DNA of 64,000 bases from NCBI GenBank assembly GCA_937952285.1, contig CALFZE010000130.1, positions 18,282 through 82,281 on the forward strand. Reading direction: 5' to 3'. The notes below the pieces were generated by a model. The model ran no database searches and was not told the origin of the DNA. It saw only the letters and a program-made list of their open reading frames with translations. The DNA comes from an uncultured Bacteriovoracaceae bacterium (GTDB lineage Bacteria > Bdellovibrionota > UBA2428). A program made the position numbers and the translations under genes. Positions within the stretch are counted from its first letter, which is position 1. Every line of letters begins with the position of its first letter. Shown one piece after another: positions 1 to 64,000 of this stretch.

Positions 1-663
1 GCGGCAGACGCCGCGCTCCTGCCGCGTGACGACGAGCGGCCAGGTCACGAGATCGCCGCGCAACGAGCGGCTCGCGACGAGCGCGACCTCGCGCACGAAG
101 TCCACGCGTTGCTCGGCGTAAAGCGGACGTCCTCGCGCGAGGGCGTCTTCGGCGAAGGCGAGCGCCTCGGCCGGACTCGAAGCGACACAAGTTCCCTTGC
201 CGTCGTAACCGAGCTCGGCCCACTTCAGGACGACGCGATCTTCGAGCAGGCGGCGAGCGCGCTCGACGAAGGCCGAGGCCGTCTCGCCGTCTTCACGCTC
301 CACGAACGGCGAGGTCGGCAAGCCGGCCTCGCGGAAGTGGCGTTTCTGGCGGAGCTTGTTCTGGATCTCGCCGATGACCGGCGGCGCCGGCTGGACGCGC
401 GCCCCCAGCGGCTCGAGCGCCTCGAGCACGGGTTTCGGCACGAACTCGTTCTCGAAAAGGAGCAGGTCGCAATCCGACGCGAAGCGGACCACGCTCTCTT
501 CGTCGTCCGTGGACCCCTCGCGGAAGACGTCGGCGAAGCGAACGGCCGGGTCCGTCGGGCGTTCCGCGAGCACCCTCATCTCGAGCCCCAAACGGCGACC
601 CGCCTGGCAAAGCAAACGGGAGAGCTGCCCCCCGCCCAAGATTCCGACCCGCAACGACGTCAT
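1..663 (-). CDS. purK: N5-carboxyaminoimidazole ribonucleotide synthase (PurK, ATP-grasp); C-terminus runs off the window edge
   Basis: Reverse translation from the ATG at 663-661 gives MTSLRVGILGGGQLSRLLCQAGRRLGLEMRVLAE...LKWAELGYDGKGTCV. The GxGQLxRM N-terminus and YDGKG motif align with E. coli PurK. The ORF has no stop inside the window, so it is absent from the ORF track. Confidence 0.65.
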   Translation of the reverse strand, partial: MTSLRVGILGGGQLSRLLCQAGRRLGLEMRVLAERPTDPAVRFADVFREGSTDDEESVVRFASDCDLLLFENEFVPKPVLEALEPLGARVQPAPPVIGEIQNKLRQKRHFREAGLPTSPFVEREDGETASAFVERARRLLEDRVVLKWAELGYDGKGTCVASSPAEALAFAEDALARGRPLYAEQRVDFVREVALVASRSLRGDLVTWPLVVTRQERGVCR

Positions 664-703
664 GGATTCATAAACTATTCGAGCTCGCGCGGGCCTTCAA
701 CGG

Positions 704-2014
704 TCAGGATCCCGAGGCCAGATCCTTTTTCGCCGTGTCCCCGTGGCGTTTGAGGTAGGCGTCAAAGAAACGCGCCGCAAGGTAAGACGATCGTACCGTC
801 CACTTATCGGGGTTCACCGTCAGCACGCCGATCGCGATCGGCGGGCCGTCGTGGCGCAGGTAACCCACGAACCAATCGCACTTGCCCCGGGGTTCGCCGC
901 CCACGAGGGAGCCCGTCTTGCCGCCGACCTCGAGCTCGTCGTGGCGTTTGAGGCCGTGGACCTGGCGGAAGGACTTGCGCGACGTACCGGCTTCGACCGT
1001 CGCGCGCATGAGTTCGCGAAGCTCGTGGGCCTTCTCGACCTCGAGGGTCCGGGCCCACGGCTCGGGCTTGGCGCCGAAGACGCGCTCGCCGTTCTCGGCG
1101 TAGGCCGCGTCGACGACGTAGGGGCGCATGAGCAGACCGTCCGTCGCGACGACCCCGCCGATGAGGGCACCGTGCAGGACGCTCAGGCTCGAGTCGCGGT
1201 TGAAACCCGAGGCGATCTCGGCGATTTCGTAGGGATCGGCGTTGGCCGGCAGACGGGTCACGCCCGTCTCGAAGGGAAGATCGCTCTCGACCGATTCGTT
1301 GAAGCCGAAGCGCGAAGCGACCTGCCCCATCTTGTCGGGGCCCACGTGAAAGGCGCCGAGCTTGCCGAAGACGGTGTTGATGGAGCGCGCGAAGGCGTCC
1401 TTCAGGCTCATGTAGCGCGTCCAGCGATTGACCTGCGTCTGCTCGATATTCTTTCGGTAGAGCGTGTGGCTGCCGCCGTTGAAGGCGATGACGCTGTCGG
1501 CGTCGAGCCCCTGCGTTTCGAGCGCCGCCGCGGCGGTCACGATCTTGAAGATCGAAGCCGCCGGGAAGCTGGCCTTCAGCACGAGGTTCTTGGCGGCGGG
1601 ATCATGCTTGGCGTAGTTCACGAGGGCGATGACGCGGCCCGTGTCGGCCTCGATCGCCGCGAGGGCCGCGTAATCGGGCGCGTAACGGGAGATGAGCGTC
1701 CCGATCTCCTTCTGCAGCGCTTCGTCGAAGGTGTACTGGATACGCAACGGCCCGTCCTCGGACGGGAGCGACGCCGGGAACTCGGGCAAGGTGCCCTCGA
1801 ACTGCGAACGCAGGAAGCGGCGGAAGTCGCGGAGCTTGGGATCCGGGCCCGGCGGGGCGATCCGCGCCTCGGGCGCCGTGCCCGACCAAAGGGAAGCCGC
1901 GCCCCACACCGCGCCGAGGCCGCCGAGCAGGAGCCCGAACACGGCGAGACGACGCTTCGGATTCGCTCCTCTCAACATCGGAACAGTATGTCGCGAAAAC
2001 GAGGGGCCCGTCAA
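704..2014 (-). CDS. Penicillin-binding protein / serine transpeptidase-domain protein, membrane-anchored
   Basis: 436-aa ORF with an N-terminal TM/signal segment. It carries the SxxK (ASIFK), SxN (SIN) and KTG (GGKTGS) motifs typical of PBP transpeptidase or class-D-like folds. Confidence 0.75.
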   Translation of the reverse strand: MTGPSFSRHTVPMLRGANPKRRLAVFGLLLGGLGAVWGAASLWSGTAPEARIAPPGPDPKLRDFRRFLRSQFEGTLPEFPASLPSEDGPLRIQYTFDEALQKEIGTLISRYAPDYAALAAIEADTGRVIALVNYAKHDPAAKNLVLKASFPAASIFKIVTAAAALETQGLDADSVIAFNGGSHTLYRKNIEQTQVNRWTRYMSLKDAFARSINTVFGKLGAFHVGPDKMGQVASRFGFNESVESDLPFETGVTRLPANADPYEIAEIASGFNRDSSLSVLHGALIGGVVATDGLLMRPYVVDAAYAENGERVFGAKPEPWARTLEVEKAHELRELMRATVEAGTSRKSFRQVHGLKRHDELEVGGKTGSLVGGEPRGKCDWFVGYLRHDGPPIAIGVLTVNPDKWTVRSSYLAARFFDAYLKRHGDTAKKDLASGS

Positions 2015-2046
2015 AGCTCGAAATCCCGCGGGCGCCGCGCGCGACG

Positions 2047-2250
2047 TCAGGACTTCGGCGCTTCGGGCTCCACGATCTCGACTTCGACCCCGGGCTTCAC
2101 CCAGACGAGGCGCCAGCCTTCCGCCCGCACCGCGACTTCGTCGCCGCGCTCGTACTCGACCGCGTAAAGCTTACCCTTCACGAGCACGGGAGAATGCGTG
2201 GCGACGTCACGCAGCGCGCGGACCTGCCGTGGACGGGGCTTTTCGCTCAC
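2047..2250 (-). CDS. Small hypothetical protein (67 aa), GTG start, possibly co-transcribed with the upstream TetR gene
   Basis: ORF track. The GTG start lies 7 nt after the TetR stop. There is no clear SD and no recognisable domain. Confidence 0.35.
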   Translation of the reverse strand: MSEKPRPRQVRALRDVATHSPVLVKGKLYAVEYERGDEVAVRAEGWRLVWVKPGVEVEIVEPEAPKS

Positions 2251-2257
2251 GGACGGC

Positions 2258-2860
2258 TCATTTCAAGAGACTTTCGGCGAGACGCGCGACGGTCGCCGAC
2301 ATCTTTTCGCGCCGCGCGGACTTGCCCTCGCCGAACCAGATTTCCGGGTCGGCCGTCAGGCCGTAGAGCACGCCGATCTTGATGTAGGAAACGAAGCGGA
2401 TCCGGTACTCGTCGGGCTCCGTCTTGTGGAAGTGCTTCCACGCCGCGATCTGCTCCTTGAAGTAAGCCGCCTCGACTTCGCGGATGGCGTCGCCGAAGTA
2501 GCTCTTGTCGCCGCGGTAGCGCAGGTAAAGCGAGGCGGCCCACGGACGCTCGTTCATGAGCAAGTGCGATTGCGAGACGATGAAGTTCTGGAAGGCGCCG
2601 TAGTTCGGGAAACGCTTGTAGTCCTTCACGATCGTCATCTGGACGAAGGTCTTGGCGCCGAAGGCGGCCGCTTCCTTGAGCATGCCTTCGAGCGAGCTAC
2701 CGAAATAGTAGTAGAGCGTGGTGCGCGAAACGCCCGTCCAACGCGAGATCTTGGAATAGCTCAGCGTCTCCGGCGGGTGGCGACTGATGAGACTCAGCAG
2801 CTTCCCGAAGAAGTCGTCGAGGTTCATCTTGGCCCGGCGGCGATTCTCGTTCGCGTCCAT
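2258..2860 (-). CDS. TetR/AcrR family transcriptional regulator
   Basis: N-terminal HTH (SYSKISRWTGVSRTTLYYYFGS) followed by an alpha-helical ligand-binding region. The alternative start at 2827 (MNLDD) overlaps the upstream ORF's stop as ATGA. Confidence 0.85.
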   Translation of the reverse strand: MDANENRRRAKMNLDDFFGKLLSLISRHPPETLSYSKISRWTGVSRTTLYYYFGSSLEGMLKEAAAFGAKTFVQMTIVKDYKRFPNYGAFQNFIVSQSHLLMNERPWAASLYLRYRGDKSYFGDAIREVEAAYFKEQIAAWKHFHKTEPDEYRIRFVSYIKIGVLYGLTADPEIWFGEGKSARREKMSATVARLAESLLK

Positions 2861-3291
2861 CTTCGCAGTTTAGCGGCACGCGAGCGACTCGACGACGTCA
2901 AGAAATGGGCGACCCGATCCGGACCCTTTTCCCGTTCCGTTAGCGGCGGGACTTGGCGCGGTAGAGCTCCCAAGGCGGTCGCCGCGCCGACGCCCTTCGC
3001 GAGGCGTGCCCAAGCGAGGGGGCCGCCGCCGAGCCGCGCGCGGCCTTCCGCCGCGAGGTCCTTGAGTTTGAAGAACACCCGCTCGGCGGCTTCGTCCTGG
3101 ATGAAATTCGGACGCTCGCCGTAGGAGTGGACCGCGGAAAACTCGACGCCGAGTTCGCGCGCGTAGGATTCCACGGCCCGCTCGAGCTCGGCCGACGCGA
3201 GCGCGCGCTCGCAGAGGGCGGCCCCTTCGCGCAATCGCCTCGAGAGTTCCTCGCGCAGGAAGCCGAGCAAGGCCGCTTCGTCCGCGTTCAT
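2824..3291 (-). CDS. Hypothetical protein (155 aa), translationally coupled between the AKR and TetR genes
   Basis: The ATG at 3291-3289 overlaps the AKR stop (ATGA), and its stop overlaps the TetR ATG at 2827 (ATGA). The first ~100 aa have normal composition; the tail is Arg-rich. Confidence 0.4.
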   Translation of the reverse strand: MNADEAALLGFLREELSRRLREGAALCERALASAELERAVESYARELGVEFSAVHSYGERPNFIQDEAAERVFFKLKDLAAEGRARLGGGPLAWARLAKGVGAATALGALPRQVPPLTEREKGPDRVAHFLTSSSRSRAAKLRRWTRTRIAAGPR

Positions 3292-4253
3292 TTGGCGAAG
3301 ATCTCCTCCACCCGGCGCACGAGCTCGGCGTCCAGACGGCGGTACGCATCCAGCGCCCCCAAGTTCTCCTTCAGCTGCTCGAGCCTCGAAGCGCCCAGGA
3401 TGACCGTGCTCACGCGCGGATTCTTGAGACACCAGGCGATGGCGAGCTGGGAGGCCTTGAAGTCGTGCTCACGGGCGAGGCGCGCAAAGCGAACGGATTG
3501 GTCGAGACGCTTTCTTCCCTCTTCGGTCTCGAGGCGCGCGCGCAGCCACTCGTAGCCCTTGAGGGAAAGACGCGAGCCGTCCGGGATGCCGTTCTCGTAC
3601 TTTCCGGTCAGCAATCCCGAAGCGAGCGGGGACCAGATCGTCGTGCCGAGGCCCGGCTTTTCGTAGAGGGGCGCGAACTCGACCTCGACCTTGTGGCGCT
3701 CGTAGAGGTTGTACTGGGGTTGCTCCATGGTCGGGAACGCGAGGTTGCGACGATCCGCGATCTCGCAAGCCTCGGCGATCTGCTTGGCGCTCCACTCGCT
3801 CGTGCCCCAATAGAGGACCTTGCCCTGACGAACGAGGTCGTCCATCGCGCGTACCGTCTCTTCCACCGGCGTCTCGGGATCCGGGCGGTGGCAAAAGTAG
3901 AGGTCGAGGTAATCCACGTTGAGGCGCGCGAGCGCCGCGTGGCAAGCGTCGAAGACGTGCTTGCGGCTGAGGCCCTTCTGGGTCGGCTTCTCGCCGCCCC
4001 AGAAGACCTTGCTCGAGACGAGGTAGGAATCGCGGCGCCACTTGAGGGCCTTCAACGCCGCGCCCATGATCCGCTCCGACTCGCCGCCCGCGTAGACCTC
4101 GGCGTTGTCGAAGAAGTTCACGCCGGCGTCGTAGGCCGTTCCCATGAGACGCTCCGCGGAGTCCTCGCCGACCTGCTGGTGGAAGGTCACCCAGGATCCG
4201 AAGGAAAGGACGCTGACGGGGAGGCCGCTTTGACCGAGTCGACGGTATTCCAT
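3288..4253 (-). CDS. Aldo/keto reductase (Kv-beta / AKR-type NADPH oxidoreductase)
   Basis: The 321-aa C-terminal part of the 644-aa track ORF (MEYRRLGQSGLPVSVLSFGSWVTF...) carries AKR motifs (DNAEVYAGGESE, LDLYFCHRPD, WGTSEW). The ATG at 4253-4251 was checked. The upstream part of the track ORF is a spurious extension. Confidence 0.9.
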   Translation of the reverse strand: MEYRRLGQSGLPVSVLSFGSWVTFHQQVGEDSAERLMGTAYDAGVNFFDNAEVYAGGESERIMGAALKALKWRRDSYLVSSKVFWGGEKPTQKGLSRKHVFDACHAALARLNVDYLDLYFCHRPDPETPVEETVRAMDDLVRQGKVLYWGTSEWSAKQIAEACEIADRRNLAFPTMEQPQYNLYERHKVEVEFAPLYEKPGLGTTIWSPLASGLLTGKYENGIPDGSRLSLKGYEWLRARLETEEGRKRLDQSVRFARLAREHDFKASQLAIAWCLKNPRVSTVILGASRLEQLKENLGALDAYRRLDAELVRRVEEIFAK

Positions 4254-4285
4254 GCGACCCAAGCTAGCACCCGCCCCGCCGAGGG

Positions 4286-5386
4286 TCACGGTTCGACCCG
4301 CGCTTCGATGCTCCCCGTCGAAAGCTCGCCGGGCTCGAGGCCCCATCCCGGCCCCATGTGCTCGAGGCGGGCCCAGGCGTCGGCTTCGAAGGAGAGCCGC
4401 GGCCCTCGCCGGTGCCGCAGCCCCTCCGCGCTGCTTTCCTTGACGACGAGCAGATCGCGCGCCTGCGCGGCGACCGCGAAACCCGCGCGCGCGAGCAACG
4501 GCCCCTCGCCGAGCCGCGACCCGATGACGAGCGGCCAACTCAAATCGCGGACCCGCTCGAGCACCTCGAGCGAGCGCAGGAGCCCGCCCATCTTGGCCAC
4601 GCGCAGGTGCACGGCGTAGCTCCCGTCGCTGCCCTCGAAAGCATCGAAGTCGGCCAGGCGCGCGAGACTTTCGTCGAGGACGAGAACCCGATCGAGTTCG
4701 ACGCTCAAGCGCGAAAGCTCGCGGGCGGGCCGGGCGTCGCCGGGCTCCTTGATCGCCCAGAAGTAATCCCGCAACGGAAGCAGGCGGCGAAGCGCCTCCT
4801 CGCCTCCCTCCCGCCAAAGCGCGCCGGCGTCCACGCGCACGCGCGGTCGCAGCCCCCGGGGCGCGGCGAGGGCGTGTACGCGCCGCAGGCGCCGGAGGTC
4901 CGCCGAGGCGTCCCCGGACAAGCGGAAACGAAAATCCTCGACGCCCCGTTCGAAGGACGTCCGCACGAGCGTCTCGAGGCTTTCGTCCTCTTCGTCGCCG
5001 AGGGACGTCGTGAACCGATAGTCTCCCCGCACGGAAGCGAGTCCGGTGAAGCGCTCGACCGAAAGCCGGGAGGCCCGCGCGAGGGCGTCGAGAAAGGCCA
5101 TCTCGAGGGCGCACCAAGCCATCGGATGCGCGTCGATGTCTTCGCGACGTTCCTGGACGAAGGCCTCGAGCTGGTAAAGCGAAGTGATGCCCGCCACCTG
5201 GGGCTGGAGGCCGAGCAACCAAGATTCGGCTTCCGCAAGGGTCTCCCCGCCCGACACGCTACGGGGGGTCCCCTCGCCGAAACCGATCTCGCCCGCGAGG
5301 GACAAGGTCACGATCAAGCGATCCGAACGGAGCTTCGTTTCCGGTCCGGCGCCGTCGCGGCGGAGCGTAAAGGTGGCGCGGTTCAT
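4286..5386 (-). CDS. Enolase-superfamily enzyme (mandelate racemase / muconate lactonizing / o-succinylbenzoate-synthase-like)
   Basis: 366-aa ORF ending 33 nt upstream of the AKR start. Its composition and length fit the MR/MLE fold. Assignment is by overall similarity pattern only. Confidence 0.6.
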   Translation of the reverse strand: MNRATFTLRRDGAGPETKLRSDRLIVTLSLAGEIGFGEGTPRSVSGGETLAEAESWLLGLQPQVAGITSLYQLEAFVQERREDIDAHPMAWCALEMAFLDALARASRLSVERFTGLASVRGDYRFTTSLGDEEDESLETLVRTSFERGVEDFRFRLSGDASADLRRLRRVHALAAPRGLRPRVRVDAGALWREGGEEALRRLLPLRDYFWAIKEPGDARPARELSRLSVELDRVLVLDESLARLADFDAFEGSDGSYAVHLRVAKMGGLLRSLEVLERVRDLSWPLVIGSRLGEGPLLARAGFAVAAQARDLLVVKESSAEGLRHRRGPRLSFEADAWARLEHMGPGWGLEPGELSTGSIEARVEP

Positions 5387-5673
5387 AGGGTCGCCCCGTC
5401 CACGAGAATCCGGGGCATCCTAGGCCGAAGAGTTCCTTGATTTCGAGCTAACCCATTGGAAACATTGTCTCCATGGGCCGCCCTCGGTCGAGCCATTCGG
5501 AATGTAAAGCGCATGACACGCTCCTTTCGAACGGCATTATGCCGAAGCCCCGATTCCGCCCTCCACCGGCATCACTGACACTTCGGGCGAGATCCGTAGC
5601 CGAAGGGGATATTTTCGACGGCCCCCGCGGGAATCTGTCAAAAGCTCCGGGGCGGGTGTAAAAATCGAGCATA

Positions 5674-7530
5674 GTGGCCTTCCAAGATTTGAAGCGCTTT
5701 ATCCTCGGTGAGGCCCTCTCCAATTCCCAAGCCGAGCACGAAAGGCTTCCCAAGTGGAAAGCCCTTCCCGTCTTCTCGAGCGACGCCATGAGCTCGGTGG
5801 CCTACGCGACCGAAGAGATCCTCATCATCCTCGCGGCGCTTTCGGCGGCCGCGGCCGTGTGGAGTCTGCCCATCGCGCTGACGATCGCGGCGCTGCTCCT
5901 GATCGTCTCGCTTTCGTACCGCCAGACGATCTCCCTCTACCCGCACGGGGGCGGCGCCTACACCGTCGCGCGCGAGAACCTGGGCGAAACGCCGGGGCTG
6001 CTGGCGGGCGCCGCGCTCATGATCGACTACATCCTGACCGTGGCGGTCTCGATCTCGGCCGGCGTCGCGGCCATCACGTCGGCGCTCCCGGAGTGCGCGC
6101 CTTACGCCGTCGCGATCGCGCTGGGGCTCATCCTGATCATGACGCTCTTGAACCTGCGCGGGGCGAGCGAGTCGGGACTCATCTTCTCGATCCCGACCTA
6201 TTTCTTCATCGCCTCCATCTTGATCCTGCTCATCGTCGGATTCTACCGGACCTGGCTGGGCGACTTGCCGCCGAAGGCCGGCATCGTCCACGAGGCGTAC
6301 CCGAAGATCGGCCTTTTTCTCGTGCTGCGGGCCTTCGCGAGCGGTTGCGCGGCGCTCACCGGCATCGAAGCCATCTCGAACGGCGTGCCCGCCTTCCGCG
6401 AACCGTCCGCGAAGAACGCCAAGACGACGCTCATGATCATGATCGCCGTGCTGGGCACTTTTTTCATGGGCGTGACCGCGCTCGCCCACCAGCACCTCAT
6501 CCTGCCGAGCGCGGCGGGCGGGGGCCACGGGGGCGGCGAGACCGTGCTGTCGCAGCTTGCCCGCACGGTCTTCGGCGACAGCATGGCCTACTACGCGATC
6601 CAAACCGCGACGGCGCTCATCCTCGTGATGGCGGCCAACACCGCCTTCGCCGATTTCCCGCGCCTCGCCTCGATCCTCGGCAAGGATCGGTACATGCCGC
6701 GCCAGCTGTCGAACATCGGCGATCGACTCGTTTTCTCGAACGGGATCACGGTGCTGGGCATCGCGGCCGCGCTGCTCATTTACCTCTTCGACGCCGATAC
6801 GCACGCGCTCATTCCGCTCTACTCGGTCGGCGTCTTCCTCTCTTTCACCCTCTCCCAAAGCGGCATGGTCGCGCATCACTTGCGGCACCGCGAACCGCAC
6901 TGGGTGAAGGGGCTCCTGCTCAACCTGGCCGGCGCGATCGCGACGGCGCTCGTGCTTTGCGTCGTCGCCGTGACGAAGTTCACCGAGGGCGCCTACATCA
7001 TCATCCTCGTCATCCCGGCCATGCTTCTGCTCTTCCGCGGCGTGAAGCGCCACTACGAAAGCGTGGGCCGCCAGCTCGCGCTGCCCAAGACCTGGACCCT
7101 CGACCACGTGACGCCTTCGATCGTCGTCGTGCCGATTTCGGGCTTCCACACGGGGGTGCTCAAGGCCCTCGAGTACGCGCGCGGGATCTCGAAGAACATC
7201 CACGTCTGCGTCGTCGACGTGGACGAGCGCGCGACGGCGAACGTGCGTCAGCAGTGGCGACAAAACCTGGGCGAGGAGAGCGCCTCGCCCCTGAAGCTCG
7301 TCGTGCTGGATGCGCCCTACCGTTCGGTCATCGATCCCGTCGTCGATTACCTGAACGAGCTCGAGCGCGGCAACCCGGGGCAGACGCTCACCGTCGTCAT
7401 CCCCGAGTTCGTGACCAAGCACTGGTGGCACGCCACGCTCCACAACCAGACGGCGTTCTTCCTCAAGACGCGACTACGCTACATCGAACGTCGCGTCGTC
7501 GTTTCGGTCAGCTACCACTTGCGGGAGTAG
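5674..7530 (+). CDS. APC-superfamily amino-acid/polyamine permease with a C-terminal cytoplasmic extension
   Basis: 618-aa ORF with about 12 predicted TM helices. The N-terminus (LGEALSNSQAEHERLPKWKALPVFSSDAMSSVAYATEEIL) is characteristic of the APC family. Confidence 0.8.
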   Translation: MAFQDLKRFILGEALSNSQAEHERLPKWKALPVFSSDAMSSVAYATEEILIILAALSAAAAVWSLPIALTIAALLLIVSLSYRQTISLYPHGGGAYTVARENLGETPGLLAGAALMIDYILTVAVSISAGVAAITSALPECAPYAVAIALGLILIMTLLNLRGASESGLIFSIPTYFFIASILILLIVGFYRTWLGDLPPKAGIVHEAYPKIGLFLVLRAFASGCAALTGIEAISNGVPAFREPSAKNAKTTLMIMIAVLGTFFMGVTALAHQHLILPSAAGGGHGGGETVLSQLARTVFGDSMAYYAIQTATALILVMAANTAFADFPRLASILGKDRYMPRQLSNIGDRLVFSNGITVLGIAAALLIYLFDADTHALIPLYSVGVFLSFTLSQSGMVAHHLRHREPHWVKGLLLNLAGAIATALVLCVVAVTKFTEGAYIIILVIPAMLLLFRGVKRHYESVGRQLALPKTWTLDHVTPSIVVVPISGFHTGVLKALEYARGISKNIHVCVVDVDERATANVRQQWRQNLGEESASPLKLVVLDAPYRSVIDPVVDYLNELERGNPGQTLTVVIPEFVTKHWWHATLHNQTAFFLKTRLRYIERRVVVSVSYHLRE

Positions 7531-9034
7531 TCGTGTGCGAGGGGAGCGGACGCTCCATTTCCTCGCCGATGAGCGCTTCGATGTCCGGCGGAACCTGGAC
7601 CTGGAGCCGGCGCCGGAGTTCACCGAATTCCATCGTGGCCCAATCCCGCGGCAAACGGATGCGGAAGCCTTCGGACGGGGCGCCCTCGCCGATCGGTCGC
7701 GCGCGGCAGACGGTATTGCGTTTTCCGATTTTGCGGATCGCCTCCGCGGCGGCGGGGCTCGCCGAGCCGCGGAATTCCGCCGACACCCCGGCGACCGGAG
7801 TCAGGAAGGAGTTGCCGCGCACGTCGACGCCCGCGGCCGCCCCCTCGCGCAAGAAGCACGCGCCCGGCGTCCCGTCGCAGGGCGGACGCGCGACGACGTT
7901 CCCCGTCATTTCGCTGTTCACGACGTCGCCGTAGGCCGTCAGGCCGGCGTAGCCGTTCTTGCGTCCGTCGGCCAAGCTCACGTTGTCGCGGACACGCACG
8001 CCGTCGACCGCTTCGCTGCCGTCGAAACTGCACAGCAGGACGCCCGCGCCGTCGTTGTCGAAGGTCAGGTTCCTTTCGACGACCGCGCGTTTCACGCTGC
8101 CGTCGACGTCGATCCCGCCGCCGTCCGACTTGGAGGCCGTTCGGTTCGCGAAGGAGACGTTGTCGTGGATCCACACGTCCTCGGCGTCCCAGGCCCAGAT
8201 ACCGATCGGCCCGCCGTTCGCTTCGTTGCGCTCGCCGTTGCGGAAGGCGACGTTGCCGGCGAGCTCCACGCGCGCGACGTTCGACACGACGATCCCGTGC
8301 CCGGAATGGTGGCGCTTGCCCGCCATGCCGAGGTTCGAGTGCGCGACGGAATCCCGGACGACGACGTCTTCGTGCCGGAAACTCGGCTTGGGCCAGTTGT
8401 CGCCCGCGACTTGCACCCCGGCCCAGTCGTTGCCGTGGGCGGCGACCCGCTCCAACGAGACCCGACGTAGACCGGGCGACTCCCAGCCGTTGCGTACGAG
8501 GATGCCGTTGCCGAAGGCGGCGACCTTGGGGCCCGCCTCGCCGGCGCGGTCGCCGCGAAAACCGGAGGCCTCGACGTCCCGCACGAGAAGATTCTCGGGC
8601 CTCGAAGCGGGGTCCTCGTTCGAAAGCACGAGTCCGTTCGACGGCGGCAGGTTTTCGCCCACGCGGTCGTCGACGAGCTTGAGTCCTTCGACGACGACGT
8701 GGCTTGCCCCGCGGATCTCGACCGTGCTGCCCCCCTCCTTCGGCACGCGGATAGAGGCCTTACGCCGCGAATCCGAGGCGAGGATCTTCACGGGCGCGGC
8801 GGGGGAACCCGGATCGCCGGCGTCCAGGCGCAGGGGACCTTCGTGCATGCGTCCGCTCTCGAGCAGGATGACGTCGCCCGGCTTGAACTGCCTTCCGTTG
8901 AGGGACGCGAGCGACGCCTCGACTTGGGAGCCGACGGGCGCGTTCTCCGGGCGTCCGACGTAGTAGGTCTTCGCGAACGACTCGCCTTCGCCCAGGGCGA
9001 GGGAAAGCAGCGCGAGCCCCGGAAGAAAACGCAT
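7508..9034 (-). CDS. Secreted right-handed parallel beta-helix (pectate-lyase-fold) repeat protein
   Basis: Signal peptide MRFLPGLALLSLALG. Contains repeated xNxxFxNN/GxGIxV beta-helix rungs. The 3' end overlaps the convergent permease by 23 nt. Confidence 0.65.
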   Translation of the reverse strand: MRFLPGLALLSLALGEGESFAKTYYVGRPENAPVGSQVEASLASLNGRQFKPGDVILLESGRMHEGPLRLDAGDPGSPAAPVKILASDSRRKASIRVPKEGGSTVEIRGASHVVVEGLKLVDDRVGENLPPSNGLVLSNEDPASRPENLLVRDVEASGFRGDRAGEAGPKVAAFGNGILVRNGWESPGLRRVSLERVAAHGNDWAGVQVAGDNWPKPSFRHEDVVVRDSVAHSNLGMAGKRHHSGHGIVVSNVARVELAGNVAFRNGERNEANGGPIGIWAWDAEDVWIHDNVSFANRTASKSDGGGIDVDGSVKRAVVERNLTFDNDGAGVLLCSFDGSEAVDGVRVRDNVSLADGRKNGYAGLTAYGDVVNSEMTGNVVARPPCDGTPGACFLREGAAAGVDVRGNSFLTPVAGVSAEFRGSASPAAAEAIRKIGKRNTVCRARPIGEGAPSEGFRIRLPRDWATMEFGELRRRLQVQVPPDIEALIGEEMERPLPSHTTTPASGS

Positions 9035-9075
9035 CTCTTCCTATCGGAAAAAGCCCCCGCTTTCTGAAGCGGGTC

Positions 9076-9552
9076 TCAAGCGAAGAGGCCGCGCAGCCGC
9101 TCGAGCCCTTCGCGGTCGGCCTCGCCGAAATCGTCGAGGCGCTCGCTGTCGACGTCGAGGACGAAGACGACCTCGCCCGTCGGCGCGAAGAAAGGCACGA
9201 CGATCTCCGAGCGCGACGCCGAGCTGCAGGCGATGTGGCCCGGAAACTTGTCGACGTCGGGCACGACGATCGTGCGGGCCTCGCTCCACGCCGCCCCGCA
9301 CACGCCGCGGCCCCGCGCGATCCGCGAACAAGCGAGCGGCCCCTGGAAGGGACCGAGCACGAGCTCATCGCCCACGACGCGGTAAAAGCCCACCCACAGG
9401 AAAGCGAAGCTCTCTTTGAGCGCCGCCGCGACGTTCGCCATCTTCGCGACGAGATCCGGCTCGTCCGCGACGACCGCGCGGATCTGCGGCCAGAGCTCGG
9501 CGTAGGTCTCGGCGCGCGAGAGTCCCGCGCGAAGGCTCAGCGACTCGCTCAC
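9076..9552 (-). CDS. GAF-domain free methionine-(R)-sulfoxide reductase (fRMsr/MsrC-like)
   Basis: 158 aa with the fRMsr-like GAF core (VDKFPGHIACSSASRSEIVVP). The ATG overlaps the cysK stop (4-nt ATGA). Confidence 0.75.
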   Translation of the reverse strand: MSESLSLRAGLSRAETYAELWPQIRAVVADEPDLVAKMANVAAALKESFAFLWVGFYRVVGDELVLGPFQGPLACSRIARGRGVCGAAWSEARTIVVPDVDKFPGHIACSSASRSEIVVPFFAPTGEVVFVLDVDSERLDDFGEADREGLERLRGLFA

Positions 9553-10553
9553 GTCGCGCCCAGCGGAATCGTCGCGAGGATCTTGTCGTCGACGGGCTGG
9601 GCCGTGAGCGATTGCGCTTTCTGGCGCTCCGCCTCGGCGAGCAGGGTCGAAAGGTAGCGTTCCGTGTAGCTCGGCAAGATCGCGACGATCGTCTTGCCCT
9701 TCATTTCGGGGCGACGGGCGAGCTCGCGCGCGGCGAAGAGGGCCGCGCCCGTCGAGATACCGGCGGGGAGACCTTCCGTGCGGAGGACTTCCTTCGCCGT
9801 GGCGAGGGCCTGCTCGGAACTGACCGAGAGAACGCCGTCCACGACCGAGCGATCGAAGTTCTTCGGCACGAAGCCCGCGCCGATGCCTTGGATCTTATGC
9901 GGTGCGGGCTTGCCGCCCGCGAGCACGGGGGATTCCGTCGGCTCGACCGCCCAGACCTGAATCCCCGCCCGCCGCGCCTTGAAGACGCGGCCGCAGCCCG
10001 TGATCGTGCCGCCCGTGCCGACGCCCGCGACGAAGGCGTCGAAGTCGCCGCCCGTCTCGTTCCAGATCTCCTCGGCCGTCGTGCGCACGTGCACCTCGGG
10101 GTTCGAGGCGTTCTCGAACTGCGAAGGCTGGAAGGCCGATGCGTCGGCGCGCGCGATCTCGAGGGACTTGGCGATGGCCCCGCGCATGCCGAGCGGCCCC
10201 GGCGTCAGCACGAGCTCCGCGCCGAGGAGCAGCAGCAGCGTGCGCCGCTCGAGGCTCGCCGTCTCGGGCATCGTGAGCGTGAGGCGATAGCCCTTGGCCG
10301 CGCACACGAAAGCGAGCGCGATCCCCGTGTTGCCGCTCGTCGGCTCAACGACGTGGGCGCCGGGCTTGAGACGCCCCGCCCGTTCCGCGTCTTCGATCAT
10401 CGCGAGGCCGATGCGGTCCTTGACCGAACCGAGGGGGTTGAAGAACTCGGCCTTGCCGAGGATCGTCGCGCCCGTGTCGCGCCCGAAGTGCTGAAAGCGA
10501 ACGAGGGGAGTCTTGCCGATGAGACCGAGGATCGTCGGGATTTCCGTCTTCAT
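9549..10553 (-). CDS. cysK: Cysteine synthase A (O-acetylserine sulfhydrylase, PLP-dependent)
   Basis: 334 aa with the PLP lysine motif (GSVKDR), the SGNTG loop, a GxGTGGT glycine-rich loop, and a typical CysK N-terminus (GKTPLVRF). Confidence 0.9.
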   Translation of the reverse strand: MKTEIPTILGLIGKTPLVRFQHFGRDTGATILGKAEFFNPLGSVKDRIGLAMIEDAERAGRLKPGAHVVEPTSGNTGIALAFVCAAKGYRLTLTMPETASLERRTLLLLLGAELVLTPGPLGMRGAIAKSLEIARADASAFQPSQFENASNPEVHVRTTAEEIWNETGGDFDAFVAGVGTGGTITGCGRVFKARRAGIQVWAVEPTESPVLAGGKPAPHKIQGIGAGFVPKNFDRSVVDGVLSVSSEQALATAKEVLRTEGLPAGISTGAALFAARELARRPEMKGKTIVAILPSYTERYLSTLLAEAERQKAQSLTAQPVDDKILATIPLGAT

Positions 10554-10600
10554 GGCGCTAAATTAGCGCATCCCGCGACGATCGCCCGCCCCAATCCGCG

Positions 10601-12667
10601 TCAATCTTCCGTGGCCTTCCAAGTTTCGAGCGCCTTAAGGGCGTGCTCGCGGCAAAGCGCGATCTCCTGGTCCGTGATGAGTCCGTTGTGGCCCCGGATC
10701 GCGGCGAGCTTCGCCCCGTGTTTCTTGGCGATGTCGTAGATCTCGATGACCTTGCGGTGGTTGATGTTCTTCGACAGCGTGAAGGATTCGAAGCGTCCGT
10801 CGAGGGCGAGCAAGGCCGTCTCGGCCAGGCAGGCGTAGACGGCGTCGTCGGGCGTGCCGATGTCGCAGTCCAGCTTGACGTCGCCGGGCAACTCGATTTC
10901 GCCCGACTCCACGACGAGCACGTCGGGCCGCTTGACGGCGTCCTCCTCGCTCACGTCGAGGGGTCGACTGACGTCGCAGATCACGCAACCCGGTTTCACC
11001 GCCATGATGTCGAGGACCTTCTTGTCGTAGGAGCTCGTCGAAGTCACGATGAGGTCGCAGCTGCGGGCCGCGGCGTTGGGGCTCGTGACGAGCGTGACTT
11101 TGCAGCGGGGGACGAGCTCCTGGATCTCGGAACGGATTTCGAGCAGCTTGTCCGCGCGGCGCCCCACGAGCACGAGCTCCTCGAAGACGTAGGCGAGGAC
11201 CTTGGCGCAAGCGCCGCCGATCGAGCCCGTCGCGCCGATGATCATCGCCTTGCCGCGCACCTTCGACCCGAGCTTGAACGACGGCAGGAAGCCGAGCTTC
11301 GCGCAGGCGTCGCGCGCCGCCCACAGCGTGGCGGAGGCCGAGAGACTGTTGCCCGTCGTGAGCGGGATCGGGCTGCGCTTGGCCACGGTGATGCCGCCGT
11401 CGCCCACGATCTTGGTGTAGGCGCCGAGGCCGATGATGTCGGCGCCGCGCTCGGAGGCCTTCACGCAGACCTTCGTGAGCACGTCGTACATCTTCTCGGG
11501 CGCTTCCTTCATCATGACCCGCGGCGTCTGGTAGACGATGAAAAAATCACCTTCGACTTCCTGGCCCGTCGCCTCGCTCCGCACGCCCGTGATCTTGCCG
11601 TAGAAACCCGGCGGGATCTTGCCCATGGCCGTCTCGATCTCGGACCCGAAGTTCTCGGCCATCCCCTTGAACGGCTTCAGGAAGGGAATACGGAAGAGCT
11701 GGCGGTAGCTGAGCGGGTGGATGACGAAGGCAAAGCGGCGCGCCTGCGGCTTCGCGGCGCCGTCGATCGCGATCTGGGGCTTGAGCCCGAAGCGGTCCAC
11801 GAACTCGAGGATGTCGTCTTCGCGCAAGGGTTCCCGTTCGGGTTTGAGGCACTGCAGGAGCCCTTCGATGATTCCGAACGAGAAGCGTTCCTGATCGCCT
11901 TCCATCGGGAGGCGCGGGGCGAAACTCACGACGCGCTGGACGCCGGCCTCGTGCAGCCCCTTGAGCACCCCGGGCGTGACGTAGTCGACGAGCAGGGTCT
12001 TGCCCTTGAGGTGATCGAAGCGGAAGCGCTCGAGGAGCGTCATCCGCGTCACGAAGATGTCGCACTTCTCGAAGTCGCCCAGGCCGATCCCGAGCAGGCT
12101 CTTGCGGGTGTGCCGCGGACGGATGTGGCGACCCAGGGGGATGAAGCGCGCGAAGGGCGTGACCCGGCGCAGATAGCTCTCGAGGCCGGGCAAGCTACGG
12201 ATCTCGGTCTTCGCGCCGACGTGCAGGTAGGGATCCAGGAAGACCATGCGCTCGGTCTGCTCGGAGAGCATTTGGGCGAGCCCCATCTCTAGCGCGCCCG
12301 AGTAGAAGCCGATGCGCTTCTTGCGGAAGAAAGCGGGGTCCTTGCGGATGAGCTCGCGCACCGCCCAGGGCAAGTAGGCCGAACGCAGGAGATCTCCCGT
12401 CACGACGATCGAGTGCCGCACGGAATCGAGGAGCGCCTGGGACTCGGGGTGGATCATGCGGCGCGACCCGATGCGCGTGCCGTGCTGGATGCCCTGCAAG
12501 CCGATGACGTCGGCCTTGCCGTCGAACTCGGCGATGAGGCTCCGCATGACGTCGATGTCGAAGTCGCAGCCGAAGTGGCTGACGTGGATGGATTCCCCCT
12601 CGAGCTTGACGTCGGCCTCGAAGTTCGAGGCGCTCGAAGTGAAGGAGATGTTCACGAGGCGTTTCAT
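10601..12667 (-). CDS. Two-domain protein: N-terminal ~340-aa uncharacterised domain fused to a C-terminal acyl-ACP-reductase (AAR)-like NAD(P)-binding domain
   Basis: The last 688 codons of the 1130-aa track ORF; the ATG at 12667-12665 was verified. The C-terminal domain aligns block by block with cyanobacterial AAR (TTGNSLSASATLWAARDAC, IIGATGSIGGACAKVL, CVICDVSRP, ACLAETALLALDGRF). The N-terminal half has no match I recognise. Confidence 0.7.
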   Translation of the reverse strand: MKRLVNISFTSSASNFEADVKLEGESIHVSHFGCDFDIDVMRSLIAEFDGKADVIGLQGIQHGTRIGSRRMIHPESQALLDSVRHSIVVTGDLLRSAYLPWAVRELIRKDPAFFRKKRIGFYSGALEMGLAQMLSEQTERMVFLDPYLHVGAKTEIRSLPGLESYLRRVTPFARFIPLGRHIRPRHTRKSLLGIGLGDFEKCDIFVTRMTLLERFRFDHLKGKTLLVDYVTPGVLKGLHEAGVQRVVSFAPRLPMEGDQERFSFGIIEGLLQCLKPEREPLREDDILEFVDRFGLKPQIAIDGAAKPQARRFAFVIHPLSYRQLFRIPFLKPFKGMAENFGSEIETAMGKIPPGFYGKITGVRSEATGQEVEGDFFIVYQTPRVMMKEAPEKMYDVLTKVCVKASERGADIIGLGAYTKIVGDGGITVAKRSPIPLTTGNSLSASATLWAARDACAKLGFLPSFKLGSKVRGKAMIIGATGSIGGACAKVLAYVFEELVLVGRRADKLLEIRSEIQELVPRCKVTLVTSPNAAARSCDLIVTSTSSYDKKVLDIMAVKPGCVICDVSRPLDVSEEDAVKRPDVLVVESGEIELPGDVKLDCDIGTPDDAVYACLAETALLALDGRFESFTLSKNINHRKVIEIYDIAKKHGAKLAAIRGHNGLITDQEIALCREHALKALETWKATED

Positions 12668-13725
12668 GCGCCACCCCCGGCGATCGTATCGAACTCGTCG
12701 CTTCTCACGAAACGATAGAAAGCTTCGGCGTAGTCGCCGAAAAGCGGAAGGGAAAGGTCGGGATAGTCCTCGCGCAGCGAGTGGTTCGCGAACTGCGCCT
12801 CGGAGTAGAGGTAGTGCTGGAGCGAAGCGGGGATGCCCAGGCGAGGCAGGAGCGCCGGCGGCACGACGCCGCGAGGGAGCGGCACGAGACGCGTGCGGTG
12901 CCCCAGCTCCTGGAAGGAACGCTCCAAGAACTCCGCCATCGGAAAGGCGGGACCGGAAAGGTGGTAGGTCCGCCAACGCCCTTCGAAGAAGGCCGGCTGC
13001 CGGGCGATGCGGGCAAGGACCGCGGCCACGGCGTCCACCGGCACGATGTGCAGGGGCGCCCCCGGATGGAAGGGCAGAGGCGTACGGCCGAAAACGGAGA
13101 GCGCGCGCCAAAGCGGCGCGTGGCGCTTCAGGCTCCGCAGCAAGTAGTAGGGTCCGTCGATCTTGTCGGTGCGGCCCGTGGCGGCGTCGCCGACCAGGAT
13201 GCCCAACCGGCAGACGTACTTGCGGACCTCGGTCTTCCAGGCGCCGACGAGGCCTTCGACGCGGAACTTCGTCGAGGCGTAGGGATTCGGGAAACCCTGC
13301 CCCACGTTGAACATGTTCTCGTGGAAGATCCCCCGGAAGTCCCCCGCCACGGCGATCGTGCTCGTCGACACGAAAGTCTCGAGCGAGGTGAGGCGATCGC
13401 AAAGGCCCAAGAGATTCTGCGTGCCCACGACGTTGTGGAGGTAGTTCTGCGAAGCGCCGATGCGCAGGTCGTAGCTGGCCGCCATGTGCAGGACGCCGCG
13501 AACCTCGGAGGCGAGCTCGTCGATGTGGTCCCGCTCGGTCAGCACGCCGAAGTCGCGCAGGTCGCCCGCGAGCAGCCGCACGTCCTTGCGATCGCCGTAG
13601 AGACGGCGCGCCTGCGCCATCGAGGCCGGGCGAACGACGAGGTAAAGGAGCCCCGGGTAACCTTCGAGGGATTCGAGGACGCGACGGCCCAGGAAGCCGC
13701 TCGCGCCGGTGATCAAGAGACTCAT
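12664..13725 (-). CDS. NAD-dependent reductase of the thioester-reductase / fatty-acyl-reductase (NAD_binding_4, extended SDR) type
   Basis: Starts MSLLITGASGFLGRRVLE (TGxxGFLG) and carries the YASTK catalytic dyad. A GGGGAAG RBS lies upstream. Its stop overlaps the downstream ATG as ATGA. Confidence 0.8.
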   Translation of the reverse strand: MSLLITGASGFLGRRVLESLEGYPGLLYLVVRPASMAQARRLYGDRKDVRLLAGDLRDFGVLTERDHIDELASEVRGVLHMAASYDLRIGASQNYLHNVVGTQNLLGLCDRLTSLETFVSTSTIAVAGDFRGIFHENMFNVGQGFPNPYASTKFRVEGLVGAWKTEVRKYVCRLGILVGDAATGRTDKIDGPYYLLRSLKRHAPLWRALSVFGRTPLPFHPGAPLHIVPVDAVAAVLARIARQPAFFEGRWRTYHLSGPAFPMAEFLERSFQELGHRTRLVPLPRGVVPPALLPRLGIPASLQHYLYSEAQFANHSLREDYPDLSLPLFGDYAEAFYRFVRSDEFDTIAGGGA

Positions 13726-14651
13726 AGTGCTTCCCCCAAAGGACTGAAGAGGCGGAGGCCTTTCGGCATGATCTCGATGTCGAAGCTCGAAGCTTCGCAA
13801 AGGAACTCGCCGTCGCCGAAGAACGGCAAGGTCTGGCCGTCGAGCACGTCGATGCGCACCCGGCGCGCTTCCGCCGTGAAGAACTCGGGATCGTTGCGCG
13901 GGTCGCGTCCGCGGCGGATGTCGAGGAGCCCCTTGAGGAATCCCAGGCGGTGGCGATGCCCGAAGCCTGCCACGTTGAAGGTTCCGTCGTCATTGCGCGT
14001 GCTCGGCGCGATCGCGAAGTTTCCGCCCAGCACGGGCTGGTTGTTGATCATGAGGATGGGCGTGCGGATCTCCGAGACGACGCCGTCGACGTCGATCCGG
14101 AACGGAATGCCCCGGCCGCCCGGGCCGAGCAGCTTAAGCACGACGCCCGCGGAATAGATGTTCGGGCCGGTCAGCTTCATGAAACGCTTGAAAAGGGGGG
14201 CCTGCGCGCGCCACTCGTTCACCTGGAGCGCGACCGAGGCGCCGAGCCCCAACCCGCCGTTCGTCGCCATGTAACGGCCGTTGATGCGGATAAGGTCGAT
14301 GCAACGCTCGTTGGAACGGCGCACGGCCTCGACGGCCCGCTCGATGCGACGGTCCAAGCCGATCTCGCGGGCGAGGTCGTTGGCCGTGCCGGCCGGCACG
14401 AGCAGCAAGGCAACGTTGGATCCCGCGAGGTCTTGGATGAGCGTGTTCGCCGTCCCGTCGCCACCGACCGCGACGATGGCGTCCACGCGGTCGCTCACGG
14501 CGCGCAGCAGCTCCTCGTGCAGGCGATCGAGCCCGTCCGGCGAAACGAATTCGAGCTCGCTGCGGAAGAGCTTACGCTTGAGCCCTTCCACGAGTTCGAC
14601 GCTTTCGCCCGACGAGGCGCGCGGATTCAGGAAAATTCTAATCTTCTGCAT
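13722..14651 (-). CDS. Lipid kinase of the diacylglycerol-kinase catalytic-domain family (YegS/DgkB-like)
   Basis: 309 aa with the AIVAVGGDGTANTL motif and a YegS-type C-terminal domain. Its stop overlaps the SDR ATG (ATGA). Confidence 0.8.
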   Translation of the reverse strand: MQKIRIFLNPRASSGESVELVEGLKRKLFRSELEFVSPDGLDRLHEELLRAVSDRVDAIVAVGGDGTANTLIQDLAGSNVALLLVPAGTANDLAREIGLDRRIERAVEAVRRSNERCIDLIRINGRYMATNGGLGLGASVALQVNEWRAQAPLFKRFMKLTGPNIYSAGVVLKLLGPGGRGIPFRIDVDGVVSEIRTPILMINNQPVLGGNFAIAPSTRNDDGTFNVAGFGHRHRLGFLKGLLDIRRGRDPRNDPEFFTAEARRVRIDVLDGQTLPFFGDGEFLCEASSFDIEIMPKGLRLFSPLGEAL

Positions 14652-14755
14652 AGGGAGCCCTCTCCCTCTTCGGAGAAAACGCTCCCTCGCACAAGCCCGG
14701 CGGGGCCGGCGTCAAACTCTCAACGCCGCCGAAGCGCCGCGGCGCACCGGAACAC

Positions 14756-15150
14756 CTACTTCGGGGCGCGCAAACGCAGGCTCAGATTGATCGCGAGCTT
14801 CCGCAGGATCTGGATGTGGGCCTCGGGGTTGCGTCCCACGAAGTCGTTCATACGGGCGTGGGGGATCAGGAGGACCTTGGCATCATTGCCCGCCACGGTC
14901 GTCGCGCTGGCCGGCTGTCCGTCGAGCCACGACATCTCGCCCAGCATGTCGCCCGATTGGAGGCGAAAACCCGAGGGCTGAACGACGACCTCGCCCTCCA
15001 TCACGATGCAGATGGCGTCGTTGCGACGCCCTGCCTCGGTGAGGTGCGTTCCCGTCGGGAGCTTGGCGATCGAGGAAAGCGAAAGCAGCTCCGTGCTCTC
15101 GTCCGGCGTCAGTTCGTTCAGGAGCCAAGTCTGCAGCAGCAACTGTCTCA
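14756..15150 (-). CDS. Stand-alone cyclic-nucleotide-binding (cNMP) domain protein
   Basis: The C-terminal 131 codons of the track ORF form a CAP-effector-like beta-roll (IVMEGEVVV...GDMLGEMSWLDGQPASATTVAGNDAKVLLI). A GTG at 15150 is preceded by GGAAGGGGGA. The upstream part of the track ORF looks like antisense junk. Confidence 0.5.
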
Positions 15151-15244
15151 CGGTGTCATATCCCCCTTCCCAGGATAATCGAATCGTCCCGACTGCGATA
15201 CGGGTCGCTGGCGTCCGGAGCGGAAGGGACGCATACTTAGAGCC

Positions 15245-16051
15245 ATGAAAACGCACCGCCTGCCCGTTTTGGCCCTCTTCGCGCTCACCCTGAACGGCCC
15301 GGCCTTGGCGCAGAAGGCGCCGAGCGCCGACGAGATCATGCAGAAGAGCGAAAGCGCGCGCCGCATTCCGCAGCTCAAGGCGGAGGGTCTCCTCGCCACG
15401 AGCGGCGACGGTGCCCCTTCCGACAAGACCTTCCTGTTCTCCCGCAAGCTGACCTCGGACGGCACGCGTTTCCGCACGCTCACCCGTTTCAAGACGCCGG
15501 CCACGGTCCGCGACCAGGCCATCCTCTTCCTCGAACGCGACAGCGACTCGAGCGACATCTTCATGTACCTGCCCAACTTCAAGAAGACCCGCCGGGTCGA
15601 GTCCCACGCCCAGAGCGGAAGCTTCATGGGCACGGCCTTCAGCTATTCCGACATCGCGAATCCCCACGCCGAGGACTACACGCACAAGCTGCTCAAGTCC
15701 GAGAAGTGCCCCGGCGGCGCGAACAACTGCTTCGTCGTCGAGTCGACCCCCCGCACCGCGGGCGTGAAGGAACGCACCGGCTACTCGAAGTCCGTCCAGT
15801 GGATCGATTCCGTGAGCTACCTTCCCGTCAAGGGCGAGTTCTACGACGCCAAGACCCAGAAGCTCCGCAAGCAGATGGTGTCGAGCGACATCCAAGCCGT
15901 CGGCGCGAAGAAGGCCCACTACCTCGCCCACCGCTCCGAGATCACGGATCTCACGAACGGCCGCAAGAGCCGCCTCGTGTTCTCGAAAGTCAACGTCGAC
16001 GAGAATCTCCGCGATAACCTCTTCACCCAGGCCGCCCTCGAGTCGCCCTGA
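15245..16051 (+). CDS. Periplasmic LolA-like protein (outer-membrane lipoprotein-sorting-protein family)
   Basis: Signal peptide followed by a 268-aa domain with the layout of LolA-like proteins. It is paralogous to the ORF at 40888-41670. Confidence 0.65.
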   Translation: MKTHRLPVLALFALTLNGPALAQKAPSADEIMQKSESARRIPQLKAEGLLATSGDGAPSDKTFLFSRKLTSDGTRFRTLTRFKTPATVRDQAILFLERDSDSSDIFMYLPNFKKTRRVESHAQSGSFMGTAFSYSDIANPHAEDYTHKLLKSEKCPGGANNCFVVESTPRTAGVKERTGYSKSVQWIDSVSYLPVKGEFYDAKTQKLRKQMVSSDIQAVGAKKAHYLAHRSEITDLTNGRKSRLVFSKVNVDENLRDNLFTQAALESP

Positions 16052-16071
16052 GCGGATCCGCGAAGCGTCCG

Positions 16072-17358
16072 ATGCCGAAGCACGCCCCGTCTCGACGCCT
16101 CGCCCTCCTCGGCCTGGCGTGCGGCCTGGGCGTCGGCGCGCACGCGGCCGAGGTCGCGGGGCGCCTGCTCAGCGCGACCCACTTCGCCGTCGACCCCGGC
16201 GCGCGACGGCCGCTTCTGCAGAACACGCAGCTGGGCTTTCTGCGCGTCCGCGAGAGTTTCGACGAAGGCCCGCGCTTCGAGGGGAGCGTGCGGCTCGTCG
16301 CGGAACCCCGCGGGCTCGACGCCACCGGCAAGACCTTCGAAGCGGACTTTCACGAATTCTACCTCAACCTCCGGCGCGGCGACTGGGATGTTTCGCTCGG
16401 ACGGCGCATCCGCAGCTGGGGCATCGCGGACGGCGTGAACCCGACGCGTTTCTTCGGCGCGAAGGACCACACGCTTCTCCTGTCGAACGAAACCGACAAG
16501 GAGCTCCCGCTCACCCAGCTCATCGTGAACTGGACGCCCGACGGCGGCGCTTGGACTTGGGGCCTCGTTTTCCTGCCGACCTTCGTGCCCGACAAATTCT
16601 ACGTCCCGCCGGAGAGCCTGCCGACGGGCGTCGCCTTCAACGACACCGCTCAGTTTCGCGGCGAGGGATGGGGCGGCGGCGGCGGGCTGCGCCTCGCGTA
16701 CGTCGGCGACGGTTTCGACTTCGCGCTCGTCGGCTTCGCCGGCTTCGACCCGCGTCCCGAGTACGAAGTCCGCGTCGTGAAGGTCCTGCCCGAGCTCGTG
16801 ACGCTTTACCGCAAGCAGGTCGGCGCCGGTCTCGAGGCCTCGACCTCGACGGGCCCCTGGATCTTCCGCCTGGAGGGATCCTTCCGCCACTTCGTTTCGG
16901 AGTGGGATCGCGATCCCTACCTCCTACAACGGACCGAAGGCGTCGTGGGAGTCGAACGCTCGCTCGGCGACAGCTGGCGGATCAACGCGCAGGCGATCGG
17001 CCACCACTCCTCGACCTCGATCGCTTCGGGGAGCTTTCCCCTGACGGCCGAGACCGCCGGGCTCTACGCGGTCGTCCGACTGAACGAGCGGGTCTACCGT
17101 TCGCGAAGGTCGGCGGAAGCCGGCGCGACCTTCCGTCTCGCCTACGATTCCGAAACGAATCCCTTCACGGCGGAAGTTTTCGGCGTGACCTACTTCGCCG
17201 ACCTGGACTGGCTCGGACGAGGCGCTTTGGGATGGAAAGCGCGCGACGGACTCAAGCTAAGTCTCGGCGTCGACTACTACTCGGGGGACGACGAGACGCT
17301 CTTCGGCAGCCTCCACGACCTCTCGGCCGCTTGGTTCGAAGCCGCTTTCGACTTTTAG
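16072..17358 (+). CDS. Outer-membrane beta-barrel protein (partner of the LolA-like protein; DUF1302-like)
   Basis: Signal peptide, amphipathic beta-strands and a C-terminal Phe. The motif GRRIRSWGIADGVNPTRFF is shared with its paralog at 41673-42944. Confidence 0.6.
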   Translation: MPKHAPSRRLALLGLACGLGVGAHAAEVAGRLLSATHFAVDPGARRPLLQNTQLGFLRVRESFDEGPRFEGSVRLVAEPRGLDATGKTFEADFHEFYLNLRRGDWDVSLGRRIRSWGIADGVNPTRFFGAKDHTLLLSNETDKELPLTQLIVNWTPDGGAWTWGLVFLPTFVPDKFYVPPESLPTGVAFNDTAQFRGEGWGGGGGLRLAYVGDGFDFALVGFAGFDPRPEYEVRVVKVLPELVTLYRKQVGAGLEASTSTGPWIFRLEGSFRHFVSEWDRDPYLLQRTEGVVGVERSLGDSWRINAQAIGHHSSTSIASGSFPLTAETAGLYAVVRLNERVYRSRRSAEAGATFRLAYDSETNPFTAEVFGVTYFADLDWLGRGALGWKARDGLKLSLGVDYYSGDDETLFGSLHDLSAAWFEAAFDF

Positions 17359-17374
17359 CTGCTAGAATGAGGGC

Positions 17375-18232
17375 ATGATCCAAATCCACGAGTTCGTCGG
17401 CGAAGAGAGCGGAACGCACCTGCTTATCTTGGGCGGGATCCACGGCAACGAAGTCTGCGGGCCCCGCGCGCTGAGCAAACTCGTCGACGAACTTCGGGGC
17501 GGAAAGCGCACGCTCGCGAAGGGACGCCTGACCATCGTTCCCGTCTGCAACCCCCGGGCCCACGCCGCCAACGTGCGCTTCATCGAAGAGAACCTGAACC
17601 GCGTGTTCGAGCCGAGCGACGCGCCGAAGTCCTACGAACGCCGTCTCGCCCAAAGCCTCGCGCCGCTCGTGGCCCGCTGCGACGCGCTGCTCGACCTGCA
17701 CAGCATGCAATCCAAGGGCGAAGCGTTTTCCGTGCTGAACCAGGATCGGCCGGGCTCGGCGTCGCTTTGCCGCGCGCTGGGCACGCGCTGGATGCTTTCG
17801 GGATGGCCCGAGGTCTACCGCGACCACGCCGACAAGGACAGCTGCTGCACGCAGAGTCTGGCCGACCGCCACGACAAAGCGAGCGCGCTCATCGAATGCG
17901 GACAGCACGGCAGCGTCGAAGCCGATCGCGTCGCCGAAATCGCGATCGAGCGCGCCCTCGCGCATTTCGGCCTGGGCGGGCTTGCGGCGGGTCACGTCGC
18001 GAACCTCGAGCCCCGGCGCGTTCATTTGCGCTCCGTGCATTTCCGCGAATCCGACGGCGACCGGCTCCTGAAGGACTTCGAGAACTTCGAAAGCCTGCGC
18101 CAAGGCGATCCCATCGTAAAGCGCGCCGATGGCCGCGTGGAGCACGCCCCCGAAGACGGGGTCATCGTTTTTCCGAGCCCCCATTCGGCGATCGGCACGG
18201 AGCTCTATTACCTTGGCAAGCTCCAAGGATAG
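17375..18232 (+). CDS. Succinylglutamate desuccinylase / aspartoacylase family (M14-like Zn hydrolase)
   Basis: 285 aa with the LILGGIHGNEVCG zinc-ligand motif typical of the AstE/AspA family. Confidence 0.75.
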   Translation: MIQIHEFVGEESGTHLLILGGIHGNEVCGPRALSKLVDELRGGKRTLAKGRLTIVPVCNPRAHAANVRFIEENLNRVFEPSDAPKSYERRLAQSLAPLVARCDALLDLHSMQSKGEAFSVLNQDRPGSASLCRALGTRWMLSGWPEVYRDHADKDSCCTQSLADRHDKASALIECGQHGSVEADRVAEIAIERALAHFGLGGLAAGHVANLEPRRVHLRSVHFRESDGDRLLKDFENFESLRQGDPIVKRADGRVEHAPEDGVIVFPSPHSAIGTELYYLGKLQG

Positions 18233-18327
18233 TCCCGCTAAGCCTCCGAAAGGACGGAGGATCCGTCCTTCAAAAATACTACACGCCGAGCTAACCCAAA
18301 CTTCACCGGAGCGGGTCTTATCGGCAT

Positions 18328-19386
18328 ATGGAACGTTTTCAACGTCGCCTCCGCCGCTCCCCTTCAATTCTCCTCTTGAGCTTCGTCGCCGGCCTCTCGG
18401 CCTGCGGCAAAGCGACCACGGGCGCCGAGCCCGAGGGCGTCGTCGATAACACGACCCCCCTCGGCACGACGCCCCTTCCCTCGAGTGCCCTCTCCCTCGA
18501 CGTCATCGCCGCGAGCGGGGCGGAATGTCCGGCGGGCGGTTCGGTCCTCGTGCGTTTCGTCGACGCGAACGGCAACGCGACGCTCGACGCGAACGAGAAC
18601 GTCGTCTCGCGTCTGCCGATCTGCAACGGCGCGCGCGGCACGGACGGCGGCGAGGGCATCGCCTCGGGGCTGCTCTTCGAGAACGCGACGAGCGCGAGCT
18701 GCGCTTACGGCGGCTCGAAGCTGACCGCCTTCGCGGACCGCAACGGCAACGGCCAACGGGAGATCGGCGAGGAAATCCGCTCCGAGACGACGATCTGCAA
18801 CGGCCGCGACGGCGCGGACGGTCGCGACGGCGAAGCGGCGAGCTTGAGCGTGGCGCCCGCGAGCGCGGCCCAGTGCCCGGGCGGCGGCGCCGTGTACACG
18901 AGCGTCTCCGCGTCGAGCTCGGCGCAGACGACCGTGGTTTGCAACGGCCAAGACGGTCGCGACGGCCGAAACGGACAGGATGGATCAAACGGGCAAGACG
19001 GAACGAACGGCCGCGACGGATCGAATGGCCGTGACGGCGTGGATGGCCGCGACGCGACCTACGCCATGGGCGCCGTCGGCTCGATCGTGAAGGGACGCGA
19101 CTACTCCGCCTGCCACCACGACTACCTCTACCTGCCGAATCGCGAGGAAGGCGCGCGCGGGTGGCTGCTCTTCCGTCACCAGGCCAACGGCGCGAACGAC
19201 CAGGGCGTCGGTCCGACCGGCTTCCAGGTGTGGAACGTCGACATCGGCGACTTCGCCCTCGTGTCCGAGGTCGGCGGCGTGACCTACTGCCGACTGCGCT
19301 GGCACGCCGAGAAACGGCTCCTCGAGTACGAAGTCGTCGACCGGAGCAACGGGCTAGCGGGCGAGACGGGCCAGATCTCCTTCTGA
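18328..19386 (+). CDS. Lipoprotein with three Cys-bounded modules and collagen-like Gly-X-Y repeats
   Basis: Lipobox LSAC. Three modules run C(P/A)xGG...CNG, each followed by a G-x-x run (CNGQDGRDGRNGQDGSNGQDGTNGRDGSNGRDGVDGRD). Confidence 0.7.
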   Translation: MERFQRRLRRSPSILLLSFVAGLSACGKATTGAEPEGVVDNTTPLGTTPLPSSALSLDVIAASGAECPAGGSVLVRFVDANGNATLDANENVVSRLPICNGARGTDGGEGIASGLLFENATSASCAYGGSKLTAFADRNGNGQREIGEEIRSETTICNGRDGADGRDGEAASLSVAPASAAQCPGGGAVYTSVSASSSAQTTVVCNGQDGRDGRNGQDGSNGQDGTNGRDGSNGRDGVDGRDATYAMGAVGSIVKGRDYSACHHDYLYLPNREEGARGWLLFRHQANGANDQGVGPTGFQVWNVDIGDFALVSEVGGVTYCRLRWHAEKRLLEYEVVDRSNGLAGETGQISF

Positions 19387-19400
19387 GCAAGCGCTCCCCA

Positions 19401-19450
19401 AAAAGCGAAACCCCCGAGCACCGCGAGGCGCTCGGGGGTTTCGCTTTCGC
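19401..19450. terminator. Bidirectional intrinsic-terminator-like hairpin between convergent genes
   Basis: GAAACCCCCGAGC (19407-19419), a 10-nt loop, then GCTCGGGGGTTTC (19430-19442): a 13-bp perfect stem with AAAAA before it and TTTC after it. Confidence 0.55.
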
Positions 19451-19467
19451 TCGGAAGCGTGAAGAAG

Positions 19468-21306
19468 CTACTGGAGGTCGTCGACGACCGTCGCGGAAGG
19501 TTGCAGCAGTTCGGCCGGGTAGACTTCGGGTTCCGCCGCGGCGGCGACCTTACGGCCGGCCGAGCTCGTCTTGACGGCGCCCGTATTCACGCCGAGCATC
19601 TCGTCGCCGACGCTCAGCCCGACCGGGATCGCCCGGCCCGTGTAGAGACCGTAGGCGTCGAGGTAGGCCAGGTACTCGTTGATGAGCGTCTGATGCTTGG
19701 AGCTCGCGACGACGGGCGCGTCGATGCGCACCGACTTCTGGAACATCCCGTAGGCCGGGCTTCCCCACTTCTTGATCTCTTCGTCAGCCGCCGCGAGGCC
19801 CGCCGGCGTTTGCGGCGCCATCGCGCGGAAGGTCACCTCGTCGCCCGGCGCGCGGTAGACGAAGCGGCCTTGGCAGCCCGACCAGCCACACTCGAGGGGG
19901 TTGCCCTTGAAGGGGCTATATCCCGAGGGGCGTTTCTCTTCGGCCGCTTCGAGGGTGCGGATGCACTCGGCGTAGCGCGCATCGCGGTTGTCGTTCGGGC
20001 ACAGGAAGTCGAGCACGCGAATCTTGTAAGCGCGAAAGTCGTTGTTGGGCACCCACTCGGCGCGTCCGCCCCCGGTGGCGACGGGCTTCCAAAGCGGCTC
20101 CGGCGAGGTCCAGCTCATGGCCAAGTGGCCCATGCCCCGGTAGCAACGGGTCATGTCGGGATCCGTCTGCACCTTCACGTTCACGATGTAAGTCTCGACG
20201 CGACGGCGCTCCCAGGGGAAGCGAGGCTCGATGACGCGACGCTGTTCGCGCGGCTCCATCTTGAAACCCGGCGCGAAGTCGCAGAAGGCTTTGAAGAAGC
20301 CCAAGCCGCCGCCCCGGTACTGGGGTTTGCGCTTGGTCGGGTCCGGGTTCAGGTCGAGCGGGTCCTTCTCGGGCGAGGGACCGTAGTTCCCCCAAACCCC
20401 GGAGTACGGAAAGTTATTCGGCTTCATGCGCAAGCAGCCGCGCGAGCAGTCGTAGGTGTCGCCCTGCGAGAAAGCCGTCGTGGACGGCGCCCAGGGATAA
20501 GAGGCGAAGGGCTTGGCTTGGCCCTCGGCGAGCGGCGGGTTCGGATAGCCGTAGCCGGTCATGTAGAAGCGGCCGTCGGCGTGCAGTCGCTCGAAGTCGG
20601 TGAAGCTGAGCGAGCCGAGGACGGGGATGCCCCACGCCCGCGACAGCAGCGGCGCCAAGGTGAAGCCGGAGTTGCAGCCCCAGAGGGCGGCGAAGGCGTT
20701 CGGGCTGAAACGCGGAGCGAGCGCCGCGATGCCGGGATGGAGGGCGCGCACGTCCGGATTGCCCGTGGCGTACATGTTCGCGATCGGCTGCGCGAGCGGA
20801 AAGCGGAAGTTCCAGTCCTTCGTTCCCATCGCCGCGCCCGAGGGCCAGCTCGCGTGCGAAAAGACCTCGAAGCCTTCGATCGAGCCGAACTGCGAAGCGA
20901 TCGCGGCCATCTCGGCGGATCCGAGGGTTCCACGGGGCTGCGACACGACGTGCAGACGCGCGCCCTTGATCCACGCGGTCTCGCGGTCGCCGGCCTTGAC
21001 GCCCTTCGCGATGAGCGGCTTGCGCAGGACTTCGTCGATGTTCTCGATGGGCTCCATCGGCACGTAGGCCAGGACCTGACGCTCGGGGAACTGCGACGAG
21101 AGCACGCTCAGGCGCGTCGCGACGGCGTCGAAGAGCGCCTTGCCCAATTCGTTGGGCGCGCCCATGAAAAGAAGGTGCGCGGGGAGCCGCGAGTTCACCG
21201 GGCGATCCGGCGTGGCCGAAAGCACGTAGTAATCCGCCCGCGACGCCGACGTGACCGAGACCAAGGCGCAGCCGAGCAACGCGCGCGTGAAGAATTTTTT
21301 CTGCAT
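19468..21306 (-). CDS. Secreted hypothetical protein (612 aa)
   Basis: Long ORF with a signal peptide (MQKKFFTRALLGCALVSVTSASRA) and globular composition. No family recognised. Confidence 0.65.
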   Translation of the reverse strand: MQKKFFTRALLGCALVSVTSASRADYYVLSATPDRPVNSRLPAHLLFMGAPNELGKALFDAVATRLSVLSSQFPERQVLAYVPMEPIENIDEVLRKPLIAKGVKAGDRETAWIKGARLHVVSQPRGTLGSAEMAAIASQFGSIEGFEVFSHASWPSGAAMGTKDWNFRFPLAQPIANMYATGNPDVRALHPGIAALAPRFSPNAFAALWGCNSGFTLAPLLSRAWGIPVLGSLSFTDFERLHADGRFYMTGYGYPNPPLAEGQAKPFASYPWAPSTTAFSQGDTYDCSRGCLRMKPNNFPYSGVWGNYGPSPEKDPLDLNPDPTKRKPQYRGGGLGFFKAFCDFAPGFKMEPREQRRVIEPRFPWERRRVETYIVNVKVQTDPDMTRCYRGMGHLAMSWTSPEPLWKPVATGGGRAEWVPNNDFRAYKIRVLDFLCPNDNRDARYAECIRTLEAAEEKRPSGYSPFKGNPLECGWSGCQGRFVYRAPGDEVTFRAMAPQTPAGLAAADEEIKKWGSPAYGMFQKSVRIDAPVVASSKHQTLINEYLAYLDAYGLYTGRAIPVGLSVGDEMLGVNTGAVKTSSAGRKVAAAAEPEVYPAELLQPSATVVDDLQ

Positions 21307-21406
21307 AGCGATTCCTCCCCGCGAATCAGTCTAAAGTGATTGCGTCGAGAGGGCAGCCGCAAAGCTTTGACGCCCGATTCGAGGGCGAAACACCGATAAT
21401 GCCCTC

Positions 21407-21808
21407 ATGTCCCCAACCCCAACGCTACGCACGCTCGAAGGGATGCGCCTGCTCATCGTCGACGACGAGGGCGCGCTCCGCGAGATTCTCGCGGAAGAAT
21501 TTGAAAGCCACGGCGCGATCGTGACGAGCGCGGGCGATGGACGCGCCGCGCTCGAGCTTTGGCGGCCGGACCGCTTCGACGCCGTCCTCTCCGACATGCG
21601 CATGCCCGAGATCGACGGCTTAACGCTCGTGCGACGCGCACGCGCCGCCGGCGACCTCCGCACGCCCGTGCTGCTTTGCTCAGGCTACAACGATATCGAC
21701 GACGAGGAACGGCGCAAACTCGGCATCGTCGAAGTCTTCGCGAAGCCCTTCAAGGTCTCCGAGCTGCTAGCGCGCGTCGCCCAACTTCGGGCCCCGAAGC
21801 GAGACTGA
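21407..21808 (+). CDS. Single-domain response regulator (CheY-like receiver)
   Basis: LIVDDE acidic pocket, DAVLSDMRMP with the phospho-acceptor Asp, and a conserved Lys (FAKPF). Confidence 0.85.
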   Translation: MSPTPTLRTLEGMRLLIVDDEGALREILAEEFESHGAIVTSAGDGRAALELWRPDRFDAVLSDMRMPEIDGLTLVRRARAAGDLRTPVLLCSGYNDIDDEERRKLGIVEVFAKPFKVSELLARVAQLRAPKRD

Positions 21809-21870
21809 GTCCAGGCCGCCCCGCGAGCGGCCTTGCTTCGGCCGCCGCTTGGGCTATCTCGAAGCCCCGC

Positions 21871-23541
21871 ATGTCGCTTCCTTCGCTGGCCCTCGTCTTT
21901 CTCGTCTTGATCGCCCTCGCCTACCGCTTCTACGGCGGCTGGGTCGCCCGTCAGTTGGCCGTCGACCCGAGTCGCGTGACGCCGGCCCACCGGCAGTCGG
22001 ACGGCGTCGATTTCGTGCCGACGCCGCCCTTTTACCTTTTCGCCCAGCATTTCTCGGCGATCGCCGCGGCGGGGCCGATCGCGGGGCCCATCCTCGCGGC
22101 GCAAAGCTTCGGCTGGTTACCGGCGCTCCTCTGGATCGGACTCGGCGTCGTGCTCATCGGCGCCGTGCACGACTTCGCGAGCCTCACCGCCTCGGTGCGG
22201 CACGAGGCGGGATCGATCGCCGACATCGCCGGTCGCCAGCTCGGACGCGGCGCGGGGCTCGCCGTGATGGCCTTCATCTCGATCGCGCTCGTGTACATCA
22301 TCGTCGCCTTCGCCGACATCACCGCGGCGAGTTTCGTCGCGGCGCCCGAGGAGCTCGCGGGCCGCGCGCTCGATTTCCATCCCGGCGGGGCCGTGGCCGC
22401 GGCGAGCGTCTTCTTCCTGGGGATCTCGCTGCTCATGGGCGTCGTGCAACGCTACTTGAATCCGCCGCTCTGGCTGCTGACGCTTCTCTTCGTCCCGGCC
22501 ACGCTCGGCGCCGTCTGGGCGGCGACCTACGCGTCGCACTGGTTCACTTTCGACGCCAAGACTTGGGCGCTCCTCATCATGGGCTACTGCGGCCTCGCCT
22601 CGGTCGCCCCGGTTTGGCTCCTGCTGCAACCGCGCGGGTATCTGGGGGGCTTCGTCCTCTACGGGGCGCTGGGGCTCGGCGTCATCGGGATCTTCTTCGG
22701 CGGCTACGAGATCGCGCAGCCCGCCTTCCGCGGGTGGCATAGCGGCGGCGCGACCGGATCGCTGCTGCCCTTCCTCTTCGTCACGATCGCCTGCGGCGCC
22801 TGCTCGGGCTTCCACGGGCTCGTCTGCTCGGGCACGACTTCCAAGCAGATCGACCGCGAGTCGCACCTCCACCCCATCGGGTACGGCGCCATGCTGGCCG
22901 AGGCCTTCGTCGCTTTCGTCGCGCTCGCCATCGTCATGATCGCGAGTGACGCGCAACTCGCGGGCCTCAAACCGGGCACCATCTACGGCAACGGCATCGG
23001 CGAGTTCCTGACCCTGCTCATCGGGCGGGAGAACCTGGGCTTCGCGATCACCTTCGGCGCGATGGCCTTCTCGACCTTCGTCTTCGACACGCTCGACGTC
23101 AGTACGCGGCTGGGCCGCTACCTTTTGCAGGAATTGAGCGGGCGCAAAGGCTTTGCGGCGTCCGCCGCCGCGACCCTCGTCATGATCGGCGTGCCCGCGC
23201 TCATCCTTTGGCACGGCGACGAGGGCGGCTGGCTGCGTTTTTGGACCCTCTTCGGCGCCTCCAACCAACTGCTCGCCGCGCTCACCCTGCTCACCATCAC
23301 GCTTTGGCTCTACCGCGCGCGGCGCCGCATCGCCTTCACGCTCCTGCCCATGCTCTTCGTGCTCGTCGTCACCTTCTGGGCGCTCGCGGAACTCGTCGTG
23401 GCGAATTTCAAAGCCTCGAAAGGCTTCGACATCGCCTTCTTCAACGCGGCGGCCTCGCTCGCCCTGCTCGGCCTCGCGATCTACGTCGTGCTGGCCGCGC
23501 TCAAACAGGTCCGGCGAGAACGCCGAACGACGAGCCTTTGA
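21871..23541 (+). CDS. cstA: Carbon starvation protein A (CstA family peptide/pyruvate transporter)
   Basis: 556-aa polytopic membrane protein starting MSLPSLALVFLVLIALAYRFYGGWVARQL. The 5' part of the 660-aa track ORF is a spurious extension that overlaps the receiver gene. Confidence 0.85.
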   Translation: MSLPSLALVFLVLIALAYRFYGGWVARQLAVDPSRVTPAHRQSDGVDFVPTPPFYLFAQHFSAIAAAGPIAGPILAAQSFGWLPALLWIGLGVVLIGAVHDFASLTASVRHEAGSIADIAGRQLGRGAGLAVMAFISIALVYIIVAFADITAASFVAAPEELAGRALDFHPGGAVAAASVFFLGISLLMGVVQRYLNPPLWLLTLLFVPATLGAVWAATYASHWFTFDAKTWALLIMGYCGLASVAPVWLLLQPRGYLGGFVLYGALGLGVIGIFFGGYEIAQPAFRGWHSGGATGSLLPFLFVTIACGACSGFHGLVCSGTTSKQIDRESHLHPIGYGAMLAEAFVAFVALAIVMIASDAQLAGLKPGTIYGNGIGEFLTLLIGRENLGFAITFGAMAFSTFVFDTLDVSTRLGRYLLQELSGRKGFAASAAATLVMIGVPALILWHGDEGGWLRFWTLFGASNQLLAALTLLTITLWLYRARRRIAFTLLPMLFVLVVTFWALAELVVANFKASKGFDIAFFNAAASLALLGLAIYVVLAALKQVRRERRTTSL

Positions 23542-23609
23542 CGGGACGGCTTCGAAGCGAGACTCCGTCTCGGCGACTTCTGCCTTAGAATGAGGGCGGG
23601 AGGAACACG

Positions 23610-25019
23610 ATGAGACGTTTTGCACTTTGGCCCCTGGGACTCGGGCTCATCGGGGCGTGTACGCACGGATCGGACCGGATCGCCTCGCACGAGACGAAGC
23701 CGGTCGTCGCGCGACGGGTCGCCTTCACCTCGAAGAACGCGACCGAGGCCGTCATGCGCTTCTCCCACGTCGTCACGCTGGCCCAGGCCACCGAGCCGAC
23801 CGCCGAAGAGGCCCGCGAGCAAGTCGAAGAGCAGATCGCGCATCTCTTCGGTCCCATGGAACGCGCCGAGTACATGGCCGCCCCCAAGGAGGACCACCGC
23901 CTCGCCAACATCCGCGTCGTGGCCCGGGCCGGCGCGACCGATCTCTACGATATCACCTACGACTACGAGGGCACGATCGTCCTTCAGAACGGCCCCACGG
24001 AAAGCTACGAGATCCTCCTGCCCAACGATCCCGACGCGATCTACGGACAGGCGATGGTCGGGGACCGCAATCCCTGCACGGACGACGAATACCAAGGCGA
24101 AGGCGACTTTTGGTACTTCTGGAGCCCCGCGCCCATCCGCAAGGAGTGTCGCCTCAAGGAAGGCGAGCACTACCGTCGCATCCCGGCGAGCATCGCGCGC
24201 ATCCCGAAGGGAAGCCACGCGACCTACCCGGAGTACGATCGCCTCGCCGATCTCAAGGGGGAAATCCAGGTCGCCCTCTTTTACGGGATGGACCATCCCT
24301 CGGACAGCGCGCGCAACCCGCGTCGTTCCGAGGACCTGAACGCGGAAAACTTTCTGGAGACCAAACGGCTCCTGCGCAAGATGGGCTTCAAGCTTCGCCG
24401 CTGGACCAACACCGAGATCCGCAAAGTCGTGAAGGTCCGCGACGAGTCGCGCCTACCCTACATCGAAGAAGCCACGCTCGAGTACCCGCGTAAGCGTCTC
24501 AAGCTCCGCATCCGTCTTTTCTTCGGCGAGACGGGCATCGACGAGGCGAGCCGTCCCTTTCACTACTTCTTCCGGGACGCGCTCCGCAACGCGAGCGTCA
24601 TGATCTACGACGGCCACAGCGGCCTCGGCGGGCACCTGGACCTCGGATCGATCGCCGAGGCGAACGATTTCCGCATCACGCCGAACAAGCAGCGCTACCA
24701 GATCTACTTCTTCAACAGCTGCACGTCGTACACCTACTACAACACGAAGTACTTCCAACGGAAGCGTCGCGAGGGCGGCAACTTCGACCCCAAGGGCACG
24801 AAGAACCTCGACGTGCTCGCGAACGGCCTCTCGACCGCCTTCGAAGGCATGCCCGCTATCAACCTCGCGCTCGTCCGCTCCGTTATCGACTGGCTCGAAC
24901 GCGACGAATGGACCTCGTACCAGCGGCTGGCCGACTTCATGGAGGCCGATAACCTCTTCACGGTGAACGGCGACGAGGACAACCCCCGCGAGCCGCGGCG
25001 CGGAGCGATCCGGCCCTAG
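23610..25019 (+). CDS. Lipoprotein of unknown function with a putative His/Cys dyad (possible clan-CD-like peptidase fold)
   Basis: Lipobox LIGAC. VMIYDGHSGLGG and QIYFFNSCTSY resemble the beta-strand-His and beta-strand-Cys arrangement of caspase/gingipain-like enzymes. This is inference only. Confidence 0.6.
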   Translation: MRRFALWPLGLGLIGACTHGSDRIASHETKPVVARRVAFTSKNATEAVMRFSHVVTLAQATEPTAEEAREQVEEQIAHLFGPMERAEYMAAPKEDHRLANIRVVARAGATDLYDITYDYEGTIVLQNGPTESYEILLPNDPDAIYGQAMVGDRNPCTDDEYQGEGDFWYFWSPAPIRKECRLKEGEHYRRIPASIARIPKGSHATYPEYDRLADLKGEIQVALFYGMDHPSDSARNPRRSEDLNAENFLETKRLLRKMGFKLRRWTNTEIRKVVKVRDESRLPYIEEATLEYPRKRLKLRIRLFFGETGIDEASRPFHYFFRDALRNASVMIYDGHSGLGGHLDLGSIAEANDFRITPNKQRYQIYFFNSCTSYTYYNTKYFQRKRREGGNFDPKGTKNLDVLANGLSTAFEGMPAINLALVRSVIDWLERDEWTSYQRLADFMEADNLFTVNGDEDNPREPRRGAIRP

Positions 25020-25022
25020 CCG

Positions 25023-25748
25023 CTAGTGCGCGAGATCCCCGTGCTCCAGGTAGAGACTCGACTCGACCCGTAGCCGGAGGCGCTTGGCATCGAGCGCGCT
25101 CTCGAAGTCCGCGAGCGCGGCCGCCGCGAGGGGACGCGTCGCGGGCGCGCCCTTGAGCTTCAGCTCGAGCGTCTTCGCCCCGCCCCGCTCGACGGGCGCC
25201 GCGCTCCGCACGCGCAGAACCTGGTCGAAGTCCGGCTTCGCCTCGATCAAATGGGCCAGGTACTGATCCCGCCCTTCGCCGAAGAGAAGGTAGCTCGCCT
25301 CGCGGCTTCGCGTCGCCTTCGGATCGAAACGGCGAAAATGCAGGACTTCCTTCAGAGTCACCCGCACGTCCCCGGCGATGAGCTCCCCGCCGCGCTCGAA
25401 GTGGCCGCGATAAAGCTGGGCGCGAAAGGGACGCGGGGACCGGACGAGTTCCGGCAGCACGAAAGTCTCGGGAACGAGCGTGTAGACCGTTTCTTGCGAA
25501 GCGATTCGGCTCCGGCGGTAGGCGGATTGGGCCGCGCGGTCGAGCTCAGCCTCCAGGATGACTTGGTAGTCGTGCGGGGAGTGGAACATCGGCAGGTGCG
25601 AGAGGAACACGCGCTCCTCGCCGAAGAGCAGCATTCCGTGCACCGACGGCAGATCGGCGGGGACGGACGTGGGGCCGGGGAACTGCGGACGGCCCCAGGC
25701 CGACCCGGTCGAGAGAAAGGACAAAATGATCGTGAGCGCGGCTTTCAT
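25023..25748 (-). CDS. Secreted hypothetical protein (241 aa)
   Basis: Signal peptide MKAALTIILSFLSTGSAWG; no recognisable domain. Confidence 0.55.
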   Translation of the reverse strand: MKAALTIILSFLSTGSAWGRPQFPGPTSVPADLPSVHGMLLFGEERVFLSHLPMFHSPHDYQVILEAELDRAAQSAYRRSRIASQETVYTLVPETFVLPELVRSPRPFRAQLYRGHFERGGELIAGDVRVTLKEVLHFRRFDPKATRSREASYLLFGEGRDQYLAHLIEAKPDFDQVLRVRSAAPVERGGAKTLELKLKGAPATRPLAAAALADFESALDAKRLRLRVESSLYLEHGDLAH

Positions 25749-25810
25749 GGCGATCTCCTTCGCCCCGCGAAAGTAGCGTCCGATCCTCTATCCGTAAAAT
25801 TGATTATTTT

Positions 25811-25843
25811 AAGGTCAGAATTAGAGTAACTAATTCTGACCTT
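25811..25843. promoter_or_regulatory. AT-rich perfect 14-bp inverted repeat (AAGGTCAGAATTAG-agtaa-CTAATTCTGACCTT) between the MCP stop and the next gene's start
   Basis: Read directly from the sequence. It is flanked by a T-run and a G-run, so it could be the MCP terminator and/or an operator. Confidence 0.5.
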
Positions 25844-25851
25844 GGGGCGCC

Positions 25852-27519
25852 TCAGGCCGCCCGGCGGGTCGCGGTCGAAGCGCCGCGCGGGGCCGGCAAC
25901 GCGTGAACGCTCGCTCCCTTGCCGGCAAACTTGGCCGTCTCGCCGCTTCCGGCGCCCTCGATGGCCAGCTTGAGCTCCAGGACGGCGTCCTTGAGCGAGC
26001 GGGCCTGCGCCGAAAGCTCCTCGGCCGCGCGGGCCGTTTCTTCGCTCGTGCCGGCGTTCTGCTGCGTGACGGTGTCGAGCTGCCCCATGGCCTTGTTGAT
26101 CTCGGCCACCCCCTGCGACTGCTCCTTGCTGGCGCTCGAGATGTCCTCGGCGAGCCCGGAGACGCGCGAGACGTTCTGTACGATCTCGTTCAGCACTTCC
26201 GCGCACTGGCGGGCGACGTCGACGCCCGAGCTGACCTTCTGCTTGCCTTGCTCGACGAGCATCTCGACCTTGACCTTCGTATCGTTCACGATGCCTTCGA
26301 CCTTCGAGATGCTGCCGGCGAGCATCTCCGAGATGTCCTTGGCGGCGTTGCCGCTCATCTCGGCCAGGTTGCCGACTTCCTCGGCGACGACGGCGAAGCC
26401 TTTGCCGTGCTCGCCGGCGCGGGCGGCCTCGACCGAGGCATTGAAGGAGAGGAGTTTCGTTTGGAAGACGATCTCGTTGATGACCTTCGTCTTGTTGCCG
26501 ATCTCCTGGATGACCTTCACGATCTCGGCCATCTGGCGGTTGCTCGTTTCGATCTGCTCCATGATGGCCGCGTTGCTCTGGCTGATTTCCTCCATCGAGG
26601 TCATCATCTGGTTCACGGCCTGCTGGCCCTGCTCGGCCTTCTCGTGCGACTCCTTGGAGCTCGAAGCCGTCGTCGTCGCGCTGTCGGCGGCCTTCGTGAT
26701 CATGGCGCCGATCTCCTCGAGCGACGCCGCGGTTTCTTCGAGCGAAGCAGCCTGTTCGGTGGTCGCCTGCGAGAGGGATTGGGACGACGAAGCGATTTGG
26801 GTCGAAGCGACCGTCACGCGGTCCGCGTTCGCGCCCAGGGCGTCCGAGATCGCGGAGATCGTCTTGGCCATGCCGCTCGAGAAAACCCAGCCCACGCCAA
26901 GTCCCAGCACGATGCCCGCGATGACCATGATCAAGACGAGTTTGTTCGTCATGGCCGCCGCCGATCGCGCTTCGGCGACGTCACGGTTCGAGTTTTCTTG
27001 CGTGAAGACGAGGAGTTTTTTGATGGAGGCTCGGTAGTTCGCGGCGGCATCGGGGCAGTCCTTCAAGAAGATGCCCATCATCTTCTCGCGGCCTTCCGGC
27101 GTGCCTTCTCGGTAGTGGGCGAGCGCGCGCTCACCGATCGAGCGGAAGGCTTTCCAGTTTTTCGAAACTTCGTCGTAGAGAGCCTTTTCGCCTTCGGAGA
27201 AGGGAACCCCGACGTAGATCTTTTCCGCCACGTCGTAGTCCTTCATACTTTCGGTGACAGATTCGATCGCGCGTTCCGCGGCTTCCTTCGAAAGGCCCGG
27301 CAACCCGAGCGTCCGCAGATGAATGCGGACGTTACGGTAGGCCAAGAACATTTCGTTCAGATGGACGACAGTCGGAAGGGCGATATCCGAGACCTTGGAA
27401 TAGGCGCGGGCGACCCGGTTCAACCCAAAGTAGGAAGTGATCCCGACGCTCGCCCCCATCGCGCACAAAATGCCGCAAAGCATGAGGAGCTTGGTTTTGA
27501 AGCTGAAACTTTTCATCAT
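25852..27519 (-). CDS. Methyl-accepting chemotaxis protein
   Basis: 555 aa: TM, periplasmic sensor region, TM, then the MCP signalling domain with the highly conserved [16 protein letters not shown] / [10 protein letters not shown] region. The start MMKSF is preceded by AAGGAAG. Confidence 0.9.
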
Positions 27520-27828
27520 AGAGTCTATCTTCCTTCTGTCCTTCGTTTCGACCCTTCCCCGCCGCGGCTTTAAGGCGCTCACATTCCAGGTTCCCGGATT
27601 CGATCGGGGGCCGAATACGGCGCACCTCGGAGATCGCGCTAATCCCCGGAGCTCGCAGGGTTTTTTGGGCGCGGACCGCCCCGGCATTAAGTTCTTCGAA
27701 AGGCTCGGGCGACGGCCAAGATGCCCCCCAAAAGCGGGACTTTTTGGGACCAATTCCAATTTCCTTCGCCCTAAGCCCCCAAGATTAGGGAAAGCGAGCT
27801 TTGGCAAACGCTTTGCATTCCAGCTCGT

Positions 27829-28512
27829 ATGAACGAACGTTATCGACTTCCCCCCATCGACCGAAAGGCCGCGGCCGTGCCGTCGCTCTTCTCCGAAGAG
27901 CAGTTCGACGCGCACTACTCGAAGCACCACCGGACCTACATCGACAAAACGAACAAGAGCGTCGAAGAGGGCGAGTTCTCCCATTCGAGCATGCTCGAGT
28001 ACCTCGCTTCGACCACCTCGGGCGCGACCTTTAATCAAGTCGCCCAGGCCTGGAACCACACCTTCTTCTGGTTTTCGCTGGGCCTCATGCGGTTCCCTAA
28101 GACGGCCAGCGACGCGCCCCCCGCGCCGATCAAGGCGAAGGCCGCGGAGCTTCGCGAGGAATGGATCGAGGCGGCCGCTTCGCACTTCGGCTCGGGATGG
28201 GTGTGGCTCGTCACGAACGACGAGGGCAAGCTTCGCGTCGTCACGACGCCGAACGGCGAGACGCCGCTTCCGAGCGGCGAGCGCCCGCTTCTCGTCATGG
28301 ACGTTTGGGAACACGCCTATTACCTCGATTACCAGTCGGAAAAGAAGGCCTACGCCGAAAAGTGCTGGGAGCACCTGAACTGGGAATGGGCCGAGGCGCT
28401 CAACCGCGACCCGCAACTCCTCGCGCACGTCGAGACGACGATGTGCCAGGATGCCGCCTGCCGGACTTCACCGTCACAACCAAGGAGAGAACATGAACAA
28501 GGAAACCGCTAA
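27829..28512 (+). CDS. Fe/Mn superoxide dismutase with a ~30-aa C-terminal extension
   Basis: Carries [18 protein letters not shown] and the other SOD metal ligands. Its stop lies 20 nt inside the dps ORF. Confidence 0.85.
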
Positions 28513-28945
28513 AACCCCGTCCGACGAAGCCGATCTTCGCAGCTTCCTCTCGGAGACCTTCGTCGTCTACATGAAGACGTACGCGCTCCACTGGAACTAC
28601 GAAGGGCCCAAGTTCTACGGGATCCACAAGCTGACGGAAACGCAGTACACCGACATCGCGACCGCGATCGACGAGGTCGCCGAGCGTATCCGCGCGATCG
28701 GGCAGCCGGCCCCCGTTTCGCTGTCGCAGATCCTCGAGAACTCGAGCCTCAAGGAGTTCCGCAACGCGCAATTCAACGACCAGGCGATCAAGGACCTCGC
28801 CCAGTCGCACCGCAAGCTGAGCCAACTCGCCAAGCGGGTCGCCAAGAAGGCGGAGGAAGAGAAAGACCTCTTCACGCACGACCTTATGGTCGCGCGCTCG
28901 GGCGCGCACGACAAGTTCGCGTGGCTGCTCGAAAGCGTCTTCTGA
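28493..28945 (+). CDS. dps: Dps (DNA-binding ferritin-like protein from starved cells)
   Basis: MNKETAKT... with ferroxidase-centre residues (HWNYEGPKFYGIHKL, DEVAERI). The RBS is AAGGAGAGAAC. The first 14 codons of the track ORF are an upstream extension. Confidence 0.8.
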   Translation: MNKETAKTPSDEADLRSFLSETFVVYMKTYALHWNYEGPKFYGIHKLTETQYTDIATAIDEVAERIRAIGQPAPVSLSQILENSSLKEFRNAQFNDQAIKDLAQSHRKLSQLAKRVAKKAEEEKDLFTHDLMVARSGAHDKFAWLLESVF

Positions 28946-28972
28946 TTCGCTTCGTTCCCGATTCGCCAAGGC

Positions 28973-29010
28973 GGCCCCGTCTTCCTCGGAAGGCGGGGCC
29001 TTTTTCTTTG
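28973..29010 (+). terminator. Rho-independent terminator after dps
   Basis: GGCCCCG-(13 nt)-CGGGGCC followed by TTTTTCTTTG. Confidence 0.6.
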
Positions 29011-29022
29011 TCCGGCGCCGAT

Positions 29023-29107
29023 GCGTTCGCGCCTCAAACGCGTTTGCACCTTAGACGCCTTCGCGCCTTACACGCGTTCGCGCCTTACACGCGTTCGCGG
29101 CGTGAGC
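29023..29107. repeat. Five tandem copies of a 17-bp unit (GCGTTCGCGCCTTACAC consensus)
   Basis: The units are at 29023, 29040, 29057, 29074 and 29091. The last copies overlap the final codons and stop of the P-type ATPase gene. Confidence 0.6.
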
Positions 29108-31787
29108 GCACGAACTTCTCGATGGCCACGACCGGCCAGACGATCGCGCCGGCCGCGATGGCCTTCGCCCAAGCCGCCCCGCTGAGCGAGGCCGTGCCGA
29201 AGAGCGCCTGCAGGAAGGGCGCGTGCACGAAAGCCGCGTGGAGCGCGACGAGCCCCAAGATGCCCACGAAGACGACCCGGTTCGAGAAGACCCCGATCGT
29301 GAAGACGCTGCCCAGGAGCGAACGGCAATTGAAGAGGTAGAAGATCTGAAAGAAGATCACCGTCGTGACGGCCATCGTCTGCGCTTCGCGCAGCGCGAGG
29401 GCGCCTTCGACGCCGGCCTTGAGGAGGGCCTCGTACTCGTAGAGGAAGAGCCCGATGGAGCCCGCCGCCATGAGCAACGCCACCATCACCGTCCGGTAAA
29501 GCACGAAGCGGCCGAGCAGCGGCGCCGAGGGATCCCGGGGCTTGCGCGCCATGAGGTCAGGTTCTTTGGCCTCGAAGGCGAGCGGCAACGCGAGCGCGAC
29601 CGTCGCGACGAGGTTGATCCACAAAATCTGGACCGGAAGGATGGGCATGAGCGCTTGCCCGTCTACGATGGGGAAAAAGAGCACGGCGACCAGGATGATG
29701 AGCGCCTCGCCCAGGTTCGTGGGCAGCACGAAGGCGAGCGACTTGACGAGGTTGTCGTAGACGCGGCGCCCTTCCTCGACGGCCGCCCGGATCGTCGCGA
29801 AGTTATCGTCCGTCAGCACGAGCTCGGCCGCTTCCTTGGAAACCGAAGTTCCCGTGATGCCCATCGCGACCCCGATATTGGCTTGCTTGAGGGCGGGCGC
29901 GTCGTTCACGCCGTCGCCCGTCATCGCGACGACCTGGCCCTCGGACTGGATGGCGCGCACGAGACGAAGCTTGTGCTCGGGCGCGACGCGCGCGAACACG
30001 TTCGAACGCATCGCGACCGGCCGCAGCTCTTCGTCGGAGAGCCGCGAAAGCTCCTCGCCCGAAACGGGGTCGGCGCCGTTGTCGAGGCCGAGACGCTTGG
30101 CGATGGCGTGCGCCGTCTCACGGTGGTCGCCCGTGATCATCTTGACCGTGATGCCGGCGGAGCGGCACTCGCGCACGGCCTCGATGGCCTCGGCGCGCGG
30201 CGGGTCGATCATGGCCTGCAGGCCGATGAAGTCGCAGTCCTTGAGGTCCGCGGGATCGATCGCGTCGCCCGCGACGCGGCGGCCCGCGAAGGCGAGCACG
30301 CGCATCCCCTCACGGGCGTAGGCCTGCACGCGCTCGACGGCCCGGGCCTCGAGCGCGGGATCCCCGAAGCGGCAACGCGCAAGGATGACCTCGGGCGCGC
30401 CCTTCAAGAGGAGCCGATGCTCGCGGGCCTCGCCCTCGCGATGCAAAGTCGCCATGTACTGGTGTTCGGATTCGAAGGGCACCACGTCGATGCGCGGATT
30501 CGCCCGACGCAGTTCCTCGGCCGAACCGGCCAGTTTTTCGAAGACCACGACGAGCGCACCTTCCGTCGGATCGCCCTGCAGGACCCAACGCCCGTGGACC
30601 GAGTTCAAGGTCGCGTCGCTACAAAGCACCCCGGCTTTGAGCAACGGCAGAAGCTCCTCGGGCAGGGCCGCGCGCACGCCTTCCTTCAGCAGCTCGCCCT
30701 CGGGGGCGTAACCGCCGCCCGTCACGCGGTAGTCCGCGCCGCCGGCCCAAGCGGCCTGCACCGTCATCTCGTTCTTCGTGAGCGTACCCGTTTTGTCGGA
30801 GCAGATGACGCTCGTGCTGCCGAGGGTTTCCACCGCGGGCAGTCGCCGCACGACGGCGCGACGCGAGGCCATGCGGCGCACGCCGATCGCGAGCGTGATC
30901 GTGACGATGGCCGGCAGCCCCTCGGGGATGGCCGCCACGGCGAGCGTGATCGAAGCGAGCAAGGCGTCCGAGATCTCGTAACCACGCAGCCACCCCACCC
31001 CGAAGAGCGCGACGGCCACGGCCGAGATCCCCACGGTCAAGGTCGCCCCGACCTTCGCGAGGGACTTCGTCAGGGGCGTCTCGAGCACGCTCGCCTGCTT
31101 CAGCATCGAGGAAATCTTGCCGAGCTCCGTCGTCGCGCCCGTACGTACCACGACGCCGCGGGCCGCGCCGTAGGTCACGAGCGTGCCGCCGTAGGCCATG
31201 TTCACCCGATCGCCGAGCGCGGCCTCGGCCCCGCTCACGCGCAGACTCTTCTCGACGGGCACGGACTCGCCCGTGAGCGCGGCCTCTTCGACTTTGAGGG
31301 TCTTTACTTCGACGAGACGCAGATCGGCCGGGACCTTGTCGCCGCTCTGGACGAAGACGAGGTCCCCCGGCACGAGGAGCTCGGCGCCGATCTCGACGCG
31401 CTTGCCGTCGCGCCACGCGGTCGCCCGCTCGGGCACCATGGACGCCAGCGCCTCGAGCGCCTTACCCGCGCGGTATTCCTGCACGAAGCCGATGACCGAG
31501 TTCAACACGACCACGCCCAGCACGACGCCGGCGTCGGTCCACTGCCCCATGAGCGCGGCGAGGGCCGCCGACCCGAGCAAGACGTAAACGAGGGGATTGT
31601 GGAACTGCCGAAGGAAAACTTTGAGCGGACCTTCGCCGGCCGCCTTCGGCAGGGCATTCGCCCCGAAACGCTCGCGGCGCGCCGTGGCCTCGGCTTCCGT
31701 CAGCCCTTCGGCCGCGCGGAGCTCCAAAGCGTTCAAAGTTTCATCGAGGGAAAGGGAATGGAACGGGATCGAAGCCGGATCGGACAA
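29085..31787 (-). CDS. Cation-transporting P-type ATPase (P2-type, Ca2+/Mg2+-ATPase-like)
   Basis: 900 aa with DKTGTLT (phosphorylation site), TGES, and GDGVNDAPAL motifs. Confidence 0.9.
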   Translation of the reverse strand: MSDPASIPFHSLSLDETLNALELRAAEGLTEAEATARRERFGANALPKAAGEGPLKVFLRQFHNPLVYVLLGSAALAALMGQWTDAGVVLGVVVLNSVIGFVQEYRAGKALEALASMVPERATAWRDGKRVEIGAELLVPGDLVFVQSGDKVPADLRLVEVKTLKVEEAALTGESVPVEKSLRVSGAEAALGDRVNMAYGGTLVTYGAARGVVVRTGATTELGKISSMLKQASVLETPLTKSLAKVGATLTVGISAVAVALFGVGWLRGYEISDALLASITLAVAAIPEGLPAIVTITLAIGVRRMASRRAVVRRLPAVETLGSTSVICSDKTGTLTKNEMTVQAAWAGGADYRVTGGGYAPEGELLKEGVRAALPEELLPLLKAGVLCSDATLNSVHGRWVLQGDPTEGALVVVFEKLAGSAEELRRANPRIDVVPFESEHQYMATLHREGEAREHRLLLKGAPEVILARCRFGDPALEARAVERVQAYAREGMRVLAFAGRRVAGDAIDPADLKDCDFIGLQAMIDPPRAEAIEAVRECRSAGITVKMITGDHRETAHAIAKRLGLDNGADPVSGEELSRLSDEELRPVAMRSNVFARVAPEHKLRLVRAIQSEGQVVAMTGDGVNDAPALKQANIGVAMGITGTSVSKEAAELVLTDDNFATIRAAVEEGRRVYDNLVKSLAFVLPTNLGEALIILVAVLFFPIVDGQALMPILPVQILWINLVATVALALPLAFEAKEPDLMARKPRDPSAPLLGRFVLYRTVMVALLMAAGSIGLFLYEYEALLKAGVEGALALREAQTMAVTTVIFFQIFYLFNCRSLLGSVFTIGVFSNRVVFVGILGLVALHAAFVHAPFLQALFGTASLSGAAWAKAIAAGAIVWPVVAIEKFVRSRRERV

Positions 31788-31979
31788 GGAACCTCCAAGG
31801 TTTTGGATTGGTCTTGCCCAACGACTCCCGGCGCCGGGAACCTCGCGGTTCCGTGTTGACGACGACGGGCCCTTTCGACTCGAAAGGGGGCTACTCCCCG
31901 ATCACTGACTTTGTTCAGGTTACCGAGCCCCGTGGGGCCAATCAAGCGAGATCGGCCGCCAAAAAACGAAGGTTTCCGC

Positions 31980-33005
31980 TCAGCTTCGACGCGCTTTGCT
32001 CCGGGAGGCGATGAGCCTTTGGACCCGGCCGTCTTCGTGTTCGTCGTAGATCTCGCCGAAGACCTCTTCGTTGATGTCTTCCAGGGTGACGATTCCCTTG
32101 ATGCCGTCCACGATAGCCAGGTGACTCCGCTTTTCTTGGAGGAGCTTGAGCGCGTTCAGCACGGACTCCGTGCTTTTGACGTGCACGGCGGGGCGCAGGA
32201 CGGTCAGCCAGTCCGAGATGCCCGATTCGCGGGTCGCGAGGATTTCCTTCGCGTTCACGACGCCGACGACGGCGCCGGCTTGCGTGACGGGCAAACGCGT
32301 GTGCCCCGCGCGAAAGATGAGCGCGACGACATTCTCGAGGGTCTCGTTCATATCGACGTGGGCGACCTCGTCCCACGTCACGTAGACGTCGCGCACGAGG
32401 CGCTTTTCGATGTTCGCCATGTTGAGCAGGATCTGGCGGTGCTGCTGCGTGAGGTGGGTCAGCTCGACGGCGGACTCTTCGGGCGCCGAGACGGATTTGC
32501 CCCGCTCGAAGAAAGTCTTCACGATGAAGCGGGTCGACAGCTCGAGGAAAGAAATGACGGGGCCCAGGACCTTATCCGCCACGATGAGGATGCGGCCGCC
32601 CCAGAGCGCGATCGCGGCCGGGCGCCGGAGCGCGAGGGTCTTCGGCACGAGCTCGCCGACGACGACGCTGAAATAGGTGATGGGCAAAACGACGAGCGCG
32701 ATCGAAAGAAACTCGGCCGTTCCCTCGCGCAGCCCTTGGCGGATGAGGAAGGGCTCGAGGGACTCGCTCGCGCCCGCGCCGCCGACCGCGGCCGAAAGGG
32801 CCCCGACGAGCGTGATGCCGATCTGAATGACGGAGAGCGTTCTCTCGGGAGACTCGCGCAGCGGCAGCAGACTCCTCGCGACCTTGCTGCCTTCGCGCGC
32901 CAAGCGCCGCAGCTCGACCTTGGGAACCGAGACGAACGCCATCTCGAACGCGGAGAGAAAGGAGTTAACGGCCAAACACGCGACGACGACGATGAGCTCT
33001 TCCAT
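31980..33005 (-). CDS. CNNM/CorC-family protein (DUF21 transmembrane domain plus CBS pair)
   Basis: The ATG at 33005-33003 was verified. The N-terminal DUF21 TM domain (MEELIVVVACLAVNSFLSAFEMAF) is followed by two CBS motifs. There is no CorC_HlyC C-terminal domain. Confidence 0.8.
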   Translation of the reverse strand: MEELIVVVACLAVNSFLSAFEMAFVSVPKVELRRLAREGSKVARSLLPLRESPERTLSVIQIGITLVGALSAAVGGAGASESLEPFLIRQGLREGTAEFLSIALVVLPITYFSVVVGELVPKTLALRRPAAIALWGGRILIVADKVLGPVISFLELSTRFIVKTFFERGKSVSAPEESAVELTHLTQQHRQILLNMANIEKRLVRDVYVTWDEVAHVDMNETLENVVALIFRAGHTRLPVTQAGAVVGVVNAKEILATRESGISDWLTVLRPAVHVKSTESVLNALKLLQEKRSHLAIVDGIKGIVTLEDINEEVFGEIYDEHEDGRVQRLIASRSKARRS

Positions 33006-33170
33006 TGGGGGCGACTCGTTTGTAGCACAAATTCGCTCCCTCCGTCGCCCCGTCCGCCCCCGCGGCCCGCCCAACGCCGCGCGAAAGCGCTTTTTTATTA
33101 ACAAGTTACAAAAAACTTTGGTGCGCCCGACGGCCTCGACAAGGGCGACCGGGGAGAGGATCTTCTTGGG

Positions 33171-33827
33171 ATGAAGAAGAAGCTCGTCCTCTTCGACTGC
33201 GACGGAACCTTGCTCGATACCGAGATCATCCTCGCGCGCGTCTTTCTTTCGACTTGGGCCGAGCGCGGGGTCCACATGAGCCTCGAGGACTACACGCGGC
33301 TCTTCGTGGGCACCGGCCACGACGCTCCCGTCGTGCGCGAGACGTGGGAGCGCATGCCGCCCGACACCGAAGCGCTCTGCCACGCGCGCTGCGCGGAGGC
33401 TTTCCGCACCGAGCTTCGCGCCGTAAGGGGTATCCCCGAGCTACTCGCGAAACTCGGCCCCGAAATGGAGACTTGCGTGGCCTCCAATAGCTCGGCGCCC
33501 TACCTTAAAAATGTCCTCGCGATGACGAAGCTCGACGCCTTCTTCGGCGATCGCGTCTACAGCGCCCACGTGGTGGGGCGCGCCAAGCCCGCGCCCGATC
33601 TCTTCCGGCACGCCGCGCAAAACCTCGGCTACGCGCCCGATCGCTGCCTCGTCGTGGAAGACAGCCCGGCGGGCATCCGCGCCGCCCGCGCGGCGGGCAT
33701 GCGGGTTATCGCGTTCGTGGCCGGTGGCCACTGCCGACCGAGCGTCGTCGAGCGGCTGCGCGGCGAGGGCCCCGATGGCCTGGTCGAGGACGCCGAGCAG
33801 CTCGCGCGTCTCATCGAAGCGTTCTAG
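33171..33827 (+). CDS. HAD-superfamily hydrolase (phosphatase-like)
   Basis: Motif I LVLFDCDGTLLDT; motif IV VEDSPAGIRAARAAGM. Confidence 0.8.
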   Translation: MKKKLVLFDCDGTLLDTEIILARVFLSTWAERGVHMSLEDYTRLFVGTGHDAPVVRETWERMPPDTEALCHARCAEAFRTELRAVRGIPELLAKLGPEMETCVASNSSAPYLKNVLAMTKLDAFFGDRVYSAHVVGRAKPAPDLFRHAAQNLGYAPDRCLVVEDSPAGIRAARAAGMRVIAFVAGGHCRPSVVERLRGEGPDGLVEDAEQLARLIEAF

Positions 33828-33860
33828 AAGAGGGCCGCTTCGAAACCCCGGCGGGCACGC

Positions 33861-34832
33861 TTAGCGGGCCGCGCGGCGATGACGAGCGCGCGCCAGTTTC
33901 GCGGGGCCGAAGGTGTCGAGCGCGGCCAGCGCGTTGTGGGCGAGGCAGCGCAGCCGCAGGTTCTCGGGCGTTTGCGTGCCGCCGAGCGCAAAAGCATGGA
34001 TATGATCAAATTGCAGTCCGCTCCGCGTCTCGCAGCTACGCCCCGTGCGGGGATCACGGTAGGTGCAGCGTCCTTCGTCGCGAGTCCAGACTTCGCGGCG
34101 CACTTGTGCCGGAACGTAGCGCGAAGCTTTCTTCGTCTTCATCTCCACCGGCGGAGGTGAATCCGCGCGCGGAATTTCGCAGGTCGAAGGCTTGGAAAAT
34201 CTCGCGCGCTCGCGAACCAAGGTTTTTCCTACGCAATAGGCGATGACTTCTTTAAGGCTCATCCCCGGCTTCGAGCCCGCGAGAAAGGCCTTCATCTCTT
34301 CAAGATTCTGGAGAAGCTCCTCATCCAGTACGAGATTCAAAGCGTGGTGCGTCGGCGAGACCTGTCGAAGCTTCTCCCGAATGAGCTTCGCCGGTTCCGT
34401 GGCCCGGCCCACCAACTCACGCTCCACTTCCCGGCGGGACTTACCCACGAGGGTGGCCAAAACCTCTCGCTTCGCTTCGGCGCTTTCGATCTTCTCCGTC
34501 CGAAAGAAGCTTTGCGCCTGCGACAGGGTGGATAGCGGCAGCGATCCCTCTTCAACCTTCGTTTCGAGTTCCGGCAGATCCCGCAAGAGGCGCATACTTG
34601 CAATACGCCGGTGAGCGGCTCCCTCGCTATACCCAAGCTCTTTCACGACATATTCGTAAAGGCTACTATAGCCGAGCCTGGCGAAGAGGTAGCGACGCTC
34701 GACTTCGCGCAGGTGCCGGAGCACCCGGACCGTGAGTTCGCGCTCCTGCTGCGCGAGTCCCTTCAAGGTTTCAAGCAGCAAATTATCCGAGAGCCTCTGC
34801 ACTTCCGTCGTCATAGACAGAAGTCCTAGCAC
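33861..34832 (-). CDS. DUF222 domain plus HNH endonuclease protein (REP13E12-like)
   Basis: The C-terminal HNH motif is LQFDHIHAFALGG...NLRLRCLAHN. The N-terminal domain resembles DUF222 of the actinobacterial 13E12-repeat HNH proteins. Confidence 0.7.
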   Translation of the reverse strand: MLGLLSMTTEVQRLSDNLLLETLKGLAQQERELTVRVLRHLREVERRYLFARLGYSSLYEYVVKELGYSEGAAHRRIASMRLLRDLPELETKVEEGSLPLSTLSQAQSFFRTEKIESAEAKREVLATLVGKSRREVERELVGRATEPAKLIREKLRQVSPTHHALNLVLDEELLQNLEEMKAFLAGSKPGMSLKEVIAYCVGKTLVRERARFSKPSTCEIPRADSPPPVEMKTKKASRYVPAQVRREVWTRDEGRCTYRDPRTGRSCETRSGLQFDHIHAFALGGTQTPENLRLRCLAHNALAALDTFGPAKLARARHRRAAR

Positions 34833-35088
34833 GCCTTTTTAGCGCGAGATTTTTCGCGTTAAACGCCCCGAAGATCTCCGAGGCCCCGCTTTCCGACGAA
34901 AACGGTTTTTCGTTCGCGATCCGCGCCCCACGCCGAATACGCGGCGGCACAATCCAAACCCGCGCACGAATAGCGGCCCACGCCTCGACCTACGCAAAAC
35001 GCCGTCAAGCGCGCACGAAAAAATAGTTTCCGTTGAGACGATGCGAGAGATCCGCTCCGCCGCGCTTCGGCCCGAGGGATAGGGCGCC

Positions 35089-35973
35089 TCAACCCTGGAC
35101 TTTGCCGACGCGCACGAGCTCGTGCACGAGCAGGTCGTCGATCTCGTCCTGCGCGATGACGGTGCGGCCCAGACCGTGTTGACGCGCGAGACGGCGGTTC
35201 TTGCGGAGCGAAAGCTCGAAGAAGACGCGCAAAGTCTTCAGATCGCGTTCGATCGTCGGGTAGTGAAACGGCGGGATCTCGAGATTCTCGAGCAGCGCGA
35301 TCGCGAGGGCCTCGGTCAGACCGCCCCGCGTTCCGCGCAGGTAGGCGCGCACCCGCGCGAGCCACGCCTCGGAAAGCACGACCGTATCGTCGCGGCCACG
35401 GCGAAAGCGCAGGAAACGCGCCGGTCGCTCGAAGCGCGCCAGGCTCTCGCGGGTCACGGCGTTCGGCGGCACGAGCCAAAGCAGGCGGAGCAAAGATCCG
35501 TAGGCCGCGCGCGCGAGGCGGCGGGCCTTGAAGCTGCCGTAGACCTCGTAGGGTTTGAAATCCGGGTGCCCGGCCGGGCGCGAGGTGAAGCGCAGCTCCA
35601 CGCCGTGCGGCCGCACGCGGAGCGCCAGGAAGCAGTAGCCTTCGGGCGACTTGTTCACGACGTTGTAGAAGGGGCGATACCGGCGCAGGAGCTCGTTCTC
35701 GCGCAGGAGCGCCGCCGCCTCGCTCGCGCATTCCTCGATGCGGACGGCGTGGGCTTGGCGCAAGAGACGCTGCACTTTGCGCGACACGCTCTCGGCCGTC
35801 GCGCGTTTGTAGGATTGGAGGCGCGCGCGGAGGTCCTTGGCCTTGCCGACGTAGAGAATCGTACCGCTCTCGCCCAGGAAGGTGTAAACGCCCGGCGTGC
35901 GCGGAAGTCCCCGGAAGAAATCCGCCCCTACCCGCCGGAGCAAAGCGTTCTCGAAGGAAAGCTCGGGCCGCAT
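35089..35973 (-). CDS. cho: Cho (UvrC-homologue) GIY-YIG excinuclease
   Basis: PRTPGVYTFLGESGTILYVGKAKDLRARLQSY aligns closely with E. coli Cho PTRPGVYLFHGESDTMPLYIGKSVNIRSRVLSH. The 294-aa length also matches. Confidence 0.75.
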   Translation of the reverse strand: MRPELSFENALLRRVGADFFRGLPRTPGVYTFLGESGTILYVGKAKDLRARLQSYKRATAESVSRKVQRLLRQAHAVRIEECASEAAALLRENELLRRYRPFYNVVNKSPEGYCFLALRVRPHGVELRFTSRPAGHPDFKPYEVYGSFKARRLARAAYGSLLRLLWLVPPNAVTRESLARFERPARFLRFRRGRDDTVVLSEAWLARVRAYLRGTRGGLTEALAIALLENLEIPPFHYPTIERDLKTLRVFFELSLRKNRRLARQHGLGRTVIAQDEIDDLLVHELVRVGKVQG

Positions 35974-36056
35974 GCCGCCAGCTTAGCCAAAGGCGCGCCG
36001 AAAACGAGAGGCTTTCACGCTCCCCGAAAGCCGCGACGCGCGCTAAGATCGGCACG

Positions 36057-36557
36057 ATGGAACAAGTCTTCGGCCCCCTTCGTTTTGCCCCCGTCGATTT
36101 GTCGCGGCACGAAGAAATCTGCCGCCGCTTTCGCGCCGATTCCTTCGCCGTGTCCTTTGGCGACGCGAGCCGCTTTCACGAGGAAGATGGCCTCGGCGGA
36201 GATCGCTACGTCGAATGGCTTCGCGGCAAGCAGGCGCGGGATCCCGCCTCGGTCGTCCACGTTTGGCAGGGCGACGAGATCATCGGACAAATGGAGCTCG
36301 GGCGTCTACGCGGCTTGGAAGGCGTGGGCTACGTGAATCTCTACTACCTGGCCCCCGCGCATCGCGGCCGGGGCCTTGCCAAGCATCTCGACGAATACGC
36401 CGCTTCGTACCTGCGCGGGCTCGGTTTTACGAAGGCGCAACTCTCCGTGAGTCCTTCGAACGCCCGGGCCATCGCTTACTACCAAAAAATGGGATGGCGT
36501 GACCTGGGACCGCGGGCCGACGAACCCAGCGTCCACTCCATGGAAAAAGATCTCTAA
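36057..36557 (+). CDS. GNAT-family N-acetyltransferase
   Basis: 166 aa with the acetyl-CoA-binding motif RGRGLAKHL. Confidence 0.75.
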   Translation: MEQVFGPLRFAPVDLSRHEEICRRFRADSFAVSFGDASRFHEEDGLGGDRYVEWLRGKQARDPASVVHVWQGDEIIGQMELGRLRGLEGVGYVNLYYLAPAHRGRGLAKHLDEYAASYLRGLGFTKAQLSVSPSNARAIAYYQKMGWRDLGPRADEPSVHSMEKDL

Positions 36558-36677
36558 AATGGGGCATCGCGCCACGGCGAATTCCGTTTAGGCGCCTTTC
36601 GACTGAGCCCGGAAAAAGTGAGCGTCGCGCTTCGCGCGCCGGGTGCGCCCCCACCTTTTGGGCTATCCTCGGGCGCC

Positions 36678-37382
36678 ATGAGCGAAGCCTCGATCGAACT
36701 CACGAACGTCGTCAAAGAATACCAGCTCGGCAAGGTCACCGTGCCGGCCCTCAAGCAAGTGAGCTTGCGCATCGAGAACGGCGAATTCACCGTCATCGCC
36801 GGCCCGTCGGGCAGCGGCAAGACGACGCTCCTGAACCTCATCGGCTGCGTGGACCTCGCCACGCGCGGGAACGTCGTGGTGAGCGGCAAGGACACGGCCC
36901 AGCTCACGGAGCGCGAGCTCACGGACCTGCGCTTGCACCGCATCGGTTTTATCTTTCAATCCTTCAACTTGATCTCCGTGCTGAACGTCTACGACAACGT
37001 CGAGTTCCCCCTCCTCTTGATGAAGGACCTCGACGCGAAGGAACGCCGGGAGCGGGTCCTCCACTTTATCCATAAAGTCGGCCTGCAAGACCACATGAAG
37101 CATCGTCCGAACGAGCTTTCGGGCGGCCAGCGCCAGCGCGTCGCGATCGCGCGCGCGCTCGTCACGAAACCGCGCATCGTCCTCGCCGACGAGCCCACCG
37201 CGAACCTCGATTCGCAGACGGGCCAGAGCATCCTCGACCTCATGAAGCACATCAACGAGAGCGAAAAGACGACCTTCCTCTTTTCGACGCACGACGATCG
37301 CGTCATCCGCCAGGCCCGCCGCATCGTCAAGCTGCGCGACGGCGCGATCGAGTCGCTCGGTCTCGAAGGCCGCGCGAACTAG
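36678..37382 (+). CDS. ABC transporter ATP-binding protein (LolD/MacB-type)
   Basis: Walker A GPSGSGKTTLLN, signature LSGGQRQRVAIARAL, Walker B IVLADEPT. The start is taken at MSEASIELTNV; the track ORF begins 60 nt upstream. Confidence 0.9.
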   Translation: MSEASIELTNVVKEYQLGKVTVPALKQVSLRIENGEFTVIAGPSGSGKTTLLNLIGCVDLATRGNVVVSGKDTAQLTERELTDLRLHRIGFIFQSFNLISVLNVYDNVEFPLLLMKDLDAKERRERVLHFIHKVGLQDHMKHRPNELSGGQRQRVAIARALVTKPRIVLADEPTANLDSQTGQSILDLMKHINESEKTTFLFSTHDDRVIRQARRIVKLRDGAIESLGLEGRAN

Positions 37383-37393
37383 GGGAGCCTGGG

Positions 37394-39487
37394 ATGCTAC
37401 TTTGGAAGCTCGCGTTCCGTAACCTCTTCGTCCACCGCCTCAAAACGGCGGTGACGGGGCTTATCATCGTCTTCGGCACGACGCTCGCGATCGTGGGCAA
37501 CGCCGTGGTCGACGCCATCTCGGGCGGCATGCAGAAGAGCCTCACGAACAGCATCACGGGCGATTTGCAGATCTACGCGGGCGACGCGCCCGAGAAGATC
37601 GCCGTGCTCGGCGGCTTCGACGGCAACATGCCCGACATCGGCCACCTGAACGACTTCCGCAAGGTGAAAGACGCGCTCACCGCGAAAGTGCCGAACGTGC
37701 GCGACGTCATCCCGATGGGGATCAGCCAGGCCTTCTTCAACCCCGGCAACATCCTCGACCTCAAGCTCGCCGAGTTGCGCAAGACTTTCTACGAGAACCC
37801 GAGGCCGGTGGAGCGCCTCCAGACGCAGAAAGAGCACCTCGTCGAGATCGTACGCGACATCGAGCGCAGCCGCCGCGAGAACGCCGAGCTCCTGGGGAGC
37901 ATCTACGGCGGCGAGGAGCTCTTCAAGACGGCGCCGGCCGACATCGAGCGAGCCCTTTCGCCCGCATTCTGGGCGAACTTCGACGCCCACTTCGAGGAAC
38001 GCGTCGAGTTCCTGGCGAACCGCATGGCGCCCCTCATCTTCGACGATAACCAGCTCTTCCTGAGCTACATCGGCACCGTGCCCGAGCTCTTTCGCGACTC
38101 CTTCTCGCAGTTCGAGATCGCGAAGGGCGAAATGATCCCCGAGGGGGCGCGCGGATTCCTGTTCAGCGATTACATCTACGAGAACCAGGTCAAACACCGC
38201 GTGGCCCGGCGCCTCGACCAGATCAAAAAGCAGATCGATAAGGAAAAGCGCACGATCAAGGACACGAAGGAGCTCCAGGACCGCGTCGCGGCGAACGTCG
38301 CGCAGGCCGCCGAGGTCTACAACCAACTCGACCCGGCGCGGGGCCGCGAGCTCGCCCCCAAGCTCCGCGACTTCCTCAAGTCCGAAAAAACGACGATCGC
38401 GGAACTCGTGCAGGAGTTCCTCGCCACGACCGACGAGAACTTCGCGTCCCACTACGAGTTCTTCTACGCCGAGATCGCGCCCCACATCCTTCTCTACAAG
38501 GTCAAAGTCGGCGATGTCTTCCCGCTTACGGCCTTCACGAAGTCGGGCTATTCGTCTTCGACGAACGTCAAGGTTTACGGCACTTATCGTTTTAAGAGCT
38601 TCGAGAGTTCCCCGCTCGCTTCGAGCTTCAACATCCTCGACATGGTCTCCTTCCGCACGCTCTTTGGTTTCATGACCGAAGCGCGACGCCAAGAAACGGC
38701 CGACATCGACCGCGAAATGGGTGCCGCCGATGTGGGCCGCGACGACATCGAATCCCTCTTCGGGGGCGGAGCCACCGTCGTCCAGGAAGCCCGCGGCGAA
38801 GCAAAAGCGCTCCGGAGCCTGGGCCAAGAAAAGTTCGGACGCATCGATGCCGTCCGACGCGACGCCGACACCAAGTATTCCCGCGAAGAGATGGAAAATG
38901 GCGTCTTCATGAACGCCGCCGTCTTGCTCAAGGATTCCGCCCGGCTCGACTCGACGCTCGACGAGATCCGCAAGGTCTCGACCGACGACGGTCTCGGGAT
39001 CCAGGCCACGGGTTGGCGCGAGGCCGCCGGCGGCGTGGGACAGCTCACCGTGATCGTGCGTGGGGTGCTCTACCTCTTCGTGATCGTCATCTTCGGCGTG
39101 GCGACCTTCATCATCATGAACTCGATGCTCATGGCGACGCTCGAGCGTGCCCGCGAGATCGGCACGATGCGCGCGATCGGGGCCCAGCGTTCCTTCCTCA
39201 TGGGGCTCTTCCTGCGCGAGACCTTCGTGCTGAGCTTCCTCTTCGGACTCGTTGGGACCCTGATCGGCGTGGGCATCGTGCTCGCCGTCGGCGCGCAGGG
39301 CATCCCCTCGATGGGCGACGTGACGACCTTCTTCTTCTCGGGCGACCGGCTTTACCTGAGCGTGAACCCGCTCCACATCTTGATCGTCTTCGGCTGCATG
39401 ACCCTCGTCGCCGTCGTTTCGACCCAATACCCGGCCTGGCGCGCGATGCGAATCTCGCCGCTCGAAGCCATGCAGCAGAGCGAGTGA
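37394..39487 (+). CDS. ABC transporter permease, FtsX/MacB-like, with a ~500-aa periplasmic domain
   Basis: 697 aa: TM1, a large extracytoplasmic domain, then three C-terminal TM helices with the FtsX-like signature (ATLERAREIGTMRAIGAQR). Confidence 0.85.
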   Translation: MLLWKLAFRNLFVHRLKTAVTGLIIVFGTTLAIVGNAVVDAISGGMQKSLTNSITGDLQIYAGDAPEKIAVLGGFDGNMPDIGHLNDFRKVKDALTAKVPNVRDVIPMGISQAFFNPGNILDLKLAELRKTFYENPRPVERLQTQKEHLVEIVRDIERSRRENAELLGSIYGGEELFKTAPADIERALSPAFWANFDAHFEERVEFLANRMAPLIFDDNQLFLSYIGTVPELFRDSFSQFEIAKGEMIPEGARGFLFSDYIYENQVKHRVARRLDQIKKQIDKEKRTIKDTKELQDRVAANVAQAAEVYNQLDPARGRELAPKLRDFLKSEKTTIAELVQEFLATTDENFASHYEFFYAEIAPHILLYKVKVGDVFPLTAFTKSGYSSSTNVKVYGTYRFKSFESSPLASSFNILDMVSFRTLFGFMTEARRQETADIDREMGAADVGRDDIESLFGGGATVVQEARGEAKALRSLGQEKFGRIDAVRRDADTKYSREEMENGVFMNAAVLLKDSARLDSTLDEIRKVSTDDGLGIQATGWREAAGGVGQLTVIVRGVLYLFVIVIFGVATFIIMNSMLMATLERAREIGTMRAIGAQRSFLMGLFLRETFVLSFLFGLVGTLIGVGIVLAVGAQGIPSMGDVTTFFFSGDRLYLSVNPLHILIVFGCMTLVAVVSTQYPAWRAMRISPLEAMQQSE

Positions 39488-39497
39488 GGAATCCGAA

Positions 39498-40856
39498 ATG
39501 AGCCAACTCTTCACCATCGCCCGCCGCAACCTCATCAGCCACCGCGGACGCACGCTCATCCTGGGCGGCGCGATCGCGCTCGTCACTTGTCTCATGGTCT
39601 TCATGATGGCCCTCACCCGCGGCATCAAGGCCCGTATGATCGAGAACGCCACGGCTCTCTCAACGGGGCACGTGAACGTAGGTGGTTTTCTCAAGATCAG
39701 CCAAAGTTCGGCCGCGCCGATCGTCACGCAAGCCGCGCGCGTGCGCGAGCTCCTTGCGCGCGAAGTTCCCGAGGCCACCCTCATCGTGGACCGCGTGCGG
39801 GCCTACGGCAAGATCATCTCGGATACGAACTCGATCATGGTGCCCATCACGGGCATCAACATGGCCACGGAAAAGCGCATCCTGGGCGGGCTCAACCTGG
39901 CCCGCGTGCGCGACTACGTGGAGGCCTACGCCCCCGCCCCGGGCGCCCCGGAAGCCGAAGGGAGCATGGCCGACCTCGAGCAACGCGGCGGTCTCGCGAT
40001 CTTCGCTTCGCACGCCCGCAAGCTCAAGGCCCGCGTGGGCGACGTCGTGACCGTCTCGATGCCGACCTACCGCAACGTCTACAACACGAAGGACGTGCGC
40101 ATCGCCGCCATCCTGCAGGACCTCGGCATGATCTCGAGCTTCACCATGTTCATGCACCACGAAGACGTGCGCGAGATCTACGACATGGCGGCCGACACGA
40201 CGAGCGTCTTCCAGATCTACCTGCCTTCGCTCGACGCCGTGCCCGCCGTCGAGGACCGCCTCCGCAAAGCACTCTCCGCCGCGAGCTTTACGCTCATGGA
40301 CAAGGACGCGAACCCCTACTGGATGAAGTTCGAACGCGTGGCCGGCGAGTCCTGGACGGGCCAACGTCTCGACCTCACGAACTGGGAAGACGAGACTTCG
40401 TTCCTCAAGTGGGTCCTGGATATCTTCAACGCGCTCACCTTCGCCCTCACTTTCGTGTTGATGGTCATCATCGTGATTGGCCTCATGAACAACATGTGGA
40501 TGGCCATCCGGGAGCGTACCTCGGAGATCGGCACGATGCGCGCCGTGGGGCTGCAGCGGCGGGGCGTGCTCGTCATGTTCCTGCTCGAATCGCTCCTGCT
40601 CGCGACGGCGAGCGTCGGGATCGGCATTGTGGCCGGCTCGCTGCTCGCCACGGGCGTCGCTGCCCTCGAGATCCCGATCCGATCGGACGCCTTCGTCATG
40701 TTCTTCATGTCGAACTCGCTCTGGCTCCAGGTCGGCGCGGGCGACCTGGCCTTCACCTTCGTCCTGCTCTCGACCTTGCTCATGGTGGGCGCGCTGCTGC
40801 CCGCCTACCGCGCGAGCAAGCTCGAACCCATCACGGCGATTAACCACGTCAATTAA
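39498..40856 (+). CDS. ABC transporter permease, FtsX/MacB-like (second subunit)
   Basis: 452 aa with the same topology (AIRERTSEIGTMRAVGLQR). Confidence 0.85.
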   Translation: MSQLFTIARRNLISHRGRTLILGGAIALVTCLMVFMMALTRGIKARMIENATALSTGHVNVGGFLKISQSSAAPIVTQAARVRELLAREVPEATLIVDRVRAYGKIISDTNSIMVPITGINMATEKRILGGLNLARVRDYVEAYAPAPGAPEAEGSMADLEQRGGLAIFASHARKLKARVGDVVTVSMPTYRNVYNTKDVRIAAILQDLGMISSFTMFMHHEDVREIYDMAADTTSVFQIYLPSLDAVPAVEDRLRKALSAASFTLMDKDANPYWMKFERVAGESWTGQRLDLTNWEDETSFLKWVLDIFNALTFALTFVLMVIIVIGLMNNMWMAIRERTSEIGTMRAVGLQRRGVLVMFLLESLLLATASVGIGIVAGSLLATGVAALEIPIRSDAFVMFFMSNSLWLQVGAGDLAFTFVLLSTLLMVGALLPAYRASKLEPITAINHVN

Positions 40857-40887
40857 ACGCGGGCGCGACCCGCAGGAAGGACCGAAC

Positions 40888-41670
40888 ATGAAACGCCCGC
40901 TCAAGATCCTCGGACTCGCGGCCCTCGCCGCGTTCTCCGCTCCCGTGGCCCGCGCCGCCCTCTCCGAGAAGGACGCGCTCGAGCTCGTGAAGCTCGTCGA
41001 CGAGAAGCAACGCAACTCGGGCGATTACGCCTCGCTTTGCTTCGTCAAGGAAACCGAACGCAAGAAGGAGCCCAAGGTCTTCCAGGCCATGGTCTATCGC
41101 CGCGACGCCGACGACAAGTTCATGATCCTCTTCACCAAGCCCAAAGAGGAGGCCGGCAAGGGTTACCTCAAGATCGACAAGAACCTGTGGATGTACGACC
41201 CCTCCACGGGCAAGTGGGAGCGCAAGACGGAGCGCGAGCGCATCGGCGGCACGAACTCGCGGCGCTCGGATTTCGACGAATCGCGTCTCGTCGAGGAGTA
41301 CGACATCAAGGTCGACGGCGAAGGCACGCTCGGCAACTTTAAGGTGCACAAACTCAAGCTCACCGCGAAGAAGGGCAAAGACGTCGCCTACCCCGTGCTG
41401 GGCCTCTGGATCGACCAGGCCGACAAGAACGTGCTCAAGCGCGAGGAGTTCTCGCTCTCGGGCAAGCTCATGCGCACGACCTTCTACCCGAAGTGGACCA
41501 AGAAGTTCAGCGAGTCCAAGAAGGCCGACGTCTGGATCCCCGAAGAGATGCGTATTTTCGACGAGCTCGAGAAGGGCAACTCGACGGTCGTCACGATCAA
41601 GGAAACCGACCTCAAGCCCCTCGATGCCAACATCTTCACCAAAGCCTGGATCGAATCCAAGAGTAAATAG
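40888..41670 (+). CDS. Periplasmic LolA-like protein (outer-membrane lipoprotein-sorting-protein family), paralog of 15245-16051
   Basis: The start MKRPLKILGLAALAAFSAPVARA is preceded by GGAAGGACCGAAC. The 260-aa protein has the LolA-like architecture; the 5' part of the track ORF is spurious. Confidence 0.7.
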   Translation: MKRPLKILGLAALAAFSAPVARAALSEKDALELVKLVDEKQRNSGDYASLCFVKETERKKEPKVFQAMVYRRDADDKFMILFTKPKEEAGKGYLKIDKNLWMYDPSTGKWERKTERERIGGTNSRRSDFDESRLVEEYDIKVDGEGTLGNFKVHKLKLTAKKGKDVAYPVLGLWIDQADKNVLKREEFSLSGKLMRTTFYPKWTKKFSESKKADVWIPEEMRIFDELEKGNSTVVTIKETDLKPLDANIFTKAWIESKSK

Positions 41671-41672
41671 GG

Positions 41673-42944
41673 ATGACCATGACGAAGATTAAGCTGCAGT
41701 CCCTGACTTACGCGCTTCTCGTGGCGAGCCTTCCGGCCTCCGCGCAGGATGCGGCTCCGCAACCCGCCCCGCCGACTACCGAAGCCGAAGGTGGCACGAG
41801 CGAGGATTTCGAGCGCGGGTTCGGCGCCGAAGGCGGGATGTCGGAGGCCGACAAGGGCACGACCGACGCGGACCGACTCAAGATCGGCGGCACGCTCGCC
41901 GCGGATCTCTACGTCTTCGGCACCCGGGATCGCGACTACCTCAAGAACCTCAACACGCTTTGGGTCTACGCCGACGCGCAGCTACGCGAGGACGTGCGGG
42001 CCTTCGCCAAGTTCCGTGGCGTCGTCGATGCCCTCCCGACGGGCGGCGCGGTCGGCGCCAGCATCCCGGCCGCGCGCTCCGACGTCGAGGAGCTCAAGCT
42101 CATGTTTAACGCCGGCAAGGCCGTCTTCTTCACGGCCGGCCGCCAGAAGATCAAATGGGGCGCGGGTAAGTTCTGGAATCCGACCGACGTCATGAACTCC
42201 GCGCGCCGCGACCTGCGCTACACGGACGACCGGCGCTCGGGTATGGACCTGCTCAAGACCCACGTGCCGGTAGGCCCGGCGAATTTTTACCTCGTGCAAG
42301 GTTTCAACGGCGCCACCCGCGTGAACGAGATCGCGCACGCCGCGCGCGTCGAAGTTCCGTGGAGTTCGGGCGAGGCTTCGCTCAGCGTGGCCAAGCGCCG
42401 CGGCGAGAACACCGTGCTCGGCGCCGACCTCTCCTTTGCCGTGTGGGATCTCGATCTGCACGCCGAAGTCGCGGGCTCGAGCCCTTCGAATCAACTTCGC
42501 TTCGGCCCCACGGGCCCCGTCGCCACGAACGGAACGCACGTGAGCTGGGTCGCGGGCGCGAGCTACGAGCTCCCGTACGGCGACAACGACTCGCTTAGCC
42601 TTATCGTCGAGTACTTCCGCAACGGCGACGGCTACGCCAAGGCCGACTACGCTTGGCCGATCGCGAACGGGGCCTACGCCCCCTACTACCTCGCCAAACA
42701 GTACCTGCTCGCGATGCTGCTCGTGCCGACGCCTGGCTCGTGGAACGACACGACCTTCAGTCTGCTCAACCTCTTTAACCTCGAGGACGGCAGCGCCTAC
42801 ACCAAGTTCACGACGGGCTTCAGCTTCCTGCGCGACCTCACCTGGCAGATCGGCGCGAGCCTCAACTACGGCAAGTCCGACGGCGAGCTCCGCTTCGGCG
42901 GCCAACGCTACGGCCTCGAAACCCGCCTCCTCGCCAATTTCTAA
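41673..42944 (+). CDS. Outer-membrane beta-barrel protein, paralog of 16072-17358
   Basis: Signal peptide and C-terminal F. GRQKIKWGAGKFWNPTDVMN matches the GRRIRSWGIADGVNPTRFF of the other OMP. Confidence 0.65.
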   Translation: MTMTKIKLQSLTYALLVASLPASAQDAAPQPAPPTTEAEGGTSEDFERGFGAEGGMSEADKGTTDADRLKIGGTLAADLYVFGTRDRDYLKNLNTLWVYADAQLREDVRAFAKFRGVVDALPTGGAVGASIPAARSDVEELKLMFNAGKAVFFTAGRQKIKWGAGKFWNPTDVMNSARRDLRYTDDRRSGMDLLKTHVPVGPANFYLVQGFNGATRVNEIAHAARVEVPWSSGEASLSVAKRRGENTVLGADLSFAVWDLDLHAEVAGSSPSNQLRFGPTGPVATNGTHVSWVAGASYELPYGDNDSLSLIVEYFRNGDGYAKADYAWPIANGAYAPYYLAKQYLLAMLLVPTPGSWNDTTFSLLNLFNLEDGSAYTKFTTGFSFLRDLTWQIGASLNYGKSDGELRFGGQRYGLETRLLANF

Positions 42945-42955
42945 AAGGAGCGTTC

Positions 42956-43600
42956 ATGTCTGACGCCACCTTGGCCTTGCTCTTGGGACTCGGGGCTTTG
43001 ACCACGGTGATCGTGATCGTCGTGGTGGCGTTGTCGCGGGGACGCGGCGACCTCCGCTATTTTGAGACGCATTCCATCGCCGAGTTTCGTCGGGACGTGG
43101 CCTTCATAGATCTCGCGAGCGCGGACTACGATTTCTTCGCCCTCCATCCCATCGCGGAGTGGTCGCGCACGGAACTCCTCCTCTTGAACGAGGCGAAGAC
43201 CAGCGTTGGCCGTTACCTGCGCCCGGCCATTGGGCTCTGGATGAACTTCGAACTCAACGGGCAGGCTTACGTCGTGCGCTTTCCGAAGTATGAAGTCGGC
43301 ACGAAGCTCTTGGACGAGAGAGAAACCTTACTTGCGACGGCCGCGCGGGAGTCGATGGGATCGGACGGTATCCGGGTGGACTTCGCGGATGGCTCGCGAC
43401 TCCACGCTCGGCCACCCAAGCCGGAAACGGCGAGCATCTTCAAGGCCCCCCGCATGAATTGGCTCGATGCGAGCGGCCACATCGTGGCGCGCACGCTTCA
43501 CGTGAGCGGCAAACGCGCCTCGAACGTTTACGTCTTCGCCCTCCGCAAAGACATCACGCCGATGCAACGCCTGGCCGTCTTCGCCTACTTCGCAAGCTAG
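42956..43600 (+). CDS. Membrane-anchored hypothetical protein (214 aa)
   Basis: One N-terminal TM helix. The start is 9 nt after the OMP stop. No domain recognised. Confidence 0.5.
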   Translation: MSDATLALLLGLGALTTVIVIVVVALSRGRGDLRYFETHSIAEFRRDVAFIDLASADYDFFALHPIAEWSRTELLLLNEAKTSVGRYLRPAIGLWMNFELNGQAYVVRFPKYEVGTKLLDERETLLATAARESMGSDGIRVDFADGSRLHARPPKPETASIFKAPRMNWLDASGHIVARTLHVSGKRASNVYVFALRKDITPMQRLAVFAYFAS

Positions 43601-43621
43601 GTCCGGCTAGGCGTCAGGCAT

Positions 43622-43716
43622 TTTTTCGTGTCGCAACTGCGTCATTTAACGCGTGTGCGACACGAAAAAGCGCCGGGGGCGCCTAGCCGGGGGCGCCTAG
43701 CCGGGGGCGCCTAGCC
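43622..43716. repeat. Composite intergenic repeat: 14-bp perfect inverted repeat with a 20-nt spacer, followed by 3 tandem copies of CCGGGGGCGCCTAG
   Basis: TTTTTCGTGTCGCA (43622-43635) pairs with TGCGACACGAAAAA (43656-43669). Tandem 14-mers sit at 43673, 43687 and 43701. Confidence 0.55.
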
Positions 43717-43806
43717 TGACGCCTCCTTCGCTGCGGTTTGTCGATGCTGCATTCTTCGTGGGGAGCGGGCTAGGCGAGACGAAAACGGAACCGTAGAATC
43801 GGCGCC

Positions 43807-44847
43807 ATGAAAGCTAAAGCTTACGCCGCCCAGAGTGCCACTTCTCCCCTGGCCCCGACCGAGATCGAGCGCCGCAAGCCGCGGCCCGACGACGTCGTCA
43901 TCGAGATCGCTTACTGCGGGATCTGTCACTCCGACATCCACACGGCGCGCGGCGAGTGGGGCCCGACGCACTACCCCTGCGTGCCCGGCCACGAGATCGT
44001 GGGCCGCGTCGTGGAGACCGGCAAGAAGGTGAAGCGCTTCAAGGTCGGCGACCTCGCCGGCGTCGGCTGCTTCGTGGACTCTTGCGGCAAGTGCACGCAC
44101 TGCAAATCGCACGAACAGCAGTTCTGCCTGAAGGGCGCCGCCTTCACCTACAACGGCACCGAACTCGACGGCAAGACCCCCACCTACGGCGGTTACGCTT
44201 CGCACATCGTCGTGCGCGACGGCTACGCGCTCAAGATCAAAAAAGGCCAGCCCCTCGAGCGCATCGCGCCGCTGCTTTGCGCCGGCATCACGACCTACGC
44301 CCCGCTCAAGCGCTTCGGCACGAAGAAAGGCAGCAAGGTCGGCGTCGTGGGTCTGGGCGGTCTCGGCCACATGGCCGTCAAACTCGCCAAGGCCATGGGC
44401 GCCGAAGTCACGGTCTTCAGCACCTCGCCGAACAAGGAAGCCGACGCCAAGAAGCTCGGCGCCAAGCACTTCGTCATCACGCGCGATCCGCAAAACTTCG
44501 CGAAGGTCGCGGGCAAACTCGACCTCATCGTGAACACGGTCTCGGCCAAGCACGACTTCAGCCCCTACCTCGGCGCGCTCAAGCACGCCGGCACGATGGC
44601 GCTCGTGGGCGCCTCGCCCGAACCCAACGAAGTCGCCGCCTTCGGCCTCATCTTCGGCCAGAAGAAGATCGCGGGCTCGCTCATCGGCGGTATCAAGGAA
44701 ACGCAGGAGATGCTCGATTTCTGCGCCCGCAAGAAGGTTTTCTCGGACGTCGAGCTCATCTCGGCTTCGCAGATCAACGACGCCTACGAGCGTACGATCA
44801 AGGGCCAGGTCAAGTACCGCTTCGTGGTCGACACGAAGACGCTCTAA
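43807..44847 (+). CDS. yahK: Zn-dependent NADPH aldehyde reductase of the cinnamyl-alcohol-dehydrogenase family (YahK-like)
   Basis: Aligns throughout with E. coli YahK (IEIAYCGICHSDIH, PCVPGHEIVGRVV, GVGCFVDSCGKCTHC, GVVGLGGLGHMAVKLA, ETQEMLDFCA, VKYRFVVD). Confidence 0.85.
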   Translation: MKAKAYAAQSATSPLAPTEIERRKPRPDDVVIEIAYCGICHSDIHTARGEWGPTHYPCVPGHEIVGRVVETGKKVKRFKVGDLAGVGCFVDSCGKCTHCKSHEQQFCLKGAAFTYNGTELDGKTPTYGGYASHIVVRDGYALKIKKGQPLERIAPLLCAGITTYAPLKRFGTKKGSKVGVVGLGGLGHMAVKLAKAMGAEVTVFSTSPNKEADAKKLGAKHFVITRDPQNFAKVAGKLDLIVNTVSAKHDFSPYLGALKHAGTMALVGASPEPNEVAAFGLIFGQKKIAGSLIGGIKETQEMLDFCARKKVFSDVELISASQINDAYERTIKGQVKYRFVVDTKTL

Positions 44848-44936
44848 GCCGAACCCGTCGGGCGGCGCGCACCGTTTCGCGCCGTCCGTCAAAGGGATCG
44901 CTTGCCGAAGCCCGACCCAACTGACAACCTTGAGCG

Positions 44937-46202
44937 ATGCGTTCTTTTTCGCTGCTGGTCGCGCTCGGGCTCGGAGGATCGGCCTTCGCGGCCACGCGCG
45001 AACTCTCGGAGAGCACGGTGCCACGGCTCGGCGCCCACCTCCCGCAAGGGAACGACGCCGTTGAACATCTTTACGGCGAACTGGGCACCTGGCGCGAAAT
45101 CAAGGACCTCAGCTACACCGTCAACTACTACGAAATCAAACCTCCCCTCGCCGAACACCCCTTCGATAAAGGGGCCCTCTTGCGGATCGCTCGCGATCGC
45201 CACACGACCGCGCTCGACGCCAACCGAATCCTGCTCACGGACGCGAACCGCGACGGCGAGCTCGACGCGACCTCGGGCGGCGCCGCCTTCATGGAGCACA
45301 ACGCCATCGGGGACGGCGGCGACCGGAAGGGTTGGCCCTTCCACCAGTTTTGGTTCGACGACAACGACTTCGCGCAATCCCTCGCGCGGGCCTACGCGCG
45401 CCCCCTTCCCTGGGGCCTCTTCGACCCCGGACGGCCTTTGCGCTGGAGTCCGGTGGCCGGACGCCCGAACTACACGCCCTACCCCTCCGCGCACAAGTAC
45501 GTGGACCAGCTCGCGCTCAACGGAATGCACCGCCTCAACACAAAAAACCTGCCGGCGGCGCTCCGTGATTTCCGCGACGCGGTCACGCTCCTGCAGGCGA
45601 AGTACGACGATGCCGAGGGCCGCTACCACTACCCCGGCCTCACGAGCTTCTACCATCTGGGCCTCACGAAGATTCTCGCCGAGTGGCTCCTGCGCGAAGC
45701 ACGCCTGTCCCGCGGCGAGCGCGCGGAGATCCTGCAGCACGCGCGAAGCCAACACGCGCTGCTGCTCACCCACCAGGTCCGTCACCGGGTCTCGGGCGCG
45801 CGACTCGGTTGGAAGAGCGGACTCAAACCCACGGACCTCATCAACACGGAGACGACGAGCGCCTCGGCGCTCGCGCTCGGGGCCGGCGCGCTCTGGACCC
45901 TCGAGCCCGAGGACTTCGTCGCGAACGACTACCGACTGCCGGAAGGCCGCTACGTGGCCGAGATCGAGGCGCGACCGAAGTCCGGTCCCCAAGCCACTTT
46001 CTTCCTGCGCGTGCGGCAAGCCACGGGCACGCTTCGGGTCCAACGCTTCGAAGTCGAGGGCACGCCCGGCCAGACGAAGTGGCAAAGGTTCTCGATCCCT
46101 TTCGCGCAGCGCCGGGGGCGCGTGCCGCTCAAGTTCGACGTGGGCGAGACCGCGAACGAAGCGATCGAGTTCGGTCCGCTGCGGATCTTCGCGGCGAAGT
46201 GA
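44937..46202 (+). CDS. Secreted hypothetical protein (421 aa)
   Basis: Signal peptide MRSFSLLVALGLGGSAFA; no recognised domain. Confidence 0.55.
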   Translation: MRSFSLLVALGLGGSAFAATRELSESTVPRLGAHLPQGNDAVEHLYGELGTWREIKDLSYTVNYYEIKPPLAEHPFDKGALLRIARDRHTTALDANRILLTDANRDGELDATSGGAAFMEHNAIGDGGDRKGWPFHQFWFDDNDFAQSLARAYARPLPWGLFDPGRPLRWSPVAGRPNYTPYPSAHKYVDQLALNGMHRLNTKNLPAALRDFRDAVTLLQAKYDDAEGRYHYPGLTSFYHLGLTKILAEWLLREARLSRGERAEILQHARSQHALLLTHQVRHRVSGARLGWKSGLKPTDLINTETTSASALALGAGALWTLEPEDFVANDYRLPEGRYVAEIEARPKSGPQATFFLRVRQATGTLRVQRFEVEGTPGQTKWQRFSIPFAQRRGRVPLKFDVGETANEAIEFGPLRIFAAK

Positions 46203-46205
46203 AGG

Positions 46206-47021
46206 CTACGGCTTTCCCTCGAAGGTAAGCAGCGCCGTGAGCTCGGCGCCGATGAAGACGATAAGCGAGGAATAGTAGACCCAGACCAAGAAGAGCATGA
46301 GCGACCCCGTGGCGCCGTACGCCGACGCGACCGCGCTCTGCGCGAGGTAGACGCCGATGAGTTCCTTGCCGAGCGTGAAGAGCAGCGCCGTGACGAAGCC
46401 CCCCACGTAGGCGCTCGACCAAGGCAAGCGCCGGTCGGGCAAGACCTTGAAGATCGCCGCGAAAAGGCTCGAGAAGACGGCGATCGAAAGGAGCGCGTTG
46501 ACGAGCGTCCATACGACGCCTTCCTGCGTGAAGACGAAGCTCAGCACCGTCGTCACGAGGAGCGAGACGATCGCGAGAAAGCCGATCGTGAAGACCATGC
46601 CCATCGAGATGAAGCGGCGTCGCAGCCAGCGCCAAATCCCGTTCTTGGCCTCGGACTCGGCTTCCCAGATCAGGTTGATCGAAGCTTGGAGCTGCGCGAA
46701 GACGCCGCTCGCCGAGAACAGGAGGGCCCCCACCCCCAGGATCCCCCCGATCTTCGAAAGATCCGGACGCTCGTTGGCGCCTTCCACCACGACCTTGATC
46801 ATCTCGCCGGCTTGCTCGCCGATGACCCCTTGAACCTGCGCGATGAGCTTGGCCTGGGAATCGCCCCCCAAGACGCCGAGCACGGTCAAGGTGATGAGCA
46901 GGAGCGGCGCGAGCGAAAGCGCGGTGTAAAAGGCGAGCGCCGCCGCCAAGGTCAGCAAGTCATGCTTGGCGAAACGCTCGATGAACTCGATCCCAAATTT
47001 TTTGGCGCGCCGAAAAAGCAT
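46206..47021 (-). CDS. YihY/BrkB-family membrane protein
   Basis: 271 aa, six TM helices, N-terminal FIERFAKHDLLTLAAALAFYTALSLAPLLL. Confidence 0.75.
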   Translation of the reverse strand: MLFRRAKKFGIEFIERFAKHDLLTLAAALAFYTALSLAPLLLITLTVLGVLGGDSQAKLIAQVQGVIGEQAGEMIKVVVEGANERPDLSKIGGILGVGALLFSASGVFAQLQASINLIWEAESEAKNGIWRWLRRRFISMGMVFTIGFLAIVSLLVTTVLSFVFTQEGVVWTLVNALLSIAVFSSLFAAIFKVLPDRRLPWSSAYVGGFVTALLFTLGKELIGVYLAQSAVASAYGATGSLMLFLVWVYYSSLIVFIGAELTALLTFEGKP

Positions 47022-47129
47022 CGCGATACCCTACCCGTAGCCAATGACCCCGCGACGAAGACGCGGTGAAGTTTTTGCCACTCCGTCTTCGGTTGACCGG
47101 CGACGCGACGACTGACATCTTCGGCGCCC

Positions 47130-47660
47130 ATGCGATCCTTCACGCTTTGCCTCGGCCTCGCGTTCGCGTCCCTGACTTCGATCGGCGCCCGGGCGGAGAC
47201 TCCGATCCCGACCCGAAATCCCGTCGGAGAATCGACCAAGTTCAAGCGGCAGCCTCCCCAAACTTGGGTCGCGCTCGGGCTCCGCGAGGCCCAACGCATC
47301 GCCCGCGCGATGGCCATCGTCCGGACCGCGCCGTACCGAGAGCATTTTGCCGCGATCTCGGCCGCCCTTTCCCACGCCGAAGTCGTTTGGAAAGAAACGG
47401 GGGACTATCCGGCTTGCGGCGCCAAGACGATGGCCTACGTCCTCGGGCGCGAACCCCGTATCCACCTCTGCGCGATCGTGATGCGACACCCGGACTTCGG
47501 GGTCGACGCGCTCGCGCAGACCCTGATTCACGAGGGCGCCCACCTCGCGGGCTTCCGCCGCGAGTGCGACGCGACGAAACTCGAGATCGCGGCCGTGCGC
47601 TTCGTCACGGACGGGCTCGCCTACCGCAATGCCTACATGCCAGGCTGCGGGCTTCGCTGA
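47130..47660 (+). CDS. Small secreted protein with an HExxH motif (putative metallopeptidase-like)
   Basis: Signal peptide plus LIHEGAHLAG. Confidence 0.5.
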   Translation: MRSFTLCLGLAFASLTSIGARAETPIPTRNPVGESTKFKRQPPQTWVALGLREAQRIARAMAIVRTAPYREHFAAISAALSHAEVVWKETGDYPACGAKTMAYVLGREPRIHLCAIVMRHPDFGVDALAQTLIHEGAHLAGFRRECDATKLEIAAVRFVTDGLAYRNAYMPGCGLR

Positions 47661-47662
47661 GC

Positions 47663-48370
47663 TTAGGCGACCGTCGCGCCGAAGAGACGGCCGATGAGCG
47701 CCGTCGCCGCCATCGCGAAGGCCCCCCAAAAGCCGACGCGCGCGGCCCCCCGCCAAGGGCTCGCGCCGCCGACCCGCGCGGCGAGCGCGCCCAGCGCCAA
47801 GAGACAGACGAGCGACGCGCCCGACGCGTAAAGCCCGAGGCGTTCCATCGGCGCCCAAATCGCGATCGCGAGCGGGAGCGCGGCGCCGACGGCAAAAGTT
47901 CCCGCCGAAGCGACGGCCGCTTGGAGCGGGCGCGCCATGCCGAAATCCGTGATCCCGAGCTCGTCCCGGGCGTGCGCCCCGAGAGCGTCGTGCCGGGTGA
48001 GCTGTTCGGCGACTTGACGGGCCAGCTCGGGCGTCAGGCCGCGGGCGACGTAGATCGCTTTGAGCTCTTCGAGCTCATGCTCGGGGCTCTCGACGAGTTC
48101 GCGACGCTCGACGGCCAAATCGGCCCGCTCCGTATCGGCCTGGGAACTCACCGAGACGTATTCCCCCGCCGCCATCGACAGCGCGCCCGCCACGAGACCG
48201 GCCACCCCGCTCAGAAGAATCTCTTCGCGCCCCGAGGCGGCCGCGGCCACGCCGACCACGAGACTGGCGGTCGAAACGATCCCGTCGTTGGCGCCCAGGA
48301 CGGCGGCGCGCAACCACCCGACGCGATCCGTCCGGTGACGTTCGGAATGACGTAAAGTTCCCGTCGACAT
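47663..48370 (-). CDS. VIT1/CCC1-family Fe/Mn transporter
   Basis: 235 aa with the N-terminal LGANDGIVSTASLVVGVA motif and five TM helices. Confidence 0.8.
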   Translation of the reverse strand: MSTGTLRHSERHRTDRVGWLRAAVLGANDGIVSTASLVVGVAAAASGREEILLSGVAGLVAGALSMAAGEYVSVSSQADTERADLAVERRELVESPEHELEELKAIYVARGLTPELARQVAEQLTRHDALGAHARDELGITDFGMARPLQAAVASAGTFAVGAALPLAIAIWAPMERLGLYASGASLVCLLALGALAARVGGASPWRGAARVGFWGAFAMAATALIGRLFGATVA

Positions 48371-48523
48371 GGCTCGAGCTTAACCGAGAAATCCCGTCTT
48401 CGCCGCCCCGCCCGCGCCGTTCTAAGCCCCGGAACCTTTTTCCTTTCGAGCTTCGTCCGAGAATGTCCGTTCTGGCGGGGCCCCTAACCCGACTAAAGCG
48501 GGCCTACCAAAGGAGCCCTTCCC

Positions 48524-49636
48524 ATGACCCGAATGATTCTGACTTCCGCCCTCTTGACCCTTTCCTCCCTCGCGCACGCCGCCCTGGACACCCGCGGCGT
48601 CCGGATCGACGAGCAATGGTACGTCCAAAGCCTGCAGACCGCGAAGGTCGTTCCCCACTTCGAAGGCCCGAGCGACGCGCTCGCGGACTCGTTCCGCGAG
48701 CCGCTGGCGATCTTCGACGAGAGCGTGCCCCGACTCCTCGCGCTCAAGTTGAGCGCCCTCCTCGAGAAGGAGCCCCTCCTCGGGGGCATCCTGCGTCAAG
48801 CCCTGCTGATGATGACCTGGGACGTCGCCGGCCACGCGACCTTCGAACCCGTCACGGGCGCCGAGAGTCCCGCCGCGCCCACCGGCCGGGTCCTCGTGAT
48901 CGCCCGTCGGATCAAGCGCACGGTCTACGTTCGCGACGGCGTGCTCGAACGCATGTCCGCTCCCCAGCAAGCCGCCCTCGTGCTGCAGCAGGCTTTGCTC
49001 GCGACGCTGAACCCGCGCGCCATCGCCCTCCAAAGCGACAAAGAGCTCTACGAGCAAGATCCCGCCGGCGCGAACGCCGTGCTCGCGATCCTTCTGCCCC
49101 AGGACTGGGCCGCGCGCCTGGACGACCAACGAAACGTCGCGGTGCTCGACCGCTACTTCCTGAACCGCGACGTCGACGCCGCCTACGTCTCGAAGGACGG
49201 CACGAAAGCCTTCACGACGTCGATCTGGCGCGAATCGCGGGTGTCCGGCGGCGCCGGTTGGGTCGGCCTCAGCTTCCCCGGCCTGGGCCAAGACTGGAAC
49301 CAAGGCCTCGAAGGCCTCATCGGGCGCTACTGCCAGAACGTGAGCGGCGCCAACTCGGTCGGGCTTGACGAGCTCTCGTCGCCTTCGGCCGCCTACACGC
49401 CGAAGTGGCAAGGCTACCGCTCCTTCGAAGGTCGCGAGGAATTCCAGCTCCGTTGGTCCGGCGTCCACATCACGTCGACGATCTACGAGCGGCGGGCGAA
49501 CGTGCGCAAGATCGACACGGCCTTTTCGAGCGTCGCCGCTTGTCGCCAGGTCTTCCGTCGTTACCGTGACCTCCCGGCCTGGGCCGGCGAAAGCCTCGCC
49601 GAGTTCGGCGTTCGCTTCGAACGCGATTTCCGCTGA
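48524..49636 (+). CDS. Secreted hypothetical protein (370 aa)
   Basis: Signal peptide MTRMILTSALLTLSSLAHA; RBS AAAGGAG. Confidence 0.55.
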   Translation: MTRMILTSALLTLSSLAHAALDTRGVRIDEQWYVQSLQTAKVVPHFEGPSDALADSFREPLAIFDESVPRLLALKLSALLEKEPLLGGILRQALLMMTWDVAGHATFEPVTGAESPAAPTGRVLVIARRIKRTVYVRDGVLERMSAPQQAALVLQQALLATLNPRAIALQSDKELYEQDPAGANAVLAILLPQDWAARLDDQRNVAVLDRYFLNRDVDAAYVSKDGTKAFTTSIWRESRVSGGAGWVGLSFPGLGQDWNQGLEGLIGRYCQNVSGANSVGLDELSSPSAAYTPKWQGYRSFEGREEFQLRWSGVHITSTIYERRANVRKIDTAFSSVAACRQVFRRYRDLPAWAGESLAEFGVRFERDFR

Positions 49637-49687
49637 GCCGGCGGGCCTTGCGGTTCGGGGGATTCCGGGGGACCCTGAAGGGATCGC

Positions 49688-50455
49688 ATGTTCACGCACC
49701 GAATCGACCAACCCTCGGACCGCAAGGCTTCCTTGAACTGGCTCCTGCTCGGGTTCAACGGCGGCTTCATCAACGCCGGCGGTTTTCTCGTCACGGGACG
49801 CTTCGTGACGCACGTGACGGGCTTCGCGACGCTCTTCGGCGTCGACTCCGTCCAACACGGCTGGGACGAGGCGCTGGGGATCCTTTCCGTCCCGCTTTTC
49901 TTTCTGGGAGGCTCCTTCCTCGCGGGCTGGCTCATCGACCGACGCGCCTTCCGGGGCGAGGCCCCGCACTACGACTACGTCATGGCGCTTTGCGCGGGCG
50001 CCCTGCTCGTGGCGGCCTTCGCGACTTCCTTCACGCATTTCGTCCCCTTCGGCGAGACTTTGCGGGTGAAAGAGGTCTACCTCGTGCTCGCGGCGCTCTG
50101 CCTCGCGAGTGGATTGCAGAACGCGGCCCTGACTTCTTCGTCGGGAAACTCCGTCCGGACGACGCACCTGACGGGCATCACCACCGACTTGGGACTCGGG
50201 CTCGCCCGGCTCCTCTCGCTCGGCTCCCGGGACGAGCGGGCCGCGCGTGAGCGCCACGCGAATCGGCTGCGCGCCGGCACGATCCTCGCTTTCATCGCCG
50301 GCTCGGCCGTGGGCGCCTGGGTCTTTTTCCACACACGCTACGTCGGCTTTCTGATCCCGGCCTTCATCGCCGCCACCGCCGCGTGGCAGGGTCGCCGGAC
50401 GAAGCTCCGCCTTCGGGCCGCCCTGGGCGCTTCCCCTTCCCGTGAAGACGCATGA
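49688..50455 (+). CDS. DUF1275/YoaK-family membrane protein
   Basis: Six TM helices and N-terminal LLLGFNGGFINAGGFL. Confidence 0.65.
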   Translation: MFTHRIDQPSDRKASLNWLLLGFNGGFINAGGFLVTGRFVTHVTGFATLFGVDSVQHGWDEALGILSVPLFFLGGSFLAGWLIDRRAFRGEAPHYDYVMALCAGALLVAAFATSFTHFVPFGETLRVKEVYLVLAALCLASGLQNAALTSSSGNSVRTTHLTGITTDLGLGLARLLSLGSRDERAARERHANRLRAGTILAFIAGSAVGAWVFFHTRYVGFLIPAFIAATAAWQGRRTKLRLRAALGASPSREDA

Positions 50456-51246
50456 GCCCCGAAGCCGTCGTCCGCGACATCGAGCTCCGTTCGATCCTGG
50501 CGTTGTCGCCCCTCGAGATGGCCAAAGTGATCCTCTCCGGCGCGGACTACCATCCCGGCCTCTGGCGCGAATCCCCGGCCTGGGAGCAGATCCGCCACGA
50601 CGAACGCTACATGAAGTGGATCAACTTTCTGGAGATGCTCCAGCTTTCGCACAAAGGTCGCCGCTGGACGAAATCCCAGTGGGGCGCGGCGCACGCGCAC
50701 GTCCACCGGCTCGCCTACGGGCCGAAGAGCCGGGGCGATCTCCAAGCCTCGCCTTCCGAACGGATCAACGCGAGCCGCGCGGCGATCCGCCGGGCCATCC
50801 GGCATCGCTTCGACGAAGCCCGGTCGATCTCGCTCGTTTGCGTCGACGTCGAGACGGCTTACGAGTCCCTCTCGCCCGGCGAAAGCTACTACTTCATGGG
50901 CAGCGTCCTGCGCTTCGATCGGGACCGGTTTCGGGTCGGCTACGATCACGTCAAGGGCACGGCGACGCTCGACCTTGCGGTCGGCTTCGACGAAGTCTCG
51001 GACTTCGTCGCGCGAAGCTTCGGTCCCCGGCGTTTTTCCGACCTCTTTCTGAAGGCCGAAGTCGTGGCCCACGTCCATTTTTCGGAGGACGACGGGGGCC
51101 GCGTCGAAGCCGGAAACTTCGACGAAAGCGCGTGGACGAGGTTCTCCTTCTCGAGTCCGATCCTCGCCGCGGCGGAGCGCGAGATCCAGTCTCCGATCCG
51201 CTTCGCGCAACCTTTGGCGGTGAGCGATGTCACGCGACTTGTTTGA
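50452..51246 (+). CDS. Hypothetical protein (264 aa)
   Basis: ATGA overlap with the upstream gene; globular composition. Confidence 0.5.
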   Translation: MSPEAVVRDIELRSILALSPLEMAKVILSGADYHPGLWRESPAWEQIRHDERYMKWINFLEMLQLSHKGRRWTKSQWGAAHAHVHRLAYGPKSRGDLQASPSERINASRAAIRRAIRHRFDEARSISLVCVDVETAYESLSPGESYYFMGSVLRFDRDRFRVGYDHVKGTATLDLAVGFDEVSDFVARSFGPRRFSDLFLKAEVVAHVHFSEDDGGRVEAGNFDESAWTRFSFSSPILAAAEREIQSPIRFAQPLAVSDVTRLV

Positions 51247-51634
51247 GCTCGTTCGGCTCGCGAAGGACGAAGCCCTCGCGGCCGGCGTCGTCGGGCACGA
51301 AGGATCCCGGCTCCGGGTGCTCTTCTCGGAGCTTCGTCGCTGGCATTCCCCGACGGAGTGGATCGTCTTCTACCGGCACGCGGGCACCTACTACTACCCA
51401 CTCGCCTTCGAATTCCGCTCGGTGAACAACAACCTGCTGCACTTGGTCCTGGAACTCGGGATCCGGGACTTCGACGTCTTGGCGAGCTTCGTACAGGATT
51501 CCCTGCAGAGGCACGAGCGCCTCGAAACCGTCGTGCGCGCGCTCGTCGTGGAGATGCCGTCGGAGCCCCCCTATGCGGTGCCGCTCCGAGACTTCTCCAT
51601 TTCCGAGGCGCTCCGCGATCTCGTCTACTTGTGA
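51227..51634 (+). CDS. Hypothetical protein (135 aa)
   Basis: Overlaps the upstream ORF by 20 nt; same strand. Confidence 0.4.
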   Translation: MSRDLFELVRLAKDEALAAGVVGHEGSRLRVLFSELRRWHSPTEWIVFYRHAGTYYYPLAFEFRSVNNNLLHLVLELGIRDFDVLASFVQDSLQRHERLETVVRALVVEMPSEPPYAVPLRDFSISEALRDLVYL

Positions 51635-52929
51635 GCGTCCTTGAGCTCCGAAACGCGGACCGGGATCTGGAAGGACTTCTCGATCGCGATCTTCGCCTTG
51701 ATGAACTCGATCTTCAGTTCGGAGCGGCGCTTCTTGGCCTCGAGCCAGGTTTCCTCGGCGCCCTTGACGTCGGCCCCGTTCTTCACGCCCCGACCGAACT
51801 CGGCCAGCGTGGAGCGGTAGAGCCGCTCGGCCCGGGCTTCGTTGCTCACCTCGATGTCCACGCGTTGGGTGATCGACTGCAGTTTGCGGATGCCCGACTC
51901 GACCTCGGCCATGCCGCCGAGGAGCGCCTGCTTGGCGTTGAATTCGTCGCGTCGTAGCTCGGCCTCGGCCCGCGCGCCTTCCGCGCTCGTGCGGAAACCC
52001 GAAAAAAGCTCCCAGGAAGCCATCACCCCCGCCGAATAACTCACCCGCTCGCCGTCGAAACGATCGGCCAAAGGTAAAGCCCCGAAGCGGGCCTCGACGT
52101 CGAGCTTGGGCATCCACCCCGCCCGCGACGCCTTGAGCGCCGCGAGCGATCCCTGCGCCGTCAGGCTGGCCTGCCGCACGCTCTCGCTCCTCTCCTTCAC
52201 GAGGGCCAAGTAGGAATCGACCGTCCCCTCGAGGTGCCAATGCGGAAGCTCGCCGCGCGGCTCGAAGCCCATCCCGAGCTCCGGCCCGAGGCGTCGCACG
52301 AGACTCAGCTTGATCTCGTCGAGCTCCTGCTTCGTTCGATTGAGTTCGGACAGCAGCGAAGAATCCCGGAGCTCGAAATCCATGAGATCCGACTCGGAGG
52401 AAAGTCCCGAAGCCTTGCGCCGTTTGACCGCCCCCAGGTGCTTCGCGTTCAGCTCGATCGACTCCGCCACGTAGTCGTGGACGCGCTTCTTGAAGAGGTA
52501 GTCGTAAAAGAGGCCTTCGACCTCGAGCCGAAGCTCGTTCACGGCCTGCTCGTAGCGGCTTTCGGAGAGCTGCCGGAGCGTGTCGGCTCGCCGACCTTCG
52601 TTACGATCGGCGAGCCCATTGAAAAGGTTCCAACGGCCGTAGACGAAGCCGACGGGCGCCGACTCCCGCGCGCCCGCGCTCCCTTCGACCTCGAAGCCCC
52701 CGGCGACGCCGAGCTTCGGGTAGAAGTTCGAGCGCGACGAACGAAGCGCGGCCGCCTGGACCGAGACCTCCGCCTTCAAAGCCTGCACCCCGAAGTTGTT
52801 CGCGACGGCGTAGGCTTTGGCGTCTTCGACGCCGACGTAGCGGACGCCCGGCTCCGCTCCCCACGCGAGGGACGAAGCGAGGGTACCCAGGACCAAGGCC
52901 AGTCGTCCAAGCGGCTCCATAGGCTTCAC
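51625..52929 (-). CDS. Outer-membrane efflux protein (TolC/CzcC-like OMF)
   Basis: 434 aa with a signal peptide and two tandem OEP repeats rich in coiled-coil heptads. Confidence 0.75.
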   Translation of the reverse strand: MKPMEPLGRLALVLGTLASSLAWGAEPGVRYVGVEDAKAYAVANNFGVQALKAEVSVQAAALRSSRSNFYPKLGVAGGFEVEGSAGARESAPVGFVYGRWNLFNGLADRNEGRRADTLRQLSESRYEQAVNELRLEVEGLFYDYLFKKRVHDYVAESIELNAKHLGAVKRRKASGLSSESDLMDFELRDSSLLSELNRTKQELDEIKLSLVRRLGPELGMGFEPRGELPHWHLEGTVDSYLALVKERSESVRQASLTAQGSLAALKASRAGWMPKLDVEARFGALPLADRFDGERVSYSAGVMASWELFSGFRTSAEGARAEAELRRDEFNAKQALLGGMAEVESGIRKLQSITQRVDIEVSNEARAERLYRSTLAEFGRGVKNGADVKGAEETWLEAKKRRSELKIEFIKAKIAIEKSFQIPVRVSELKDAHK

Positions 52930-52932
52930 TCC

Positions 52933-53358
52933 TCAGTTTCTTTCGACTTTGTAGGCCACGCTGTCGGCCTTGCCGTTGATCTTGAAGGCGACCTTGAGCG
53001 TGTAGAGGTGGCTCTTCTTGGGATCGAAGCTCGTCTCGAAGTGATCCGCGTTCGACTTGAGCACGAGCTTCGTGACGACGGGCTTCGCGTTCTTGGCCGG
53101 CACGACCTCGGCCGTCGCCTCGACGTCCGAGAGCGCCGTCATCGGCAACGCCTTCGTCTTGCCGTCGTAGGGATAAATTTTGAGGACGTTGCCGATGCGA
53201 ACGAGCTCGAGGTAGCCGCCCAGCGCGGGCTGGATCTCGCCGCCCTTGGGCGCCGCGACGGCGCCGGGAACGCCGTGATCGTGCCCCTCGCCGGCCGCGG
53301 CCGAGAAGCCGCCACCCAGGATGGCCAACAGTGCGATCGTCGAAGACAATTTTTTCAT
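52933..53358 (-). CDS. Small periplasmic protein (141 aa) encoded between the RND pump and the OMF
   Basis: The start MKKLSSTIALLAILGG is preceded by AAAGGAGAGAAA, 10 nt after the RND pump's TAA. It has a signal peptide and an N-terminal GEGHDHG. Confidence 0.55.
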   Translation of the reverse strand: MKKLSSTIALLAILGGGFSAAAGEGHDHGVPGAVAAPKGGEIQPALGGYLELVRIGNVLKIYPYDGKTKALPMTALSDVEATAEVVPAKNAKPVVTKLVLKSNADHFETSFDPKKSHLYTLKVAFKINGKADSVAYKVERN

Positions 53359-53368
53359 TTTCTCTCCT

Positions 53369-56300
53369 TTATTCATTTCCTTCGTCCTCCCCTCGGAGGA
53401 CGCTTCTTTCGGACGCCTTCCGGGCGAAGGCGTAGAACGCGGTGGGCGTGACGACGAAATCCAGGATCGTCGAGCTCAGCAGACCGCCGACGATGACGAC
53501 CGCCACGGGGTGAAGGATCTCGCTCCCGGGTTGTCCCTTCGCGAAGACGAGCGGCATCAAGCCGAGCGCGGCCGTGAGGGCCGTCATCAAGACGGGAATG
53601 AGCCGCTCGAGCGATCCGCGGATGACCATCTCCTTCGTGAACTTCTCGCCCTCGTGCTTCATGAGGTGCAAGTAGTGCGAGATCATCATGATCCCGTTGC
53701 GGCTCGCGATCCCGCAGAGGGTCACGAGGCCGATGAGGCTCGCCACCGAGAAGACGCGATCGATCGCGAAGAGCGAATAGAGCCCGCCCATAAAGGCGAG
53801 CGGGACCGTGAGCATGATCTGCGCCGTGATCATCGCCGACTTGAAATGCGCGAAGAGCACGAAGGCGATGCCGAGTACGCTCACCAAGCTGAACAATACG
53901 ATCCGGCGCGTCGCCGAGCGCTGGGCCTCGAACTGGCCGCCGTACGCGACGTAGTAGCCTTCGGGGAGCTCGACCTTCTCCTGCACCCGCCGTTGGATGC
54001 TCTCCACGACGCTGCCGAGGTCGCGGCCGGCCACGTTGCCGTAGACCACGATGCGTCGCATGCCGTTCTCGCGGTTGACCTGGTTCGGTCCGCTCGACTC
54101 GTAGACGTCCGCGATCATGTCGAGGGTCACGCGCCGGCCGTCGGGCATCGTCTTGAAGGGCGTATTCTTCATGAGCTCCAGGTTGCCGCGCGAGACGTCG
54201 TCAAAACGGTAGAAGACGTCGTAGACTTTCTGGTCCTCGATGACCTGCGAAACGATGCGGCCGCCGAAGGCGAGCTCGAGCATCTTGGAGACCTCGCCCA
54301 CGTTGAGACCGTAGCGCAGCGTCTCCTCGCGCAGGAGATGGATCTTGACCTGGGGAATGAGGGCCTGCTGCTCGACGTTCAGATCGACGAGCCCCTCGAT
54401 ATCCTGGATCGCCCCGCGAAGCTCGGCCGCCTTGACCCGTAGCATGGCGAGGTCGCTCCCGAAGATCTTGATGGCGAGCTGGGCGTTCACGCCCGACAGG
54501 AGGTGATCGAGCCGGTGCGAGATCGGCTGGCCGATGTTGACCGCGACGTTCGGGATGGCTTCCAGGTTCTCGCGCAGCTCGTCGAGGATGGCCTCGCGTG
54601 AGCGCGTCGCGTCCTTGCGGAAGGAGACGTCGATCTCGGAGACGTTAACGCCTTCGGCGTGCTCGTCGAGCTCGGCCCGGCCCGTCCGGCGCGAAACGAA
54701 CTTCACTTCGGGGGTCTTCAGGATCAGGTTTTCGGCCTCGGAGCCAATCGCGTTCGATCGCTCGAGCGAGGTTCCCGGCACCGAAACGACCGAGACCATG
54801 GCCGTGCCTTCGTTGAACTTCGGCAGGAAGTCCTTGCCCATGAAGGGGAGCAACGCGATCGAGCCGAGGAACATCACAAAGGCGACCGACAGCACTTTTT
54901 TCGGGTGATCGAGCGCCCACTCCAGGATGCGGCGATCGAAGGCCTTGAGCTTCGTGACGATCTTCGTCTCGTGGTGTTCCTTGAACTCCGCGTTCCGGAA
55001 GAAGAAAGAACAGAGCACGGGCGTCACGGTGAGCGACACGAGAAGCGACGCGCCCAGCGCCGTCACGTAAGCGATGGCGAGCGGGGTGAAGAGACGACCC
55101 TCGAGTCCATCCAGCGCGAAGAGCGGGATGAAGACGAGCGCGATGATGACCGTCGCGAGGACGATCGAGTTGCGAACCTCGCTCGACGCCTCGAAGACGA
55201 TCTTGAGGATCGACCGCTTGGCGCCCGCGGCCCGGTTCTCCTTGAGACGCCGAAAGACGTTCTCGACGTCGACGATGGCGTCGTCCACGACCTCGCCCAC
55301 GGCGATGGCGAGACCCCCGAGGGTCATCGTATTCACCGAAAGCCCGAAGAGCTCGAAGACGATCGCCGTCACGAGGAAGGACAGCGGAATGGCCGTGAGC
55401 GTGATGGCCGTCATGCGGAGGTTCGCCAGGAAGAGCAGCAGGATGACCGTCACGAGGATGCTGCCGTACTTGAGCTTGCCCTTGACGCCCGCGATCGAGA
55501 CCTCGATGAAGTCCGACTGCTTGAAGATCTCCGGGTTCACTTCGACGCCCTTCGGAAGCGTCCGTTGGATCTCGGCGATGGCCGCGTCGACCCGCTCCGT
55601 GAGCGCGACGGTATCCGTGCCGGGTTGTTTTTGGATCGACATCACGACGGCGGGCTTGGCCATGAAGGAACCGTCCCCGCGCTTGGTGCGCGGGCCGATC
55701 TTCACTTCGGCGACGTCCTTGATGAGGATTGAGCGGCCCAGGTGAACGCCGATGACCGTGTTCTCGATATCCTCGACGCTCTTCACGGCGCCGATGTTGC
55801 GGACAAGAAACTCCTTCTGATCCTTATCCAAGAAGCCGCCCGTCGTGTTCGTACCGACGTGACCCAGGTACTCGTCGAGCGCCTGCAGGTCGAGCTGGTA
55901 GTTCTTGAGCTTGGTCGCCGAGAAAAGGATCTGGTACTGCTTGAGCCCGCCCCCGATCGAGATGACCTGGGCGATGCCCGGGATCGTGAGGAGCCGGGGC
56001 CGGATCGTCCACTCCGCCAGGGTCCGCAGGTCGAGGGGCGTGACTTCGGGGTTGCTCGAGGACAACGCGATCGTCTGGATCTGCCCCATGATCGAGCTGA
56101 TCGGCCCCATCACGGGCTGGATCCCCTCGGGAAAATGCTCCGCCGCGACCGCGAGTTTCTCCGCGACGAGCTGCCGGTTGCGGAAGATGTCCGTTCCCCA
56201 GTCGAACTCGACGTAGACCACGGACAGGCCGACGCCCGACGACGAGCGGATCCGCTGCACCCCGGGGAGGCCGTTCAGGTTCGACTCGAGCGGCAAGGTC

Positions 56301-56494
56301 ACGAGCGTCTCGACCTCCTCGGGCGCCATGCCACCCGCCTCGGTCATGATCGTCACGGTCGGCCGGTTCAAATCCGGAAAGACGTCGATGGGAAGTTTGA
56401 AGAGCGTGGCCCCGCCCCATACGACGATCAGCGCCACGAGGGCGAGAACGACGAGCCGGTGCCGAAGGGCCGCCTTGATGATGAGATCTAACAT
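53369..56494 (-). CDS. Heavy-metal-efflux RND transporter permease (CzcA/CusA family)
   Basis: 1041 aa with 12 TM helices and two large periplasmic loops. N-terminus MLDLIIKAALRHRLVVLALVALIVVWG...DVFPDL. Confidence 0.9.
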   Translation of the reverse strand: MLDLIIKAALRHRLVVLALVALIVVWGGATLFKLPIDVFPDLNRPTVTIMTEAGGMAPEEVETLVTLPLESNLNGLPGVQRIRSSSGVGLSVVYVEFDWGTDIFRNRQLVAEKLAVAAEHFPEGIQPVMGPISSIMGQIQTIALSSSNPEVTPLDLRTLAEWTIRPRLLTIPGIAQVISIGGGLKQYQILFSATKLKNYQLDLQALDEYLGHVGTNTTGGFLDKDQKEFLVRNIGAVKSVEDIENTVIGVHLGRSILIKDVAEVKIGPRTKRGDGSFMAKPAVVMSIQKQPGTDTVALTERVDAAIAEIQRTLPKGVEVNPEIFKQSDFIEVSIAGVKGKLKYGSILVTVILLLFLANLRMTAITLTAIPLSFLVTAIVFELFGLSVNTMTLGGLAIAVGEVVDDAIVDVENVFRRLKENRAAGAKRSILKIVFEASSEVRNSIVLATVIIALVFIPLFALDGLEGRLFTPLAIAYVTALGASLLVSLTVTPVLCSFFFRNAEFKEHHETKIVTKLKAFDRRILEWALDHPKKVLSVAFVMFLGSIALLPFMGKDFLPKFNEGTAMVSVVSVPGTSLERSNAIGSEAENLILKTPEVKFVSRRTGRAELDEHAEGVNVSEIDVSFRKDATRSREAILDELRENLEAIPNVAVNIGQPISHRLDHLLSGVNAQLAIKIFGSDLAMLRVKAAELRGAIQDIEGLVDLNVEQQALIPQVKIHLLREETLRYGLNVGEVSKMLELAFGGRIVSQVIEDQKVYDVFYRFDDVSRGNLELMKNTPFKTMPDGRRVTLDMIADVYESSGPNQVNRENGMRRIVVYGNVAGRDLGSVVESIQRRVQEKVELPEGYYVAYGGQFEAQRSATRRIVLFSLVSVLGIAFVLFAHFKSAMITAQIMLTVPLAFMGGLYSLFAIDRVFSVASLIGLVTLCGIASRNGIMMISHYLHLMKHEGEKFTKEMVIRGSLERLIPVLMTALTAALGLMPLVFAKGQPGSEILHPVAVVIVGGLLSSTILDFVVTPTAFYAFARKASERSVLRGEDEGNE

Positions 56495-56521
56495 TCTATT
56501 CCTCGCCGATTTCGGAGGCCG

Positions 56522-57292
56522 TTAGAGAAGGACGCGAAGACCGAGCTCGATCGACCACGCCCGCAGGGGCGCGCTCGCCGACAATCCGCGGTGGATCGCC
56601 CCGGACAACGTGATTCCGTCAAGCCAAGCGTCGGGGGCCCGCGACGAAGCCGCCGTCTCGAAAAGGCTCAGGCCCCCCCGCAGCGCGAGGTTCGGGATCC
56701 AGTAGCCTTGGTCCATGCCGTCGAGCGCGCCGCTCTGGTAGAAGAACTGCGCCCCCAACGACGGCGCCAGGAAGGCCGTGACCGCCGGGGCCGCGCGAAG
56801 CGGGTGGCTCACGCGCACGCCCGCCGCCAGGGGCAACGCGTGCACGCTCACGAAGTCCTTGAGCACGGCGCTCTGCGCCGAAACCACGTCGACGAGCGCC
56901 TCGCGCATCCCGTAACCCACCGCGACGAACGGCTCGACGCCGAATCCCCGCGCGTCGAACTTCTTCGACGCCGAGATCTGCACCGAGGGAAGCGCGCCCA
57001 TCTGCGAAGCGTAGTCGACCGAGAAGAAAGCGTTCGACAGCTCGAGCGCCGACCACGAGAGGTACGAGGCGCCGAACTCCAGATGGAAGGGACTCGCCTC
57101 GCGCGCGAGGGAAGCGTCCATCTCCCGCGCGGATCGCGAAAAGAGGCTCCGGAAGTTGGATTCGTCGACCGCGATGCCGGGCGTCGCCGGCGCTGCGGCG
57201 GGCGCCGCGGCCTTGGGCTTTTCGCGGGCGCCGACGGGAAGCGCGAAGAACGCGCCCAGACCCAAGGCGATGACTCGTTGACGAGCAAACAT
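56522..57292 (-). CDS. Small outer-membrane beta-barrel-like protein (256 aa)
   Basis: The start MFARQRVIALGLGAFFALPVGA was verified at 57292-57290. It shows alternating amphipathic strands and ends LGLRVLL. The track ORF begins 66 nt upstream. Confidence 0.5.
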   Translation of the reverse strand: MFARQRVIALGLGAFFALPVGAREKPKAAAPAAAPATPGIAVDESNFRSLFSRSAREMDASLAREASPFHLEFGASYLSWSALELSNAFFSVDYASQMGALPSVQISASKKFDARGFGVEPFVAVGYGMREALVDVVSAQSAVLKDFVSVHALPLAAGVRVSHPLRAAPAVTAFLAPSLGAQFFYQSGALDGMDQGYWIPNLALRGGLSLFETAASSRAPDAWLDGITLSGAIHRGLSASAPLRAWSIELGLRVLL

Positions 57293-57294
57293 GA

Positions 57295-57813
57295 TTAACG
57301 ACCTCCTTCGCGGGAGAGCCGGAGCGTCCCCGACGCGCCGACCGAGGCGGCGCTCCAAACGCCGACGAGATCCGCCCCCTGCACCGAAACGTTGAGCACG
57401 AGATCCTGGAACTGCGAGTGAACGACGACGAGGTTCAGGCGTCCCGGGGCCGCGAAGTACTCCGCCGAGCCGACCGGGGCGTCGGAATACTCGCCGACCT
57501 CTTCGCTGCCGTAAAGAAAGCGCAGGTAGCCGATCAGCTTGGGCACCAGCACGGGATCGACCCCCGCCCCGCTTTGCCCTTCCGGGACGTCGCGCACCTC
57601 GAGATTCAGGACGACGGGCTGCTCGTAATCGGACGCGCCGAGCAAGTTCCCGGCGTACCGGCCGCCGACCTGGCCGAGCTCCGAGCGTTTGACCTCGGCC
57701 AAGTTCATGTCGCGCTGGCGGGCGATCTCGCGATCGCTCGGCCGGCGCTGGCTACAAGCCGACAGCGCCGCGAGCGAGAGCGCGAGCGCGAAAAGCCGGA
57801 TGTTCTTTCTCAT
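57295..57813 (-). CDS. Lipoprotein (172 aa)
   Basis: Lipobox LAALSAC. Its stop is 2 nt before the next ATG. It shares a VGVWSAASVGASG motif with neighbouring paralogs. Confidence 0.55.
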   Translation of the reverse strand: MRKNIRLFALALSLAALSACSQRRPSDREIARQRDMNLAEVKRSELGQVGGRYAGNLLGASDYEQPVVLNLEVRDVPEGQSGAGVDPVLVPKLIGYLRFLYGSEEVGEYSDAPVGSAEYFAAPGRLNLVVVHSQFQDLVLNVSVQGADLVGVWSAASVGASGTLRLSREGGR

Positions 57814-58631
57814 TGTACGCTCTCCAATTCGATCGTGCCGACGCGGCCGAGGCCGTCCGCGAAGACGTCCGCGACGAAATCGCCGTCGGGGGAAAGCACG
57901 CCCTTCAGCGTGATCCCGTGCTGGGCCGTTTTAAGGGTGAGGTAACGGTTGTAGAAGTTGAACTTCGCCTCGGCGATCGGCGTCTCGACGAACTCCCCCG
58001 AGCCGAAATCGCCCAGGTAAAAGCGCAGGTTGCCGGAGATGCGGAGCTCGACCGTTCCTCCTTCCGCGGGAGTTTGCGTCGTGACGAGCGACAGGCTGAG
58101 TCGCTCGGGAAGGTTGGATTCGGGATGGGTGTTCACGAGCGTCCCGCGGTAGTGGCCGGTGACCGTCTTCACGAGAACCGAGCCGCGCTCGATCGCGGGC
58201 ACCTGCGACTTCTGGGCGGCGAAGCGACCGACGCGACCCGCGCTCGACGAAAACCATTCCCCCGTGATGGCGCCGTTGCGAAGCGTCCCGATGAAACTCA
58301 CGTCGTTGCCGTCGGCGCGGAGGCTCAGCTGCCGGGTGAGCAGGTTCATCGGCACGTCCGGGTACTCGTAGGTCAGGAACTCGTTCGAGCTCCAGTCGCC
58401 GAAGATCATCCGCACGCTCGCCGAAATCTTGAGCGTGCCGCCGATGTTCACGGTGCGAATCGTGAGCGTGGCGAACTGATGGTACTTCGTCGGCTCCGCG
58501 CCCCGGGGTTCGTGGTTGAGGACCGTCCGGTAGGTCCCTTGGATGGACTCGGTTTGCGCCCCCGCGACCGGGGTCGCGAGAAAGGCGGCCCCGAGCGCGA
58601 GCGAAGGAAGGTATCGGGTGAAGAAGTTCAT
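57810..58631 (-). CDS. Secreted protein with two copies of a ~130-aa module
   Basis: Signal peptide; modules IFGDWSSNEFLTYEYPDV ... GEWFSSSAGRVGRFAA; ATGA overlaps at both ends. Confidence 0.6.
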   Translation of the reverse strand: MNFFTRYLPSLALGAAFLATPVAGAQTESIQGTYRTVLNHEPRGAEPTKYHQFATLTIRTVNIGGTLKISASVRMIFGDWSSNEFLTYEYPDVPMNLLTRQLSLRADGNDVSFIGTLRNGAITGEWFSSSAGRVGRFAAQKSQVPAIERGSVLVKTVTGHYRGTLVNTHPESNLPERLSLSLVTTQTPAEGGTVELRISGNLRFYLGDFGSGEFVETPIAEAKFNFYNRYLTLKTAQHGITLKGVLSPDGDFVADVFADGLGRVGTIELESVQ

Positions 58632-60207
58632 GGTTTCTCCTCGTTCAAGACTTTGAACAGACGGGGCGCCTCGAAGACGGGCATGATCGTGCCGTAGCCG
58701 TTGGAGGTCATGAGGGCGCTCAAGTGGGCGCCCTCATGGCGTTTGGCGCTAAAAAGGCGGTCGTCGCCGTAGAGCAGCGCGAGGCGCCCCACGTAAAAAT
58801 CATAGCTGCCGGCGACGACGTTCTCCTTGGCGGCGCCGCGGAACCACATCGTGCCGCCAAGCTGCAGCGGATAGTACGGGTTCTCGGTGTTGGGCGGCGT
58901 CGTGCCCTGGAAGACTTTCAGATCGAGCGAGAAGGTGTCGTGTCCGTAGCGGGCCGTGAGCGGGACGACGCGACGGGCGTCGGGCCGGGGCTTCACGCCG
59001 CCGTCTTTGGCCGCCTCGAAGGACCCCACCCGGCCGAAGAGCAGCGAGTACCACTCCCCGCGGATCGTGCCGTCCTTCAGCGTCGTGACCTTGAGGAAGG
59101 CGTCGACGTCGTCGTCCAGCCGACTCAAGACGAAGTCCGAACGGAGGATCGGATTCGGGTAATCCCGCGGCTCGAAGCGGTAGGCGATCGCCTCGTGGCT
59201 GCGCTCCGACCCGAAGAAGAGCGTCGCCACGGCCGAGATCCGGAGCGTCGACTCTCGTCCGTCCGTGGCCTGGTAGGTGGCCACGTCGATGCGAATGGGC
59301 TGGTAGGCGTCGAGGTACTCGTGGTGGACGTAGCCCCGGTAGGCGCCCGCGATCGCGGAAGGCGACGACGAAGCGGCCGCTTGCTCGCGCACGAAGCTCG
59401 CCTTCGCTCGCGGCGGCGCGAACTCGCGCGAGCGGGACTCGGAAGAGCGCCGCTCGAAGCGACAGCCCGCCCCGCAGTTCAGCGCGTTCCCCTCGACTTT
59501 ACAGTCAAGGTTCGAGAGGCGGCCCACGAGCTCAAGCTGGCCTCGGTAGAAGTCGTAGGTCCCCTGGGTGAAGGTGTCGCGGTTGCACACCCGCCCGCTC
59601 CCTTGGTCGAAGCAGAGGGAATCGTTGAGCACGCCGACTTGCGCCCGCACGTCGTAGGCCGCGAAGGGCGACCCGATGCGCGAGGAGTCCCCGGTGGAGC
59701 GGAAAGTGTGGATCTGGAGCGCCCGATTCTCGCCTTCGCACTTGCCGACGTATTCGCCGTTCAACGGCTCGATGAGCGGCCGGGCCGGATTCGCCACGCC
59801 GTCGAGGTTGAGCGAAAGCTCGCCGATCTGCCCAGCTTGGCCACGAGCTCTCCCGCCGCGAAACGCGTCGTGACGATCGTCGCGTCTTCGTCGGCCGAGT
59901 CGAAGGTGAGAACGCCGGTCACGAGTCCGTAGTGAACCTTGTCGAAATGGTACGAGACGTACTCCCCACTCCGGAAGTCGCCGAAGTGGAGAGTCAAGAC
60001 GGCCTTGAGGTCGAGCTCGTTGCCGGCGGTCCGCGACATCACGAAGTCGAGCTTCGCGAGCTGCTCCCTTCCGAGTCGCTCGTGCTTGAGGGTCCCGACG
60101 TAGCGGCCAAAGACGCCGCTTTGCGCCCACGCCCGAACGGAAGCAAACGAAGCCGCGCAAACGAGAACGAGGACGGACAGACGGCGAACGAGTTTTCGAC
60201 CTCCCAC
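58628..60207 (-). pseudogene. Paralogous secreted protein (~527 aa) interrupted by a frameshift near 59800-59830
   Basis: The N-terminal 149 aa (GTG at 60207, RBS AAAGGGGG, signal peptide, HFGDFRSGEYVSYHFDKV) are in the frame of track ORF 59761-60657. The rest (IRGEWYSLLFGRVGSFEAA...) is in the frame of 58628-60433, which has no start codon near the switch. Confidence 0.5.
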
Positions 60208-60218
60208 GATCGCCCCCT

Positions 60219-60593
60219 TTACTCGCTTCGCGAGGCGGCCTTCTCGACCGTATCGCCTTCCTTGAAGTCGACGCCTTCGGGGAAGCTCGCGACCGAATAG
60301 TGGGCGTCGTAAACCTTGCGAATCGTTCCCGTCCCGATCGTGCGGGGACGGCAGCGGAACTCGGCGGCGCCCGAGGCGCGGCCGCCGGCGACCTTCTCCG
60401 CGACGCATTCGTGCCGGACGACGCGAACGGCATCGCCCACGGCGACCTGTTTGTTGCCGAGGCAGACGTGCGCCTCGCCGCCCTCCGTCTTCATGACGAC
60501 GGACCCGCGGTGTTCGCCTTCGTGAGGTTTCGCGGTCGCGCAAGCACTCAAGACCAGTCCAATAAGCCCAAGCATGGGCATTGAGATTTTCAT
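60219..60593 (-). CDS. Small His/Cys-containing lipoprotein (124 aa)
   Basis: Lipobox LVLSAC with an internal start MKISMPMLG. It is the first gene of the co-directional cluster. Confidence 0.5.
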   Translation of the reverse strand: MKISMPMLGLIGLVLSACATAKPHEGEHRGSVVMKTEGGEAHVCLGNKQVAVGDAVRVVRHECVAEKVAGGRASGAAEFRCRPRTIGTGTIRKVYDAHYSVASFPEGVDFKEGDTVEKAASRSE

Positions 60594-61109
60594 GTTTTCC
60601 TTTTCGTGGACCCACGCGCCCAAACGCGTGGGTCGAGGGTGGGCACGGGCCGTTCACGGCCCTTTCGTTAAGTGGAAGCGGCGGAAGAAAAGGCGACTAA
60701 GCGCGCGGGGGACGGAAAAGCGAAGCGAGGTGCGGCGAGCCGGGGACCGACCAATCGGTCGCGGCTTTGAGGGCCGACGTAGCGGGTTCGAAGCTTCTCA
60801 AAGCGATTTGCCGGATCGGCAGCACGCAAGAAGTACAAGCATGAACGTGGACATGGGCATGATCGGCTTTGCGGTCCTCGTCGTGCGGGTCCGCGCCATG
60901 GTCCTCGTCGAGGCAACCCGCCGCGTCCTGGCAGGCCAGCTCAGCCGTCTGAAGATGCGTGATCGATTCGAAGCGGGCCTGGAGACCGGAGAGCGCGAAG
61001 GCTCCCAGCATCAAGAGCGAAAAGAAGAACTTCTTGGGGCCCACGAGTCTTTGATACCAAATCCCTCGCATCTTGAGAAGCCCCTTTAAATGACTCCGCC
61101 TCCGTCCGC

Positions 61110-61808
61110 TTAGACTTCGTGCAGGAAGAGCTCCGACGCCAGACGCACGTGCGTCGAAGGCGCCGGCGCCTTCGCGGCGCGCCCCACGCCGAACACCATG
61201 ACGACGCGCGAAGCCCGCCCCAGCCCGAGCAAGCGCTTCACGCGCTTTTCGTCGAAGCCTTCCATCGGGCAGCTCGCGTAACCCTGATCGACGACCGAGA
61301 GCATGAAGTTTTCGCAGGCCAGGGCCGTCGTCTTCGTCACGACCTCGACGAGTTCCGCGCGCGTGGAGGGCCCGCGCGGCACGGGCCGCCAAAGCCCCAC
61401 GACGCCAAAGAAAATCCGTTTGAGCAAACCCGCCAAGCCGAAGGGATCTTGCCAATAGGCCGCCGGCACGACTTTGCGGTAGTAGTTCGTGAGGTAGGCC
61501 GGTACGGGGCCTTCGCTCGCGAGCTTTTCGAGCAGGAGAGCGCGGTTGCGGCGCCACGTGTCCGTCCGCGCAACGGCCACGACGAGTTCCGCGGCCGTGC
61601 GCGCGGCCGCCTGCGAGAAGCAAGCTTCGACCAGCTTAGCCTTCGAGGACGGCGTCCGGACCCAGTAGAATTCCCAAGGCTGCATGTTCGAGGAATTCGG
61701 CGCGAGCAGGGCGTCCTCGAGCGCCCGACGGATCACGGCCTCCGGAACGGCTTCCGACGCAAACTGACGAACGCTCCGGCGAGCGGCGAGGACGGCCTTG
61801 AATTCCAT
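61110..61808 (-). CDS. Nitroreductase-family protein
   Basis: N-terminal RRSVRQF FMN-binding motif and 232-aa length. Confidence 0.75.
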   Translation of the reverse strand: MEFKAVLAARRSVRQFASEAVPEAVIRRALEDALLAPNSSNMQPWEFYWVRTPSSKAKLVEACFSQAAARTAAELVVAVARTDTWRRNRALLLEKLASEGPVPAYLTNYYRKVVPAAYWQDPFGLAGLLKRIFFGVVGLWRPVPRGPSTRAELVEVVTKTTALACENFMLSVVDQGYASCPMEGFDEKRVKRLLGLGRASRVVMVFGVGRAAKAPAPSTHVRLASELFLHEV

Positions 61809-62409
61809 GCGACCTTTTTACGCCCCTTATCGCTTCGACGCACCCACGAAACGAAAGACGCACCCAGCCACATCTGTAACTTGCCCTTACATAAAAATCG
61901 GAGGCTCCAGGCATTCGCCCGCTCTCCGCACGAGAGGCATCAATGCGACGCCTCACTATCGTGAGCACGGCGAGTGGGAGGTCTACGACTATCTGCACGC
62001 AACTGATTGGCGCAAAGTAGAACGCCGCCTTCATCGAGCCTTTTCCAGCAGCAAGAAGAAATCAAATTCAGCAAATGAACTCTATTCGGCTTCTCTTCTG
62101 GAAGCGCAAAACGCACTTCACAGCGCGCCCCTCGATCTACAAGTTGGCCGGGAGAAACTCGAACGCTTCAGACAAGACAGAGCACTGAAGTCCTACTTGA
62201 ACGAGTCGCTTCTTACGACTTGCCTATACGGACACCTGGACCCACAGGGAACATGGGCACTGAAGCTATTTCCCCCTACGGCGGGCGGACGCCAGTTCAC
62301 ACTAAGCATTGGCTCACACGAAGTCGTCTTCTCGGCAAACACTTCGGCGAATCATCATTGCCTCGTAATGGATGAACTCGCGCGCGATATTCCCGAATTA
62401 AAGAGGTGA
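61798..62409 (+). CDS. T5orf172 (GIY-YIG-like) domain protein; start uncertain
   Basis: PYIKIGGSRHSPALRTRGINA...EWEVYDYLHATDWRKVERRLHRAF fits the T5orf172/Mug113 pattern (KIGxT...R...E...H..F). The gene lies in a roughly 48% GC segment. Confidence 0.45.
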   Translation: MNSMRPFYAPYRFDAPTKRKTHPATSVTCPYIKIGGSRHSPALRTRGINATPHYREHGEWEVYDYLHATDWRKVERRLHRAFSSSKKKSNSANELYSASLLEAQNALHSAPLDLQVGREKLERFRQDRALKSYLNESLLTTCLYGHLDPQGTWALKLFPPTAGGRQFTLSIGSHEVVFSANTSANHHCLVMDELARDIPELKR

Positions 62410-62694
62410 CTGGAGAAGCACCGAGGCGGCTGCCAAAGGGCTGCCTATAGAACAGCCGGGGATCGAGCCCTCTCGGTCCATTTCAACGGCGATCTTTCCG
62501 ACGCTCAGCGCTTTCTTAAGGTTCGCGGAGTACGACGGGCGCTAGTCGCCTACTGGGCAGATTAACTCGCCAACTTACGAGAACGAGCGGAACAAAGCCC
62601 GTACGCGAGGTATTACGACCACAATGCTGTCATGGACCTCGTGGACTATTAGCGCGCCTATTCTCCATAGGCCCGCAACCCTAGCCTTGCGCTA

Positions 62695-63114
62695 TTAGTC
62701 GCACCGATACGCTGAGGTGAAAAACTGGGGCGACCCCTGAGGAGCTGGCTGTTGGTGAATAAAGTACGTCGGAAAGAATTTCGATCCGGGGATTAGAGTC
62801 CAAAAGAAGACGTCTCCAGAATCTAGCTTCTCGTAAAATGACCTATCACCAACTTTCGTCAGTTTTGACTGGCGACCAGAATTCTTAAAAAGCGCATGAT
62901 CCTTGGTGACGGCAATTGAGACTACTTCGGCGTCCTTTGGAGTGCGCACCTCACCCTCCATCCGCCCAGTTTTTAGTTCGGTCGCGGCTCCCATACGATG
63001 AGACAAATGCGACATTGTTTCCAGCTTGCAGGAGTAGATCCTATCCTGAGCTTGGGCCGAATGCGTGACTGCAAAAATCCAAACACTCAATCCAACCAAC
63101 AAGGTTCTCTTCAT
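62695..63114 (-). CDS. Small secreted hypothetical protein in the low-GC island
   Basis: Internal start MKRTLLVGLSVWIFAVTHSAQAQ (signal peptide). Confidence 0.4.
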   Translation of the reverse strand: MKRTLLVGLSVWIFAVTHSAQAQDRIYSCKLETMSHLSHRMGAATELKTGRMEGEVRTPKDAEVVSIAVTKDHALFKNSGRQSKLTKVGDRSFYEKLDSGDVFFWTLIPGSKFFPTYFIHQQPAPQGSPQFFTSAYRCD

Positions 63115-63221
63115 TCCCTCAAATGTAACACGAGCCGAGAACCCGTGGGTAGACATGCGGGAGGCGCGCCAAACAATCCCGAACGAGCATCTCACGCCGA
63201 CGGCGAGCTGCGAGCTCGGAA

Positions 63222-63983
63222 CTAAATGCCTCGACCCTGTACCCTTATCCGAAAGTCCTCAGGCGTTGTCCTAATCCAAACTGAAGCAAAAAGGTGTCCC
63301 ACATCCGGGCCTTGGCCTGGGTGTGGCGGAAAAGGTTGAATCTGCCCATTCAAGACTTTTCGGATACCGATATGCCTCTGCCCGCTGAGATGAAGAGCAA
63401 TCTCAGCGTCCTCAACCCGTATCGGACGCCCATACCCAGCCCACCGAACAAATGGAATTGATAAATAGACCCCCTGATACGTCGACAGAGACCCTGAGCT
63501 CTTAGCAAAGATCTCGCTACTCTCTTTGGCCACAATTTTTGCATAAAACTCAGCTCTCTTGCCGGGCTCAAGAATACGAAACTGATAGAGCTCGACTAGA
63601 GTGAACTCCACCGTCTCCCCATTTCCATTCGGGACCAGCCTAGCAAGCACGGTGTCACGGACAGGGAGCGCAATGGTGTACGCGCTAAAAGGGCAGTTTT
63701 CTTCAGTCCATTCACCCGAGAATCGCACTTTTACAACCCCACTTAGAGTCTTTATGCGATCCTGCTCAATGGCCAACCGGCTAGTGAGTTCCTGTATTCG
63801 AATGGCCTGACTAAGATTCTCATTCTTCAAGAGCAAAGAATCATTCTGAATACTGAGCACCTGATTCTCAGAGGCTGCAACCTTCAAACTCTGTTCATTG
63901 GACTCAATTCGACCAAGATGCGCAGCCCAAACCGCCAAAGCCGCGACGAAAAAAGAAACAGACTTTAATGCCTTTCGGGCCAA
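63222..63983 (-). CDS. Membrane-anchored hypothetical protein with a coiled-coil segment (low-GC island)
   Basis: Signal/anchor MARKALKSVSFFVAALAVWAA followed by heptad-rich LSIQNDSLLLKNENLSQAIRIQELTSRLAIEQDRIKTL. Confidence 0.45.
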   Translation of the reverse strand: MARKALKSVSFFVAALAVWAAHLGRIESNEQSLKVAASENQVLSIQNDSLLLKNENLSQAIRIQELTSRLAIEQDRIKTLSGVVKVRFSGEWTEENCPFSAYTIALPVRDTVLARLVPNGNGETVEFTLVELYQFRILEPGKRAEFYAKIVAKESSEIFAKSSGSLSTYQGVYLSIPFVRWAGYGRPIRVEDAEIALHLSGQRHIGIRKVLNGQIQPFPPHPGQGPDVGHLFASVWIRTTPEDFRIRVQGRGI

Positions 63984-64000
63984 TGGCTGACTTTCAAAAA

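Follow-up and report, generated by a model that had tools for sequence, protein, structure and literature searches.

A two-module protein with a predicted AAR/PigE-type reductase at the end of a conserved operon in Bdellovibrionota

Reductases of the AAR type are valued as fatty-aldehyde sources and, to our knowledge, have so far been known in three settings: cyanobacterial alkane synthesis, the prodigiosin/tambjamine pathways and the termini of NRPSs. The roles given below to motifs of our protein are those described for the equivalent residues of AAR, PigE and TAD (PMC7089970, PMC8341465, bioRxiv 10.1101/2024.10.28.620694). The catalytic Cys is C294 in AAR and C296 in PigE (PMC7089970, PMC8341465), and R189 and R193 of AAR are residues of the 2'-phosphate pocket (PMC7089970). 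In TAD, a D-D-S-G-cisPro loop holds the nicotinamide ribose, Asp2102 selects NAD, and a role has also been described for the TTG motif (bioRxiv 10.1101/2024.10.28.620694).

Here we describe a fourth setting for this type of enzyme, in which it has two modules and is found, in hundreds of Bdellovibrionota species, together with a lipid kinase and a reductase of the FAR type. Bdellovibrio and other predatory bacteria belong to this phylum. A search of the literature for a Bdellovibrio acyl-ACP reductase, for Bdellovibrio DUF3419 and for non-cyanobacterial AAR homologues with a lipid kinase found no relevant paper.

Fusion gene and operon

The fusion gene occupies positions 10601..12667, on the minus strand, of the window (the whole 64-kb stretch of DNA analyzed). 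It encodes a protein of 688 aa, followed by a stop codon, which begins with MKRLVNISF and consists of an N-module (residues 1-303; 11759..12667, minus), a linker AAKPQA (residues 304-309; 11741..11758, minus) and a C-module (residues 310-688; 10604..11740, minus). This is the 688-aa ORF given by the initial annotation, and the architecture proposed there, an N-terminal module with no family match fused to an AAR-like reductase, was recovered as well. The mechanical ORF in the same frame extends to 13993 (1130 aa), since a sequence with 66% GC has few stops. The correct start is 12667, because M1 and K2 are near-invariant in 56 homologues, the start shares 4 nt (ATGA) with the stop of the preceding SDR gene, and a Shine-Dalgarno-like run (GGGGGTGG) precedes it. 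Among 968 homologues, almost all of the best 120 have the full length of about 680-740 aa. In one case (L087) the N and C parts seemed to be naturally split genes, but a single in-frame stop (FAFIVHP*KS) interrupts an otherwise fused frame; other matches of about 300-320 aa end in the linker or at contig ends and are fragments. Opposite-strand and out-of-frame ORFs across the gene (e.g. 10643-12292, plus strand, 549 aa) have no homology support and were considered high-GC artefacts. Scans for Rfam families and tRNA genes gave no match in the window.

The fusion gene is the last of a translationally coupled operon, after genes for a YegS-type lipid kinase and a FAR-type SDR. The first gene (13722..14651, minus) encodes a 309-aa lipid kinase of the YegS/BmrU/DgkB type (DAGK_cat plus YegS_C), and its stop overlaps the SDR start by 4 nt (ATGA). 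The second (12664..13725, minus) encodes a 353-aa NAD_binding_4 extended SDR of the fatty-acyl/thioester-reductase type, with similarity to PF07993 (2.7e-25), the N-terminal half of PRK07201 (4.9e-53) and a thioester-reductase domain (2.6e-19). The scan found 582 species genomes, and the best 80 belong almost all to Bdellovibrionota lineages. Of the 76 related loci of this phylum that have enough sequence upstream, 75 keep gene order and strand, the single exception being a rearranged one (L059); four independent contigs agree on the arrangement, and the operon is conserved over at least 3 classes of the phylum. Two cultured species, Oligoflexus tunisiensis and Bacteriovorax stolpii, carry it, which makes the system directly testable.

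The neighbors of the fusion gene in the window are the lipid kinase, the SDR and PALP, GAF and cNMP-binding proteins. The downstream PALP gene (cysteine-synthase-like) was considered as a part of the system and rejected, because none of the 80 related loci has it downstream. The neighbor families that recur in these loci are DUF3419, PPDK_N and Formyl_trans_N, besides F5 (membrane) and F8 without Pfam match, and none of them was found by tblastn in the window.

The C-module as a predicted acyl-thioester reductase

The PigE N-domain HMM (NF053554) matches the C-module with an E-value of 1.2e-47 and 162.8 bits, residues 311-677 corresponding to PigE 1-358, and the AAR HMM matches it with 2.3e-15. 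By phmmer against PDB sequences, 4ppm (PigE; 2.6e-27) comes before cyanobacterial AAR (7.9e-11). Judged by sequence, the closest characterized relative is thus the N-terminal reductase domain of PigE, ahead of AAR, and the C-module is a bona fide NADPH thioester reductase of the AAR/PigE type, within a wider AAR/PigE-N/TAD superfamily. With that superfamily it shares sequence and structure similarity over the NTD and the Rossmann part, the TTG junction and a Cys at a helix start. The AAR-like domain of the initial annotation does exist, but starts around residue 310, leaving an N-terminal part of about 303 aa and not about 340.

Conservation was assessed in 57 sequences, some as little as 40% identical. 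TTG 437-439 (11351..11359, minus), the junction motif adjoining the predicted catalytic Cys, is invariant. The putative dinucleotide-binding loop, GATGSIG 478-484 (11216..11236, minus), aligns with 162-GATGDIG-168 of AAR, in agreement with the Rossmann GATGxIG first reported for this protein, and its G478, G481 and G484 are invariant. After strand beta2 stands R503-R504 (11156..11161, minus); R503 aligns with AAR R189 and K507 with AAR R193, and this correspondence with the 2'-phosphate pocket implies NADPH rather than NADH. The stretch CVICDVSRP 561-569 (10961..10987, minus) does align with CVLIDGGYP of AAR, as had been proposed, but it does not contain the catalytic Cys, since AAR Cys294 (FACFAE) aligns with C613. 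It is a conserved loop with invariant D565, R568 and P569, corresponding to the TAD loop D-D-S-G-cisPro. The predicted acyl-accepting Cys is C613 itself (VYAC613LAE; 10829..10831, minus), invariant in the family, as is E616 (ACLAE). The C-module looks catalytically competent.

The N-module, its relatives and its proposed role

The N-terminal part was initially said to match nothing, and this holds at the sequence level. The N-module alone retrieves no Pfam family at E<=10 and no NCBIfam at E<=1, and the family profile, searched against PDB sequences at E<=10, gives matches to the C-module only. Its structure was then modelled without templates, from an alignment where only N-module columns count (pLDDT 89.3, pTM 0.86). 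The closest counterparts of the predicted structure are AAR and TAD, with which it shares the NTD plus Rossmann-like topology; this half is not a new fold with an unrelated activity. This outcome of the structural comparison that had been advised comes near a doubt expressed in the initial annotation, that the region is a second Rossmann domain of a known two-domain dehydrogenase. We rejected this, since we have here a complete second module of the AAR fold, in a protein that is no such known enzyme.

Despite the two-lobed topology, the N-module has neither a GxGxxG loop nor a catalytic Cys, and no significant sequence similarity with the superfamily was found. Where the dinucleotide loop is expected there is GFYSGAL (residues 120-126; 12290..12310, minus), a degenerate counterpart that stands opposite GATGSIG in a colinear hhalign alignment, with the consensus G/A-F-Y-S-G/A-x-L (G/A120; F121 in 49, Y122 in 46 and S123 in 50 of the 57 sequences; G/A124). 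Position 265, equivalent to the Cys, is Ser in 26, Ala in 20 and Gly in 5 of the 57, with no Cys nucleophile. Because both the loop and the nucleophile are lost, the N-module itself should be no thioester reductase. Other positions are well preserved. G91 (12395..12397, minus), the Gly of a (T/D)G junction motif aligned with TTG439, and D145 (12233..12235, minus), the Asp at which strand 2 of the Rossmann-like lobe ends, are both found in 57/57 fused and 50/50 stand-alone proteins. E268 (11864..11866, minus) is an invariant Glu, the counterpart of E616 in ACLAE. The cleft is conserved and acidic (D49, D53, G91, D145, D228 and E268). D145 probably occupies the position of the NAD-selecting Asp2102 of TAD; it is the N-module, not the C-module, that keeps an invariant Asp at this place.

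The family also includes stand-alone proteins, independent and in unrelated contexts, and at least 3,929 relatives were counted. The stand-alone members are proteins of about 300 aa, mainly from Chloroflexota/Anaerolineae MAGs, and genuine members reach phmmer E-values down to about 1e-18 over residues 1-300 (e.g. P0159). The homology is full-length, and D49, G50, D53, G59, G91, D145, G222, K223, P251 and E268 are common to fused and stand-alone members, forming the signatures D-G-x-x-D, (T/D)G, the beta2 Asp, G-K, Pro and Glu. In contrast to the N-module, the stand-alone proteins show no fusion and have variable neighborhoods, without linkage to any AAR-like gene. Their database label, 'quinate 5-dehydrogenase', has no Pfam or NCBIfam support, with no match to Shikimate_dh_N or Shikimate_DH, and is probably wrong. 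Given these relatives and the acidic conserved cleft, the N-module may have a function of its own.

The secondary-structure elements of the two halves correspond one to one. When the half profiles were compared by hhalign, with 57 and then with 190 sequences, the alignment was colinear over 244 columns. It keeps the TG motif, the Rossmann beta1 loop, the strand CD(I/L)(F/I)V, the D-x-x-x-P motif and the helix with the Glu in register, but its P values (0.12-0.31) are not significant, and for this reason we claim no proof of duplication from the sequences. A recent internal tandem duplication was discarded, since the independent stand-alone family is nearer to the N-module than the C-module of the same protein is. 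Another origin is conceivable but quite unlikely in our opinion: an ancestral homodimeric reductase would have become a fused pseudo-dimer with one half decayed, leaving the N-module as a dead structural duplicate. The common fold, the corresponding secondary structure and the loss of both P-loop and Cys agree with it, and so does GluTR, which is a dimer. The NTD of TAD likewise dimerises (bioRxiv 10.1101/2024.10.28.620694). However, the closeness to the stand-alone family (phmmer E to 1e-18), set against a nonsignificant similarity to the C-module, speaks against this origin, and the invariant acidic residues common to that family suggest that a binding site has been kept.

The initial annotation suggested substrate channelling between the reductase and an unknown activity in the other half. 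In such a model the N-module would be an active enzyme, which either provides the thioester or uses up the aldehyde that the C-module makes, the two active sites being joined by channelling. We regard this as possible but rather doubtful. A family with so many independent members suggests an own function, and polar residues at the place of the AAR-fold active-site cleft (D49, D53, D145, D228/N, K223 and E268) are conserved in fused and stand-alone proteins. In addition, the characterized relatives all pass the aldehyde directly to a partner, the models being the reductase-aminotransferase PigE, AAR-ADO and GluTR-GSAM. On the other hand, no cofactor motif is recognizable in the degenerate loop, position 265 offers no conserved nucleophile, and the operon already has a separate aldehyde- or thioester-reducing SDR. 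Nor does the geometry between the modules help this hypothesis: the full-length model has a pTM of 0.61, against 0.86 for the N-module alone, so that inter-module packing is predicted without confidence, and residues 304-306 are its sole stretch with pLDDT below 50.

We suggest, as a reasonably probable explanation, that the protein is a two-module enzyme of the AAR/PigE-N/TAD superfamily, with a working reductase in the C-module and a partner in the N-module, closing a lipid operon. By homology, the acyl group would move from an acyl-ACP or acyl-CoA thioester to Cys613. NADPH, bound by GATGSIG 478-484 with R503 and K507 gripping its 2'-phosphate, would then reduce the acyl-enzyme thioester and the aldehyde would be released. 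The N-module would be an ancient paralogue that shares the two-lobed fold but is devoid of dinucleotide loop and Cys nucleophile. It would serve as a built-in partner subunit, which binds a ligand, the carrier protein or the enzyme of the next step, and holds or steers the reductase. Since its cleft is kept and a stand-alone family exists, this role, and not that of inert filler, is the most likely one for it. Even so, the conservation of F121, Y122 and S123, the acidic cleft and the stand-alone relatives could mean that it is a real enzyme instead of a partner.

At the level of the operon, the acyl-thioester would be converted by the fusion protein to an aldehyde, by the SDR to an alcohol and by the kinase to a phosphorylated lipid intermediate, which may feed a membrane or envelope lipid; this order is guesswork from the domain names. 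Neither an ACP gene nor an acyl-activating gene is consistently linked to the operon. The lack of reconstitution of PigE reductase activity with pure protein also counts against the proposed explanation.

A broader reading joins these observations, and we put it forward only tentatively. The N-module would represent a large uncharacterized family of enzymes or ligand-binding proteins, with an AAR-like fold, an acidic cleft, no NAD loop and thousands of stand-alone members, recruited in Bdellovibrionota onto a thioester reductase that builds a phylum-specific lipid together with the kinase and the SDR. If this is true, genes for a BtaA-like DUF3419, a formyltransferase and PPDK-like proteins would be involved too in most relatives, and the candidate products would be a lipid based on a fatty-alcohol phosphate or a diol phosphate, or a homoserine-ether lipid. 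The operon points to an unrecognized envelope-lipid step in predatory bacteria and their relatives, and the N-module model offers a first structural handle on the large orphan family of its stand-alone relatives.

Comparison with known systems

PigE (NF053554; prodigiosin MAP pathway) resembles the fusion protein in the Cys (PigE C296 corresponds to C613), in the GxGxxG loop, in the NAD(P)H-dependent conversion of thioester to aldehyde, which here is expected by homology, and in having the reductase fused to a partner module. The partner differs, however, being a C-terminal class III PLP aminotransferase in PigE and an N-terminal AAR-fold module here, without a PLP domain, and the gene lies in a lipid operon instead of a pigment cluster. 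The protein does not qualify as a PigE, since 162.8 bits compare with a cutoff of 850, residues 1-358 out of 837 are matched and the aminotransferase domain is absent.

AAR (PDB 6JZQ/6JZU/6JZY) is a single 341-aa module of cyanobacteria that, in alkane synthesis, docks onto ADO, whereas the fusion protein occurs in Bdellovibrionota, has an extra 303-aa module and no ADO gene nearby. No ADO-like gene was seen beside the fusion gene (about 4 kb upstream and 6 kb downstream), where every gene called in the window could be assigned otherwise, or among the annotated recurrent families of the 80 loci. The C-module has the Cys294 equivalent (C613) and the GATGxIG loop, but with the AAR equivalog TIGR04058 it scores 56.7 bits for a cutoff of 449.7, and it is not an AAR orthologue. 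Because no ADO was found at these loci and the score is far below the cutoff, alkane synthesis is not implied.

TAD of the CarI/VatR NRPSs (PDB 9E4S/9E4U) is NAD-specific through an Asp and follows a PCP, and its chemistry is perhaps an amidation; the C-module is of the NADPH type, with G-R503-R504 at the place of the beta2-end Asp, and free of any carrier or NRPS domain. The significant similarity with AAR and TAD and the conserved Cys could also be read as a cyanobacterial-type AAR in alkane biosynthesis, a TAD-like amidation or an acylating aldehyde dehydrogenase working in reverse. We find this highly improbable in view of the TIGR04058 score, the absence of ADO at the loci covered, the Arg/Lys pocket in place of the NAD-selecting Asp and the lack of an NRPS carrier domain. 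The sequence is nonetheless compatible with the reverse reaction.

The likeness with glutamyl-tRNA reductase (GluTR) covers 165 aligned residues, all within the Rossmann part, and this enzyme differs in its tRNA ester substrate and in its domain composition. The fusion protein is a good lead, though not a revolutionary one.

The operon and its surroundings

The fusion gene (10601-12667, minus strand) encodes 688 residues plus the stop, with MKRLVNISF as N-terminus. In the mechanical ORF list this ORF is carried upstream to 13993 (1130 aa), a run-on caused by the 66% G+C. The start chosen here shares four bases (GCATGAAA) with the stop of the upstream gene and is preceded by a G-rich Shine-Dalgarno-like run, and M1 and K2 are nearly invariant in the homologue alignment. 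Long ORFs on the opposite strand over this gene have no homology support. The fusion gene closes a three-gene operon, after a YegS-type lipid kinase (13722-14651, minus strand; 309 aa, DAGK_cat and YegS_C) and an extended SDR (12664-13725, minus strand; 353 aa, NAD_binding_4 of the 'male sterility'/thioester-reductase type). Both the kinase/SDR and the SDR/fusion junctions are 4-nt ATGA stop/start overlaps, and the three genes are predicted to be translationally coupled.

Two genes downstream of the fusion gene (9076-10553, minus strand) encode a 334-aa PALP enzyme resembling cysteine synthase and a 158-aa GAF-domain protein. The PALP gene was rejected as part of the operon, being not conserved in the relatives; both genes are lineage-specific and lie outside the conserved operon. 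A 131-aa cNMP-binding protein, whose gene (14756-15151, minus strand) immediately precedes that of the kinase in the same orientation, is absent from the recurrent neighbours in other lineages. Beyond it lies a divergent LolA-like (TP_0789-like/DUF1329) protein of lipoprotein-carrier type (15245-16051, plus strand). A LolA-like family (F12) recurs in the vicinity of the operon, beside an ABC transporter, at about 14 of the 80 loci. Scans of the entire 64-kb window for tRNA, tmRNA and Rfam families (gathering threshold) were all negative. At its right-hand end (61800-64000), the G+C falls from about 0.65 to about 0.50-0.55 and the ORFs are of an unrelated style; two of them encode a 166-aa protein with a signal-peptide-like character and a 253-aa protein. 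This stretch may mark the border of a horizontally acquired island.

When one genome per species was scanned, 582 genomes contained a relative. The best 80 loci from these genomes are labelled Bacteriovoracaceae, Halobacteriovoraceae, Oligoflexales and Bdellovibrionales, with a few generic proteobacterial MAG labels, and cover several classes of Bdellovibrionota, the taxonomy being checked for two (Oligoflexia and Bacteriovoracia). The kinase-SDR-fusion trio occurs in unchanged order on independent contigs, including that of the cultured Oligoflexus tunisiensis. Of the 76 loci whose upstream sequence is long enough, tblastn and ORF clustering place the three genes in this order on a single strand in 75. 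One locus (L059) has the order kinase-fusion-SDR, and in another (L081) the clustering, but not tblastn, detected the SDR. A locus from a 'Sulfitobacter sp.' MAG (L021; JBLHVN010000001.1, a 2.0-Mb contig) shows the gene order of the Halobacteriovorax loci L019, L020 and L037, with coordinates identical to L020; its label is probably wrong, the MAG being mis-binned or mis-assigned.

In most relatives (L007-L086) an extended cluster surrounds the trio (e.g. L009 9058-16050; the upstream region of L019 and L020). The linked genes encode a DUF3419 (BtaA-like) protein (67/80 loci), a multi-pass membrane protein of ~317 aa in one to three copies (57/80), a PPDK_N-type phosphotransferase (51/80), a Formyl_trans_N protein (32/80) and a protein of 341 aa (19/80); the membrane protein and the 341-aa protein match no Pfam family. 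None of these five is present within the 64-kb window. This combination suggests a head-group-modified lipid pathway. An ABC transporter and a LolA-like protein are sometimes part of the cluster.

The C-terminal reductase module

For the C-module (residues ~310-688), the top NCBIfam match is the prodigiosin enzyme PigE (E 1.2e-47; query 311-677 versus 1-358 of 837), followed by the equivalog TIGR04058 of cyanobacterial acyl-ACP reductase, AAR (E 2.3e-15), where its 56.7 bits do not reach the cutoff of 449.7. Searches of PDB sequences returned PigE (4ppm, E 2.6e-27) and AAR (6jzq, E 7.9e-11), and a 57-sequence profile gave the same entries with E 6.4e-38 and 6.7e-14, respectively. GATGSIG 478-484 is the counterpart of AAR 162-GATGDIG-168, and R503 and K507 align with AAR R189 and R193, which bind the NADPH phosphate (PMC7089970). 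TTG 437-439 and D565-V-S-R-P569 correspond to the TTG and D-D-S-G-cisPro elements, both invariant in the terminal amidation domain (TAD) of NRPS (bioRxiv 10.1101/2024.10.28.620694). The initial annotation had aligned CVICDVSRP with CVLIDGGYP of AAR as the catalytic-Cys region; the alignment holds, but this block is the nicotinamide-ribose loop, and the position aligned with AAR C294 and PigE C296 is C613 (VYACLAE). G478/G481/G484, TTG 437-439, D565/R568/P569 and C613 are invariant in 57 family members with identity down to 40%. The C-module belongs to the AAR/PigE-N/TAD superfamily and, from these motifs, looks catalytically competent.

The N-terminal module and its stand-alone relatives

The N-module (residues 1-303) had been assigned to nothing, which is true for Pfam (no family at E<=10), NCBIfam (none) and PDB sequences (no match, family profile included), but not for structure. 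Its structure was predicted from an alignment queried with the N-module alone, without C-module columns or templates (pLDDT 89.3, pTM 0.86). Among 350,542 chains, Foldseek ranked TAD first (E 5e-7, TM 0.53) and AAR third (E 1.2e-5, TM 0.49), to our knowledge the sole solved representatives of the C-module's superfamily. In the full-length model, the secondary-structure strings of both halves correspond element by element. The hhalign comparison of the halves is statistically not significant (P 0.12-0.31); with the larger data set, the sole alignment returned is colinear over 244 columns with functional elements in register, pairing VVTG91 with LTTG439, LPWAVR with TLWAAR, RIGFYSGALEMG with MIIGATGSIGGA, CDIFVT with CDLIVT, LLVD228YVTP with VICD565VSRP and FSFGIIE268G with VYAC613LAE616T.

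The N-module retains the fold, the invariant junction glycine G91, the invariant D145 ending Rossmann strand beta2, the D-x-x-x-P loop and the Glu that follows the position of the Cys. The dinucleotide loop is replaced by G/A-F-Y-S-G/A-x-L, with F, Y and S strongly conserved, and the Cys position is occupied by Ser (26/57), Ala (20/57) or Gly (5/57). Having neither this loop nor the Cys, the N-module cannot, as judged from its residues, be a Cys-dependent NAD(P)H thioester reductase.

An exhaustive phmmer search of 1.84 billion cluster representatives gave only 312 matches to the N-module at E<=1e-3, comprising fused proteins (about 680-740 aa), ~300-aa proteins and shorter pieces. Part of the short matches are fragments or broken genes: P0146 is truncated at a contig end and P0123 is a fused gene broken by one in-frame stop (FAFIVHP*KS). 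In the latter, from a Bdellovibrionota MAG (L087 4690-4760), the stop is exactly where the C-module begins (FAFIVHP*KSTDFF), and because of it gene callers list separate 316-aa and 370-aa proteins. A sequencing error, pseudogene formation or recoding may explain it. Other matches are intact stand-alone genes that end in a stop of their own (P0159, at L088 3448-4350, and P0221), and loci of this family include L091 6001-6903 and L093 6001-6912. The neighbourhoods examined are variable and have no AAR-like gene. Seeding with P0159 retrieved at least 3,929 relatives, stand-alone homologues of ~300 aa; the taxon-labelled ones are Chloroflexota/Anaerolineae MAGs. Several carry the NCBI label 'quinate 5-dehydrogenase', probably a misannotation of an orphan family since no Pfam or NCBIfam model matches.

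D49, G50, D53, G59, G91, D145, G222, K223, P251 and E268 are common to fused and stand-alone N-modules, and position 228 is D or N. The acidic residues common to both groups argue for a putative binding site retained by the N-module. A recent internal duplication was rejected as the origin of the fusion protein because the N-module is closer to this stand-alone family than to its own C-module; the protein is best seen as the joining of two AAR-fold families of ancient kinship.

Proposed role and comparison with known systems

We regard homology, motif conservation, fold and operon structure as established, and base the mechanism on characterised relatives (PMC7089970, PMC8341465). An acyl group from acyl-ACP/CoA would be transferred to C613, with hydride from NADPH held at GATGSIG, R503 and K507, and the aldehyde would be released, probably by direct hand-over to a partner, as happens in AAR-ADO (ADO, aldehyde-deformylating oxygenase), PigE and GluTR-GSAM. 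The co-translated FAR-type SDR would be the obvious taker, converting aldehyde to alcohol, with the YegS-type kinase as the candidate enzyme for phosphorylation of that hydroxyl. The order aldehyde, alcohol, phosphate is our hypothesis from domain identities only.

We favour the N-module as a built-in partner, binding ligand, carrier protein or SDR, because it has no cofactor or nucleophile motifs and yet a conserved cleft. The initial annotation proposed channelling between a separate activity and the reductase; an N-module with its own catalysis is a serious, though less probable, rival, and the missing motifs count against it. A purely structural relic, given the same cleft, is less likely still. 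The full-length model has a pTM of 0.61 and a low-confidence linker (304-306), so it does not fix how the two modules are arranged.

Our literature search found no paper on the two-module family or the operon; there is so far no description of the two-module architecture, of the orphan N-module family or of the lipid-type operon that spans the phylum. The system offers a solid, testable lead for Bdellovibrionota lipid biochemistry and for de-orphaning a family that is probably mislabelled. The C-module was rejected as an AAR orthologue, with too low a score, an extra module and no ADO gene nearby; the last two features distinguish the fusion protein from AAR. The fusion protein and operon are not a categorically new system, and the C-module's chemistry is of a type already known.

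Follow-up and report, generated by a model that had tools for sequence, protein, structure and literature searches.

A pump-less LolA-like carrier and outer-membrane barrel pair beside a lipid cassette: a candidate export half of a Lol-like route

Results

A carrier and barrel gene pair diverges from a cNMP-domain gene and a lipid cassette

The window, by which we mean the whole stretch of DNA analyzed, comprises 64,000 nucleotides from an uncultured Bacteriovoracaceae bacterium. Three of its genes were confirmed by identical calls in public assemblies: a minus-strand gene for a stand-alone cNMP-domain protein of 131 amino acids (14756–15151; PF00027) and two plus-strand genes, one encoding a 268-amino-acid LolA-like carrier (15245–16051; PF17131 and DUF1329) and the other a 428-amino-acid predicted outer-membrane beta-barrel (16072–17358; AlphaFold2 model and Foldseek). 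GC3 (codon-position GC) is 0.86, 0.92, and 0.86, respectively. The initial annotation had described the pair as divergent from the cNMP-domain gene, and the three genes do lie as it placed them; the divergent gap is also present, but when read from the sequence it spans 93 nt (15152–15244) rather than 95.

Three further minus-strand genes make up the lipid cassette: a DAGK/YegS-type lipid kinase (13722–14651; DAGK_cat and YegS_C), a NAD_binding_4 (fatty-acyl reductase-like) SDR (12664–13725; PF07993, E = 2e-25), and a 688-amino-acid AAR/PigE-like protein (10601–12667; NCBIfam PigE and AcACP_reductase). The cNMP-domain gene sits on the same strand, 104 nt 5′ of the lipid kinase gene, so the earlier description of it as heading the operon holds as a positional statement only. 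On the other side of the locus, an AstE/AspA-family deacylase gene (17375–18232, plus strand; PF24827, E = 6e-23) starts 16 nt past the barrel gene and is probably co-transcribed with the pair in the window; none of 77 related loci contains a homologue of it. This gene, together with cysK and a GAF gene, was considered as a member of the system and dropped because none of them is conserved with either the carrier-barrel pair or the lipid cassette. The window gave no match in Rfam or tRNA scans, and an exact-sequence cluster look-up returned no product names.

The carrier belongs by sequence to the LolA_like family

The product of 15245–16051 matches LolA_like (PF17131) with 167.9 bits (cutoff 30; E = 2.4e-49) over profile positions 4–183 of 184, and DUF1329 with 31.7 bits (E = 1.3e-7). 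These were the only two families found at E ≤ 0.01, and the canonical LolA family gave no match at E < 0.01. Identity as the canonical LolA of the Lol pathway was rejected on this ground and because the next gene codes for a barrel and not for a lipoprotein. A profile of the carrier family retrieved solved LolA-superfamily structures (3BK5, E = 3.5e-30; 9TP6, 7e-29; 4Z48, 2e-27; 3BUU, 4e-6). The N terminus, MKTHRLPVLALFALTLNGPALA/QK, reads as a Sec-type signal peptide (…PALA/QK) in which a lipobox cysteine is absent. Judged by these features, the carrier is predicted to be an exported, soluble periplasmic protein of the LolA_like/TP_0789-like family.

The downstream protein is modeled as a porin-like barrel of an uncurated family

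The barrel protein (16072–17358) has no Pfam or NCBIfam match of its own, and no Pfam match even at E = 10. It bears a Sec-type signal peptide (AHA/AE) and ends in …AAFDF, with a C-terminal Phe that is invariant among the aligned relatives, which also keep a GRxIxxWG…NPTD motif. An AlphaFold2 run with 4 sequences gave a pLDDT of 54 and was set aside; the 58-sequence run, which we used, gave an all-beta model of approximately 18–20 strands (pLDDT 90.6, pTM 0.87). In a Foldseek search of the PDB with this model, the top 50 matches were all outer-membrane porins, the best folds being OccD2, MOMP, OccK, and AlgE (16–18 strands; E approximately 1e-9). A sequence profile built from alignment A4 matched no solved structure. 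The model thus predicts, with high confidence, a porin-like outer-membrane beta-barrel of an uncurated family. Weak or sub-threshold matches to DUF1302 (PF06980) in 31 of 58 barrel relatives, the best at 5.5e-9, indicate that the family is remote kin of DUF1302 and not a member of it. The initial view of a LolA-fold carrier and a barrel that take hydrophobic cargo to the outer membrane was right about the gene identities and is probably right in outline.

A word-indexed homologue search had returned three to four matches and made the barrel look like a rare orphan; this was a search artifact, as an exhaustive HMMER search recovered 4422 cluster representatives.

Carrier and barrel form a near-obligate couple that normally follows an inner-membrane pump

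Of 77 LolA_like loci from many phyla, 73 contain an ORF of the barrel family, and in 66 loci clustering placed that ORF downstream of the LolA_like gene with the two on one strand; carrier and barrel are therefore a near-obligate gene couple. An alignment that included the second paralogue described below (A2) was too diverse for the locus scan. In the relatives surveyed, the couple normally lies directly 3′ of an inner-membrane pump. Among the 21 closest loci, 15 have ABC_tran and a fused MacB_PCD/FtsX permease upstream of the pair, and the ABC pump context also occurs at homologues P0002 and P0003; TetR-MMPL genes are upstream in 45 distant loci of the carrier family. The pump varies by lineage, with MacB-type ABC transporters in Bdellovibrionota- and Myxococcota-type genomes and MMPL/RND proteins with a TetR gene in other phyla.

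The pair in the window departs from this pattern. No MacB-type ABC ATPase with a MacB_PCD/FtsX permease lies directly upstream of 15245, and no inner-membrane pump and no MMPL or BNR gene lies within 19 kb, whereas its nearest relatives, L006 and L007 (55–56% identity), are ABC-linked. Pump-less pairs occur also at L019–L021: L021 has the gene order Mpo1-like-LolA_like-barrel, and L019 has a LysR regulator gene upstream. A 127-amino-acid ORF divergent from the L019 pair was considered as a cNMP-domain gene and discarded, its translation being Arg-rich and non-genic.

A second, complete module lies 19 kb from the pair on the plus strand (36618–42944). It consists of an ABC ATPase, two FtsX permease genes, a LolA_like gene (260 amino acids), and a 423-amino-acid barrel gene, recognized by Pfam (ABC_tran, FtsX, MacB_PCD, and LolA_like, E = 1e-39) and by matches of the barrel HMM at 41667–42941. 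Its identity to the first pair is only about 25%, and it is a candidate energizing partner of that pair or simply a paralogous system.

The lipid cassette recurs beside modules of another subfamily

The lipid kinase (13722–14651) matches an NCBIfam lipid kinase model (E = 1e-30, under the equivalog cutoff), and its gene co-occurs with the 688-amino-acid gene in 47 of 80 other cassette loci. The NAD_binding_4 SDR (12664–13725) is PRK07201-like and is conserved in 50 of the 80. In the 688-amino-acid protein, residues 311–677 match NCBIfam PigE (E = 1e-47), and there is a match to AcACP_reductase (E = 2e-15), both under the equivalog cutoff; this C-terminal half resembles acyl-ACP/thioester reductases (AAR and the PigE N-domain), and no known domain was found in the N-terminal ~310 residues. 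The protein has 968 homologues, mostly from Bdellovibrionota-type MAGs.

Synteny between pair and cassette, the check that the initial annotation had set for its own proposal, gave a divided answer. None of the 21 closest relatives of the pair (38–56% identity) has the lipid cassette within 10 kb; where a partner recurs among them it is the ABC pump instead. Viewed from the cassette, an ABC-FtsX-LolA_like-barrel module or a bare LolA_like-barrel pair is contiguous in 7–10 of the 80 other loci. Seven of these (L084, L089, L096, L097, L113, L135, and L143) join the module to an extended lipid cluster, and three (L098, L105, and L142) show ABC-only evidence at the locus edge. A module stands beside the cassette in 6 of the 21 loci that can be assessed on both sides, in varying arrangements; approximately 70% of the fully assessable cassette loci have no module adjoining. 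Many of the flanks examined stop within the extended lipid cluster. Seven ABC254-like matches were found in 835 kb of flanks, all adjoining the extended lipid cluster. L135 and L143 are pump-less, with the order DAGK-AARlike-DUF3419-LolA_like-barrel.

The cassette-linked LolA-like proteins form one subfamily (48–68% identity), to which the carrier in the window is only 22–26% identical. The reductases beside them are 34–55% identical and the gene order differs. DUF3419, UbiA, and PPDK-like genes of the extended cluster are absent from the window. The recurrence of this adjacency in deep lineages and varied arrangements, as far as gene neighborhoods can tell, would be hard to explain without a functional tie. 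The proposal that this pair exports the lipid made by the operon thus finds backing in cassette-module contiguity at the family level, but not in the orthologous pairs.

The cNMP-domain gene is a lineage-specific neighbor

The cNMP-domain protein (14756–15151) matches cNMP_binding (PF00027) with 46.5 bits (cutoff 27.5) as a single domain at residues 30–107 of 131, and the Pfam search found no DNA-binding (helix-turn-helix), kinase, channel, or other output domain. BLASTP against E. coli CRP aligned GEMSWLD-GQPAS with GELGLFEEGQERS; within this phosphate-binding cassette, the Glu (CRP E72) is kept and the position of CRP Arg82 is Ala. The gene is found beside none of the 80 other lipid cassettes and is absent from 20 of the 21 related pairs. 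At L021, a small cNMP-domain gene lies upstream of the pump-less pair on the opposite strand; such genes are seldom seen in the flanking DNA covered by the survey (2.3 Mb).

The gene has a GTG start codon at 15151, preceded by a GGGGGA ribosome-binding site. The 93-nt divergent region (15152–15244) yielded no sigma-70-like promoter, terminator, inverted repeat, or operator-like repeat, and scanning both intergenic regions for promoters, terminators, and inverted repeats was likewise unproductive. The cNMP-domain gene is a lineage-specific neighbor without a demonstrated regulatory role, and the suggestion of cyclic-nucleotide control is unsupported given its absence from the other cassettes, the Arg82-to-Ala change, and the lack of an output domain.

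Discussion

Transport to the outer membrane of lipids other than LPS and lipoproteins is largely an open question in Gram-negative bacteria. Envelope export modules of the kind described here are already known, widespread, and experimentally neglected; the pump-less pair beside a lipid cassette in the window departs from their usual make-up.

The module can be set against several known systems. In Castellaniella defragrans, deletion of ameABCD makes the cells less tolerant of monoterpenes and increases their accumulation of Nile Red (PMC6394551). Like the module here, AmeABCD joins a DUF1302 barrel in the outer membrane to a periplasmic DUF1329 protein of the LolA superfamily, together with an inner-membrane pump of the exporter type that acts on hydrophobic compounds; the carrier in the window matches DUF1329, and half of the relatives of the barrel match DUF1302. 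It provides a precedent, from experiment, for a related module acting in export (PMC6394551). The resemblance is partial: the Ame proteins have 451 and 605 amino acids against 268 and 428 in the window, the gene order is reversed (the carrier comes first in the window), no BNR/COG4447 gene was seen, the barrel in the window reaches no DUF1302 score, and the pump is of the RND type, as opposed to a MacB-type ABC transporter in the close relatives of the pair and none in the window. A DUF1302-DUF1329-BNR-RND gene cluster shows cofitness in Shewanella and Pseudomonas (10.1101/072470). AupA/AupB of Marinobacter was considered as another DUF1302/DUF1329 pair and set aside, because in its paper AupA is called FadL-like and neither family is named.

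The complete relatives of the pair follow the same logic as LolCDE-LolA-LolB, in which a MacB-type ABC extractor passes acylated cargo to a soluble LolA-fold carrier and on to an outer-membrane acceptor. They differ in that the carrier in the window is PF17131 and not canonical LolA, the acceptor is a beta-barrel and not the lipoprotein LolB, and the cargo, judged by the neighboring genes, is more likely a lipid than a lipoprotein. The Borrelia burgdorferi BBJ23-BBJ29 cluster, for which export of a non-polar ligand has been suggested on computational grounds only (PMC13078400), similarly brings together a MacB-like ABC transporter with a LolA-like protein and a barrel of the outer membrane; however, it resides on a plasmid and contains two chaperone-like proteins, and its barrel resembles Omp85/BamA instead of being a porin-like relative of DUF1302.

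LolA3 of Porphyromonas gingivalis (9TP6) and Flavobacterium johnsoniae is a solved member of the carrier's family (E = 7e-29). LolA3 has no LolB partner and is without the LolA/LolB signature residues (PMC13103446; PMC11885536). In the P. gingivalis protein the LolA arginine is missing and LolB is not bound (PMC13103446), and deletion of lolA3 in F. johnsoniae causes no lipoprotein-related phenotype (PMC11885536). The LolA3 papers give no barrel partner or lipid context; the barrel and pump context is added here. LolA2/LolB2 of the F. johnsoniae flexirubin locus, hypothesized to include a LolA-type carrier for the lipid product of the adjacent cluster (PMC11885536), offers a precedent for a dedicated carrier beside a lipid-biosynthetic cluster such as the initial annotation proposed, although it belongs to other LolA and LolB families and its acceptor is a lipoprotein, not a barrel.

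The explanation that we favor overall, with reserve, is that the displaced couple is the export half of a Lol-like system and the cassette lipid its cargo. Carrier and barrel would constitute the periplasm-to-outer-membrane half of a three-compartment route: an inner-membrane pump would extract a hydrophobic cargo, the carrier would keep the acyl or alkyl chains of that cargo shielded during passage through the periplasm, and the dedicated porin-like barrel would receive it and insert or expose it at the outer membrane. In the window, the couple would have been separated from its pump and now stands head-to-head with the lipid kinase and two-reductase cassette; the energizing pump may be encoded elsewhere, for example at 36618–40856. 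The cassette lipid would be the most likely cargo because the same cassette is repeatedly joined to another module subfamily, which suggests non-orthologous replacement. Confidence differs among the parts of this account: the module identity of the pair is very probable and its role as an export route for hydrophobic cargo is likely, while the assignment of the cassette product as the cargo of this pair is plausible, if on the doubtful side. A broader reading, which we consider rather unlikely, is that a Bdellovibrionota-type cluster makes an undescribed envelope lipid and that an ABC extractor, LolA_like carrier, and porin-like barrel, as a dedicated Lol-like route serving lipids instead of lipoproteins, send it to the outer membrane, with the pair in the window as a non-orthologous replacement. 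So read, the cluster consists of genes for a lipid kinase and two acyl-thioester/aldehyde reductases, for a BtaA-like enzyme (DUF3419), for a PPDK-like phosphotransferase, and for transferases of the UbiA type that are fused to an acyl-AMP ligase.

The adjacency could instead be coincidental, the pair being a displaced copy of an ABC module that serves a MacB-type ABC transporter elsewhere (36618–40856 or outside the window) and carries an unrelated cargo. We regard this as possible, if less probable than the favored account: none of the 21 closest relatives has the cassette and in 15 of them the pair directly follows the ABC-FtsX pump, the window has a complete ABC module at a distance of 19 kb, the cassette-linked modules are of another subfamily, and the flanking cysK, GAF, and AstE genes are unconserved around both units. 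Coincidence sits poorly with the recurrence of LolA_like-barrel pairs beside the cassette in several deep lineages and different arrangements, and with pump-less pairs inside lipid operons (L135/L143 and L021). The full model of the initial annotation, in which a cyclic-nucleotide sensor acts at the common 93-nt region to coordinate the pair with the lipid operon, draws on the divergent layout and on the similarly placed, otherwise rare cNMP-domain gene of L021; it is very improbable given the absence of that gene from 80 cassettes and 20 of 21 pairs, the replacement of the cyclic-phosphate-binding Arg by Ala in a protein without an output domain, and an intergenic region in which no operator-like repeat was found.

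Two other roles for the pair are improbable. Uptake or outer-membrane turnover of hydrophobic compounds needs no ATP-driven pump and would account for the missing transporter; Pseudomonas putida DUF1302/DUF1329 genes are needed for growth on fatty esters (10.1101/2020.07.04.188060), and L019–L021 are pump-less. Yet every linked pump is of an exporter or extractor type, either MacB-type ABC or MMPL/HAE3 RND, and the AmeABCD data favor export (PMC6394551). Slightly less probable still is that the carrier sorts lipoproteins as an alternative LolA, with the barrel as an insertase in place of LolB. The LolA-superfamily fold and the similar role proposed for the Borrelia BBJ23-29 cluster (PMC13078400) are consistent with this, but the carrier has no canonical LolA match at E < 0.01, the LolA3 findings point away from lipoproteins (PMC13103446; PMC11885536), and the genes that recur nearby are for lipid synthesis and not for lipoproteins.

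A specific barrel almost always accompanies the "lipoprotein-sorting" proteins of PF17131, the recently solved LolA3 among them, and an exporter-type pump goes with the pair; the barrel family has no Pfam coverage despite its 4422 cluster representatives. Carrier, barrel, and pump together present a three-part route that is open to testing, and its repeated joining to a conserved lipid cluster supplies a candidate cargo and a tractable genetic test. If the cassette link is false, the pair in the window is one more displaced member of a common uncharacterized module; if it is true, these genes would represent a pathway-dedicated, Lol-like lipid export system. Should the replacement reading also be correct, the cassette would need such a route, and carrier-barrel pairs would be interchangeable cargo-delivery units.

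A carrier-barrel pair faces a tightly packed lipid gene series

Genes were chosen by codon-position GC because the window's G+C content of 66% makes long spurious ORFs common. On the plus strand, a 268-aa LolA-like carrier (15245-16051) matches LolA_like PF17131 (E 2.4e-49), with a secondary match to DUF1329, and is followed by a 428-aa barrel protein (16072-17358) that matches no Pfam or NCBIfam model. Divergent from this pair, across a gap of 93 nt, lies the gene for a lone cNMP_binding domain protein of 131 aa (14756-15151, minus strand), which has a GTG start codon preceded by a good ribosome-binding site. This gene belongs to a tightly packed minus-strand series (7508-15151) that includes a DAGK/YegS lipid kinase (13722-14651), an NAD_binding_4 reductase (SDR; 12664-13725), and a 688-aa protein that is similar to acyl-ACP/thioester reductases in its C-terminal half (10601-12667). 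These three genes are referred to here as the cassette, and they are followed by cysK (9549-10553), a GAF protein (9076-9552), and a beta-helix protein (7508-9034), all assigned with Pfam/NCBIfam. Identical sequence with the same gene calls is present in a bioreactor-sludge metagenome and in MAG GCA_002343545.1. The initial annotation had placed the pair divergently from the cNMP gene, and the gene calls, Pfam domain assignments, and 93-nt gap show that description to be correct.

The gene for an AstE/AspA-family deacylase of 285 aa (17375-18232, plus strand) starts 16 nt past the barrel stop codon and is therefore probably co-transcribed with the barrel gene. It encodes no signal peptide, and none of the 77 related loci has a homologue next to the pair. 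Two predicted lipoproteins follow, at 18328-19386 (plus) and 19468-21306 (minus); one has an LSAC lipobox, DUF7151 repeats, and a collagen-like GxDGxNGxDG tract, and the other is a 612-aa protein with an LLGC lipobox and no family match. Approximately residues 1-310 of the 688-aa protein match no Pfam/NCBIfam model, yet this region too is conserved, over its full length, in more than 900 homologues.

The 428-aa protein belongs to an uncurated outer-membrane barrel family

The 428-aa protein carries a signal peptide of the Sec type and a C-terminal Phe that is invariant among its relatives. A word-indexed search found only three to four relatives and missed nearly all family members; searching exhaustively by HMMER with a profile of the family recovered 4422 cluster representatives at E <=0.001, 273 of them at E <=1e-30. 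An AlphaFold2 run with 58 of these relatives as the alignment input gave an all-beta model (pLDDT 90.6, pTM 0.87), and the best-matching solved structures were exclusively 16-18-strand outer-membrane porins (OccD2, MOMP, OccK, AlgE, and chitoporin; E ~1e-9, TM 0.5-0.6). Weak DUF1302 matches were obtained for 31 of the 58 relatives (best 5.5e-9) and none for the window barrel itself in the Pfam search. Because of the porin-only fold matches and the relatives' weak DUF1302 matches, we conclude that the protein is an outer-membrane barrel of a family remotely related to DUF1302. In the family alignment, the loop that follows the fifth strand carries an almost invariant W-G…D…P-T-D pattern and, despite its 4422 cluster representatives, the family has no Pfam or NCBIfam model. 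The carrier family profile matched the solved LolA-superfamily proteins 3BK5, 9TP6, and 4Z48 at E 1e-27 to 1e-30. The PF17131 match, the barrel model, and its porin fold matches bear out the earlier reading of the pair as carrier plus barrel.

Relatives of the pair usually lie downstream of an inner-membrane pump

A scan with the carrier alignment, limited to one genome per species, gave 77 loci with 10-kb flanks. A barrel-family ORF was present in 73, and clustering placed the barrel downstream of the carrier in the same orientation in 66; of the four loci that lack a barrel match, three stop at a contig edge. The 21 closest loci (38-56% identity) come from Myxococcales and Bdellovibrionota MAGs, and in 15 of them an ABC ATPase and a fused MacB_PCD/FtsX permease lie directly upstream of the pair, as they do in the metagenomic homologues P0002 and P0003. 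The upstream position is taken by TetR and an MMPL/RND pump in 45 more distant loci (Spirochaetota, KSB1, Cloacimonadota, Aminicenantes, Bacteroidota, and others). The regular presence of a pump upstream of the pair in relatives identifies the window pair as the outer half of a three-part system, here with no inner-membrane pump alongside. Other pump-less pairs were found in L019 and L020, each behind a LysR regulator, and in L021, where the operon consists of Mpo1-like, LolA_like, and barrel genes.

The window also holds a complete module at 36618-42944 (plus strand), with an ABC ATPase of 254 aa, FtsX permeases of 697 and 452 aa encoded by separate genes, a LolA_like protein of 260 aa, and a barrel of 423 aa. 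Its proteins are only ~25% identical to those of the first pair, and two carrier-barrel modules within 64 kb suggest that this genome carries multiple copies of the family. The second module is accompanied by a 214-aa protein that matches no Pfam model (36618-43600, plus strand). At 33861-35973 (minus strand), the gene for a DUF222/HNH endonuclease, whose GC3 of 0.70 is unusually low, lies beside a GIY-YIG nuclease-domain gene; the two, located between the CNNM/HAD genes and the ABC module, may represent a mobile or selfish element. The region 51625-56494 (minus strand) encodes an RND pump of the classical AcrB type (1041 aa, E 3e-273) and a TolC-like OEP (423 aa), with a 138-aa gene between them; two further genes upstream (56522-57358 and 57810-58631) have no Pfam match, so no recognisable membrane-fusion protein was found. 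At 62001-64000, G+C falls from ~0.65 to 0.52 at the window end, and the two ORFs in this stretch (166 and 253 aa), whose N-termini each resemble a signal sequence, seem foreign in composition.

The cassette is the core of a larger cluster that adjoins export modules

Scanning metagenomes with the 688-aa protein yielded 80 cassette loci in which the trio is strongly conserved (kinase in 47, SDR in 50; loci without one or the other are mostly truncated contigs). Clustering of the flanking ORFs showed that the trio usually belongs to a larger lipid cluster, and in Bdellovibrionota-type metagenomes it forms the core of this conserved cluster. DUF3419 (BtaA-like) lies immediately downstream of the trio in 46 loci; other members are a formyl-transferase-like gene, an AMP-binding-UbiA fusion (acyl-AMP ligase), a UbiA gene, a PPDK_N/PEP-utiliser gene and, occasionally, GNAT, P450, or WS/DGAT genes. 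Examples are L084 (7873-21895), L089 (8008-22063), L097 (1071-17018), and L113 (6878-20919). None of the genes beyond the trio was found in the window. Speculatively, phosphorylation of a fatty alcohol might provide a substrate for the UbiA-type transferases.

LolA_like or barrel ORFs were detected by profile searches in seven of the 80 cassette loci, and in all seven they are directly contiguous with the end of the extended cluster. ABC-FtsX-LolA_like genes follow the PPDK-like gene on the same strand in L084 and L089, and ABC-FtsX-LolA_like-barrel genes follow DUF3419 in L097 and are divergent from the kinase gene in L096. The arrangement in L135 and L143 is a pump-less DAGK-AARlike-DUF3419-LolA_like-barrel with housekeeping genes on the flanks, and L113 has a barrel ORF convergent on DUF3419. 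In L098, L105, and L142, an ABC ATPase lies at the cluster edge, where the fetched sequence stops. All seven matches to the 254-aa ABC ATPase in 835 kb of cassette flanks are cluster-adjacent, with none elsewhere, and a module is adjacent in six of 21 loci (29%) with at least 1.5 kb visible past the cluster on both sides. As a rough estimate, one randomly placed module per 4-Mb genome would give ~0.2 occurrences in the surveyed flanks, compared with the seven found. The linked LolA-like proteins form one subfamily with 48-68% mutual identity, whereas the reductases of the same loci are only 34-55% identical (except L135 and L143, at 80%); proximity of module and cluster has therefore been kept through deep divergence and rearrangement. 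Evidently there is a tendency for the cassette to acquire an export module of the LolA_like-barrel type.

The cNMP-domain gene lies outside the conserved cassette

The initial annotation had also raised cyclic-nucleotide control, which found no support. None of the 80 cassette loci contains a cNMP-domain gene, Pfam detected no output domain in the 131-aa protein, and scans of the 93-nt intergenic region detected neither a promoter nor an operator-like repeat. In an alignment to E. coli CRP, the phosphate-binding-cassette Glu is kept and Ala occupies the position of CRP Arg82, the residue that holds the cyclic phosphate. Genes with a cNMP domain are rare, with only L021 and L075 carrying one in the ~2.3 Mb of flanks examined. 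In L021 (region 9014-12134), a canonical cNMP_binding gene (168-aa ORF) that retains the phosphate-binding-cassette Arg is divergent from the operon, in which an Mpo1-like gene (2-hydroxy fatty acid dioxygenase family) accompanies the LolA_like and barrel genes. L021 and the window are two cases of a cNMP-domain gene facing a pump-less pair, each with a lipid enzyme adjoining; with two cases and barely similar proteins, this is a lead only.

A possible role in lipid export

The fold, the obligate carrier-barrel coupling, the exporter-type pumps in relatives, and the AmeABCD precedent indicate that the pair probably shuttles hydrophobic cargo from the periplasm to the outer membrane. We infer export as the direction of transport; passive operation of a pair that lacks a pump is conceivable. 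This role is better supported than any specific cargo assignment. That the pair exports the product of the adjoining operon, as originally proposed, is plausible and has indirect comparative support from the seven cassette loci with a contiguous module of another subfamily. Orthologue synteny argues against it: the trio was not found within 10 kb of the carrier in any of the 21 close loci or the 77 overall, and two distant loci have isolated weak matches. These are an acyl-ACP-reductase-like and a DAGK-like gene, 4-5 kb away from the carrier (L035, 1050-1982; L043, 12254-13120), isolated lipid-gene neighbours in MMPL-type LolA_like loci from Flavobacteriaceae and KSB1 MAGs.

Identity between the cassette-linked LolA-like subfamily and each of the window's two LolA_like proteins is only 22-26%; in the window, a member of another subfamily holds the cassette-side position. 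This pair might have taken the usual module's place beside the cassette as a functional replacement and would then carry the cassette's lipid, a reading that we hold tentatively, at slightly below even confidence. Given the orthologue synteny, a displaced pair may instead have landed beside the cassette by chance, which we regard as somewhat less likely in view of the repeated contiguity of modules and clusters.

The logic of the system is that of LolCDE-LolA-LolB, with a different carrier family and a different acceptor. Among relatives with some experimental data, the nearest is the DUF1302-DUF1329-BNR-RND cluster (AmeABCD), to which the window proteins are only remotely related, the barrel having failed the DUF1302 threshold. 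Genes of that cluster show cofitness in Shewanella and Pseudomonas (10.1101/072470), and deletion of AmeABCD, the one studied relative, lowered monoterpene tolerance and raised dye accumulation (PMC6394551). A Borrelia cluster of MacB-like ABC, LolA-like protein, and Omp85 barrel is a recent computation-only proposal (PMC13078400). LolA3 of P. gingivalis, a solved family member of no known function, does not bind LolB (PMC13103446), and deletion of lolA3 in F. johnsoniae gave no phenotype (PMC11885536); LolA2/LolB2 in the flexirubin locus provides a published precedent, still a hypothesis, for a pathway-dedicated carrier (PMC11885536). We found no description in the open-access papers searched of the obligate PF17131-barrel couple, its ABC-linked form, or a tie to the lipid cluster. 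The window pair represents a poorly studied module type, here pump-less and adjoining a lipid cassette, and the extended lipid cluster may be more novel than the carrier-barrel finding itself.

Follow-up and report, generated by a model that had tools for sequence, protein, structure and literature searches.

The 64-kb stretch of DNA analyzed here (the window) encodes two pairs of genes, each specifying a LolA-like carrier and an outer-membrane barrel, that belong to a widespread, uncharacterised envelope transport module normally accompanied by its own ABC pump. Sequence comparisons place the two pairs as ancient, very divergent relatives in two deep lineages, into which carriers and barrels group alike.

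Gene pairs in the window

The two pairs proved to be real, each tightly spaced with the carrier gene first and the barrel gene second, and the architecture and motifs they had been predicted to share were recovered: all four open reading frames (ORFs) are present, both carriers fall in Pfam family PF17131, and the barrels contain the motifs GRRIRSWGIADGVNPTRFF and GRQKIKWGAGKFWNPTDVMN. The features discussed below are the following.

15245..16051, + strand: carrier 1, predicted 268-aa periplasmic LolA-fold protein of the type-1 lineage (Pfam PF17131)
16072..17358, + strand: barrel 1, predicted 428-aa outer-membrane beta-barrel, a short divergent member of the DUF1302 superfamily (profiles, AF2)
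16399..16455, + strand: conserved motif of barrel 1, GRRIRSWGIADGVNPTRFF, residues 110-128 (alignment of 81 sequences)
36618..37382, + strand: ABC ATPase of the pair-2 operon, LolD/MacB/DevA-like (Pfam ABC_tran)
37394..39487, + strand: permease 1, an FtsX-type protein of 697 aa whose periplasmic domain spans ~500 aa (Pfam FtsX)
39498..40856, + strand: permease 2, 452 aa, MacB_PCD and FtsX (Pfam)
40888..41670, + strand: carrier 2, predicted 260-aa periplasmic LolA-fold protein of the type-2 lineage (Pfam PF17131)
41673..42944, + strand: barrel 2, predicted 423-aa outer-membrane beta-barrel, distantly related to barrel 1 within one superfamily (profiles, AF2)
42138..42197, + strand: conserved motif of barrel 2, GRQKIKWGAGKFWNPTDVMN, residues 156-175 (alignment of 31 sequences)

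Carrier and barrel genes are separated by 20 nt in pair 1 (16051 to 16072) and by 2 nt in pair 2 (41670 to 41673), and the GC3 of the four ORFs (0.83-0.92) is of the coding type. Long antisense ORFs at 15919-16890 and 41982-42905 were rejected as genes (GC3 ~0.65). Scans for promoters and terminators gave no signal above chance level, and operon boundaries are consequently defined by gene spacing only. A GGAAGGA ribosome-binding site lies ahead of the ATG of carrier 2.

The carriers

By profile score, both carriers are members of LolA_like (PF17131, TP_0789-like; gathering cutoff of 30 bits) over the full domain. Carrier 1 matches the family at E 2.4e-49 (167.9 bits, profile positions 4-183 of 184) and carrier 2 at E 1.2e-39 (136.3 bits, positions 2-183 of 184). 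The only other Pfam matches of the carriers at E<=0.1 were DUF1329 and a sub-threshold Kelch_1. DUF1329 (PF07044) was matched by carrier 1 with 31.7 bits (cutoff 23.1), the best stretch spanning only positions 265-346 of 368 and falling over the C-terminal part of the protein, which indicates a related domain and not a full-length member; carrier 2 had no DUF1329 match among Pfam hits at E<=0.1.

A LolA-superfamily fold is assigned to the carriers from relatives with solved structures. Carrier 1 matched the PDB sequences 3bk5 (1e-22) and 9tp6 (P. gingivalis LolA3; 1e-18), carrier 2 matched 3buu (NE2245, LolA superfamily; 7e-11), and 4z48 was also among the matches. Read by eye, both N-termini resemble signal peptides, LNGPALA/QK in carrier 1 and SAPVARA/AL in carrier 2, neither with a lipobox Cys or any other Cys near the cleavage site. 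A Cys pair of carrier 1 (C155/C162) is conserved among type-1 carriers.

The barrels and their conserved motif

Neither barrel matched any Pfam or NCBIfam model, nor did any NCBIfam model match one of the four pair proteins. DUF1302 (PF06980; gathering cutoff 23.2 bits) was missed by both window barrels even at E<=10, and was matched at E<=0.01 by 48 of 81 barrel-1 relatives and by 1 of 31 barrel-2 relatives; of the relatives, P0040 with 26.0 bits and P0041 with 24.2 bits exceed the cutoff, over the motif region only. The barrel-1 family has 3518 cluster representatives (50% identity) at E<=1e-3, and none of the barrel-2 homologues (n=34) has a Pfam domain. Sequence searches of solved structures returned no relative of either barrel, whether used singly or as profiles.

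The AF2 models of both proteins are confident, porin-like barrels of ~18-20 strands that Foldseek relates to MOMP, OccD/OccK/OccAB and AlgE (TM ~0.5). The model of barrel 1 is all-beta (pLDDT 91.6, pTM 0.88), with 18-strand porins and AlgE as best matches (TM ~0.5), and that of barrel 2 (pLDDT 81.4) carries a low-confidence N-terminal extension of ~45 aa, with MOMP and OmpF-type porins as best matches. The same structural neighbours (MOMP, Occ, AlgE) have been reported for DUF1302 (PMC13499233). As modeled, barrels 1 and 2 are large (~18-strand) outer-membrane beta-barrels resembling Occ and AlgE channels. Both end in a C-terminal Phe, and the sequence of barrel 1 also reads as starting with a signal peptide (AHA/AE). 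The possibility that barrel 1 is a lipoprotein was rejected, because its 'LACG' is unlike a lipobox and is not conserved.

Near-invariant columns of GRRIRSWGIADGVNPTRFF in the 81 sequences are G110, W116, G117, D120, P124 and T125, and it is over this stretch that relatives match the DUF1302 profile (positions 143-219). Residues 113-146 of barrel 1 are mostly coil, yet they are modeled with a pLDDT of 95-98 (AF2); the motif would open a long non-strand segment after strand 5, putatively the third extracellular loop. The counterpart in barrel 2, GRQKIKWGAGKFWNPTDVMN, which hhalign places opposite GRRIRSWGIADGVNPTRFF, has ten residues that are invariant in 31 sequences (G156, Q158, W162, G163, F167, W168, N169, P170, T171 and D172). 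The most conserved barrel element, G-x-Q-x-I-x-W-G...N-P-T-D, is probably located in an inward-folded loop.

Relationship of the two pairs

Direct pairwise BLASTP of window proteins was at chance level (carriers E 0.14, barrels E 0.17), and since these comparisons were not significant, profiles were needed. Profile alignments were significant for both proteins. The barrels aligned in hhalign at 95.8% (E 7e-9) with 3 sequences and at 98.2% (E 4e-14, 323 columns) with 81 versus 31 sequences, and the carriers aligned at 92.6% (E 4.5e-7, 222 columns). A leave-one-out HMM of the barrel-1 family matched window barrel 2 (48 bits, E 7e-8, scaled to 1.84e9 sequences); the barrel-2 family profile alone missed window barrel 1 (E 0.46). 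These alignments support the view that pairs 1 and 2 are homologous two-gene modules of LolA-fold carrier and outer-membrane barrel.

The divergence between the pairs is considerable: the two barrels are 13% identical and the two carriers 18%. Bit-score matrices of carriers and of barrels yielded the same two groups, and proteins of other phyla-level lineages resemble each window protein far more than its window counterpart does. For example, carrier 1 scores 181-202 bits against carriers adjoining barrel-1 relatives and 18 bits against carrier 2, and carrier 2 is 57-73% identical to carriers of type-2 loci. The original prediction of duplicated, paralogous pairs thus holds as a statement of homology, given the profile matches, but not as one of local duplication, given the 13-18% identity, the two deep lineages and the different ABC partners.

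Engines and genome context

Pair 2 is part of a five-gene cassette (36618-42944) composed of an ATPase, two FtsX permeases, carrier 2 and barrel 2. The ATPase matches Pfam ABC_tran at E 5e-33, and its best NCBIfam match is LolD, with 231 bits, below the cutoff of 307.75. Permease 1 matches Pfam FtsX (E 2e-20, residues 561-689), permease 2 matches FtsX (E 4e-15) and MacB_PCD (E 3e-6), and the two score 70.4 and 59.7 bits, respectively, with the NCBIfam LolC/E model (cutoff 362). These matches mark the pair-2 engine (36618-40856) as a type VII (FtsX/MacB/LolCDE-like) ABC transporter, co-oriented with the pair. The engine adjoining pair 2 thus differs from the RND/MMPL lipid exporters of the Pseudomonas comparison, and pair 1 is without an engine in the window.

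The barrel gene adjoins a PF17131 gene, with an engine nearby, in all 12 related loci, and both window pairs likewise encode the barrel beside its LolA-fold partner. An ATPase, a ~700-aa FtsX and a ~440-aa FtsX protein precede the pair in 4/4 type-2 loci, matching the window at 36618-42944; permeases at the matching positions are 689-712 aa (first) and 434-440 aa (second) long. Type-1 pairs elsewhere have an ABC ATPase and a fused double FtsX upstream at 7 loci (L003, L004/L009, L006, L010, L012, L013 and L014) and an MMPL engine at one (L011), a Bacteroidota MAG locus in which a barrel-1 relative, the MMPL and a PF17131 gene are consecutive. Flanking genes were otherwise not conserved across the related loci, and no conserved biosynthetic neighbour hinting at cargo was found in those of type 1 or type 2.

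All 8 type-1 relatives examined have an engine, whereas none was found for pair 1 within the window. A tblastn search of the window revealed no MMPL homologue, and the 7.8 kb past the window end (L016) hold IS elements, lspA and dsbD, with no FtsX or MMPL gene. The sole RND protein in the window is a CzcA-type heavy-metal pump in a cluster of its own; a tie between this CzcCBA cluster (51625-57358) and the pairs was rejected, as it is a separate heavy-metal RND system. Divergent from pair 1 lies a lipid-modifying operon (9076-15151) with a cyclic-nucleotide-binding regulator, a DAG-kinase-like lipid kinase and two acyl reductase-like enzymes.

Proposed function and alternative explanations

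MacB/LolCDE-class type VII ABC transporters take their substrates at the periplasmic face, and to our knowledge this class is known solely as exporters or extractors. With moderate confidence, we propose a trans-envelope route for hydrophobic or lipid-anchored cargo. Its periplasm-to-outer-membrane half would in each case be one pair, made up of a LolA-fold carrier and its cognate barrel, and the pair-2 cassette, with its ABC transporter, would supply the whole of it. At the expense of ATP, the type VII ABC of pair 2, whose two FtsX permeases have large periplasmic domains, would pull cargo out of the inner membrane at its outer face and hand it to carrier 2. The carrier would then ferry the cargo through the periplasm and dock on barrel 2, where the cargo would be inserted into the outer membrane or passed through. 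Such ATP-driven extraction, periplasmic shuttling and delivery at the barrel is the most likely function of the module; we infer which way the cargo moves and what kind of cargo it is, how the carrier contacts barrel and permeases, and how the loops are arranged. Pair 1 may rely on an engine whose genes lie elsewhere, use the ABC of pair 2, or act on its own. It is plausible that the two modules are used for more than one cargo.

Studies of related systems bear on this proposal. A DUF1302, a DUF1329, a BNR and an RND protein cofit, and export of an envelope component was proposed for them (bioRxiv 10.1101/072470). A DUF1302-DUF1329 complex was predicted by AlphaFold-Multimer with an ipTM of 0.84 (PMC13499233), and a Borrelia cluster of MacB-like ABC, LolA-like protein and barrel was proposed to export non-polar ligands (PMC13078400). 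On Tween 20 and butyl stearate, Pseudomonas DUF1302/DUF1329 mutants show a growth defect (10.1101/2020.07.04.188060); this counts against the proposal, as the phenotype suits uptake no less than export.

Uptake is an unlikely alternative. Here hydrophobic nutrients (long-chain esters, hydrocarbons or sterol-like molecules) would enter through the barrel, the carrier would shuttle them inward across the periplasm, and pair 1 would operate passively, with no engine. The reduced fitness of P. putida DUF1302/DUF1329 mutants on Tween 20 and butyl stearate (10.1101/2020.07.04.188060) is matched by the occurrence of DUF1329 and DUF1302 genes in aromatic and steroid catabolic clusters (10.1101/072470) and by a 42-fold induction on C28 alkane of a Thalassolituus MMPL plus LolA-like-domain protein (PMC6304351). 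The missing ATP-driven partner of pair 1 in the window and the substrate-specific Occ/OprD channels among the nearest folds of barrel 1 point the same way. However, a MacB/LolCDE-type ABC is the partner in 11/12 related loci, and catabolic genes are not conserved beside the cassettes, which speaks against uptake.

It is rather doubtful that pair 1 is truly engine-less and either plugs into the pair-2 ABC or serves the divergent operon at 9076-15151. With a shared engine, one pump (the pair-2 ABC) would feed two non-cognate carrier/barrel exits and two cargos; otherwise, pair 1 would place a specialised lipid from the divergent operon in the outer membrane.

We also regard it as quite improbable that these are ordinary lipoprotein-sorting genes (LolCDE and LolA) with the barrel replacing LolB. 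The pair-2 cassette does share with LolCDE-LolA-LolB an FtsX-type ABC with large periplasmic domains, a LolA-fold carrier, putatively soluble, and the logic of extraction, shuttling and delivery. LolD and LolC/E are the top NCBIfam models for the ATPase and permeases, a LolA fold is assigned to both carriers, and LolB is missing from many bacteria (PMC13078400, PMC13103446). Nevertheless, by NCBIfam equivalog cutoffs the genes fall outside the canonical Lol pathway (LolCDE/LolA), with ATPase and permeases far below the Lol values (LolC/E 70 and 60 versus 362, LolD 231 versus 308). The carriers belong to another Pfam family, PF17131, with only DUF1329 and the sub-threshold Kelch_1 otherwise matched at E<=0.1, and the acceptor is an integral barrel instead of the lipoprotein LolB. 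[quoted passage not shown]

That the barrels are ordinary diffusion porins, neighbouring LolA-like genes by chance, is very improbable. General and specific porins are their best Foldseek matches (TM ~0.5), but neither window barrel matches a porin Pfam model, a PF17131 gene adjoins the barrel in 12/12 relatives spread over distant taxa, and the lineages of the carriers agree with those of the barrels. Finally, we give almost no credence to a recent in-genome duplication of one pair followed by loss of ABC genes from one copy, and as a recent event it is already refuted: gene order, families and strand are identical within 26 kb, but identities are only 13% (barrels) and 18% (carriers), the window proteins are much nearer to other phyla-level lineages than to each other, and the permeases of the two lineages differ elsewhere, fused (~860 aa) versus split (~700 + 440 aa).

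Significance and relation to known systems

The passage of lipids, lipoproteins and other hydrophobic molecules through the periplasm has been explained chiefly in the model systems Lol, Lpt and Mla. The combination of type VII ABC, PF17131 carrier and DUF1302-like barrel is very common in metagenomes (3518 representatives in the barrel-1 family), and our literature search found no published description of such a cassette. Both barrel types are linked to DUF1302 by profiles, which suggests one modular system with interchangeable engines and joins observations on Pseudomonas DUF1302/DUF1329 fitness, Bacteroidota LolA3/MMPL operons and the Borrelia MacB/LolA-like cluster. The importance of this individual window is moderate, because it adds only two members and one orphan pair.

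The DUF1302 (PF06980) / DUF1329 (PF07044) system of Pseudomonas, Shewanella and Kangiella, with its BNR protein and COG1033 RND exporter, was originally invoked as an analogy. The likeness goes beyond this to real homology, since carrier 1 scores 31.7 bits on DUF1329 and 48/81 barrel-1 relatives match DUF1302. In both cases a LolA-fold periplasmic partner stands beside a large barrel with a WG...NPTD-type motif region, and the DUF1302/DUF1329 pairs are also tied to an inner-membrane transporter; their function, too, is a proposed one (10.1101/072470; 10.1101/2020.07.04.188060; PMC13499233). The window barrels are shorter (423-428 aa) than the DUF1302 profile (541 positions) and remain below the Pfam threshold, the carriers are PF17131 proteins whereas Pseudomonas-type pairs have a full-length DUF1329, and the engine is a type VII ABC instead of an RND protein. 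Neither the COG1033 RND nor the BNR partner of the four-gene system was found, with no MMPL homologue in the window by tblastn and no BNR-repeat family among the Pfam matches of the window genes scanned, and no LuxR regulator was seen.

The Borrelia burgdorferi cluster BBJ23-BBJ29, an export system proposed computationally, resembles the cassette in joining a type VII MacB-like ABC, a LolA-like protein and a barrel (PMC13078400); it differs in its Omp85/BamA-TamA-like instead of DUF1302-like barrel, its extra chaperone-like genes and its plasmid location. Bacteroidota LolA3 loci (P. gingivalis PG1175-81 / PGN0947, 9TP6; P. intermedia operons) share the PF17131 carrier with the window; in published operons its neighbours encode an MMPL transporter, ABC ATPases and hypothetical proteins (PMC10434189). 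Unlike the cassette, these loci have an MMPL and not an FtsX engine, with operons that are TetR-regulated and induced by iron limitation, and show the gene order barrel-engine-carrier.

MlaFEDB-MlaC-MlaA/OmpC is alike in architecture only, with an ABC complex, a soluble protein that carries lipid through the periplasm and, in the outer membrane, a complex built around a porin-like barrel. We know of no kinship in sequence or fold between Mla and the cassette: MlaC is not known to be LolA-like, and we know of no MCE or MlaA homologue here. The pair-2 cassette also appears distinct from tripartite pumps of the MacAB-TolC type, as neither an HlyD adaptor nor a TolC-like duct is encoded from 36057 to 43600; an OEP gene does occur at 51625-52929, but as part of the Czc cluster.

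Two carrier-barrel pairs and their kinship

The four open reading frames named in the original prediction are present at exactly the coordinates it gave, and form two pairs, each a periplasmic LolA-fold carrier followed by an outer-membrane beta-barrel:

15245-16051, +, carrier 1, 268 aa
16072-17358, +, barrel 1, 428 aa, 20 nt past carrier 1
40888-41670, +, carrier 2, 260 aa
41673-42944, +, barrel 2, 423 aa, 2 nt past carrier 2

The GC content of the window is 65%, and its true genes are marked out by a GC3 of 0.8-0.9. Antisense or read-through 'shadow' ORFs at 10601-13993, 15919-16890, 37397-39784 and 41982-42905 (-), with GC3 ~0.63-0.76, were rejected as genes; in a genome of 65% GC, long (-) strand ORFs of this kind typically arise as artefacts. 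All four proteins have signal-peptide-like N-termini with no lipobox (read by eye), and both barrels end in Phe, as is usual for outer-membrane barrels. The motifs cited for the barrels were located at residues 110-128 (barrel 1) and 156-175 (barrel 2).

Direct BLASTP of one pair against the other gave chance-level values (carriers, E 0.14; barrels, E 0.17), and it was family profiles that revealed relatedness beyond chance. Relatives of barrel 1 were few by word-indexed search and many by exhaustive HMMER search, in which 3518 cluster representatives reached E<=1e-3 and 263 also reached E<=1e-30; homologues of barrel 2 numbered 34. The barrel families aligned with hhalign at 95.8% (E 7e-9) with three sequences and at 98.2% (E 4e-14; 323 columns, 13% identity) with 81 versus 31, and the carrier families at 92.6% (E 4.5e-7; 222 columns, 18% identity). 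An HMM of the barrel-1 family, the window protein left out, recovered barrel 2 of the window at 48 bits (E 7e-8 scaled to 1.84e9 sequences); the reverse search with the barrel-2 profile returned no significant match to barrel 1 of the window, because the latter is a divergent family member. Since the profile matches are significant for carriers and barrels alike, neither set can be regarded as unrelated. The kinship of the two pairs is real and very old.

The original prediction had presented the pairs as a duplicated device. The low identities speak against a recent or local duplication, as does all-against-all BLAST, which puts the pairs in separate groups: carrier 1 scored 181-202 bits against type-1 carriers and 18 bits against carrier 2, carrier 2 scored 286-384 bits against type-2 carriers, and the barrels fell into the same two groups. 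This shared split makes the window's pairs cognate and probably co-evolving, descended from two deep lineages within a single module family and not from a local duplication.

Families, folds and a conserved motif

Both carriers clearly belong to Pfam LolA_like PF17131, a family that some sources now call TP_0789-like (E 2.4e-49 for carrier 1, 1.2e-39 for carrier 2). Among solved LolA-superfamily structures, carrier 1 matched 3bk5 (1e-22) and 9tp6, the LolA3 of P. gingivalis (1e-18), and carrier 2 matched 3buu (7e-11). Neither barrel matched any Pfam or NCBIfam model, and no solved structure was related to them by sequence, profiles included. The proposed likeness to DUF1329/DUF1302 pairs proved to be homology: carrier 1 touched DUF1329 at 31.7 bits (Pfam), and 48 of 81 barrel-1 relatives matched DUF1302 at E<=0.01 (best 2.9e-12), in every case in or near the motif region. 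Only one of 31 barrel-2 relatives did so.

AlphaFold2 gave confident all-beta barrels (pLDDT 91.6 and pTM 0.88 for barrel 1; 81.4 and 0.75 for barrel 2). Foldseek against the PDB yielded only generic matches for both (TM ~0.5), to 18-strand channels (C. jejuni MOMP, OccD/OccK/OccAB, AlgE) and 16-strand porins; the same structural neighbours are reported for DUF1302 proper, likewise without a solved structure (PMC13499233). In either barrel model, the G-x-Q-x-I-x-W-G...N-P-T-D motif starts at the end of strand 5 and leads into a long ordered non-strand segment (barrel-1 residues 113-146, pLDDT 95-98). If the N-terminus lies in the periplasm, as it usually does, the segment would correspond to extracellular loop 3, which in classical porins folds into the lumen.

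Transporter partners

The original prediction had likened the pairs to ones that flank RND/MMPL exporters; pair 2 has a type VII ABC transporter instead, and pair 1 has no engine in cis. Pair 2 closes a tightly packed, co-oriented block of five genes (gaps of 11, 10, 31 and 2 nt) that begins with:

36618-37382, +, ABC ATPase
37394-39487, +, FtsX permease, 697 aa, periplasmic domain of ~500 aa
39498-40856, +, MacB_PCD/FtsX permease, 452 aa

The same five genes recur in the same order in all four barrel-2 relatives examined, with unrelated flanks. The gene that starts 11 nt past barrel 2 (42956-43600, +) encodes 214 aa with a single hydrophobic helix at the N-terminus; its product has no Pfam or NCBIfam match, and the four related type-2 loci lack it.

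Pair 1 is an orphan. Searches of the window by tblastn with fused FtsX permeases, MMPL and the matching ATPase returned only pair-2 genes, and the 7.8 kb past the window end contain no FtsX permease or MMPL engine. A 93-bp gap parts carrier 1 from a divergent run of lipid-type genes, which may make a modified lipid:

9076-9552, -, GAF protein
9549-10553, -, PLP-dependent enzyme
10601-12640, -, 679-aa protein, C-terminal half like PigE N-terminal region and acyl-ACP reductase
12664-13725, -, NAD_binding_4 reductase
13722-14651, -, DAG-kinase/YegS-like lipid kinase
14756-15151, -, cNMP-binding protein

On the other side, an AstE/AspA-family (succinylglutamate desuccinylase / aspartoacylase) gene (17375-18232, +) begins 16 nt past the barrel-1 stop behind a GAGGG ribosome-binding site and may be co-transcribed with the pair. 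All these genes are absent from the surroundings of barrel-1 relatives and are therefore not counted as parts of the module.

Elsewhere, the type-1 pairs examined do have engines. Seven independent loci, including Bdellovibrionales, Polyangiaceae and 'Proteobacteria' MAGs, share the order ABC ATPase, fused double MacB_PCD/FtsX permease (~860 aa), PF17131 carrier, barrel. In a Bacteroidota MAG the order is barrel, MMPL transporter, PF17131 carrier, which echoes the iron-regulated operons of P. gingivalis and P. intermedia, where an MMPL transporter accompanies an 'outer membrane lipoprotein-sorting protein' (PMC10434189). In two related loci (L003 and L014), right-handed beta-helix (pectate-lyase-like) proteins separate the carrier-barrel pair from the ABC genes and occur again directly downstream, with a radical-SAM/B12 gene upstream; these neighbours could be a lineage-specific clue to cargo.

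A putative delivery route

The best-supported reading is a route that extracts, shuttles and delivers hydrophobic or lipid-anchored cargo. The type VII ABC transporter would work at the periplasmic face of the inner membrane, as is established for MacB and LolCDE, and would pass the cargo to the soluble LolA-fold carrier, which would dock on its cognate barrel for insertion or release at the outer membrane. Neither a membrane-fusion adaptor nor a TolC-like duct is encoded in the pair-2 operon, as would suit a shuttle better than a tunnel. Three parallels come from the literature: a Borrelia cluster of MacB-like ABC, LolA-like protein and Omp85 barrel, proposed as an exporter (PMC13078400); the cofitness of DUF1302, DUF1329, a BNR protein and an RND protein (10.1101/072470); and a predicted complex of DUF1302 with DUF1329, ipTM 0.84 (PMC13499233).

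Uptake instead of export stays a viable alternative, above all for pair 1 with its missing engine, since in Pseudomonas the mutants in DUF1302/DUF1329 are growth-defective on Tween 20 and butyl stearate (10.1101/2020.07.04.188060). The canonical Lol system was rejected, its equivalog models being missed by wide margins; LolA3, a PF17131 member, is further set apart by very weak LolB binding (PMC13103446) and by a lolA3 deletion in F. johnsoniae that affected neither gliding motility nor type IX secretion (PMC11885536).

As to the cargo of the delivery route, no conserved biosynthetic neighbour points to it among the related loci. The regulators occasionally adjacent there (LysR, Fur, a two-component system and a helix-turn-helix gene of MarR/MmpR5-like type) hint less at a dedicated pathway than at an envelope or efflux function that can be induced.

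Databases and a handful of fitness or bioinformatic papers already contain the combination of LolA-fold partner, DUF1302-type barrel and inner-membrane transporter. ABC-coupled forms, whose barrels have no Pfam model, are abundant in metagenomes, and our literature searches found no published description of them. The observation in the original prediction was confirmed, and its interpretation was supported in part. The locus itself is unsurprising, but the result is useful as a way into an envelope transport module that is widespread and uncharacterised.

Other features of the region

A separate CzcCBA-type heavy-metal RND efflux cluster (51625-57358, -) includes:

51625-52929, -, OEP outer-membrane factor
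53369-56494, -, CzcA, 820 bits on TIGR00914

It also holds a 147-aa gene and a 278-aa gene without a Pfam match, the latter possibly the adaptor. A secreted protein (18328-19386, +) combines a DUF7151 domain with collagen-like G-x-y repeats (GRDGRNGQDGSNGQDG...). Two large, seemingly secreted proteins (N-termini read by eye), of 612 aa (19468-21306, -) and 421 aa (44937-46202, +), belong to no Pfam family. The public MAG GCA_002343545.1 splits the two pairs, with pair 1 on contig DDRA01000013.1 and pair 2 on contig DDRA01000170.1. Projected collinearly onto the window, the 83-kb contig would overlap the 9.6-kb one, and assembly and window are therefore not fully collinear. Just past coordinate 64000 (L016, the sequence beyond the window end, 1-10000) lie IS3-type transposase genes (HTH_Tnp_1 and rve), a cation-efflux gene, a DsbA-like gene, lspA (signal peptidase II) and dsbD.
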